From Schmidtea nova (taxonomy: Eukaryota): a stretch of DNA of 64,000 nucleotides. This document shows, in pieces, positions 1 to 64,000 of this stretch. The DNA is taken from the NCBI GenBank assembly GCA_044892505.1, contig CM097882.1:248930001-248994000 (forward strand). The letters run 5' to 3'. The notes beneath the pieces were generated by a model, which was given only the letters and a program-made list of their open reading frames with translations, was not told where the DNA came from and searched no databases. Within the stretch, counting starts at the first letter, position 1. Every line of letters begins with the position of its first letter. The translations under genes were made by a program, and so were the position numbers.

Positions 1-48
1 ACCGATCTTACAGAATAATAACCCAACAATATTTTGGGTACTTTAACT

Positions 49-396
49 TACGATCCAACTCATCCGTTATATAATAAAAGATTAGGCTCTGTCATTGAGA
101 AATTTAAAGACAGTAAGAAAAATGATTATGAAATGTGAGTATTTCTTAGGCCAAAATGTTATAGTTTATTAGGTAATATTAAGGCAAAGGGAGTAATATT
201 GAAAGATACATCTATAAAACACCAGTCTTATTTAGAATGTTATAATCAATTAGAAAAACCTAAAGTGTCTCAATTTTGAATGGTTACCAGGGACCACCAA
301 CTATATAGTTTTAAAACCACTAAAGTTGCTCTTACAAAAAATGAAGTTAAAGAGTCTGGGTGGAAAAGAACAAAAGTCTGACATATGGTCATTATA
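49..396 (+). pseudogene. C-terminal fragment of Polinton-type protein-primed DNA polymerase B (copy 1)
   Basis: Manual translation gives YDPTHPLYNKRLGSVIEKFKD...VFLRPKCYSLLGNIKAKG...WVEKNKSLTYGHY. It is collinear with the C-terminus of ORF 46122..47567 and carries stops and a frameshift. Confidence 0.9.
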
Positions 397-771
397 TGAT
401 ATCGGATAACGGTAAGATTATTATTTATTAGTAATATTATTAATCATACATTTGCAAGATAATGAAAATTACCAATATTTTCAAAAACTAATCAAAAGGT
501 TCACAATTCACCAGCTGATCGAATCATTATTAACATCATCGCATTATGTGTACTTACTATTTAATAAATGTGTATTATAATTGATTTATTATAATTATTT
601 ATTACCATGTTCCTAATTGTTTTAAGATAATGTATGATAACTAGTATAATGTGTCTTGTGCGTCATGACCTATGACATGAAACGTAACATCATTACGTTG
701 CAGTTCTTCTTCAAGATAATAATAATTGTGCGTTAAATAAATATCATGATTCTTCCATTTATCTTTAAGTA

Positions 772-1420
772 ATGGATGTACAAGCTATCGCACCAATATT
801 GAAAAATATTGAGATTTTCTCTAGGTATTCGAGAGAAGGATATGTTGTCAAGTAGACGGAGGAATTTGATTTGAAGAGTCAATTGCTAGGAGCCTTCTCA
901 CATATGGGTGAGCTACTTCCCTGCGTTTTGAAGGAGCAGCTTTAGACATATGGCGCCATCAGACAGATTTCGCAAAGAGCAGCTACTCGAATTCAAAGGC
1001 CACTCTAGTAAAGGCTTTCGATTTAAGACCCTTCGCTGCATTCGAAGCATTTAAATCGACGAGATGGCAATCAGGAGAAACTGTTGACTCATATTTTGAC
1101 TCTTTAAACGCATCGGGGAGCTGGCAAGAATAGGCAATGAAAGAATCGATGTGACTTTTGTTGTTAATCTCCCAGCCGCAGTATCAAAGGTATTGCAAAT
1201 TACGGGGATGGACAGCAAGGAGTTTTTAACCGAAAAAGCTCGAATACCACTGGAGGATGAAATGCCCAAAGAAGCGGAAAACTGGAAAACCGAAGCTATT
1301 AGCGCTATTATATCGAAAAAGAAATTCAACAGAGAATGTCGGCGTCCGAAAAACTTCGTAGGGAAGCTGTGCGCTGTGGCAGTTTTCATCAGAACAACAA
1401 AGTGCCAAGCGTCAGGATGA
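772..1420 (+). pseudogene. Degenerate Ty3/Gypsy-type gag remnant
   Basis: Translation across a stop and a frameshift gives LPLRFEGAALDIW...LVKAFDLRPFAAFEAFKSTRWQSGETVDSYFDSLKRIGELA, resembling retrotransposon Gag capsid regions. No pol follows. Confidence 0.6.
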
Positions 1421-2901
1421 TTAATGTATGAATCCAAGAAAAACACGGCATTGCTTTGGTAGACTTAAGCAGTTCTCAGTCGATTCTGCGAAAAGATCGG
1501 TTCAATGAAAACTACTTGTCTAGTAAATGGATCGTTACTGTAGGTGATCGAAAATTAGGATTTTCATGAAATAATCAGAGAAAAACATTAAAAATAGTTA
1601 TCGCTAAATATTATATTGTAACAGTAAAATCTCATTGAAAATTTCTCAGATAAAAGAACAAGCTTCACATTAAAAAAGGTTTTCTAAAAGATTCTCAGTT
1701 TACTCGCAAGGTAGAAATTTAAAAACAAAAATTAATTGTATAAAAATTAAAATGAATAGAAATAAATTTTTATATTAAAAGAAATATTGTTAATTTTAAA
1801 TGTACATTGATAAATTTAATGCCAATCGGGATTTGTCACAAAAGATTCTTATTCTTCTTCAACGAGTCATATTTACGTAGCCAAGCAGAACTTTTACATA
1901 ATTACCTACAAAACAAAGGTATTTCAGTCTGTTGTGATACGAGTGGGTATGAATAATTAAATATTTAAACGTGGCACTTAAAACTGATATTACTTTGAGT
2001 GTATTAGTAACAAAATTAGTATAGTACAGGAAACACGAATATTGCTATTTGCATAGCAAAGGTACTTAACTTGATATATTTGTAAGAAAAATTATTTTAA
2101 AATAAAAGTCATCAATATCAATAAACAAGTTGATCAAGCTTGTATACTAAAATCAATGAAAATGAATGAAACAATAAGAAAATAAATCATTAATGATAAA
2201 AATAATGAAAATTAATTAATAAAATCAATAATTAAAAATACATTATCAAAAATAAATCATTAATGAAATTAAATCAAATAAATAAATAAATTAAAATATC
2301 AATAACATTAATCTTTAAAAATAAATCATTATTGAAATAAATGAAAATAAAACAATAATTAAATTAGAAAATCAATTAAAAAATCTATTCAGTGAAAACA
2401 ATCGACAAATAAGATTGTAAAAGTAATTTAAAAGAAAATAGAAAGGCTTAAAAATTCAAAAGTTATTATTATTAAAGTAAATTATTATTGCTAAACTTAG
2501 TAAAAATTAATATTTACAAGTATTTAATATAATTAAAATAAATTATTATAACTAAACTTACTAAAAATTATTTTTAATAATAAAAATTAATACTAAAAAT
2601 TATTTTTAATAATTAATTATTTACTATTTTTATTTACAATTATTATTACTAAACTTACTAAAACTTACTATTTTTATTAATAAAGAGTATTACTTAAAAT
2701 TATTACTANNNNNNNNNNNNNNNNNNNNNNNNNNNNNNNNNNNNNNNNNNNNNNNNNNNNNNNNNNNNNNNNNNNNNNNNNNNNNNNNNNNNNNNNNNNN
2801 NNNNNNNNNNNNNNNNNNNNNNNNNNNNNNNNNNNNNNNNNNNNNNNNNNNNNNNNNNNNNNNNNNNNNNNNNNNNNNNNNNNNNNNNNNNNNNNNNNNN
2901 N

Positions 2902-3100
2902 CATAATGACTATAGATCAAATTTTTTTTATAAACAATAACACAATATTTCGGCACAGCCTTTATCAAATACACACTTGATAAAGGCTGTGCCGAAATAT
3001 TGTGTTATTGTTTATAAAAAAAATTTGATCTATAGTCATTATGAGAATTATTGATAATAATAATAAAAAAAAGATCAAAGGTGAAAAAAGATAATTATGA

Positions 3101-3151
<51 letters not shown>

Positions 3152-3378
3152 CATAATTATCTTTTTTCACCTTTGATCTTTTTTTATTATTATTATCAAT
3201 AATTCTCATAATGACTATAGATCAAATTTTTTTTTATAAACAATAACACAATATTTCGGCACAGCCTTTATCAAGTGTGTATTTACACTTGATAAAGGCT
3301 GTGCCGAAATATTGTGTTATTGTTTATAAAAAAAAATTTGATCTATAGTCATTATGAGAATTATTGATAATAATAATA
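2902..3378. repeat. Two tandem palindromic (foldback) MITE-like units separated by an (ATT)n tract
   Basis: Four near-identical arms in alternating orientation (cataatgactatagatc...gcctttatcaag and its reverse complement) around (ATT)n at about 3099-3150. Diverged relatives occur at about 25900-25970, 28795-29640 and 36180-36248. Confidence 0.85.
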
Positions 3379-6300
3379 ATTATTATTATTATTACTAAAA
3401 TTTTTCATTAATATTTAAAATAATTATTATTAAATTTAAATATTATTAAATATTACCTTTTGTTCTTTATTCTCATTGATATCATCTTCATTCTCATTCT
3501 CATTCGTATTATCGGTATCTGAAGCTCTAAAAAAATATTTAACTTCGAGACAAACAAGTGTTCATAAAAATAAATTAAAATATTAACTCAATTTAAATAA
3601 ATTAAATGAAAAGACATTTTAAATTAATTTTTTAAAATGAATGAAAAATAAAACTTTTTAAAAAAATTACAAAAACATGATATTAAAAAACTCTTTAAAA
3701 TATAATATAAGTCTCATTAAAAACAAACAATTCGGAATGAAAATTTTATTTAATAAAAAATTTCTCCATATACGGAAAAAATTTTCAAAATCGGCATCAG
3801 TCATTAAAATAAATTCCATAATCATTGATATTATATTATTTAGAATTTCTTCAACCAAAGCATCATATTTTATTGTTTTTATTCCAAAAATAACTATTTT
3901 ACCACTGGCAAATACATTATCACACAATGTATTGAATCTGACAACTTTCAATCCAGGGAATATTTCTGGTGCAATTAGTTTTTCTTCTAAATTCATTGAA
4001 ATCAATTGTTTATTTTCTCATATTTTTCTTTTGAGGTTTGCTATATACTCCTTTAAATTTTCATGTCATAGGCAAAATTCTACCTAGAAGACTAAGCGTC
4101 TTTTCTGTACTCGTGTTTTAGAGCATTGTCAATTGATAATAGTACAGTCAATCACACTGTTCTTAACAAATGCGAAAATATTTTTAAAATGTTGTTTTTA
4201 AGAAAATATATTTAAATTGAAAACTTTATATGGGTATAAATTATTTGATAATGTAAACTTTAAATTTTAAAGATAAAATGTTTTACAATATTTTGTAAAC
4301 TTAAAAAATATAATTAATTTGTTTAAATCTATCTATTTATTTTCGTTATATTGAGAGGTTGAACTGAAAGCATCTGAAGTTGAGAATGATGTTCTCGAAA
4401 TAAATTGATGTTATGTAATTTTGAATTGNNNNNNNNNNNNNNNNNNNNNNNNNNNNNNNNNNNNNNNNNNNNNNNNNNNNNNNNNNNNNNNNNNNNNNNN
4501 NNNNNNNNNNNNNNNNNNNNNNNNNNNNNNNNNNNNNNNNNNNNNNNNNNNNNNNNNNNNNNNNNNNNNNNNNNNNNNNNNNNNNNNNNNNNNNNNNNNN
4601 NNNNNNNNNNNNNNNNNNNNNNNNNNNNNNNNNNNNNNNNNNNNNNNNNNNNNNNNNNNNNNNNNNNNNNNNNNNNNNNNNNNNNNNNNNNNNNNNNNNN
4701 NNNNNNNNNNNNNNNNNNNNNNNNNNNNNNNNNNNNNNNNNNNNNNNNNNNNNNNNNNNNNNNNNNNNNNNTTCAGTAAAATTTGAAGATATTCTACATT
4801 ATAAATTATTTCATGATTCAAGTCCATAATAATTAATTGTTATTTGTTCGAATTTGATTCGGACAATTTATAATCTAATTATTACACATATTATTTCACA
4901 TATTATTAATTATTATTATATATATTATTACAAATTTGAAAGTTATAAATTCTATGTTTCTTAAGAAGCTGCTTGTTTCTGTTTTTAAATTTAATATATA
5001 CTTGATGTTTGTTGCGGCATGATTTTTATTAGTGTTGAACAAATGTACAGTTTTTAGATCATTTTCTTATTCCCATTTTGAACTTTTTTTCCTTGTTCCC
5101 GTTCACGAACACCATAAAAAGTTAAATAGTTATTAATTAAAAACCTATGAATTCAAAATTTTAAATACAAATATACCGTATATTTTGGACTATTGTACTG
5201 TCATTTCTCTATTTAGCTTTCTTTTGAAACTTGGGATAGTCTTATAGCCTGAACGGAAAAATGTGATTTTGTATTTTCTGGATTATAGGACGAGCTTTAA
5301 ACCCCAAAATCAAGTAGGAAAAATGTGACCTAGAGTTCTCTAAATACTGTATAACTGTGTTAGGTTCATATCAGTGTTGACGAATCAACATAAAATTATT
5401 GGGGTTATACACAAGTGCACGAAATTGAAAAGAAATAGAAAATATGCAAAATTAATAAAAAATTAATTAAAATTTCAAATATGGTAAAAATCAATATTTT
5501 TCAGGGGAAAGCGGCAATCAGTAACAAATTGAAAGTTGAAAACGAATGAAGTAGTTATAAATTAATTAGGAGTCATTAGGAAGGGCTAGAGGCTAAATAA
5601 AAATTAATTATTTAATAAATTTATCTCAATAATTTCAAGGTAATCTCTTCAATCATTGCAAAGTGGTAAATCTGACAAGCTAGAAAATTGTTTATCCAGA
5701 GTGTCACTGAGAAAAAAAAATTTAAATTAACATAATTAATATGATGAGCTGGATTTCATGCTTACCCACAATAATTGATGGGGTTGAGAGTGGTATATAA
5801 ACCAACTCATTCCAAATAAATGCCAGTTTTATTTGATAAGAAAAAGAATTTGAATAGTCGAAATAAAAATAATTTTTAAAACTAGGGAAATTATCAGTGA
5901 GTAAAAAGGAATATCGTCTTAATCAGATTTCAGGGGTGACATCCTTCAGGTCGTTTACCAAAAAAAAGTTAAAGTTTTGACGTTGTGGAGATTAGTTCTT
6001 GATCAATAAATATTTTATCTGTTGGTTTTCATTGATTTTCAAAGAGCACAAGGAGTCAGAATAAAGTTTAGTTCTACCGAAATAATAGTAGCCCAATAAA
6101 AATGAAGTAATCGTGTCAATAAATATTGGACTCCAAACTATATTTTCAGTAATCAGTTAACGTGCGTGTAATTAAATTTACTCATGGTCTATCGTATGAA
6201 TGTCTAAGTTTTGTCATATGTCAATTCATTGAAAAGTTATTAGCATTTGGCCTAATAGTTTTTGCAAAATGTGAAAAGTTTTTGAAATTTTTTTGATCTT

Positions 6301-7402
6301 GACATGACTTGTTTGACACAATGTAGAACAAAGACTGAGTCATAACAATGATCATGACACATCAACTTGTAGCCAGACTCTCACCTGGTCGGATCAATGA
6401 GTCAGTATAATGACTTATTTATTTGTGAGCCAGTGCGCTCACATCTGACTACCCATTACATTTAAAATAATTTTTAAATTAAACAACGGAAAGTTTTTTA
6501 AAAATTATTTTGAAAGTACAGAAAGAATTTGTCGAAATCCGTTTAGACAAAGACCCTCCTTCACCAGAGGCCGAACCTTAAACTTTTACCACGTTATCTA
6601 TATATCAATTTGTACGTAAAATAATTCTAATATTTTTTCTAATTAATAATAACTACATCAGACCACTTCTTCATGGTCCCTATGTGAATCATGACCCTAT
6701 AGATTCACAATAGATTGAATCATATCCCTATGTGAAGGGAATGAAAACAAAGCGGTATAACATCATAGTGGAATATGTTGGGAAAGTCGCTAAAAAGAAA
6801 AGATGGCAGAGTTTAATGAAAACATATTATTGCTGCATCTACTTACATGAAACCTTATCTTATACTAATCAAGGGTTTACAGAGATAAGTCCTAGATGTA
6901 CAGTTCGTATCCGATAATGGATGTCTCTCAGACAGAAACAAAGAGAAAATCCTCAAGTATGACTTTGATGTTTTCAAAGATTGGTTCCAAAGTAGGGGCG
7001 TTGGGAGAGTTCAGGTGGGTTGATAGACTTTAAACTGAATAGGTATATGGAGCGCTGATTCGTTCAAAATTTTGAAAAAAATAAAATTTTTAATTAATAA
7101 CGCCAAAATAACTTTGATGAAAATACTTGGAGGTGCATTGCGCATGTATTATGCATGGAGAGGGCGGTCTGAAAACGTGAAAAAGTTTATAAAAAAGGTA
7201 GAGTGGTGGAATGAGGCTAGTGGCTAAAATATTCAGTGGGGTCTTCAATCTCTTAGTGATGACTAAAAATTTTGAACTAGCAAACCGATATTGATTGAGT
7301 TACTTTTATCTAGAAGTGAAAAGTGTGCCGTAGTGCCGTGGTTCCGAAAGTAGCGTGACAGTAGAGAGTAGCTAGATGTGTGGAACCGAGAACAAAGACA
7401 TT

Positions 7403-7499
7403 TGACTCATCGATGACTCATTACAAAGAACATGAGTCACTCCTACTCCCTCAAGAATAGAATTTTTAAGACTTATCGCGACTACTCATCAATGACTCA
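7403..7499. promoter_or_regulatory. Cluster of AP-1-like TGACTCA/TGAGTCA motifs just inside the element A terminus
   Basis: Perfect motifs at 7403, 7414, 7433 and 7493. Function is inferred from the motif only. Confidence 0.5.
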
Positions 7500-7649
7500 T
7501 TTATAATTCAAATTTTAAATTTGAATTTCGAAAGGACAAATAAAGTCAAACCTTCAAATAAGGGTATCATTCGAAAGGTCTTTGAGAGGTCTTTACAAAG
7601 TTTATGGAACCATCAAAGGGTCGTAAAACTTTCAAAATATTTTAAACCT

Positions 7650-7697
<48 letters not shown>

Positions 7698-7883
7698 TTC
7701 AAAAAGTAATTGATAGGTAAGTTTGATGGTCATAGCTTCGAAGGTTTATGGTGGGTCAAAACGTTCATGGGGTCCAAAAATATTTAAACTATATAATAAT
7801 ATTATATTAATAGTAATAAACTAAAGATAAATTTAAATACTTACAAAATGGTTTGATTAAAAGTTTTATATTAAAATACTTAC

Positions 7884-8005
7884 AGTTAAATCAAATTCGG
7901 TTTTAAAAGACTGAACTTCCTTCATAGATTTATTTCAATTAAAATTTTATAAAAAGTGCCAAAATACTTGAATATTAAAGCACCATTTAATTTAAATATC
8001 TAACT
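7884..8005 (-). repeat. 3' LTR (122 bp, AGTT...AACT ends)
   Basis: Direct repeat of 11634-11754 with roughly 8-10 differences by eye. Preceded on the minus strand by a polypurine tract. Confidence 0.9.
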
Positions 8006-8016
8006 CTCCTCTTCTT
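8006..8016 (-). other. Polypurine tract
   Basis: AAGAAGAGGAG lies immediately 5' of the 3' LTR on the minus strand. Confidence 0.85.
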
Positions 8017-8990
8017 AAGAACTGTTCCACTCCTTCAGCCACTCGATTCTTCTTTCTTTCGTTCCTTCTTGCGAATGTAGTTCAACTCGATGAGAGGATA
8101 GAAATCTGATGATTTTATATGGGCCATCGTACTGCATACCATCCTTGTGCCTGTTCTGCGGTTCTTTGCGTAAGAGTACCTCCTCCCCCACCTCAAAACC
8201 ACAAGGGCCTCTCTTTGTCTTATCCATAGCTTTCATAGTGTCTGCGGCTTTTCTCGAGTTGTATCTTGCGTCTTCTATCCATTCGCTTCTTGAGATATCT
8301 GCTTGTTTCAGGTTTGAATGTAGGTTAACACTCCGTCCATAAATTATCTCAAATGGTGATAGACCTGTAGCACTCTGTCGGCTGCTATTTATACTGAACT
8401 CTATTCTAGGTAGAAGTTCATGCCAGTTTCTCTATTCACACCCACCTGTCAATGTCGCTTTAATAAGATCTCTTACCGTTCGTATGGCTCGTTCAGCTAA
8501 TCCATTTGATTGGTGCTGGTAAGGTGAGCTGAATTCCTGTTTGATTCCAAGTTTCTGTAGTCTCTGTCTTAGAAAATTCCCTTCGAAATTGCGTCCTCTA
8601 TCTGTTAAAATACTCTTTGGTTTTCAGAATCGATAGATCCAACTGTTAAGTATAGTTTTGAAAATTGTCCCTTCATCTTGCTTCGTGATTGCGGTCAAAG
8701 AAATCAATTTACTAAAACGGTCCACCATTACTAACATATATTTTTAGTGGTGTTTTTCTCCATGTAGGCCACATCCATAACAATCTGTTCTAGGAATTCA
8801 GAACTACATCTAAGGATAAATATTTCTTTGGTTCTTGTCTGATCGATCTTTCTCTTAGAGCAGATATCGAATCATTGTAAACAGAGCTGAATTGTTTCTT
8901 GCATCTTCGGCCAATAAAATATATTTTCCATATAATGGAATAGTTTCTTAACTCCAATATTACATAATTCTTCATGTAGGGTTGTTGTTA
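8015..8990 (-). pseudogene. Gypsy integrase (zinc finger, DDE core, GPY/F module), disrupted
   Basis: LHEELCNIGVKKLFHYMENIFYWPKM, VMVDRFSKL, ILTDRGRNFE, SSPYQHQSNGLAERAIRTV, TGLSPFEIIYGR and YDGPYKII are present, with stops and frameshifts. Confidence 0.9.
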
Positions 8991-9748
8991 ATAATTATAT
9001 CTTTATCGCATCCAGATGTTGCGGCATATAGTGGTTCTGCGATTCTGGCATAGTCTTTAATTAATCTTCTATAGTAGTTCGTTAATCCGAGAAACGATCT
9101 TAATTGCTTTGAACATTTTGGTATTTCTGTTTTCTCGATCTCTTCAACTTTCTTTCTGTTTGTCTGGATACCATTCTCGTTAACTGTGTGCCCAAGGAAA
9201 CACAATTCTGTTTTATTGAATTCGCATTTTTCTGGATTTATCTTCAGTCCTGCCATTTGAATTCTTCTAAATATTTCCCCTAGTAGCTCATCGTGGTCTT
9301 TTTGACTTTTCCCATAAATCAAAATATCATCTAAATAAACAACTACTCCTTTGAAAAGCATTCCTTCTAGTACTTTGTGCATCAGTCTCTGGAATGTCGC
9401 AGGAGCTGTTGCTAGACCAAACGGTAGTCTGTTAAAGCAAAATTGTCTTTCTCTTGTACTGAATGCAGTCATTTCTTGAATTTCTGGGGCCAACTCTATT
9501 TGATAGTATGCCTGGCCTAAATCAATTGACGAAAATATTTTAGAATTTGCAAGACAGTCTAGTAAGAATTTGGTATTAGGCATCGGAAATGATTCCTTTT
9601 CTGTAATGGCATTCAATCCACGATAGTCTACACACATCCTGATGGATCCATCTTTCTTCCATACTATAACTAACGGGGCATTCCAAGGACTCTTGCAACA
9701 CCGAATAACATTTGCTTTTATTAATTCTTTTATCAGTTCTTCAATCTT
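8991..9748 (-). pseudogene. Gypsy reverse transcriptase
   Basis: PWNAPLVIV..KDGSIRMCVDYRGLN, FSSIDLGQAYYQI, RLPFGLATAPATFQR, YLDD, FLGH, LRSFLGLTNYYRR. Confidence 0.95.
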
Positions 9749-10321
9749 TTACTCCATGTGCATTGGTTGACGTTTAGGATGTTGCATTATTGGGCCTCCT
9801 GTTATTCGCATCTCATGTCGAACTAAATTTGTAAATCCCAAATCAAATTTCGACGCCATAAAGATTCCGCCGTATTTCCTGATCATTCCTTCAATGTCTT
9901 TATTATCCTCACTTGCCATTGCCATCAGTGCTTTATTTATTCTTTCTTCATCAGTATGGATTTTGTTTATGTATGAGGTTTCTATATTATTGATCTTCAC
10001 TAACTTAACTCCAAACTCTTTCATTGTATCAATACCCCCTATGAATTTGGGCTTGATCTCTTTTACAACCACTACTGTGATAATTTTAGTCTTCTGATTC
10101 CATGTTGCCGATATATTCATATATCCCATTGCCTCTTCACCTCCAGTTGAAAATACGCCGCATAATAATATAGTACTACGTTGAAGGTCTGGTATGCCTA
10201 TTCTTACCCACAGATTCTTGCTCATGACTGTTACTGACGCTCCAGAGTCCCATAACATATCTACTTCTGTATTATTCAACATTATTTTACTCCAACTTCT
10301 TCCATCCTTCGTCTGATACAT
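9749..10321 (-). pseudogene. Gypsy aspartic protease and RT N-terminal linker
   Basis: LWDSGASVTV catalytic motif, IGGIDTM flap region and DLG...VRHEMRITG-GPIMQHPKR. Confidence 0.85.
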
Positions 10322-10394
10322 TTCTTCTTCTGCCTAGTCTCTTCTTCGTTCATTTCTTCTTTCATAATTTATTGTCTTGACTCCACCGACAAAA

Positions 10395-11575
10395 TCAAAC
10401 CCATGGAGTCGCTGATGTTTTTTTCCGTCTTCTCTCAATGTAGTATATATTTTCAGGAACATTGTATCTATCTTCCATATCGCTGTGAGCCATTCTGAAA
10501 TCTTGGCTGTTTTCGGTGTAATCTCTTCTTTCAGATTTGGAATCTTCTTCTATGCACGCTATTCTTTGATATCGACAGGGCACCTCTTTCCGTAACGAAA
10601 AACAATCTCGGAATCCATGTCCCTCTTTACCACATATCAGGCATTTATTTCTCAGTGGGCATTCATATCTTTTGTGTCCCCTTTCGCCACAGCAAAAACA
10701 ATCACCTACTGTTAATTTTGGTGCTTGTGGTAGTCCTCTACTTTCGTTATAAATCCTTCTTGCTATATTCTTCATGGAAATTGTTGGCAGTTTCCTTTTT
10801 GAGCCATCTTGGATTCTCACATTTCTCAAAAATTGTTCTTTTGGGAATTGTTCTCGTCGACCGCGGTAATTTTCTTCGAATTGTATTGGATGTTCGTCTC
10901 TTTTGGTCTGTGATGACTAAATGGGTCTTCTGATTGTCTTCTTTGCGATGGTGTAGGTCTGGTATCTTGAGTATTCTGTTGAATTCTTATTTGCCCTACC
11001 TCAATCACGCTGGCATATGTTCTTTTACCAATTGCTTTAACAAATTCAGTTTTATTGCTTCCATTTTGGTTACTCTCAAAAATCTTCGCCAATGATCTCG
11101 TTTCTTCAATTTTTGTTTCTGGTTTCGTCAATAATATCTCCCACAATCTCGTATCGCGTGCTTTATTTGCGATGAGATCTTGAACAATATATTCTTCTGA
11201 TCGTCCTGAATATTATAACTTCAGCTAAAGCTTTTCTTAATATAATCTCGAAAGCTTCAAAACATTCATCATCTTCCTGCTCCAGAACTGCAAATTTTCT
11301 GATTTTGTCAGTTATTGACTTCGTAATTGTGAAAGTATTTAGGAACCAAGTTTTGGCTTTCACATCTGTTGTTTCTGTTTCTCTGACGTTTCCCAACAAT
11401 GTCTTAGCTTCTGCCACTAATAACACATCGAAGGTGCTTGTCAATCGCTGTTCATTTGTCAACAGCCATTCTTCTATGTCTCTGATCCATTCTTCTGCTT
11501 CTTTCGATCTTCGTCCATTATATCATCTGATATTCAGCGTGAGCATATTTTGGCATGATTTTGGTAGGCATTCCA
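10395..11575 (-). pseudogene. Gypsy gag with two CCHC zinc knuckles, frameshifted
   Basis: CFCCGERGHKRYEC and CLICGKEGHGFRDC. Upstream fragments EWIRDIEEWLLTNEQ... lie just downstream of the PBS. Confidence 0.85.
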
Positions 11576-11621
11576 TTAACGTCTTTGTTGATTTCGAAAC
11601 TGCATTGACATTCTGATTTTC

Positions 11622-11634
11622 GGCGTGGTCACCA
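11622..11634 (-). other. Primer-binding site, probably tRNA-Arg
   Basis: TGGTGACCACG directly follows the 5' LTR. It is complementary to a tRNA 3' end of the ...CGTGGTCA-CCA type. The tRNA assignment is from memory of tRNA-Arg(TCG) acceptor stems. Confidence 0.6.
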
Positions 11635-11754
11635 GTTAAATCAAACTCGGTTTTAAGAGACTGAACTTCCTTCATAGATTTATTTCAATAAAAATTTTAC
11701 ATAAGTGCCAAAATACTTGATTATTAAAACACCAGTTAATTTAAATATCTAACT
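11634..11754 (-). repeat. 5' LTR (121 bp)
   Basis: Direct repeat of 7884-8005, followed by the PBS on the minus strand. Confidence 0.9.
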
Positions 11755-12249
11755 CTGACTTTTTCGGCTATTTAGCATAGAATTTTTGAATATTTATTGT
11801 AATCATGTATAGATAGAATTTAATTTTCTATCACATACTCTATATATATATATGTGTGTGTGTTTTTATAACTGACGTAAATATTGTAATGTAATTTAGA
11901 TGTATTTAATTTAAATAATTGATCTTATTTATTGTAATAATATGACGAGTATTGAAATATTTTATAACTTTGATGTAAATTATAATTTGGTGAAATAATA
12001 TTATTTTAACTAAATAATAGCGTCAAATCGTCTTATAAAATATTATTTAGTATTTTAAAATACTGCAACGTAATATATGTTTAGTCATAATTCTATATCG
12101 CTTTCTTGAATTTGATTTTCTGATAATAATAAATTTCCTACCCCTTATTCGATTTTGTTTGGTCAAAAGTTATGTGTGTGAAAAAACCATGATTTCTAAA
12201 TAATAATGTTTCATTCATTATTCACTTTAACAAATACAAAAGATTTAAA

Positions 12250-14640
12250 ATGAACACTATAACAACTAGCTTTATGAACGAAAGTCTAAGTGACAAAGAA
12301 AATGGTAAATTTATTTTTTAGTTTATTATCATTTAGTATTAATTTAGGTAATAGTATTAATTCAATGGGGAAATCGATTTTAGAAAATGTGGAAGAAAAC
12401 GGTATTTAATCTTTAACTTAGTATATTATTTAGTTTTTACTTTAGGTAAATATGAATGATTAAAATCGTGTTCACATAAAGATTGTTAGCGACGAAAATA
12501 TTATGATTGAAGGAATCATACCTAATAAATAAATTAATATTCAATGTAAGTATTGATTAATTTTAATTAATCTGATTAACTTTTGATAATTAATTTAATT
12601 AAATTATTAAATATTTTTAAGTAAAAATTCTGTCAATATTTTGTAATTATTTAAATAATTTTTATTTTGCGTAAAGAATTAATTTAAACAAATTTCTTAA
12701 TATTATTTTTTAATAAGTTATATATTAAATTAAAACTATTTTATCTAATTATCTAATTTAACTAATATTTATTTTAAATTTGATATTTATTTTCTAATAA
12801 CTCATATTTTTATTAATTTATTTTCAAAGAATTTTGGATATATTTAAAAATATTTCATAATTAAGATAAGTTTTATCCGAATTATTGTAATTCGTCAAAT
12901 CATAGCGACTGTCACAAATTAATGGAACAATACTATCGTCTTATAAATAACCAAGACACCTTCTTTTTATGCCTTATTTATGAGAGCGCCCAAAATATAA
13001 CATATAATAATTTTTATTCTCAACATTATTTCCATTTAAATCAATTTTTATGCTCTAAGAAAAGTCTTTTTGCATTAATTAATAAAAATAAACAAAGAAC
13101 TGTTAGTGTTTGTCCTAAACCGACTAAAATAATTGTAATTTCCGATGATAAAGATGTACATTCATCAAATGACGATATTTTAGTTATTCCTAATTTATCT
13201 GTTGTCTAATATGGTGGTTCTGTTAAACCCTTGGTTAAATATAATCTGAAAAAATCACATGCTACAGTTAAAATGGATGTGAATTCTTTAAATTTAAATT
13301 AATTAATTATTCCTTGGTCTTTATTAAATAAATTTAATTCAGTTATTTCCAAAATGTGGTATGTAAAATTACAATTCTGCATTGATGTAAATTTGAAAAA
13401 GATGGACAATTCAAATCTTTTATAATATCAAATTCCGCAAAGCCCATGAGTGATACCTTTTTAGATGAAGGTATTGCTCTATTAAGTGAAAAAACTACTA
13501 AAGTCAGTGAAAATGGCAGCAATTGGTCAATTAATAAAATTAAAGAAATAAACTTTAAACTTACAAAATATTCACAAATAAGGAGATTGAGCGGCAAAAG
13601 TTCTTGTTCAACCCCACCATCATTAAATGCAAAACATTGTACTGTCAATGTAAAAAACACCGATAATTTATGTTTTATATATATAGTATTTTGACAATTT
13701 TAAAATACGATGAGATAGATAACAATCATAGAAACAGAGCATCTAATTATAATTCCTCAGATCTTGTTTTTGATCCTTGTGATCTTCCGATCAAATTATG
13801 TAATATTCCCAAATTTGAATCGAAAAACTCCGAGCTGTCAATAAATATCCTTTCACATGATGACAGCAATTAAATTTATTGCTTTGAAAAGAATGAAGTA
13901 TTGAAACATCCATTTGTAGATATTATTCATAGGTCAAAGGTTGTAGGTGGCACTCCAATTAATTTGATATTATTAGAGGAAAGTAACTTTTTTCATTATA
14001 TAGGAGTTACCAATCTTAATAGGCTTTTGAATTCTGTTACGGATAACCGGATAAGTTGTAATTGGTGCGAGCGTTGCTTGAATGGGTTTAGATTGACTGA
14101 AGCTTTTGAGAAACACCCGACATTATGAACAAAGGATCAGTTAGGTAAAACTGTGTACACTTTACTTTTAGATAAAAATTTAGAATTTACCATTTGGTCT
14201 AAGATTGTTACCCCTTCTATCGTCGTATATGCCGATTTTACGACTATTTTATCCAAGGACGATAAGTATTTTCAACGTCACTTGCCTATTTCTGCTGACT
14301 TGTTGCTTATTAATAACTTTACTGGCGAAAAATCAAATAAAGGCTTTTATGGTTTAAATGTGTAGAAGAGTTTTTGACCGAAATCAATGATTTGTCTTAC
14401 TTTATAAATTATTTCAAAAAGGAAATGGAATATTTTTCCCCTGAACAAATTAGATCTTTTCTTAGTTACAATTTGTTATTTGTGCAATAAATCTTTGAAG
14501 AATTTGGTTAAAAATCATGACCATTATTCAGGTAAACACTTGGGTGCAGCTTGCTCTAAATGAAATTTCTCTCGGAAAATTAGATTCATCATACCTGTAA
14601 TTTTTCATAATTTACACGGTTATGATTTACGCGGATATGA
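12250..14640 (+). pseudogene. Polinton-type PolB copy 2 (three upstream exons plus N-terminal half), truncated at the Exo II motif
   Basis: ORF fragments 12922-14365 align with ORF 43897..45177 and beyond. The copy ends at FHNL..GYD. Upstream exon and intron boundaries match those of element D. Confidence 0.9.
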
Positions 14641-14785
14641 TGTAAAACAAACACAAAGACATTCGTGTGCGGAACATTTTAAACAAAGCCGCCGTCCTGG
14701 AGATGGGGGCAAAAAACTTTTTTTTTATTTTTAAAACTTTTTTTAATCTTTTTTAATCTTTTTTACCTTTTTAATCTTTATTTTT

Positions 14786-14992
14786 TATGACGCATCGATG
14801 ACTCATCATATTTTTTTACATTTAAAAAATAAAAACTTTTTGATTTTCATGACCCATCGATGACTCACCAATGACTGATCAAAAGTTTTTTTTAATTTAA
14901 AATATTTTTTAATTTAAAATAATGACTTATCGATGACTAATTATTTTCATGACTCATCGTTATGACTCATCCGATGACGCATAGATGACTAA
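14786..14992. promoter_or_regulatory. Dense TGACTCA motif cluster, homologous to the module at about 7400-7700
   Basis: Four perfect TGACTCA (14799, 14861, 14950, 14963) plus several one-mismatch variants, often as ATGACNCATCGATGACTCA doublets. Followed by the same tatcattc.aaaggt.tttgag / aaccatcaa / (TA)n block seen at 7565-7695. Confidence 0.6.
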
Positions 14993-15116
14993 TTTCAAAT
15001 TTGAATTTTATGACTATATATAAATATATCTATATCATTCTAAAGGTATTTGAGTATGGTAGTCATATCGTCAAACCATCAAGATATTAAAAAAATATAA
15101 TTAAAATACCTTAACG

Positions 15117-15182
<66 letters not shown>

Positions 15183-15824
15183 TTATATATATCCTTACCC
15201 ATTTTGACAAAGCAATCCATTTGCAATATTAAAAAAGACATTGCAATACAAACGCAAGTTAACAAAGACATTGCAAGCCAGAATTACAAAGACATACATA
15301 CAAGATAATAATAATAATAAAATAATAATTAAGGTAATATTATTTGCGATATTGTTCGCAATATTAACTTCTAAAAATATAAAAATAATAAATAATAAAA
15401 ATAATTACTATTGATTCTTACGGCGACTCGTCCTTTCATTGTTACATTTAAATAGTTCATATAGAATAATAGTAATTTTGATTGTAATAGTTTTAATAAA
15501 AATTGTGACTAAAAATGACTAAAAATGAAATTATAGACTATATAAAGCAGATATTTTCAAATTTTATTAACCATCCAATCAGAATCGAGATAAGATAGAG
15601 ATATACATGCACACATACTACCTGTTTGTTTATGTATATGATGTCACGATAGTTTTTATGTGACAAGATAAAGACACTTATATTCATGACCTCACGGGTT
15701 TTATCTCCTTTTCATGGCTTTATCGTGGCTTTTTTGACTAATCAAAAAATAATATTTATCAAAATAATAATAATTTTAATTAAAAATATAAATAAAAATA
15801 ATAATAAAAACACAAAAAATACAT

Positions 15825-16332
15825 TTACTGTTTTAAATAACCAGTCACACCAGATAAGCATCCTTTATAGGCACACATATTATTGTCTTTATATGGACAC
15901 AAAATATTTACTGGAACATCTTCAATTTCTCTAAAATTAGATTTAATTAATCTCAATTTCGGGAAATATTTCTTTAATACTTGTAGTTTTTCATTATCAG
16001 TCCACATAGAAAACAGCACTAGTATCTTCGATATCATTCATAATACACGTTGGGCAAAAGTAATCTTGTCCTTCATACCATTCCAATCGATCAAGTATTT
16101 CAATTCCAGTCCAGAAAGAAAATCATTGTATATATTATACTTTCGTTTAAAAGTATTATTAACATTCATTACACATAATTCTTTAATAATTGTTTCTCCA
16201 ATTTCATTATAACCGTAAATATCAATAAAATAACAAATAACAAGTATTATTAACATTCATTATACATAATTCTTTAATAATTGTTTCTCCAAATTCATTA
16301 TAATTGTAAATATCAATAAAATAACAAATCAT
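15825..16332 (-). pseudogene. Polinton/adintovirus-type accessory gene, DEDD exonuclease-like, with an internal stop and a 90-bp tandem duplication of its 5' end
   Basis: YFIDIYGY...IIKELC...IDWNG...NEKLQVLK...CPYKDNNMCAY resembles the IDxQGF/IKEL/W..G/EK..L/C..H..CA pattern of small Polinton-associated exonuclease-like proteins. ORFs 16038..16256 and 15825..16037 are in frame across one stop. Confidence 0.55.
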
Positions 16333-16719
16333 TTTTACAATAAAATTTATTAAACTAAATTGTTTATAACAGATTTTAGCCATGCAAGGCAATGTTGGAT
16401 GTTGACACCGAATTCTATTATATACAATCGGTTTACCCAAAGTCTGCAATTTACTAACTAATAAATTGAGATAATAATATCCAAATACATAATTCAAATA
16501 CATGTATTCGATCAGGTTTTACGTAAACAGCGATCCGATAAAGGAATTTTATCTAATAGATAAACTCGAATAAATTGATTTACCAATAATAGTTTTCCAA
16601 TTCAATTAACCTGAATAGAACTATTTTAATTAATTATTTTATAAATTAAAAACTTACTCCATGAGCATTTTAATATAATAAATTGGTTCATTTATGCTAT
16701 TCAAACTAGTGATGTTTGA

Positions 16720-17880
16720 ACGAAGTTCAAACTCTAGTACAGTTCGATTTGCAGTAATTTGGATTTCATTTTCAAAAACTCTATATTATTACATGAACCG
16801 GTTCGTCAATGGCTTTACCAAATTTGATATCTAATCGTAAATTGCCATTTTAAAGGATTTGACTTTGATTCAAATTGAAATCAGGAACAAGAACAAAAGT
16901 AAAGAATGAATATTTTGTTTTAAATTCATCGAGACTTATACCACAATTCAAGTTTTTATCCAAATATCCTAAATTTTTAACATATGTAGCACTAAAATTA
17001 TCATTTTCCAATTCTTGATTATAATTTTCTCGATAATCAGTATTTTTCGCCAGAGATAATGAAGTGACATTAAAATGTTTGAATGTAGAAGAAGAAGTAG
17101 TATAAGATCCATTATATTGATTTTCAGATTGAAAAGCTACAAGAAGAAATTAGGCATTCTTCTATCTCAAAATATTTGCTCCTTGAAATGACGATGCCCC
17201 TTTACCGATTGCAAAAGATACAATTTCTTTTGATTTTATCGAATAAATCGCATGTTTGTTATTTAACCCAATTTGATGTCCAGCTAATACTGAAGATTCA
17301 CATCGAACTTTTCGAACCATTAATTTTTATATTATTGGTTTCCCAGTTACAGATGACATCAGATCGCTCCAATCTAATATGTACATTAACTGCAGAAAAT
17401 AAATATTTATGTTGATCCAGAAAATTTAGTTGTAATGATGAACACATGTTGAAAAGTTTCGATCCTTTAATCCACTTTTTCTATCTTCAGATGCACCATA
17501 TCCCATTGGCGTAAGACAAGTTTCTTTTGTATCACTCGTATAATTTTAAAAAGTTTCGATAATTGCCTTGAGCGCATACGTATTGTTTCCACCCTCAACG
17601 TTTATATGATTAAATCCAAGAATAGCTTCTTTAAATAGAGTATGAAATAGGTAATTATTAGGTAGTACATCACTCGCATCAGCTAATTTATTTTTATTTT
17701 TATCTACAACCTTGACTGTAACGAATAATAAAGACATATCTTTAAACTTTCGATATATTGTTTAATTTTGGTAAAATGTACTATAGAAAATCGAATGTGA
17801 GAACTATGAAAGCGGATGAAATGAATACGAGAATTGTTAGAAATGTCGAAATTATGTAAACTATTCAACTACAACAACTG
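16720..17880 (-). pseudogene. Polinton/adintovirus major capsid protein (double jelly-roll, hexon-like), decayed
   Basis: PNNYLFHTLF...NNTYALKAIIET, VNVHIRLERS, LMVRKVRCESSVLAGH, FKHFNVTS, FFTFVLVPDF, NGNLRLDIKF and FENEIQITANRTV follow the conserved order of Polinton MCP motifs. Confidence 0.85.
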
Positions 17881-18194
17881 ATGAAATTTATTATTATTTG
17901 TAAACAAAAATATTTATTTTTTCATTAAATAAAAACGATTGAAATAAATCATTAAACTTTTATACTATTCGCGATGAAAAATCTAAACGATAAAGGCAGA
18001 CCAAGTCCAATCTTAATAACACATAAAACTTTGAAAATAATTAAACATAACAGCCGAAAGAATTATAAAACTAAATACAATGAAACCAATTATTTTTAAC
18101 AAAATCTTTTTCATTATAAATCTGAATTTCAGAGAAATTATGAATTGAGAGCTGGATCTGGAACTGGAACACCAACCTGATCTTTTGACTTGTC

Positions 18195-21100
18195 TATAAA
18201 CGAGTCACATCATTATAATGTCCATATCAAGACTATCATCTTTCTTCACCCAAAGCCTTTTATCATCCAAGTTCGTTAAGGTTACTTTATGGTTTTATTA
18301 GTAAATAATTGATTATTTTTACTAACTATTCGTGATTGAGTAACCTAAACTATCGAATTATTATTATAAAAATCCAGGTACAACTGATGTTTAAGATCAG
18401 TACCCTTCATTGTTATACCCTTAGCCTTGTGATTGAGTCCTTCATCCTCGTGATTGAAATTTCCTATGAAAGAATCAAGGTTTTTCGAGTAAAAAGGATG
18501 ATTTGGGTCATATTTTGAAGTGTCTAATAACCTATCCTTAACTACAACAGACAAAAGATCTAATTTACAATTCCTAACCTCTAAGAAGAAAGAGTCTGTA
18601 TCACCTGCAACTATACTAATCTCACAGCTGAATTCATTACTATATTGTTGTAATTCTTCATACTGGAGTTGATACATCCTAAGTTTAGATAAATCCTGTA
18701 CAGTTTGACTAATGTAGCTGGATCTATCTAAACACACAACGTCCTTATTAAGCAAGACAGAAATTAGATCATCATCAATCTTATATGTTTTTCAAAAGGT
18801 AGGTTTAGAAGTATGTGTAATCAGTTTTGACCCTAAATTACATAGTCGTAAATTGAATCATTTCTTTAAATTCTCTACAGTCTTTCAATAGAAACTATTA
18901 TTTAAAAGTCTATAATTGTTTTTATCTAAAGCCGTAGAAGAAGCTGCACTAAGTTGAGTATTTGTGTCAATGTAATTTTTAAAAATTTGTTTGTGTTTGT
19001 ACTGAACAGCCCGATGAACTCTAGTTATTTTGAACCCAAAGAAAACAAAAGCTTGACAAGCCTCCAATGACCAACATAGTCGAACCTGGGATAATGCGTA
19101 AGAATCAGCTTCTCAACCTTTGGACCCGGAGCATACATTTTCTCTGCTGCAACCTGAAAAACATTTAATTTATCGTAAATTTCTGAAGGGATTTCAAGAT
19201 CCACTTCAAAAGTCACGCCATAAGTTTAAATAGCCAAATTGACACCCATTAAAACCCACCCCTATAAATTATTAATATCAATGTAAAGCAATTCAGTCGT
19301 TTCGGAGGATACTACATGGTTCTTTTTGACAAATGTCAAACCACCACGGATTCCCCCTTCGAAAAATTATAAATCTCCATATCCTGAAGCAACTTAATAA
19401 GTTCATCAAAGGTAATAAGCACAGAAGATCACGACATATCTGGAATTCCCAAGAAATTCAAAGGTTCAAGTCAATTGTGAGCTATAGATCTTGCCCTAAA
19501 TTTCTGAAAAAAATCGGCAAGAAGAAAGACATAAAGTTTAAGATAGACCATCAAATAGTCACAAAGAGTTAGACACTGGGATTCCAACCAAATCATCAAT
19601 GCCTTGTCATATTAACTTGAGTAATACCTTCCCAGATTGGTAGTAACTCGTAAGTATCATTATGCACTTGCAAAGATGTAGCAAAATTGAACGTAAAAAT
19701 ACCCTTGCAATAAACAATAATCTCGGTAAATTCAGATCGAGTCAAAGGCAAAGAAGATAATGTCTTAACATCATCATTTAGGCTTGGAATTAACTAACTG
19801 AGAAGAATCAATGAATTTAATGGTTAAATCAAGTTTAAAAATCAGTCAAACCATTTTTAAGAATATGATGCAAGTCATAGCCCTTTAAATTATGAAGAAT
19901 AACGGTTAAAAACTTATATAACAGACGGGATTCATTACAAGAATTACATGCTGCACCCAAACATTCTCCAGTGTAGTGTTCATGATCCTTAAATGGTTTG
20001 AGTAAGGATTTATTACATAGAGAAAAAATTGTCGCTACTGAAAATTCTCGTTAATTCGCTTAAGTAATAAAAAGTGGTTTCTTGTAATTATTTTTATAAA
20101 AAGGATAAACAATAGTTTAGAAATATCACTAATTTCAGAAAAGCACTTAGAATCACAATCAAGTCCTATAAAACTCTTGTAAATCTTTTCTCCAGTAAAG
20201 TTATTTACAAGTAACAGACCGACAGATATTGGGACATGTCTTTGAAAGTAGTTATCATCTACGGGTAAGATATACTTAAAAATGGCGTAAACAACAAAAT
20301 TTGAGGTTATTATTTTGTCCAATTACTAAATTTCAAATTTTTATTCTTAGGTAAAGTATAAAGAGTTCAGCCTAATTGATATTTAGCGTACAACTATTGA
20401 TGAAAATCAAATTCTTCCTGTTTACGAAATCCATTCAAGCATCGATGACACTATTACTCTGAATGCGAGTATTTGAAATTGTACGTTCATCAAGATTCAA
20501 AGGCCTATCAAGATCGGTGACTGCAATATAATGATATGCATCACAACTTTACAATAAAATCAAATTTATAGGAGTACCACTAACAACTTTAGACCTATAA
20601 ATTATATCGACACAAGAATGTTTAAAAACTTCAAGATTGGTCAAGGAATCAAACAAAGCATCATCATTAGCAAGAACATTAATAGCAAGTCCAGTGGTTT
20701 AAACATCAAATTTCGGAATATTACAGAGTCTCATGGGCTTTTCAGAATAGTCGTCAAGATCAGAATATTATAATTATTTACTCTATTTCTATTATTATAA
20801 ACTTCATCATATTTCAAAATAGCTAAAATGCTATAAATAAAACAGAAATCATCAGAAGTTCTTACGTTTATAGTACAATATTTTAATTGTAAGGACTGGG
20901 GGGTTTCAATATGACCACACCCACTCAATCGACTTATATCAGCAAACTTTGTTAATACAAAATTTATTTCGTTGAGTTTGTTAATAACCCAATTACTCCC
21001 CTTAATTAATGTTATTTTATCATTTAAAAGAGCAATAGCCTCATCTAAAAAGATATCACTTATAGGTCTTACAGAATTTGAAAGATTCAAATTCTCCATC

Positions 21101-21636
21101 TGTTTCAAACTCTACATCAATACAAAATTGTATTTTCACTGAACCCATCTCATTTAGAACATTATTTTATTTATTAATTACATTTTCGGGTAAATTTAAA
21201 GTTTTCAAAGCCAAATGAGAAACAGTCATTTTTACAATGGCGTGAGCTTTTCTTAATTCATATTTGACGTTAGTAAGAAGGGGCCCACCATATTGAACAT
21301 CTATTGCATTACTATCATTATTAGAACTAATTTCAGAGTCGAAAAGAATTTTTATATCGGACATTACCTCGTCAACTATATAAATAAATTTTATTAATAA
21401 TTATATCTCTATCATAAATTGTTAAATTAAAAAGGGATTTTTCGAAAATTTATATTTCCTTAAATGCTCCTTATGATCATCATAAAAGTTCAAAAATGTC
21501 GATTTTTAGGTTTTCTCACATACGGGACTTATAAAAAACGTGACTCATTTAAACAAATATCGATAATATTTTCCCATTAATTCGATGCATCTTTTATCAT
21601 GAATCGATGATCAGCAAAGGTCTGGGAAAAGTTTAC
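18195..21636 (-). pseudogene. Polinton-type PolB copy 3 (divergent subfamily, full length but heavily decayed; element B)
   Basis: Fragments QYGG, CTINVRTSDDFCFIYSIL, NNSFY, AGDTDSFFLE and DDKRLWV are collinear with copy 4. Candidate upstream exons lie at 22837-22987 and above 23035. Confidence 0.9.
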
Positions 21637-22264
21637 CTTAAATATAAAGAAAATAATTAAAAATATGAACCATAAATGTCAATTATTTTAATATTAAAAT
21701 TATGGTCATTATAATTACAATAATAAAAATTTAATTAAATAATTTGCATATTATAAAAAATATATATTTATTAATTTCATTAATTATATTCTAAACTAGA
21801 ATTGTTTTCATTATTAATTATAATAAAAAATGTAAAATTTAAAATTTTTACAAATATTTAAAAAATATATTATTTTAATATAATAATTGTCATTTTATAA
21901 TATGAATTACTATGAAAGAAAATAAATAATTTATTATTAATGAATTTGCAAAAAAATAATAAAAAAGTAATTTAATTATTAGAAAATAATTATTAAAATA
22001 AAATGTAGTGCCTCCGTCATATTCATATTATAAATATTTATATATAAAGTAAATTAAATTANNNNNNNNNNNNNNNNNNNNNNNNNNNNNNNNNNNNNNN
22101 NNNNNNNNNNNNNNNNNNNNNNNNNNNNNNNNNNNNNNNNNNNNNNNNNNNNNNNNNNNNNNNNNNNNNNNNNNNNNNNNNNNNNNNNNATTATATAAAG
22201 GTTGTTTAAAAAAGCAAAAAGTAAGGAGAAATTCAAATCACAAGATATGAGCACTTATTACAGA

Positions 22265-22486
22265 ATGAACGCAATTTTCTTCTTATTTCTAATCATTGTT
22301 ATCACTACAGTTTCTGCAGCATATAAGGATTATCGATGCAAATGTGTTCGCAATTTACCAAACGATATGGAATTGAAATACTGCAGCTCTCCATTCATCA
22401 TACTTGATTTTGATGAAAAGAAAACGCATCCAGCAACAATTCATTTTATATTTAATAAATATTTTTGGTTTATCCTTATTCGTTAA
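22265..22486 (+). CDS. Putative small secreted Cys-containing protein (73 aa)
   Basis: MNAIFFLFLIIVITTVSA looks like a signal peptide and is followed by YKDYRCKCV...YCSS. A TATA-like tatataaag lies at about 22191. No homology recognised. Confidence 0.3.
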   Translation: MNAIFFLFLIIVITTVSAAYKDYRCKCVRNLPNDMELKYCSSPFIILDFDEKKTHPATIHFIFNKYFWFILIR

Positions 22487-25400
22487 GTCACGATATAAAA
22501 CAATAAAAAATATTATTCAATATTCAAATTAAATTTATATTCAAATTACTTAGTTAAATATTATACAAAATTATAATAGTTATAATTATAATTAGATTTG
22601 TTTTAATAATTAGTTATAAGCTAAAAAGTAAAATTTAAATAAAAGTAAAATTCAAATAATGTAAATAATTAATCATGTAAGTAATTACTTTTGTAAAATA
22701 ATTAATGAATAAACTACAAAACTGATAAAGAAAACTAAATAAATAATAAAGCTTACTTAATATTTATTTATGTACAAAGGTAATTAATTATAACTTATGT
22801 TTATCAAATAAATTTATAAAATAAATCGACACTTACAATTTCTTTCTTTTTTCTTTTCATGGTTAAGTTTGTTTTTCATTGAACTATCCATCGTTTCAGA
22901 TGATTTTCTATTGTCATTTATAAAGTTATCCATGTTGTCAAAATCGTTGTTTTTATTGTCAATATTGCTGTTGGTTATTCATTTTATCTAAAATAAGTTG
23001 ATTATTTAAAAATTTTAAAACAAAAATTAATTTACCAAATTTAGGTTGCAGTAAAAAGTGATTCTTAAGTGAAAAACTATTGTTTATAAACTAAATTAAA
23101 AAGTTTTTAACTAATCAAAATCAAGGAAACATACACAAATATACCACAACAATGAGCGAAAATAAGAGTCAAGAAGCCCAGTTTTATAAATTCGTCACGC
23201 ATTGCAGAACCATGGACGCTACCTGGTTCAGCGATGACAAAATGGAGAAATGTAGTCACCGTGTCCAAATCCTGCAGGAATAAATAGAAGAGGCCGTGAC
23301 TAAGAACCGCGCGCTGCAAATCACCTCAAGACAACGAAATGCACAGCTTACCAAATGCCAGTTGGATTACGACATCATTGTGGCAGTAAGCCCCCAAGCT
23401 CTATTTTCTACAAACCTAGTGAATATTATGAATATTCTCCAGTCTCCATTTAAAACCAAAGTTTCTTTCCATTATATTTCTCGTGATAGGAACTTAATAC
23501 GTTAAAAGATCTTCGAACGGGTTAATTGTCTTTTAAGAATAGGTTCCTATGAAAATAAGTTATTTAACGAGTATCATTCACTATTCTAACAAATATATAT
23601 ATGATTCTGGGTTATTAGCAGGACGAAAACAGCCATTATACCTTCTATCGATCGTATTTGGGCCCAATCGAGACATTCGATAAATTATAGCCTTTGAAAC
23701 AGTGCTAACATTTTGCAAGTTGTTTACCCGTTTGTTACATCATCAATGTTGTTATGCAGTGGGTCAAAAAATGGTTCTTATAAGTTTATATAAGGGTTAT
23801 TGAGGATCGAGCCGCAGCAGTTAGTATTAATTTTACCAATAACCTACCACAGTGTTATATAAAGTTATGAGTTGATAAAATCAGAGGACATCAGAAAGTT
23901 AGAGAAATCTTGTGGCTAAGACCTTTTATCGGCACCAGATACCGGAAGTGAGAAGACACAGAGGAGTAATTTGTCAACAAAGCTCATCTGTTCATTAAAT
24001 TCTCGCCGTGCTGTGTACATTTTCAGCATACTTATCAATGAGTAACTATTGGTTTACGAGTGAGGTAAAATTAGCATTTTCATGAAGTTGTGGGTTAAGA
24101 TAACCCTAGTTACCATTATTTATAACAGCACATACACAAACATAATCGTAATTAATTTTTGAGAAATGCATAGGGTATAGATGAAAATAAGTGAATAAAT
24201 CTCTCTTTTTAAAAACATGTTAAGATGTAAAGGTATATAACAAAACGGACTTATGTGAAGACACAATATTTAGTTTAGTTCATACAAATCAGTTCTGAAT
24301 CATGCAAGCTTATCAAATATACCAGTTTAATAACAATTATTTATTCAATTAGTAACATGTATATGAATATTTTAACTTAAATTTTCTGTATTTTAATTTA
24401 AATATTGTATTATACCACAAATATTGAATTTGTTTATAAACATAATTTAAAGGTTAAATAATAAAAAGTATTTTTCAAATCTTAACTTTTCTCCAGTTCT
24501 TTTTTGTACAGAGAATTATTTAAAGTTATTTTATCTTCGTTGCATTTGAGAATTTTCTTCCAAGACGGATTTAATGGCGAACAATAAGTTAGTTAGCTTT
24601 AATTACTTTTATTTTATTAATAATTTTACCAATATTTGATAATTTGGATTATCCCAAATTAAATATTTATCTCTTGAAATCTAATATAAAATTGAAAAAC
24701 TGATTCTCATATTTTATAAATTAAATTTTTAATTTAATTTATATCAACTCAATTTATATATTAAATTAGTCCAATTAATATAATAATTAAATTAATACAA
24801 TAAATAAAATATTTCGTAGACATTAAAAATTTTTAATCTGATCTTCAATTCTACTAAAAAAAGACAAGAATATATAAACTGAACATTTTCTAAAATCATA
24901 TAGCGAGGGGGAGAATACAAAGTGATAGAAATGAAAATAGCAATGATTGTGATGTAACAGTTTAGTTTCCAATTTACTCAAAGGCAAATCAATAGTAATG
25001 TTTTGTTTCTTTTCAACACTTTTTTGAGTATTTTCTTAATATTTATTTTGAATAAAATCCTTCTAACATTATTTTTTAATAGCTAGAAGCTGAAATACGT
25101 TTACATTCGAAATATGATAAAATTGAACCATTTAAAGAGAAAATTAACGTAAATAAGGTATCAAAGATTGACTCATAAACCTGAATCTCGTCATAAACCA
25201 CATTGAATATCAAACTAAAAATATTTTTAACATCAACCATTAGTAAATCGGAACCATTTGATTTAATTGCAGATCATTTAAACAAAATTAAATGATATTT
25301 TTCGGCATTAATTTTTAATTTTAATTAATTTAGTATAATATTTATCATATACAAATTTAATTATATCAATTCCTTCAGCACAAAAAAATGATATTTTATT

Positions 25401-26330
25401 TTCAGATTTTTATTTAAAATTAATATCAAACATCTACAATTCATATATTTACTAGTTCCCGGTTGTGAAATTCTCTAAAACTTAAGCTAAAATATTAAGT
25501 ACATAAATATTCCCATTTATCACTCAAATCATACTATGTACTGGGACAACTTTACCTTCTGGTTATATAATGCATTTTCACGCAGTTTCAGCTCTATATC
25601 GATCCACATATTTTTTTGTGCTGAGAAATAGAGCTTCCACCTTCTATTTGATGGACTTGGTCTATTGTGGTTTTATGTTTATTCCGAATTAGTTGAACTG
25701 TATCTTTCTAAATGGAAAAGTTTTGACATTTTTGCAACTTGCGCTAAACGTCATTAAGTGACAACCTAATTATTTCCACGTAATTTATACAATGTACATT
25801 AGAAAAATTAATTTTTAATTAATTTGCTAGGAAATTACTTATTTAGATAATATTTAAAAACTTTAATATAATGCAAATCAAAAATTAAAAAAAAAATAGT
25901 TTCACCTTTGATCTCTTTTTTATAGTTTAATAATTTTCATATTAATTTTTGCAAGACTAGATTAAGAAAATTATTGAATTAAAAATTAAATTTATCTTTA
26001 ATTTTTGATTTTATTTCATAAATAGTTTTTCAAATTTTTAATTATTTCTTATTTAATAAAATAATGTCAATTCACAATACTTTTGTTAAAAGTATATGTC
26101 ACGCTATTTTGACAATTTGCTCTCCTCTCCCGGTCATAAATCTCCAACCCTCCTAAAGAACGTCATACTTTCTAACTAAAAAATGTTTAGAAATTAACAA
26201 TTAATTAAAATTTAATCTAAAACACAATTAACTTTTAAACTGTAATACAGTTCTAAAATATTAACTTAAAAGGACTATCGCATTATTAAAATGCCAGACT
26301 TATTAGATTAGTTAAGCAGTTGTCGCTATG

Positions 26331-26702
26331 CAGGCCCGAATCCAATAAGTGCTGGCTCGATTGTATTTTTTTTTGCGGGGCTCTCTATATATTAAATATT
26401 AAAANNNNNNNNNNNNNNNNNNNNNNNNNNNNNNNNNNNNNNNNNNNNNNNNNNNNNNNNNNNNNNNNNNNNNNNNNNNNNNNNNNNNNNNNNNNNNNNN
26501 NNNNNNNNNNNNNNNNNNNNNNNNNNNNNNNNNNNNNNNNNNNNNNNNNNNNNNNNNNNNNNNNNNNNNNNNNNNNNNNNNNNNNNNNNNNNNNNNNNNN
26601 NNNNNNATTACATTTTATGGAAAAATAATTTTTTGTTAATTTTGGTGGTGATGCGGGACCCGATTGGGCCCAATCGCTTTAATTGCCTTAAATCCGGGCC
26701 TG
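26331..26702. mobile_element. hAT-type MITE (spans an N gap)
   Basis: TIRs caggcccgaat / atccgggcctg with an 8-bp TSD tcgctatg / tcgctatt. Confidence 0.7.
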
Positions 26703-28942
26703 TCGCTATTATTCATTAAATCAGTAACTCAATCTAGATTGAATTTGAAATTTAAGTATGTAGATAAAACAACTTGTGACATAACACATGACCTTGAATC
26801 GCCTTCACTCTTTCACAAACTTCCACATTTCCTTAGAACCCCTTCCCCGGATCGTGATGTATTTTATGGACAGTCCCTAACAAATATTGCTAAAGTTTTC
26901 TAATTCCCGAAACCTTTTGCCATATCTTAATTAAAAATTGTGTTTATTTGCTCAAATAATGTATAAAATATATGAAATGCGTTATCTGTTATTTTTTCTT
27001 AATGAAACTACAATCTCATGAGAATTGCAAGTGGAAATAATTATGAACTTGATACATTGAAAGAAACAGTACTCAATTTGATGCAACGGATGAAGTTTCC
27101 TTTTTGTCGCAGAAATTACAAATAAAAATGATTAATCTCTAAGAAAGTTGATAAAAATAACAGAAAGGTGAAATCTCATCAATAGTGAGTTCGAGTAAAT
27201 CTGAGATGAAGTTGATAGAACAAATAAGTGAAAGTATCAAAAGAGAAAATAAAAAAAATTATTTCAGCTGAGTCAATATTATTGCAAATCTAACCAACTC
27301 GTTTTGCAAAATTTTCCGTTCATCGTTCACAAGTTTCCTACGAGGGGAGGTTGGTTTGTTCCCGGATAATTACTGATGAATGACAGAGAAGCAGGAGTGT
27401 TTGCAGAATTACAGTGCGTTTGATCATCTATTTATTTGAATGTCGTTCGATATGTTCGTGCTAAGGAAGCGAGTTAAAACGATATTTTTACAGATGGAGA
27501 AAAAAACAACACAAATAACCTTTATTTCAAAGTCCTTGAGTCAGATGTTATAGCCAAACAGCAAGCAATGAGGCTATTTTATCAACTTTGTCTTTCAAAT
27601 TTTTACACCACACGCAAATTTATATATTTCATTTTGAAAAAAAAATTACTTTTTTTGTGAATTTTTTGGTCACTATTGATTATTAATTTTCTATTGATTT
27701 CAATAAAAAACATAATCAATGTCTCACAGATTTTGTTTGCACATAACACCTAGTTATCAACTCACCGTGAATTTTTATGGAGCCCCCTCCCCGAGGAAAA
27801 TTTTGTTTTAAACGTCGGTTATTTATTATTTATACCTGGGGCTATTGCACACGAATTTCATTGGGATAATTTAGTTCTAGGACTAAATGGTAACGGACAA
27901 ATTGATATCGATAAAACTGTTTGCGGACACAATGGTATTGGACGAAATGATCTGATAAATTCAGTGATATTTCGTAGCTTAGTCGTGAGTTTGAGTTACT
28001 GATGATTGCTCATGCATTGAATTTATTTTATTCAGTTCTCGAAAGAATGATTTTTGCTGATTTCAATTTGTTGTAAATGTGTTGGCTTTATTTCTTTCAG
28101 TTCAGCGATGATTGATTTTGTTGATTCGAATTTTCTGCCAATGAAGAAAAAAATTATCTAATAATTTTCCTTCTGCTTAAATATGAAGGTTTTAAAAGTG
28201 TTGGCTCTTAATATTAAAACAAAAAATTTAATATTGGCTAAACTTTTTAACCTTAAATTGACCTAAATATGACCTTGAAATGTGTGTAATATGTGAAACC
28301 AGAGAGATTATGTTATCACGTAAGATGTGTAAAACCCAAAGATTTTGCAATACACACATTTTTTATTATTACAATTATATTTATTAGTTTTTTAGATAAT
28401 ATAATGTTTTAGGAGGTAGTACAACTTTATTGAGGTACTTAATCTAGATTTGGAATTGATCAAATCATTTTGTTCGGTCACCGATAATTTTAGTCAAAGA
28501 TTTTATTGTTAATGAGATAATGATTGTAAAAATCAAGAATAAACAGTTTTTAAAACTTAAGCTTAAAACAAAAAACTTCATTTTAATTTAAAATTATTCA
28601 ATGGAAATTTAATTAATATGATAAATTAAAATGGAAAACAATGCAGCAAATGATATTTGCAACAGATAAAATATCCTAATCAAAATTATTATTGTTACCC
28701 ATGCGTATCGAGATATCCTTCAAATATTAATTTTTCTATGTAATTAATAAATCATAATTATCTTTTGGTTTCATCTTTAATCTCTTTTTATATATATCAA
28801 TGATTTTCATAATTGTATAACTAAAGATCAAAATTTTTTTTGGGGATTTTAGGTTGTTAAGTACACGATATTTCGGCAAAGCCTTTATCAAGTGTGTATT
28901 TCATATATTTCAAATACACATTTGATAAATTTTAATCTATAG

Positions 28943-29601
28943 ATGAGAGGTGGGCAATTTTTTTAACAGTGGACCGCATTGATGTCTATCCTATGCAAAG
29001 TGTGCCGCATCATCACAACTCGCCGTATTGACACGTATCTTACATTGATAACAATAACCATATATGCTGTACCCGTCTTGTGCTTGACATTGGAGGCACT
29101 TCTCTCAGGTTTGATTTTGAAATGTTAAATCTTTTATTTATTTTATTTGTGTTCATTACTCTTTCCACTCTTTATATATTTTAAAGCCCTTCCTAAATAG
29201 AAAGGTTGATTTAATCACTTTAAATTTAAAAATAATTTATTATCCTATCTTAAGTTCATTATCCTCCACTGTCTGATTAGGTTATATTGGTTATAAATTA
29301 TCCATACTGTCATATCGAATCATCATTAATAAGAAAACACGTGGAAAAATATATTTAAAACACCCCTGTTTTTCTTGTAGAGTAGTTACATAATTTTATA
29401 ACCACTTTTTCAAACATAGCTGCCATTGGTTTGATATGTGATAGTTCAGTCTTAACTTTCCATAATTATTATGTTGTTTTGGACATCAGAACATGACAAT
29501 CATAATAAACAAAAACGGACTTGTATCCAAATCATTGACGGGCCGCATAAAATGTTAGGCGGGCTACCTGCGGCCCGTGGGCCGTAGTTTGCCCACCCTT
29601 G
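28943..29601. mobile_element. hAT (Charlie-like) MITE inserted into a palindromic MITE
   Basis: Ends gagaggtgggcaa... / ...cggcccgtgggccgtagtttgcccacccttg with an 8-bp TSD atctatag / atttatag. The flanks rejoin as a copy of the 2902-3378 repeat family. Confidence 0.7.
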
Positions 29602-30947
29602 ATTTATAGTCATACAATTATGAAAATTATTGATGGAAGTAATAAAGAAATTATCATTGCAATAAAACTTGTAATTATTTTTTGTATATCATTATTTACT
29701 TTATCCATAAATCGTGTCATTCGTCGTAAAAATAGTAGCCTTGAAATGTCAACTCTGACATAAATCCAGCTGATGGAGATGGAGGCTTAAACTGGATTAG
29801 ATACAACATAGGATTTAAGGCGTATAATTCTTCTTTATAGTTGATGTGGTCAAAAAGCAATTATTACTCAAAAAAGCAATTAATAAATAGACAGTGAAAC
29901 AGAATCGTACCGTAAAAACCGTTTACGTTTAAGTAATTTTTATTTTTGTTATTAATACTTACTAGAAAAAAGAAAATCTTTGTTTGTTCGAAGCAGGAAA
30001 ACTCTCGAATGTTGAACTGTAAAATCAATAAATTTGAACAGATTATTCAATGTCGGGAAATATCTAGGTCAACACGACTATTTTAAGCTCTTTACATCGT
30101 TATCAGTTTATTAAATTTTGAGCAGATTAAACCTGCATAAATATATAATACACAAACAGTGTCTAACTTTGACAGCATTGTGTAAGAAAACTACCGTGAA
30201 TTGCTGATATGGGAAAGCATCTCCAAATTAGTTTTCATTAATGGAATATAGAAGAAATACTTTTTTTCAAAGATCTATTTTTTCAGATAAATGATTATTG
30301 TAAAAATATTTATAACACATTATAATAAAGTATGTTACATATAAACGAATAAGAAGTTTCTCTATGTATTTCTCTACGAATTTTCGAGTGAAAAATTTGA
30401 GTAACACACCATACTTTGATGTGTGCTTAAAATTAATTATTGGTTTTTATTGATTGATAGAATTTATGTACAATGTACATTAACAGTTTGTATGCATTTT
30501 CTAAAATTTACTGCTTTTGTTTACAATTTTTTTCCTACCACATAATAAAAGGTGTTATTCATTGTTAGCACACATATAACACACATGTGAGTGTTTGCAA
30601 TTTCCATATTGATTAAATTTATATTATAGGTGGTATTCATCGTTATACGGTATACAAGTAATATTTACTTTTTTGGGAAATGTATGTTTCCAGTTAGTAG
30701 TCTAACAGTTAATAGTTTTTTATATTTAATATACTTAAAAATCAATAATTCCGAATTAGTCAACCATGAAAAAATTTGCCATTTTCAAGTATTTTTCAAC
30801 TAATTGCTCCGTTACATTAATTGAAAATTTACAATTCAGATTTACATTAATAAACATTTTGTTTCAATTAATATAAAAAGGGGTTCTAGGTTGACAGTAA
30901 GTAATGATACGGCTCAACAAGGGCGATTATAAACTTATAATTTATTA

Positions 30948-31916
30948 CACCGTGTTTCACTGACGTTTCTCACCTATAGTACACGTGAGTGAGATGTGTC
31001 CAGGGTTATTATTATTCATTTTTTAACAAAATTCGGCATTAGCCATTTTTAAATGGCTTTAAGGTAATTTTCTTTATCAGGATATTTTTAAAGGCTTTTA
31101 TTTTGATCTCATATGAGGTCACTATAAAAGCTTTAAAAGGTTGTCTATTTTCAACAATTATATTTTTATTTAATTTCTAAATACACCAATCCTTCGCTTA
31201 ACGAATTAATTCGTTAAGCGAGGGATTGGTGTACTTGTAGGAAATTTTTATGATTTTTTGGAATTATTTACATCAAAGGTAAGTAAAAATTCATTTTTAA
31301 CTAAAATTTATTAAATACATTTATCTCCAAAGAGTTCAATTTTTTGAAAACATTTGGAAAAAATCGGCAAATACGTATGGAAAAACTTTCTAAAACTTTA
31401 TAGTCATCCTTATTTAATTTGTCTTCAAGAACATTTTTCACTGAATAGACATTGTGGAGAAGCCATTTGATCGTGAGATAGTCTTCCGTAAACTGCATTT
31501 TATTTTGCTAAATACACTTTCAATTGGGTTAAGAAAAGGGCTATATTTTCTGAAATTCTGTGAAAATTAAAATGTATTATAACTTAAATTATATTATTTA
31601 CGATGATATTTCATCATTTTCACGAAAACTCAAGGTAGATTCCTCAAATTCATTTAAAAAAATTTATCGGCCATTTTAATTTTCAATATTTCTGATGATA
31701 AAAATTTTTGTGTGAGACTATTGAATGAAACAATTAACGCATTTGAAAGTTTGCATCTGAATTTTTCTATGTTTTGTGTCTGTGTGTGATTATGATTTTT
31801 TCTATATCTTTTTCTACGACTTTACGATTGAGTAAAACAACAATGAATAAGGTGTATTTTTCTATAGTATAAGCTTACTGGTTATTACAGGTGAGACGTT
31901 TCAGCGAAACACTGTG
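30948..31916. mobile_element. Tc1/mariner-type non-autonomous element
   Basis: About 30-bp imperfect TIRs (caccgtgtttcactgacgtttctcacct versus cacagtgtttcgctgaaacgtctcacct) flanked by TA on both sides. Confidence 0.7.
31182..31233. repeat. 52-bp near-perfect palindrome; minimal pogo/Tigger-like MITE flanked by TA
   Basis: tacaccaatccttcgcttaacgaattaattcgttaagcgagggattggtgta, with one mismatch between the arms. Confidence 0.75.
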
Positions 31917-32468
31917 TAACAGCGTGAAAAATGACATCATCGCATCTACTTTGCATTTGTTAATAATACTTGTTAAAATACATTTATTGTTTAAATTATA
32001 ATGTTACTTTTCACCACCTTTGTTGTAGCATATGTTACAGTAAATTAATTGAAGTTTCTACATAACGAAAAATCTTTTCTTTATTTTAACATTGTTTTAT
32101 TTTAATACGAATATAAAAATAAAAATATACTGCGTATAGCTTTAAATAAATAAATTTGCATTTAGATAATTTGTATGAATTGAAATGAGCTAGATCATAT
32201 ATTTTTAATAGAGGAGTCACGGACCGAAAAATTAAAAAAACGTCACCAATCCTACAAATATTTTTTTTCGGGAAAAATTTCAAGGTCAACTGCTTCTAAA
32301 AATTCTAGAAAAAAATGTAATTTTTAGGATTTTAGATTAATTTGTCAATATCTTTTATTTCAAATTATTTTTCAAAAATGAATGTTTTCACTGTTTTATG
32401 ATTTTTAAATAAATAAATGAATTTATGTTGTATATTAAATGAATCATGTCTTAATAGCTAAGTGATAA

Positions 32469-32538
<70 letters not shown>

Positions 32539-34826
32539 TAAAATATATAAATAATGAAAACTAGGGGAGGTATTATCAAACAAATTTTAAAGATACTAAT
32601 TTATTCAATAACAAAATTTCTTTTACAAACAAATAGTCACTTTAATCAAAAATAAATTGTTCCAAGATTCACATAAAATTATAATCACTTGTAATTTTCT
32701 GGGCACTTGTCTGCCTTCTGAATCATTTCTTATTGTATATTTACACCTGTTTTCGTACAATAAAAGTTTCTATAATATAAAAAATAAATAACCAATAGCA
32801 AATGATAACTTACGTTGATGTTAATTGTTGATTTCACGTAGTTTAAAAGAATTATTATGTGGTAGACAATCTGTAAGAAGAATTAAATTAAACACACAAC
32901 ACAAAACATACAATGAAAATTGAATGCAAACTTTTAAGGGTGCTATTTTTTACGCGATTAAAAGTCCTATAATAACTTTCTTTATTTTTAAAATATGGTT
33001 TTTGGGTAAATATTTGGAATATTTCCTAGGGGAGTTGTAGAGAAAATGGATAAATAACATGGTAAGTTTTATTTTTATATAAAATTTCATAAATTCCCAA
33101 AAATTGTTTTGCAAATTTTTTCCGTTTTCAGCAGCCAAAAAAAATAATTCCGTCTAATTATTTTCAAATTATAGACAATTAAACATATTTACACTATAAT
33201 TTAGATTTTTTGAAGCCTCAGATAATAGATGACAATAAAATTTGGCAATTCTTGAAATAAAAAATTAAGCTTAATTAAATTATTTCTTGGAATATCCAAA
33301 AAAAAATATTTCAAAAATAGAACTTTTTTTTAATAATAATAATTATAATAATTCTTAGTTAAAAATGATTTTTAACTTACCTTAAATAAAAATAAGTGTA
33401 GAACAAATATAATAGAAATATTCGGAGACTGATTAATTTCATTAATAAACTATTCTTAAAAATATTTTTACTTACGTGTAATGTAAAATACTTCCAAAAA
33501 CTTCATAAAAATCAAATTTTTCTTAAAAGCTAATAAATATAAAATCAAAATAATATTGAAGAATATAGATAAACTTTCAAAGCTTCTATTGTGATCTTAT
33601 ATCATTTTAAGATCAAAATAAAAGCATTAAAAGATATGTTAATAAATAAACTTACCTGATAGCCATTTTTAAAAAATGACTAAATTAAAAATTGAATAAA
33701 TTCAACAAAGTAACTATAAGTAACAAGTAGATGTACACTTGTATCATAATTACTTTTAAAATATGAAAACCGGTGTATTTATAGTTACGTTTACTTTGCA
33801 CGTGCTTGGTTCCGTATCCAACAGTTACATTAACTGAAAATATATTTATCTAAAATTATTCTGAATTGTGAAAGCTTTAAAAACGCAGTATGTAAGTAAA
33901 GTACACAATAGTATGAGAACCAAGGAGTAGGTGAGCTTTACTACCAAAACTACTCCTCACTTTATTCTCATTTTGGGTTCATGGCTGCCGATGGAACGTC
34001 TTACGCACACGATTGCTTTATCTTTTTAGGCTCCCTTGATTATCAATTTATACCTTTCTATAACATTGGTTGATAGTATCTAACATCTACACTCATTCAC
34101 TTAAATACCACGCCAATTTCTTTTCTATCTACATTCATTGATCTTTAAATATGTTAAGCAGCGTTCCACCTGTAATTTCAGACTAAATTCAAAATTTCTG
34201 TTTTACTGGTGGTTACGAAAATTTGTGTAGGGATCCGCTCTTATTTTCTTATTCAAATTCTAAAATTTCTATCTTTTTGATCACCTTTGAAAAATTTACA
34301 CAGGCTTCTGTCCCTATTTCCTGGCAAAATTTCTCAAGATTTTATTTCTAAAATGCACTTCATCACATGTACTTCTCTGGATCACATTTCCCATTTTAAG
34401 CGCAAGGCATGTCCTGAAAACCACCTTATTAAAGGTCAGAAAACCTTAAGCTCCATTCCGGCTAGTTCGGCTGACATCTAAATCAAGGAGAAACTCATTG
34501 CTCCACTAATGACCCAAAAGCCACTGGGGATTGACCCCTATGTAATTTGCAGAGATGAGAATCAAATATTCTATCTAAATTGGAATTCATAAGAGCAAGC
34601 ATATAATGATTGAAAACAACTTCGAAATGTTTACTAAAGAAAGTTTTGCCTTAAATTACAGCATATCAAAATACCTGTTTATTTCTGAATAGCACAAGAT
34701 CGTTCAATAAAAATTTGCTCAGAGTTCTACTATTATAGCCAAATAAAAAAAGTTGGCTGACAAATAAGAAGTCAAATTAATTATATCAGCTTCGTATTTA
34801 TACTGTTTTACAATGTTATACCTACG

Positions 34827-35620
34827 GTATCGCGTCAATTGGTCAATTGACGGGAGATCAATTGACGGGGGATCAATTGACGTGAATTCACCTACGGTAT
34901 CGCGTCAATTGGTCCCCCGTCAATTGATCCCCACGTCAATTGTTCCCCTGCCAATTGGTCCCCTACCCATTCGTCCCCAGCCTACCCATTGATCCCATGC
35001 CTATTGATCCCCTGTCGTGACATGATAAGTGTATTTTTAATCCTTAGTCAATTCAGGTATTAATCCTTAATACCCATTCGTCCCCAGCCTATCATATTAC
35101 ATATTCCATAATTGATCCCCTTGCAATTGATTATTATGAAAAGATACTATTTTATTTTAAATGAATTGTTTTTAATTTTATTTTGATAGATATTTAATAA
35201 AAATACCTATTTTTTCTTCCAATATTTTCACAGGTTGTTTTTTTTCTTAGGTTGTTATATCAGCTACTAAGCCTCATATGAAGGTAAACTTTTGCTATAT
35301 AAGGATGGCTTATAAGTTTGTTAGCATCATAAATCGAGAATGGAAGTCACATTTGGAACTTATGTTATTATGTTATGACCTATGTTTTAACTTTTACTTT
35401 ATATTCATTTTACTGTGTTATATTTTGTGTAATAAACGGACACGGCCTGGCACCAGCCGTAAGTGGACCTTATTTCGTTTAACTTTTTTTTATGTAATAT
35501 GATAGGCTGGGGACGAATGGGTAGGGGACCAATTGGCAGGGGATCAATTGACGGGGGGACGAGTTGACGGGGATCAATTGACGGGGGATCAATTGACGGG
35601 GGATCAATTGACGTGAATTC
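34827..35620. mobile_element. Mutator-like (MULE) MITE with subterminal gtcaattgatcccc repeats; a 63-bp mini copy plus a 724-bp copy in tandem
   Basis: Perfect 9-bp TSD atacctacg at 34818-34826 and 35621-35629. A partial TSD acctacg lies at the internal junction 34890-34896. Confidence 0.8.
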
Positions 35621-36749
35621 ATACCTACGTACTCTGCACTCAGACTTTATATTCGTAATTTTTCTTATCCGCAAAATGAATTTATTTAGAAAATTTAAAT
35701 TTAATTCTGCGTATTTTCTCGATTAAAATGCGTCCTTTACTTTTCTTTCGATAGAGTTAATTTTTAAAATTGGTTTTATTTATATTCTAATTATTAATAT
35801 TTTATTTATTAAAACAACGTGTATGTTCATCATTATTACTCATTCAAAGAAATCAATAACTAAATTAAAAATTCGTTAAACTAATTATATTTTGATATAA
35901 TTCACACACAGTTTTTTCAGAGAATCCAATCAATCAAATGAAATTTCTGATGAGCCAGTTGTTCGAGAATTTAGAAAGAGTAGTTCAGTAGGCAGGAGGT
36001 TGGCTTTGGCAAGTCTTGACGTTCCATCTCATGTCATGCATAAGGTTCCAAATGACTTAATAAAACAACTTGAAAATTTGGAGCCAATAAACGGTTTTTA
36101 TTAATGTTTCTTGAACTAATAATAATATTTTTTTATAATAATAATAATATTGATTTAAATCAATAATTTTCAAATTAATAATTGTATGCTTATAGACCAA
36201 AAAAAATTTTCTTTGGTTGTTATACGATATTTCAACACAACCTTTATCNNNNNNNNNNNNNNNNNNNNNNNNNNNNNNNNNNNNNNNNNNNNNNNNNNNN
36301 NNNNNNNNNNNNNNNNNNNNNNNNNNNNNNNNNNNNNNNNNNNNNNNNNNNNNNNNNNNNNNNNNNNNNNNNNNNNNNNNNNNNNNNCAAAAAACTAATT
36401 TAACACGTGAGTTGATTAGGAAGAACATACAAATGGCTAATTCAATAAATAAATATTTATGTATTTATCGGTTCGGCAAATATTTACATAATATATGTCC
36501 TTGTCCATTTGAAATACAATTCGAATGATTTCACGTAATATTAATTGCAATGAAAAATGAAATGTCTACTATATTTAAATGGAGAATTTTAAAATGAAAT
36601 ATGAATAAAAGTGTCAATTTGCTAAGCATTCTCTCGTATTCCAAACAATGGAAAGAGAAAATTTCGCTATTGGTTTTTCCTCAGATTTACATTGCAATTA
36701 TGATTTTATATTATTATTATTATTATCATAATTATATATATATATATAT

Positions 36750-38022
36750 ATATCCGGAATGAAAGGTCCGAATAACATATAATAATTTCAAATCATCATA
36801 ACTCTTTTTATATAAAACGTATTACTTTATTTTAAAGTCCATTAGAAAGCATTTATTTCTAATTCAAATATTAATTAAGATTTATAATAATTTAATTACT
36901 ATAAATTTTATTTTCAAATAGAAATGTACAAGTTAGAAAATCATGATTTGAGACTTCTTTATTTATATGAGTCGAAATCGAAGAACAATTCAGTTGAGGC
37001 GGAGAGGAATATTAATAATGCTTGTGGGAGCGTTACAGTTAATGAAAGAACTATTAGGTGTTGGTTTAAAAAATTTGATGACAAGAAATTGATCTCGAAA
37101 ATATGCCTTGCGGTAGACCCAATATCAAGCTGTCGGAGGAGGATTTACGTGAAGCTGTTGCTCAAAATTCAACAAAATCTGTCCGAGAACTTGCAATAAA
37201 TCTGTCTGTCTCAAAAACAACTGTTCATGATAATTTAAAGACAATTGATATTGTATAAAAGTTTCAGAAATGGATCCCACATGAATTGACTGAATTGCAG
37301 AAATTAAACAGATGACAAACTTGCTTATCTCTTCAAGCATGACATCGAAAGTCATTTTTTCTTGATAATATTATTACCTGTGATGAAATTTGGATTCAAT
37401 ATGATAATCGTAAGCGGTCAGGAGAATGGTAGGATAAACATTGCCCAAATAAGTGTCCAAAACCGGACCTTCACCAAAAGAAAGTCATGCTCTCAGTCTG
37501 GTGGTCTAAGTATGATGTAATACATTATTGTTTTCTGAAAATGGGTATAAAAGTCAATTTTGAACGATAGTGTGCAGAACTAGAAAAAATGCATGTAAAA
37601 CTCACCATTAGTCACCCTGCAATTGTTAATAGAAAAGGTCCAATTATCCAGCATGATAACGCCAGGCCTCACGTATCGAAAGTCATTGTAAAAAAATTAC
37701 ACGAGTTAGGATTTGAAGTTTTACTGCATCCAACTTACTCACCCAATCTATCACTACTGATTTCCACTTATTTAGGCATTTAAGTCTTTATATCAAGGGC
37801 AGGAAGTTCAAAGATTTGGAGGAGATTAAATCGACAGTTATCACTTTCTTCGACTTCAGACATGAGACTTTTTCTAAAGGTATAGAAAATCTCCCGCAAC
37901 GATAGCAAGAGGGTAATAATGTTGATGGATCATATTTTGATTAAATAATAAATGTTTAAATATACTTGTACGTCTTTTGAATTATAATCCATTCAGTGGA
38001 CATTTCCTTGCGGACAACCTTA
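36750..38022 (+). mobile_element. mariner (DD34D) transposon, inactive
   Basis: Transposase remnant from 36924 to about 37940 with HTH (RTIRCWFKKF), WIPHEL, TCDEIW, QHDNARPH and HPTYSPNL. The right TIR ends ...cggacaacct-ta. The left TIR is degenerate next to (TA)n. Confidence 0.92.
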
Positions 38023-38793
38023 TATAATAGACTATTAATATTATTATTAATAATTACAATAACATTATTATTTATTAATTATTAAAACAGTAAATTGTCT
38101 TAAATTTTAAATTGTCAATGAAAATGGTTGATAACTGTTAAATTCAATTCGGTTCATTGAATTTAATTATAATTATTTGTTCAATGATCTTAATTATCAT
38201 TTTTGTACAATAGCTGGTTAGAATGATTGGTAAATGAAATATAAATTGTGTGTCGGCTAGAAATATTTACTCAACCAATCAGCGATTGGTCAGTGTTGAG
38301 TGCTACTTGATAAATAAGTGTGGCATTGCCGCAGAAAACGCTAAAATGTATGACCATCAGTAGAGCAGTAGGGAGTGATCCTAAAATTGTTACAATAATG
38401 AAGATTTGAGATAATTTTCGGAAATGTGACTAAAATAATTATTGCCAAATTATTAAATAATCCCATCGATCACAGTTGTTATTCATTAATGAGAAAACGT
38501 CTGCACAAATCTTAATAAATAATTTACACAGCAACTGCATCAACTGAAATTTGGCAATTATCTTAACAAAATTTTGTTTAATAAAATTAAATGACATTTT
38601 TTGAGAATAACTCCGCATGCTGCCTTTCACAGATTGTGTTGAGTATCAAATCGAAGTCAACCGCTACTCTCCAGCAACTCTGTTACCATGCCAACAAGTT
38701 TATATTTACATTATAATACAGAATATTTTATTATTAATTTCATCGTGCTTACTTTACAAATTAAATTTAATTAATTAAAAAAATATAAATTAA

Positions 38794-39021
38794 CCCCTTA
38801 ATGTGCACGCTCGAATTAATTCGAGCGCACCAAACCGGTCAAATTGTGCATGCTTGACATAACTCGAACGACGTCGCATTTTCTACTTTTCAGTGCATTT
38901 TAATGTTCACACTCGAATATATTTTTTTAAAATTATAAGTCAAAATAAGGTTCAAAAATGTATTTTCTTTAATAAAAAATTGTTTTCTTTTGTCAGTTTT
39001 CAAAAAATGTGCATTAAGGGG
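38794..39021. mobile_element. piggyBac-type MITE
   Basis: ccccttaatg TIRs flanked by TTAA on the left and TTAC on the right. Internal palindrome gctcgaattaattcgagc. Confidence 0.65.
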
Positions 39022-39136
39022 TTACGGTAATTGATAAATAGAAATATCACATTGTTTAATTGATAGAATTAGAGCAGTGACATGGACTCCTTTGCTAACA
39101 ATCTGTCTTATTCTTTCACTCGGCTATCGGTCTTGA

Positions 39137-40566
39137 TCAAATCTTTATCAACAATTGAAGACCCTTTTGTTTCATATATTTTTGAACTTCAGGAACGAAG
39201 CATTCTTGGAACCATTTTGTAAAGAATTCTCCTGTCATCCACGCCTTTTTATTAGCCATCCAATGGACTAGCAGCTGTTTAATATTCTTGCCTTTCAAAG
39301 CTCGTGGCATTAATGACCTGTTGATTAACAGTGGCTTTAAAATCTTATCACCTGATGCGTTACTACACAATAAAAACGTTACTCGATCCACCAGCAGATT
39401 TTTCTGATTTAGCAATGTAGGTTCTGGAGGGCATTTCTTTCCAGAATAATCCCGTCTCATCGGCATTAAATACCTGGTCTGGCGTATAGCCACGTGTTCA
39501 ATTATTTTTATGAGTTTTTCTGGAAAACTCTTTGCAGCATTTTCATCTGCTGATGCTACTTTTCCTTTTATTTTGACATTATTAAATCCTTGCCTTTTTA
39601 GGAATCCTGTCAGTCATCCTTCACCTGCATTGAATGTCATTGTTTTCATTGCCTTGACACTTGTTGATGGCTCCAATTCTAGAAGTCGTTTGTATATTCT
39701 AAGCGCCTTTTCTTTTATAATTTTTCCATTTACAGGTATTTTTTTCTGCAGCAAATCCTCTATCCAAACCACTAAACTTTTTTCCATTTTCTCCGAGATA
39801 ATATTTCGGCTATATGATGATGCTTTGGAACTGATATTCGATCAGGAAATTACCGATCGTCGAATGGAATCCTCATTTTTTTATGGTTCTGATAGTCGCT
39901 TCACTTAAACTAAAATCTTTGCAACAGATGTGGGACCTACGCTTCTCTCAAGACTGTCTAAGATTTTTATTTTAGGTTCCAAAGAAATCGCTTGTCGCTT
40001 CCGATTATTTTTCGTTGGTTTAGACATCTTATTAATCGTCTATAATAAAAATCCAAATAAAAACACCCAATAAAAAATTTTTAAATCTAAAAAAATGTAA
40101 GTAAAACTTTTTAAAAATAATAATTTTTTCAGTAAATTACCAGTTTTTTTAAAATTTCCTTAAGTAAAATAAAACATTAATAAAAAAATTTAAAATTAAA
40201 AAAAATAACATTACCAGTTTATTAAAACTTCCTTATGTAAGTAAAATTTTCAAAAAAAATATTTGACGAAATAACAATAAAAACAAAATTAAAACATATA
40301 ATTTTTTCACGAACTTAACACAATAAAATTTAAATGGAAAATTAGAAAATGCGAATTCTGTTTCTTGATTACATATGTACATATAATAAAAATTGGGTAT
40401 TCCATGAGTTGTATTTGAATTTTGACATAGAAAAATCAAAAAGAATTTTTTTGGAAATAGTGTACAACCGAATATTTCGTGCAAAAAAAGAAGATTTGTT
40501 CATTTTTTGTGGACTGTGTTATTTCAAAATCGTGTAAAAAAGACCGTGTAAAAAGAGAGTTGGGTG
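39137..40566 (-). mobile_element. Tigger/pogo transposon, 3' truncated
   Basis: Transposase remnant 40027 to 39137 with CENP-B-like HTH segments (RQAISLEPKIKIL; VVWIED...NGKIIKEKA) and DDE_1 segments (DRVTFLLCSNASG..LKPLLI; ANKKAWMT). Terminal repeat ...gagagttgggtg followed by TA at 40567. Confidence 0.88.
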
Positions 40567-40781
40567 TATTTCTATGTTATCAAACAATAGAATGATGAAA
40601 TTTTATGTATGTTTATATTTCTGATATTTTATGTATATTGTTCACTATAGTATGGTGATATTTTGTACGTGTGTGATGAATTTCTATGTATTTTGTGTGT
40701 ACTTTCGATAATATTTCATATACGTGATGTTTTTGTGTGTCACGAATTTCTATGTATTTTTGATATTTTTATGTGTGATGA

Positions 40782-41254
40782 ATGGAGCCAATTATTTTTA
40801 TAATTGATGACCTTTTGACTTCGATTGAGAAATGGGATATCGACATTCTTTTAAAATTCTTCAAATTCTTCAATAATAAATTAATTATTGGTTTCACAGA
40901 CTCATTCGGATTTTATAAATCTATGATGAAATTATCCAGTTTTATTATGATTCTTAATGATATCGATTCTACTGAATTCAATATGAATACCATTTTCTGG
41001 TCATGCATAGATTTTCTACTTGGAAAATACCGTACTCTTATTCAAACTTTCATGCTGAATGTGGATAGTTTAGAGTTAAAGGTAAACAATAAATTGGAAG
41101 AAACCAAACAAAGGTTTCTCACATGTTCAATATGTAACATCAAAAGAATATCCATTTTATATTTACCTTGTGAACATGTCATTATTTGTTCAAAATGTTT
41201 AAAAAAAACTCTGATAAGTGTGAATCTTGTGATATAAATATTGATGGATATCAT

Positions 41255-41302
<48 letters not shown>
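40782..41302 (+). pseudogene. Intronless ORF ending in an IAP/MDM2-type C3HC4 RING finger, frameshifted in an A run
   Basis: CSICNIKRISILYLPCEHVIICSKCLKK continues after one added A as NSDKCESCDINIDGYHVIYI, completing all eight zinc ligands. Confidence 0.75.
41256..41302. repeat. (TA)n microsatellite; others at about 7653, 15118, 32477, 36733, 55171 and 60658, with (AAT)n at about 3099 and 47729
   Basis: Directly visible. Confidence 0.95.
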
Positions 41303-41307
<5 letters not shown>

Positions 41308-42035
41308 GTACAAATATAGGTATTTATTTTTACTAAAACAGATTTTCAAAAGCTTTCCACTGAAAGATAAAATTAATAAAAATTGACTAGATAATATCAA
41401 ATTTACTGAATTCATAACTCGATTTACTTGCTGAAATATAGAAAATTGTAATATTTTACCAATGATACTCAGAAAATGATCATTAATTTTCAACTAGCTT
41501 TTTATTGATACAAATAGAAATATTTTTTAAAATTTATTTTCGACCATATTACATTATTAATTTTGTACAAATAGGAATAAGTATTTACTGATACACTTTC
41601 ATCTATGATATTTTTAGCAGAACCTTGCTAGGAGAACGCACTTTGTGATTTATTATTATTATTATTAGTCTTAAAATTTTTTTAATTACATAAGTTATTA
41701 TTATTATTATTATTATTTTTTATTTTCACTTCTTCCTTTTTCTCAATTCTGATTTTAAGATCAAAATTTTCAATANNNNNNNNNNNNNNNNNNNNNNNNN
41801 NNNNNNNNNNNNNNNNNNNNNNNNNNNNNNNNNNNNNNNNNNNNNNNNNNNNNNNNNNNNNNNNNNNNNNNNNNNNNNNNNNNNNNNNNNNNNNNNNNNN
41901 NNNNNNNNNNNNNNNNNNNNNNNNNNNNNNNNNNNNNNNNNTACTCTCCTGTTTTTTTTCTGACGGGTTCTTTGACACTTTATTCGGGCCTGATCAGGTT
42001 TTAAGTGTAACAATGTATAGGCAGAATTTAATTCT

Positions 42036-42690
42036 CTACAAGATGGCTTTATTCAAAATTTAAATTGTAGTCTGTTGTGTTTTGCACACGTGTTTTGTAA
42101 TTAAATTTACATTTTTCATGTATATAAAATAACTTTTTTGAGTTTTCCTTGTAATATTATATGTATAAAATTTAAATGTCTACAAAATGGCTTTATTAGA
42201 AATCTGAAAGATGTCGTATTTTGTAATACACACGTGTTTTGTAATTAATTTTGCATTTTTCGTGTATATAAAATAAATTTATTGACTTTTCATTGTAATA
42301 AAGTATATGTAAAATTTAATTTCCTATAAAATGGCTTGATTAGAAAATTAGTTTGCTAGTGTGTTTGTAATACACACGTGTTTTGTAATTAATTTTGCAT
42401 TTTTCATGTATATAAAATAAATTTATTGACTTTTCATTGTAATAAAGTATATGTAAAATTTAATTTCCTATAAAATGGCTTGATTCAAAATCTAAAAAGT
42501 TGTCGTTTTTCTTGTTACACACGTGTTTTGTAATTAATTTTGTAAGTTTTAGTTATTTAAAATAACTTTAGTGAGTTTTCATTGTAATTACATATAGATA
42601 AAATTTAAATATCTATAAAATGGCTTGATTCAAAATTAAGTATATCGATATGTTTGTGATGCACACGTGTTTTGTAATAAAATACTGGGA
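42036..42690 (+). repeat. Tandem array of about 4.5 units of about 144 bp
   Basis: Anchor atggct at 42043, 42187, 42331, 42475 and 42620. Each unit contains the palindrome acacgtgt. Confidence 0.9.
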
Positions 42691-43079
42691 TTTTTTCGAC
42701 TATTTAGCATAGATTTATTGAATGTTTATTGTAATCATGTGTAGATATCATTTAATTTCTATACTAATGAAAATTATAAAAGTTTTGTGTGTGTTATTGA
42801 CAATTCTAATGTATTTTATCAAAATTAATTAAAATATTTTTTATAACTGACGTAATTATTGAAATGTAATATAATTTAGACGTAATTTACTGAAATATTT
42901 AGTCTAATATAATTTAATCATATGACATGCATGCAATTCATTGAAATATTTTATAACTTTGATGTGTATTATAATTTGTTGAAATAACTTTTCTAGTTTT
43001 TTTTTTAAAATACTGCAACGTAATATATAATTAGTCATAATTCTCTATCTGATGATAATAATACCTTTACTGCCTCTTA

Positions 43080-43200
43080 CTCGATTCTGATTGGCTAATA
43101 AGAATAAATTTCCTACCCCTTACTCGATTTTTATTGGTCAAAGGTTATGTGTGTGTAATAACTTTGATATATAAACAATCCTTTTTCATTCATTATTCAC
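43080..43200 (+). promoter_or_regulatory. Candidate Pol II promoter of the PolB gene
   Basis: Reverse CCAAT boxes (ctgattggct, ttattggtc), then tatataaa and a tcattc initiator-like motif shortly before ATG 43225. Partly conserved at about 12130-12230. Confidence 0.5.
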
Positions 43201-43224
43201 TTTTACAAATAATAAACATTAAAA

Positions 43225-46200
43225 ATGAACATGATAACAAGTTTTATGAACGAAAACCCAAGTGGGAAAGAAAATGGTAAATTTATTTTTTAATTTATTA
43301 TCATTTAGTATTAATTTAGGTAATATCAATAATTCAATTGGGAAATCGATGTTAGAAAATACAGAAGAAAATGGTACTTGATCATTAACTTAATAAATTA
43401 TTTAACTTTTACTTTAGGGGATGTAAATATGACTGAACAAACTACCGTACAAGCTGAGATTGTTAATAACGAGAATATTATGAATAATGGAGTTATACAT
43501 GATGTGGTATTGAATGCCCAATGTAAGTTTTGATTAATTTTAATTAATTTGATTAACTTTTAATTAATTTAGTAAATAAATGTAGTAAAATATTTGTAAA
43601 TATATATTTTTGGTAATATTTTGTAATAATTTAAATAATCTTTACTTTACGTAAACAGTTAATTTAAACAAATTCCTTTAATATTTTGTAATAATTTTTA
43701 TATTAAATTTAAATTATTTTAGTAATTATTATATTTAAATCATATTTATCTTAAATTTCATATTTATTTTCTAATAATTCATATCTTTATTAATTTATTT
43801 TAATGATTTTTTGATAAATTTAAAGATATTTCATATTAAGGTAAATTTTATGCGAATTATTGTAAGTCGTCAAATCATAACGATTGCCACAAATTAATGG
43901 AGCGATACTATCGTATTATAAATAACCAAATCACCTTCTATTTATGTCCCACATGTAAGAGCGCCCAACATATAAATTACATTGATTTTTATTTCCAACA
44001 TTATCTCCATTTAAATCAATTCACATGCACTAAGAAAAGTCTTTTCGCATTAATTAATAAATGTAAACGACGAAATGTTACTGTTTGTCCTAAACCGGCT
44101 AAAATAAATGTAATATCTGATGATGAAGATGTCCATTCATCAAATGACGATGTTTTAGTTATTCCTAATTTACATGTTGTCCAATATGGCGGTTCTGTTG
44201 AACCTTTGGTTAAATATAATTTGAAAAAATCGCACGCCATTGTTAAAATGGATGTGGATTCTTTAAATTTAAATAAATTAATTATTCCTTCACCTTTATT
44301 AAATAAATTTAATTCAGTTATTTCCAAAATGGGGTATGTAAAAGTTCAATTCTGCATTGATGTAGAATTTGAAAAGAATAAGCAATTTCAATCTTTTATA
44401 ATATCAAATTCTGCAAAACCAATGAGTGATACCTTTTTAGATGAAGGTATTGCTCTATTAAGTGAAAAAATGACTAAAGTCTGCGAAAATGGCAGCAATT
44501 GGTCAATTAATAAAATTAAAGAAATAAACTTTAAACTTACAAAATATTCACAGATAAGTAGATTGAGCGGTAAAGGTTCTTGTTCAACTCCACCATCATT
44601 AAATGCAAAACGTTGCACTGTCAATGTTAAAAATACTGATAACTTGTGTTTTATATATAGCATCTTGGCTATTTTAAAATACGATGATGTAGATAGCAAT
44701 CATCGAAATAGAAATAGAGCAACTAATTATAATCCCTCAGACCTTGTGTTTGATCCTTCTGATCTTCCTATGAAATTATGTAATATACCCAAATTTGAAG
44801 CGAAAAACCCTGGACTGTCTATAAATGTCCTTTCATATGACGAGTATGATCTAAATAATATTAATGAGGAAGAGGAAGTCATGAAACATCCACTTGTAGA
44901 TATTATTCATAGGTCAAAGGTTTTAGGTGGCACTCCAATTAATTTGATTTTGTTAGAGGAAAATGATTCTTTTCATTATATTGCAGTTACCAACATTAAC
45001 AGACTTTTAAATTGTGACACTCTTTCTGTTACTGATGTTCAAATAAGGTGCATGTGGTGCGAGCGTTGCTTGAATGGTTTTAGATTGACTGAAGCTTTTG
45101 AGAAACATCAGGCTTTATGCATAAAAAACCAGTTAGGTACAACTTTATACACTTTACCTTCAGATAAGAACTTGTAATTTAAAGATTGGTCAAAGATTGT
45201 TTCCCCTCCTTTTGTTGTATATGCCGATTTTGAGGCTGTTTTACCGAAGGACGATAAGTATTTTCAACGTCACTTGCCTATTTCTGCTGGCTTCTTGCTT
45301 ATTAATAACTTTACTGGCGAAAAATCGTATAAAAGCTTTTATGGTCTTAACTGTGTAGAAGAGTTTTTGACTGAAATCAATGATATAGGAGAAAAAGTAG
45401 TTTTACCTTACTTTATAAATAATTCCAAAAATAAAATGGAATATCTTTCTCCTGCACAAATAAGATCATTTCGTAGTTCTATTATTTGTTATTTATGTAA
45501 TAAACCTTTGAAAAATCCGGTTAAAGATCATGACCATTATACAGGTAAATACTTGGGTGCAGCTTGCTCTAAATGTAATTTTTTTCGGCAAATAAGATTC
45601 ATTATGCCTGTACTATTTCATAATTTACGCGGATATGATTTGCATCATATTCTCAAGTATGGTTTAAATAAATTGGATAAATGGAATATAAGTTGTATTC
45701 CTACTACCAGTGAAAAGTTTTTGACCTTATATGCAAGAGTCGATAGTTTAACTATTAAATTTATCGATTCTTGCCAATTTGTAAGCTGTAGCTTAAACGA
45801 TGCTGTAAAGACTTTAACAGATTTTCCTCTTACTTCATCCGAATTTATAGGGACTATTATTACATCCAAAGGCATATTCCCATATAATTTTGCAACTTCT
45901 TTAGAGGTTTTACAAAATACATACGAGTTGCCACCGATTTGGGAAGGAGTTAAAATCGACGAGTATGAAAAAGTTCAACAGATATGGGATGAATTTAATT
46001 GTGAAACATTGTTTGATTATATGATGTTATACCTGAAATTGGATGTTTTCTTACTTGCCGAATTTTTCAGCAATTTAGGGCAAAATCTATTGCACATAAC
46101 CGACTTGAGCCTCTTAATTTCTTGGGAATTCCCGGCATGTCATGGAATTCAGCTTTGATGACTTTGAAATCTCCTATCGAGTTGCTTCAAGATATGGAGA

Positions 46201-47567
46201 TGTATAATTTTTTCGAAGGGGGGATCCGTGGTGGGTTAACATTTGTTAACAAACACCATGTAGTATCCTCCGACGACATTGAGCTTCTTTATATAGATAT
46301 AAATAATTTATATGGGTGGGCCTTAAGCCAAAAACTACCTTATAAAGAATTTAAATGGGTAACTGATAGGGAAAACTTAAATAAAATAATTTATTACTGT
46401 GAATCTGATGATTTAGAAGTATTAACATTTGGATTTACATTAGAAGTCGATTTAGAAATTCCTGATTCGATTCACGACAAGCTGGATGATTTGCCAGTTG
46501 CCGCTGAAAAGATGTGTCCACCTGGCTCAAAGGTTGAGAAGTTGATGCTTACGCATTATCCCAAGAAGAACTATGTTCTTCATTGGAGACTTCTCAAACT
46601 TTTTCTTTCTCTTGGAGTAAAAATAACTCATGTCCATAGGGCAATTAAATTTAAACAAGCATGTATTTTTAAGGATTACATCGATACCAATACCAGACTT
46701 AGAGCAGAATCAAGTAATGCTCTGGGTAAAAATTATTATAAATTATTAAATAATAGTCTCTACGGTAAAATCGTAGAGAATCTTAAAAAGCGCATAAATT
46801 TAAGATTATGTAATTCGGCTTCTAGGCTGATTACATATACTTCTAAGCCAACTTTTAAAAGGACTTTCGAAATTGACGATGATTTGGTTGCAGTGTTGCT
46901 GAATCATGAATCGGTGTGTTTGGATAGACCAAGCTACATTGGTCAAACTGTACTGGATCTATCTAAACTTAGAATGTACCAGCTGCAGTATGAAGAGTTA
47001 CAAAAATATCGTAACGAATTCAACTGCGAAATCAACATAGTTGCTGGTGACACCGATTCGTTTTTTCTTGAGATTAGAAATTGTAAGCTTGATATTCTTT
47101 TACCGGCCATGATAAGAGATAACTTACTTGACACTTCTAATTATGATCCGAATCACCCATTATATAGTAGGAACCTTGATTCTGTCATTGGCAAGTTCAA
47201 AGACGAGAATAAAGGGCTTAAATATGAGGAGTGGGTGTTTCTTAGACCTAAATGTTATAGTCTTTTAGGTGACGAGGAAACTAATAAAGCTAAGGGGGCA
47301 ACATTAGCGGGTACTGACATAAAGCATCATTCGTACCTGGACTGTTTTAATAGTAACCAAATATTTTCTGTTCCCCAAACGAGAATCACAAGTAAAAATC
47401 ACCAACTTTTTACTATTAAAAATGAAAAGACTGCACTGACAAACGCAGATGATAAAAGGAAATGGGTGGCGAAAAATAAAAGCTTGGCATATGGCCATTA
47501 TATGGGAGGTGACTTGGTTATATTTCAACATACCAATCTAAGAATCAATCCATATCACCAATTCTAA
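43225..47567 (+). pseudogene. Near-intact protein-primed DNA polymerase B (DNA_pol_B_2 type) with endonuclease VII-like insertion; predicted exons 43225-43276, 43320-43373, 43418-43522, 43841-47567
   Basis: Exo I VYADFE, CYLC...KDHDHYTGKYLGAACSKCN, Exo II FHNLRGYD, Exo III YLKLDV, Pol A YIDINNLYG, Pol B KLLNNSLYGK and Pol C GDTDS. Only one in-frame TAA (45175-45177) and one frameshift near 46070-46130. Confidence 0.93.
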
Positions 47568-47589
47568 GATCAAACTGAAGAAGAAACAG

Positions 47590-47728
47590 TTTTATTAAAT
47601 AAAATTTGTTGAAGAACTTTGTTTTTTAATTATTTAGTTATATATTGTACAGATTAGTTTCAGTCTGTTTTTATAATTTGGGTAATAATTTTTAGAAACT
47701 ATGGTTACGTCATAGAAATAATAGAAAT

Positions 47729-47770
<42 letters not shown>

Positions 47771-48141
47771 TTAGTTTAATATTTATCGTATTTGATTAAG
47801 TAATTTTATGTTGTGCAGAATTGTCTCATTTTGTTATATGCTTATAATGTTTTGATGAGTGCTTTCATTGAACGTTTATCATTGAAGGTGTAGAAAAATA
47901 TTAAGAACAATAATAAATTATATTAACAAAAGTAAATTAATAATATTAAAAAAAAAAATAAATAACTAATTAAAATAAATTAATAAAAAAAAAAAAATTA
48001 TTTAAATAAAAAAAAAAGAAATAATTTAATAATAAAATAAATAATAAAAATTCTAAACATTTAAACAAAACACACTTTAAAAATGGCGCCAAAAAACGCG
48101 CGATAACTCATAGTGACGCAGTCCTGACACATCTACCTACT
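47590..48141 (+). repeat. Right subterminal region of element D, repeated in inverted orientation at 51904-52430
   Basis: Shared blocks gtttcagtctgtttttataatttg, tatggttacgtca, caatgataaacg and aaaacgcgcgataactcata in the same order. Confidence 0.85.
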
Positions 48142-48419
48142 AGTATATTTATTTTATATGTTAATATTATTAATATTTTATTATTATTTTTATTATTGAT
48201 AAAATCAAAGTTATAAATAAAATATTGCTAGATTCAACGTCAATTCCCAATTCACCCCAAAACTGATCTGCCCACGGCTACAATAAAACAAAAGTTAATG
48301 ATGCTAGAGGAGAAATCTCTATTTGACTACCAATTTTCATGAGTATTTTTCTGTGTAAATAAAAATGTATTTTCAACTTTGTCTTTATTTTTGATTCATG
48401 GGGAAAATAATTTTCAATA

Positions 48420-48720
48420 ATTAGGAATCCAGATTCTGGAAAAGATTTATTATGATGTCATCCGATGTCAATGCTCGCAATATAATATCATCATAAATAT
48501 ACGTATTCAGGAAGTCTTTGACAATTCTTTCCTCATACAAAACACTGAAATAGTTTTTGATTTATCTCTGTATTTATATTTTAATAGAATATCCAATAGC
48601 TATATAACTGTCACATCCAGCGCAACATAGCCGATTGTTACGTTGAATTCATCCATTGTTAATCCACACAATGGACAGAGAAGGGATTTTATTGCCATTT
48701 GTTTTGCCAGTTCGTCGTTA
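48420..48720 (-). pseudogene. Decayed ORF with a CxxC...CxxC zinc-ribbon-like motif
   Basis: LLCPLCGLTM...RLCCAGCDSY...YFSVLYEERIVKDFLNTYIYDDIILRAL, read across a frameshift and stops. Family not recognised. Confidence 0.3.
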
Positions 48721-49809
48721 TTAGAAGTTTTATATTATTTATATAATTATCATTTAATGTCATTCTGAAATTATAATAATCCGTCTTAAATTTATTTTAG
48801 TTCAACTAATCAGTTTGGATTTTCTCTAACAATACCATTGAAATGTAAAATTTGTCATCTTCCTCTCTTTTTCGTTCAACCCTATTGCAACCTGCATTAA
48901 GATGTTATTATGTTGTGAGGTTTATGTTTAAATGATTTTTTGAGCTTAGCCGAGTCTCCTGTGAAATATATTTCGGGAATGTCTGGGGTAATTGTATATA
49001 ATGTGTGAATGCCTGTGTGTGTGTGTGTGTTTGTAAAATAATATAAGTTTTAATTAAAATTAACAAACAATTATCTAATGAAAAAAATTATTAAATGAAC
49101 ACAATAAATAACAACAGACACAAGGTTAGTAATTGTTAATAAGGGACAGGGTTAATTTTCTAAAAAAAAGAACCGGAACGCACGGAAAAATAGTGTTAAT
49201 TTATTATTTTTTAAACTAAACTGCAATTTTAAAGACTATATTTGCAGTTAATTTCAGTTTTGATTTTTTTCGTTGATAGGAATAGGAATTGAAAATCAAA
49301 ACCTCATATAAGGAAAAATTTCTTTAAATATTTTTAAAAAATTTTAAAAAAGAACTTGAACGGCATTCCGGCCGAAATTAAGCTCTGACTAGGGAGATTG
49401 TGAACGGGAAAGCAATATAGAACTTTATGAATCATCAATTAAAATTCGCTAGTTACATAAAGTTTTATTCTGGTAAGATTTATTTTCATTTAGACTTTTT
49501 TAATCAATAGAATCTAAGAGAATTTGATGATCAAATAGATATAATTTTCAATAGTAATAGTAGCGAGATGTGATAACTCAATAAATAAAGAAATTACATA
49601 ATCGATGAGTCATAATCAGTCAGGATCGAGCACCCTCCGTGAGGTAAAAATCGATGAGGCAATCAGCGACTCATAAAAACTATTATTGTGTGATCAATGA
49701 TGTCATCATGAAATTTTATTTTAAGGTCAAATGAAGGTCAATCCTTTTTGCTTAAAAGTTATTTTGAGTAAAATTTTAAGGCCGGCGTCATTTTAGAGTC
49801 AAATTTTTA

Positions 49810-51890
49810 TTTTAGAGACCCATTCAATATTAATTGCTCAATATTTACGTAACTCCACATATTGTTATTTATACATCCGAAGTTTTTATAAATCCAAAAC
49901 TGATTTATGTATATATCTGCCTATATCCAAACAAATAGAATCTTTTTTTAGTAATGCAGCTATTAAATCATCATCTCACTTGATAATTCTTTGAAAATTT
50001 GGCTTCGAAGCATATGTTATTATCTTTCGTTCAGTCAAATCCAATTTTTCTTTCAAATTTTGAACTGTTTTTCTGTTCAGAATTTTTTCAAAAGCTGATT
50101 ATAATTCATATCAATTCTATTATTCGAGTCAGCTTTTAGATTAGTATTTGTATCAATATACTTTTCGAAAATAGTAGCCTGTTTAAATATAACAGCTCTA
50201 TGTATATTGATTATTTTTACACCCAATAATAAAAACATTTGAAATAACCGCCAGTGATTTACATAAATTTTTCTTTGGATAGTGTGCCATTATTAAATTT
50301 TCTACTTTAGATCCTGGAGCATACATTTTCTATTTTAGATCCTGGAGCATACATCTTTTCATCTGCTACATGTAGATCATACAAGAAATCATGAATTTCT
50401 GAAGAAATCTCTAAATCAATTTCTACCATCTAGCTATTCGGAAGCGTTTCTTATTCTAAATTCTTGCATTCTTCTAAGATTTTATCTAGATCTGAATGAA
50501 TTCAACTAAAATCTACACGTGGCAAGCATTGTATTAAAGGTTATTAGTGTCTATGTCCAATAATTCAGTAGTCCCATCTGATTTAACATAATTCATGTTC
50601 ACACAAGTAAGGCCACCACTAATTCCTTCATTAAAGTTAAAAATTTCCATTTTTTGTATCAGTTTAATTAGTTCATCTAAAGTTACAAGTGATGATGCCC
50701 AAGACATTCTAGGAATTCCATAAAAGTTCAATGGTTCCAATCGATTATGAGCTATGAACTTGATTTAAAATTGCTGGAAAAAATCAGTCAATAGAAACAC
50801 GCCAAGTTTCAAATAAATTAACTGATAATCCATCAATGTTTCACAACCGGTTTCTTTTCATATATGTTTCTAGAAATTCTTGACTAGTTGCAAAGTTATA
50901 TGGAAATATTCTTTTTGATTCTACTATAATCCCATTAAATTCGCATTTCATAATGGGTAATGTGTTCAATGTTTTGACAGCTTTATCTAAGAATTAATTG
51001 ACAAACTGATAATAATCAATACATTTTATTGAAATTCCACTAATTTATACAATAAGTGATAGAATCTTCTCAGTACTAAGAGGAATACAGCTTAAATTCC
51101 AATTCGGAAAATGATTTAAGCCATGCTTAAGGATATGGTGTAAATCATTACCCTTCAAATTGTGAAACATAACGGGCAATATTTCATTGTTTTACCTTGA
51201 CATATTACATTTATTACATGCTGGACCAATATATTTCCCTGTAAAATGATCGTGATCTCTGACCTTTTCTATTATCTTTTTCTTGCACAAGTAACAAATT
51301 GCAGATGTTTCGAATGATTGATTTTCATCTAGAGACAGTGATGACATTGGCTTTTTCACTTCATTGATGTAATATGGAAAAACAATTTTTGTTTCTATAA
51401 TCTTTACTTTCTTCAAAGATTGATGAACACAACCATAACAAACAAATTAGTAGTTATTTGATATTCCGTTACAATTGTTGATTAATAATAGTCCCGATGA
51501 AATTGGTAAATGTTTTTGAAAATGAGTGTCATCTTTTGGCAAAATCGACTCAAAATTTGCATAAAAAACAAATGATGTGCTATTATCTTTGACTAGTTTT
51601 TGAATTCCAAATTTATATATGTCTTGTAAGTGGGGTAAGGGAAGTCTCATTACTTTTCAGACACGCCAAATATTTAAGGTTGTATATAATTGATTTTTCT
51701 TGCACAATGCTTGATGCTTTTCAAAAGCTTTTTTCTTCCTGAATCCATTTGAACAATTTTCACACAATTTGCTACAGATCTGAATATTACAATTTAATGA
51801 AAGTGATCTTTATTTTCTGCTTCCCATCTATGACTTTTGATCAATGAATTATATTCAAATGCGGATGTTTCATTTCAACATTATTCATAT
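49810..51890 (-). pseudogene. Polinton-type PolB copy 5 (central fragment, decayed)
   Basis: EMKHPHLNIIH, CSNGFRKKKAFEKHQALC, VFYANFE, VRDHDHFTGKYIGPACNKCN, EGISGGLT and DIDTNNL. Stops before GDTDS. Confidence 0.88.

Positions 51891-64000: not shown

What the first reader, a model, noticed from the sequence alone, without database searches (positions are those of the whole stretch)
43225..43900. Polinton-type PolB gene with spliceosomal introns conserved across three copies
Upstream of ORF 43897 there are three short in-frame exons (43225-43276, 43320-43373, 43418-43522). They are separated by GT-AG introns of 43, 44 and 318 nt, all phase 1. Splicing gives MNMITSFMNENPSGKENG-NINNSIGKSMLENTEENG-DVNMTEQ...LNAQ-CKFYANYCKSSNHNDCHKL-MERYY, about 89 extra residues in frame with PolB. 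Copy A (12250-12920) keeps every donor and acceptor and has synonymous or conservative changes (YKFYPNYCNSSNHSDCHKLMEQYY). The much more divergent copy B has the same ttaag|gtaaa acceptor at 21637/21636, followed by KLFPDLC.SSIHDKRCIELMGKYYRY. Copy B also has a candidate Asn-rich upstream exon (22837-22987) ending t|gtaagt and a 48-nt intron above it. Polinton/adintovirus core genes are generally annotated as intronless single ORFs, so ORF-only annotation would miss this N-terminus.
Basis: partly seen in the sequence, partly recalled or inferred. Interest (0 to 1): 0.85.

Follow-up and report, generated by a model that had tools for sequence, protein, structure and literature searches.

The report
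Intron-split polymerase in palindromic mini-Polintons
The DNA polymerase gene of a virus-like jumping element (a Polinton) very likely begins in three small exons joined by ordinary host-type introns, although such genes are described as intron-free, and most close copies sit as giant mirror-image elements that carry only this gene and likely borrow the integrase of full-length relatives.

Summary
The exons and introns are at the stated coordinates. Comparison supports splicing strongly; no RNA evidence was obtained. The last acceptor is AG in 10 of 10 diverged PolB clusters of this genome. The codon it splits reads Cys in 89 of 91 scored copies, and 5 of 5 unsplit metagenome PolBs carry that Cys. 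Exon-length variants are multiples of three in 37 of 39 cases, intron variants in 31 of 86. Full-length Polintons here also have introns in integrase and protease. Corrections: copy A exon 3 is frameshifted, copy B's leader is out of frame, and copy C's PolB is broken. These are likely snap-back, integrase-borrowing derivatives. This scan noted spliced PolB leaders before in other genomes; one look-up found no note on palindromes. New variant of a known kind.

The parts
41998..42763 (+). 144-bp tandem array upstream of the gene; in relatives it flanks the centre of the palindrome in both orientations
43225..43276 (+). predicted exon 1 (ATG, 52 nt), Asn-rich; a TATAAA lies at 43170-43175
   Evidence: same length in all scored family copies
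43277..43319 (+). predicted intron 1, 43 nt, GT-AG, phase 1
43320..43373 (+). predicted exon 2, 54 nt
43374..43417 (+). predicted intron 2, 44 nt, GT-AG, phase 1
43418..43522 (+). predicted exon 3, 105 nt; its last base begins the split Cys codon
43523..43840 (+). predicted intron 3, 318 nt, GT-AG, phase 1; position shared by all 10 PolB clusters found in G000
43841..47599 (+). main pPolB exon: Cys/His putative zinc-binding domain, linker, TP-like and vOTU-like domains, exonuclease/polymerase; broken in this copy (stop 45175-45177, frameshift within 46035-46077)
47632..48141 (+). right end of the element, ending CTACCTACT (5'-AGTAG on the other strand); no left arm is present in the window
12250..14630 (+). 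copy A (80% identical): exons 12250-12304, 12348-12401, 12446-12545 (frameshifted, stops), acceptor before 12866; PolB truncated at 14630
18285..23035 (-). copy B, an older family: 48-nt intron 23035-22988, exon 22987-22837, long intron 22836-21637, decayed PolB 21636-18285

Best explanation
Copy C is a broken arm of a PolB-only Polinton family whose polymerase gene very likely starts in three small exons spliced by the host spliceosome, and whose members mostly form giant palindromes that likely arose by snap-back replication and likely integrate with an integrase supplied by full-length Polintons. Gene: the host would transcribe from upstream of 43225 and remove three phase-1 GT-AG introns. 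This adds a low-complexity leader of about 70 residues, supplies the first Cys of an N-terminal Cys/His domain, and adds the 18 residues before Met 43897 that ORF callers drop. Shown: the exon-intron pattern, its conservation, and introns in integrase and protease of full-length families. Inferred: splicing itself and zinc binding. Because these elements copy as DNA (established for Polintons), introns would never be purged by reverse transcription. Element: shown are terminus<-PolB<-array|spacer|array->PolB->terminus, no integrase or capsid gene inside, 6-bp target duplications, and two arms that are each other's closest relatives. Inferred: protein-primed strand-displacement synthesis starts at the PolB-proximal end, the strand folds back at an internal inverted repeat and is extended on itself, giving two identical ends; repeated copying keeps the arms alike.
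For: Acceptor AG at the same place in 134 of 134 profile hits (overlapping fetches included), 10 of 10 clusters. Six representatives from five clusters: first exons 3n+1, internal exons 3n, exon GC 0.23-0.42 against intron GC 0.06-0.18, last split codon Cys in 6 of 6. Split codon Cys in 23 of 23, 36 of 36 and 30 of 32 scored copies. That Cys is present in 5 of 5 unsplit metagenome PolBs, whose ATG sits 2-4 residues before it. Exon-length variants in threes 37 of 39 against introns 31 of 86, Fisher p=1e-10; pN/pS 0.39 and 0.33 in two families. A 40-46 nt intron sits inside the integrase QTDLG-KEF motif in 8 occurrences, 6 not multiples of 3, and a 37-40 nt intron after the protease ATG in 10 occurrences. 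Palindromes: 104 of the 150 best hits are in 52 head-to-head pairs, against 1 other close neighbour. Arm identity is 99.5-99.8% within and 94.8-99.3% between elements. Target duplication is 6 of 6 in E3, E4, E6, E7, E8 and 5 of 6 in E1. Of 20 apparently unpaired copies, 13 have a whole or partial inverted arm and none has integrase or capsid within 10 kb upstream. Palindromes also occur in two other families (F1-F5).
Against: No transcript was seen. pN/pS in copy C's family is 0.59, not significant. In-frame repeat units in some leader exons inflate the multiple-of-three count, and copies are related, so the p-values overstate independence. Representatives include a stop in an exon 1 and a non-GT donor, read as decay. 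The leader is unalignable between families, so it may have little function of its own. The Cys/His domain has no clear solved match (best Z 2.7), so zinc binding rests on motif and model. 7 of 20 unpaired copies, and copy C itself, show no second arm. Only the best 150 of 20,553 candidates were scored, so a full-length parent of this family is not excluded. No replication intermediate was observed.
Confidence: 0.8

Rival explanations
1. The introns are real, but the palindromes are ordinary Polinton internal-deletion products or host-made inverted duplications (gene conversion or break repair after insertion), not products of the element's own snap-back replication.
For: Polintons have terminal inverted repeats by definition. 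Centres vary and hold insertions (E7, E8). Many copies are asymmetric.
Against: Full-length families carry PolB at one end only (F6, P6, F7), so a deletion cannot give two. The target duplication lies outside both arms, so the palindrome existed before integration. F3 and F4 align to their own reverse complement over 17-18 kb at over 99%. Arms group by element.
Confidence: 0.1
2. Only the last acceptor matters, or translation starts at Met 43897; the upstream 'exons' are AT-rich non-coding sequence with chance GT/AG.
For: GT and AG occur at about 4% and 3% of positions there. The leaders are low-complexity and not homologous between families. No RNA was seen. Four database relatives are called from the same internal Met.
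Against: Starting at Met 43897 cuts a conserved domain, with invariant Cys, His and Cys upstream of it. Exon lengths change in threes. Those database calls come from ORF-type gene calling (inference).
Confidence: 0.05
3. The palindromes are assembly or amplification artefacts (fold-back reads).
For: Near-perfect inverted repeats are a known artefact class (own knowledge). No reads were examined.
Against: Arms differ by 0.2-0.5% and carry separate breaks and insertions. The symmetry stops exactly at AGTAG/CTACT and the flanks are direct 6-bp repeats, not mirrored host DNA.
Confidence: 0.03

Closest known systems
Polintons/Mavericks (adintoviruses, eupolintoviruses) with TP-vOTU-exo-palm pPolB
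   Same: pPolB (PF03175). TP-like domain with weak matches to Y-family polymerases and vOTU-type Cys and His columns, as described in PMC11071308. Best viral fold matches are adintovirus proteins. AG...CT ends and 6-bp target duplications. Full-length relatives in G000 carry ATPase, integrase, capsid-like and protease genes.
   Different: Core genes are reported as intronless in vertebrate Mavericks (PMC8097293, passages), a nematode Maverick (bioRxiv 2022.07.12.499685, passages; introns only in cargo genes) and protist endogenous viruses (PMC10120064, passage). Here PolB, integrase and protease carry predicted introns. The window's family lacks integrase and capsid and holds two PolB genes in mirror image.
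Snap-back / copy-back defective viral genomes
   Same: A palindrome made from one genome end, with both ends identical and dependence on a helper (definition read in passages of PMC13506859).
   Different: Those are described mainly for RNA viruses and as non-coding. These are DNA, keep an open polymerase frame in both arms in several copies, and are integrated and inherited.
Introner-invaded polinton-like viruses of dinoflagellates (PMC12166617)
   Same: Intron-type sequences inside Polinton-like elements (abstract and passages).
   Different: There they are recent insertions of intron-making transposons. Here the positions are old, shared across families, and the sequences are not alignable; no introner test was run.
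Adenovirus E2B polymerase and terminal-protein mRNAs
   Same: A relative of pPolB expressed from spliced nuclear mRNA (PMC7851563 passages name E2B mRNAs). That a tiny upstream exon supplies the start codon is recalled, not read.
   Different: Adenovirus does not integrate, and its TP is a separate gene. Here there are 2-4 coding leader exons with host-like short introns.

Membership tests
Polinton/Maverick lineage | protein-primed family B polymerase | tested here: met
   PF03175 hits E 1.8e-8 and 9.7e-18; relatives at 47-63% identity; fold matches to adintovirus proteins
Polinton/Maverick lineage | terminal inverted repeats with AG...CT ends | tested here: met
   AGTAG...CTACT in 6 family elements; window copy has the right end only, at 48141
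Polinton/Maverick lineage | 6-bp target site duplication | tested here: met
   6 of 6 in E3, E4, E6, E7, E8 and 5 of 6 in E1; not testable for window copy C, which lacks its left end
autonomous Polinton | retroviral-like integrase, ATPase, protease and capsid genes in the element | tested here: not met
   absent inside E1-E8 and no integrase or capsid upstream of 20 unpaired copies; present in sister families F6, P6, F7. The family is filed as a non-autonomous derivative.
Polinton/Maverick as described in print | intronless core genes | tested here: not met
   predicted introns in PolB, integrase and protease; descriptive trait from PMC8097293, not a strict criterion
U2-type spliceosomal introns | GT-AG ends, AT/pyrimidine-rich 3' end, frame restored on removal | tested here: met
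U2-type spliceosomal introns | removal from RNA | not testable with these tools
   no RNA holder listed; no reads could be laid
snap-back defective genome | palindrome of one genome end with identical termini | tested here: met
snap-back defective genome | replication as a free molecule with helper dependence | not testable with these tools
   inferred from gene content and target duplications only
known zinc-finger folds | structural match of the N-terminal Cys/His domain | tested here: inconclusive
   model pLDDT 84; best Z 2.7, rmsd 4.3, 58 aligned; a whole-region match to a 'C2H2-type' adintovirus protein at E 4e-21

The most novel reading that the evidence does not exclude
A nuclear, host-spliced Polinton lineage, with introns in polymerase, integrase and protease, repeatedly throws off integrated snap-back palindromes. 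One of these, a two-polymerase mini-element with no other gene, has become a self-copying parasite family of its own that lives on the integrase of other Polinton families: a heritable DNA defective-interfering element inside an animal genome.
Probability: 0.55. Interest if true: 0.8.

Novelty: new variant of a known kind. Interest (0 to 1): 0.68.

Why it matters
Surveys of Polintons use intronless ORFs to call genes and to decide which copies are intact (PMC8097293, PMC10120064). Lineages like this would be mis-annotated: a truncated polymerase, and an integrase read as frameshifted next to its catalytic motif. Host-type introns imply nuclear transcription by the host, and they were apparently gained more than once in this clade. 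The palindromes are integrated snapshots of a likely replication by-product. They give a testable handle on the still unobserved Polinton replication cycle, and arm-to-arm divergence offers an LTR-like clock for insertion age.

Tried and rejected
RNA test: no RNA holder listed (four runs of unknown kind from one study), and no reads were laid; this is no evidence either way. Viral contigs: 276 pattern matches, none confirmed. Pfam gave no family for the N-terminal 444 aa. The PDB fold search of residues 1-450 had no hit at E<=0.001, and the wide search of the Cys/His domain had none at Z>=5. A first indel-by-indel count was spoiled by alignment noise in AT-rich repeats and by truncated loci (exon indels in threes 6/16, 33/103, 41/65); it was replaced by net lengths of exons with canonical ends, which scored 69 of 72, 111 of 152 and 109 of 128 possible exon instances. 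In one search, substitutions per site at splice dinucleotides (0.17-0.31) were lower than in introns (0.29-0.52), but on only 12-16 sites; not used. A segmented-Polinton idea (same ends, other cargo at 51904-61437) was dropped: 11 other loci of the 53620 ORF family showed no such terminus or array nearby. Terminus detection failed for F3 and F7. The careful tree did not finish; the quick tree was used. Literature: 10 searches. None of the listings or passages read describes spliceosomal introns in animal Polinton core genes or palindromic PolB-only Polintons. Kapitonov and Jurka 2006 and the 2024 MMBR review were not held; Repbase entries and supplements were not seen and may hold such annotations.

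Full report
1. Observation. Copy C has three open exons at 43225-43276, 43320-43373 and 43418-43522 and GT-AG introns of 43, 44 and 318 nt, all phase 1, AT 82-91%. The main frame is closed by a stop just before the acceptor at 43840, and its first Met is 43897. Copy A keeps all splice dinucleotides, but exon 3 has lost 5 nt and contains stops. Copy B has the stated acceptor, exon and 48-nt intron, but the exon is out of frame. In 13 aligned B-family copies the short intron keeps GT in 11 and AG in 13, and an ATG follows about 5 nt after it, so it is probably a 5' UTR intron. Copy C's PolB body has a stop at 45175-45177 and a frameshift within 46035-46077. All three window copies are decayed, so the test had to come from elsewhere.

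2. The genome. G000 is a 1.25-Gb eukaryotic assembly with a large Polinton load. The 70-aa N-terminal domain gave about 20,000 candidates per query, and for each of three families the 150 scored hits were 97-100% identical to the query. Full-length elements of 18-20 kb carry a TBP-like gene, ATPase, integrase, capsid-like genes, protease and PolB pointing to the right end, with 6-bp target duplications. Capsid and protease names rest on my recognition of motifs; Pfam gave no hit for the capsid-like ORFs. A Burro-like retrotransposon suggests a planarian host (PMC6431247 passages); this is inference.

3. Are the introns real? (a) A profile of the N-terminal domain found 134 starts in the held G000 DNA (overlapping fetches included) in 10 clusters; domain identity between representatives is 44-57%. 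All have AG at the same place. (b) Six representatives have 3 or 4 leader exons, the first 3n+1 and the rest 3n, with short introns of 43-57 nt and a long last intron; exon GC is 0.23-0.42 and intron GC 0.06-0.18; the leaders are unalignable between families. One has a stop in exon 1 and one a non-GT donor. (c) The codon split by the last intron reads Cys in 23 of 23, 36 of 36 and 30 of 32 scored copies of three families (24, 38 and 32 distinct sequences). Five PolBs from metagenome contigs start in one frame 2-4 residues before a Cys in exactly that column, so splicing supplies a conserved residue. Four database relatives are called from the internal Met, which hints at the same leader; their DNA was not seen. 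(d) Among exons with canonical ends, 37 of 39 length variants differ by multiples of three, against 31 of 86 intron variants (Fisher p=1e-10). pN/pS in the leaders is 0.39 and 0.33 in two families and 0.59 (p=0.15) in copy C's. Relatedness and in-frame repeats inflate these p-values. (e) In full-length families a 40-46 nt GT-AG intron splits the integrase motif QTDLG-KEF (8 occurrences, 6 not multiples of 3, flanks conserved, intron sequence variable), and a 37-40 nt intron follows the protease start (10 occurrences). No RNA evidence was obtained (one search listed no RNA holder).

4. What the leader does. The modelled first 450 residues after the last intron show a compact Cys/His domain, a disordered linker, an alpha/beta domain with weak matches to Y-family polymerases (E 0.007-0.06), then a domain with invariant Cys270 and His376. 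This fits the TP-vOTU layout of PMC11071308 (abstract and passages). The best viral match is a 'C2H2-type' protein of a Drosophila-associated adintovirus (E 4e-21). The domain from an unsplit relative folds at pLDDT 84 but has no clear solved match. I infer that the spliced leader gives the start codon, a fast-changing disordered tail and the first zinc ligand. In a quick tree the G000 PolBs form one clade (SH-aLRT 100) with copy C's family sister to the rest, while intron-bearing metagenome genes L163, L176 and L181 group with unsplit L182 and L162; separate gains are likely.

5. The element. Relatives of copy C mostly occur in head-to-head pairs: 104 of the 150 best hits form 52 pairs 2.5-34 kb apart, with one other close neighbour. 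Eight pairs were fetched (E1-E8). The complete ones are 12.7-14.1 kb (20 and 40 kb with inserts): end, PolB, 144-bp array, short spacer, inverted array, PolB, end, with no integrase or capsid gene. Ends are AGTAG...CTACT; the target duplication is 6 of 6 in five elements and 5 of 6 in one; E2 and E5, each with an interrupted arm, were not scored. In the five compared, arms are 99.5-99.8% identical within an element and 94.8-99.3% between. Of 20 hits without a listed partner, 13 have a whole or partial inverted arm, 7 have none, and none has integrase or capsid within 10 kb upstream; one lies beside the left end of another Polinton. Four close pairs fetched from two other families are also PolB-only palindromes of 17-18.6 kb, and a fifth holds almost a whole Polinton per arm. 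Window copy C is one arm with its array and right end (48141); no left arm was found.

6. Mechanism. Established for the family: protein-primed, strand-displacement DNA synthesis from the ends, and integration with a 6-bp duplication. Inferred here: a strand started at the PolB-proximal end folds back at an internal inverted repeat (the array, or the TIR-bearing mini-element at the centre of E2, E3, E4 and E8) and is extended on itself. The product has two identical origins and two polymerase genes. It needs integrase in trans; a full-length element in F7 shares the terminal 15 nt with copy C. Because the duplication lies outside both arms, the palindrome formed before integration, which argues against host rearrangement and artefact. 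Panhandle repair in adenovirus minichromosomes is a recalled parallel; two searches found no paper on it.

7. What is known. [quoted passage not shown] Term searches in PMC8502044, PMC10748475, PMC12220804 and PMC5718144 showed no core-gene spliceosomal introns; the first three mention only group I/II introns. Introners in dinoflagellate elements are the nearest report (PMC12166617). Snap-back genomes are defined in PMC13506859. No paper was read whole, no supplements were opened, and two key papers and Repbase were unavailable. This scan holds six unverified notes on intron-bearing Polinton PolBs in other genomes and none found on palindromes; they are leads, not support.

8. Verdict. The introns are very likely real (about 0.93), the palindromic PolB-only family is real (about 0.9), and the snap-back and helper mechanism is likely (about 0.65). 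New variant of a known kind; interest 0.68.

Noticed in passing
L070-L071 and L153-L155 (full-length Polintons P6, F6): These Polintons carry a TATA-binding-protein-like gene (PF00352, E 2e-14) head to head with the ATPase; a decayed piece lies at window 3793-3969.
   Followed up: partly
L038:4650-5352 (centre of palindrome E3): The spacer is itself a 700-bp mini-element with AGTAG...CTACT ends, 76-88% like the terminal repeats of the F6/P6 family, flanked by inverted rather than direct sequence; a likely fold-back point. A similar piece lies at window 7488-7779, upstream of copy A across an LTR insertion.
   Followed up: partly
L147-L152 (F5): A palindrome holding nearly a whole Polinton in each arm (18 kb, 99.3%), with another Polinton nested in one arm.
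   Followed up: partly
window 51904-61437, minus strand: An end related to copy C's and a long 144-bp array, with no PolB between them; it interrupts an older PolB remnant (49841-51873). The 53620-54312 ORF belongs to another repeat with at least 150 matches.
   Followed up: partly
L053-L054 and L050: A gypsy polyprotein of 3286 aa with gag, a Monjiviricetes-type fusion domain and pol in one frame, and a MATH/TRAF ORF in another insert. This matches the Burro layout in PMC6431247 and suggests a planarian host (inference).
   Followed up: no
L163, L176, L181 (metagenome contigs): Related PolB genes with their own 44-62 nt GT-AG introns; they group with the unsplit L182 and L162, not with G000, suggesting separate intron gains.
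   Followed up: partly
L177:61-738: A separate gene upstream of PolB begins with the same Cys/His domain.
   Followed up: no
window 7883-11756; 39137-39613; 40782-41237; 16976-17734: An LTR retrotransposon remnant (protease, RT), a DDE_1 transposase piece, a RING-finger ORF also found in L067, and a capsid-like gene remnant.
   Followed up: no
G000:C2:335913232-335916158 and C1:406741365-406744402: Copy B's older family also shows head-to-head pairs about 2.5 kb apart; not fetched.
   Followed up: no
L036:335-3988: A 1218-aa ORF fusing Dcc1, Hsp90 and ubiquitin pieces, inserted into a PolB arm between direct repeats.
   Followed up: no
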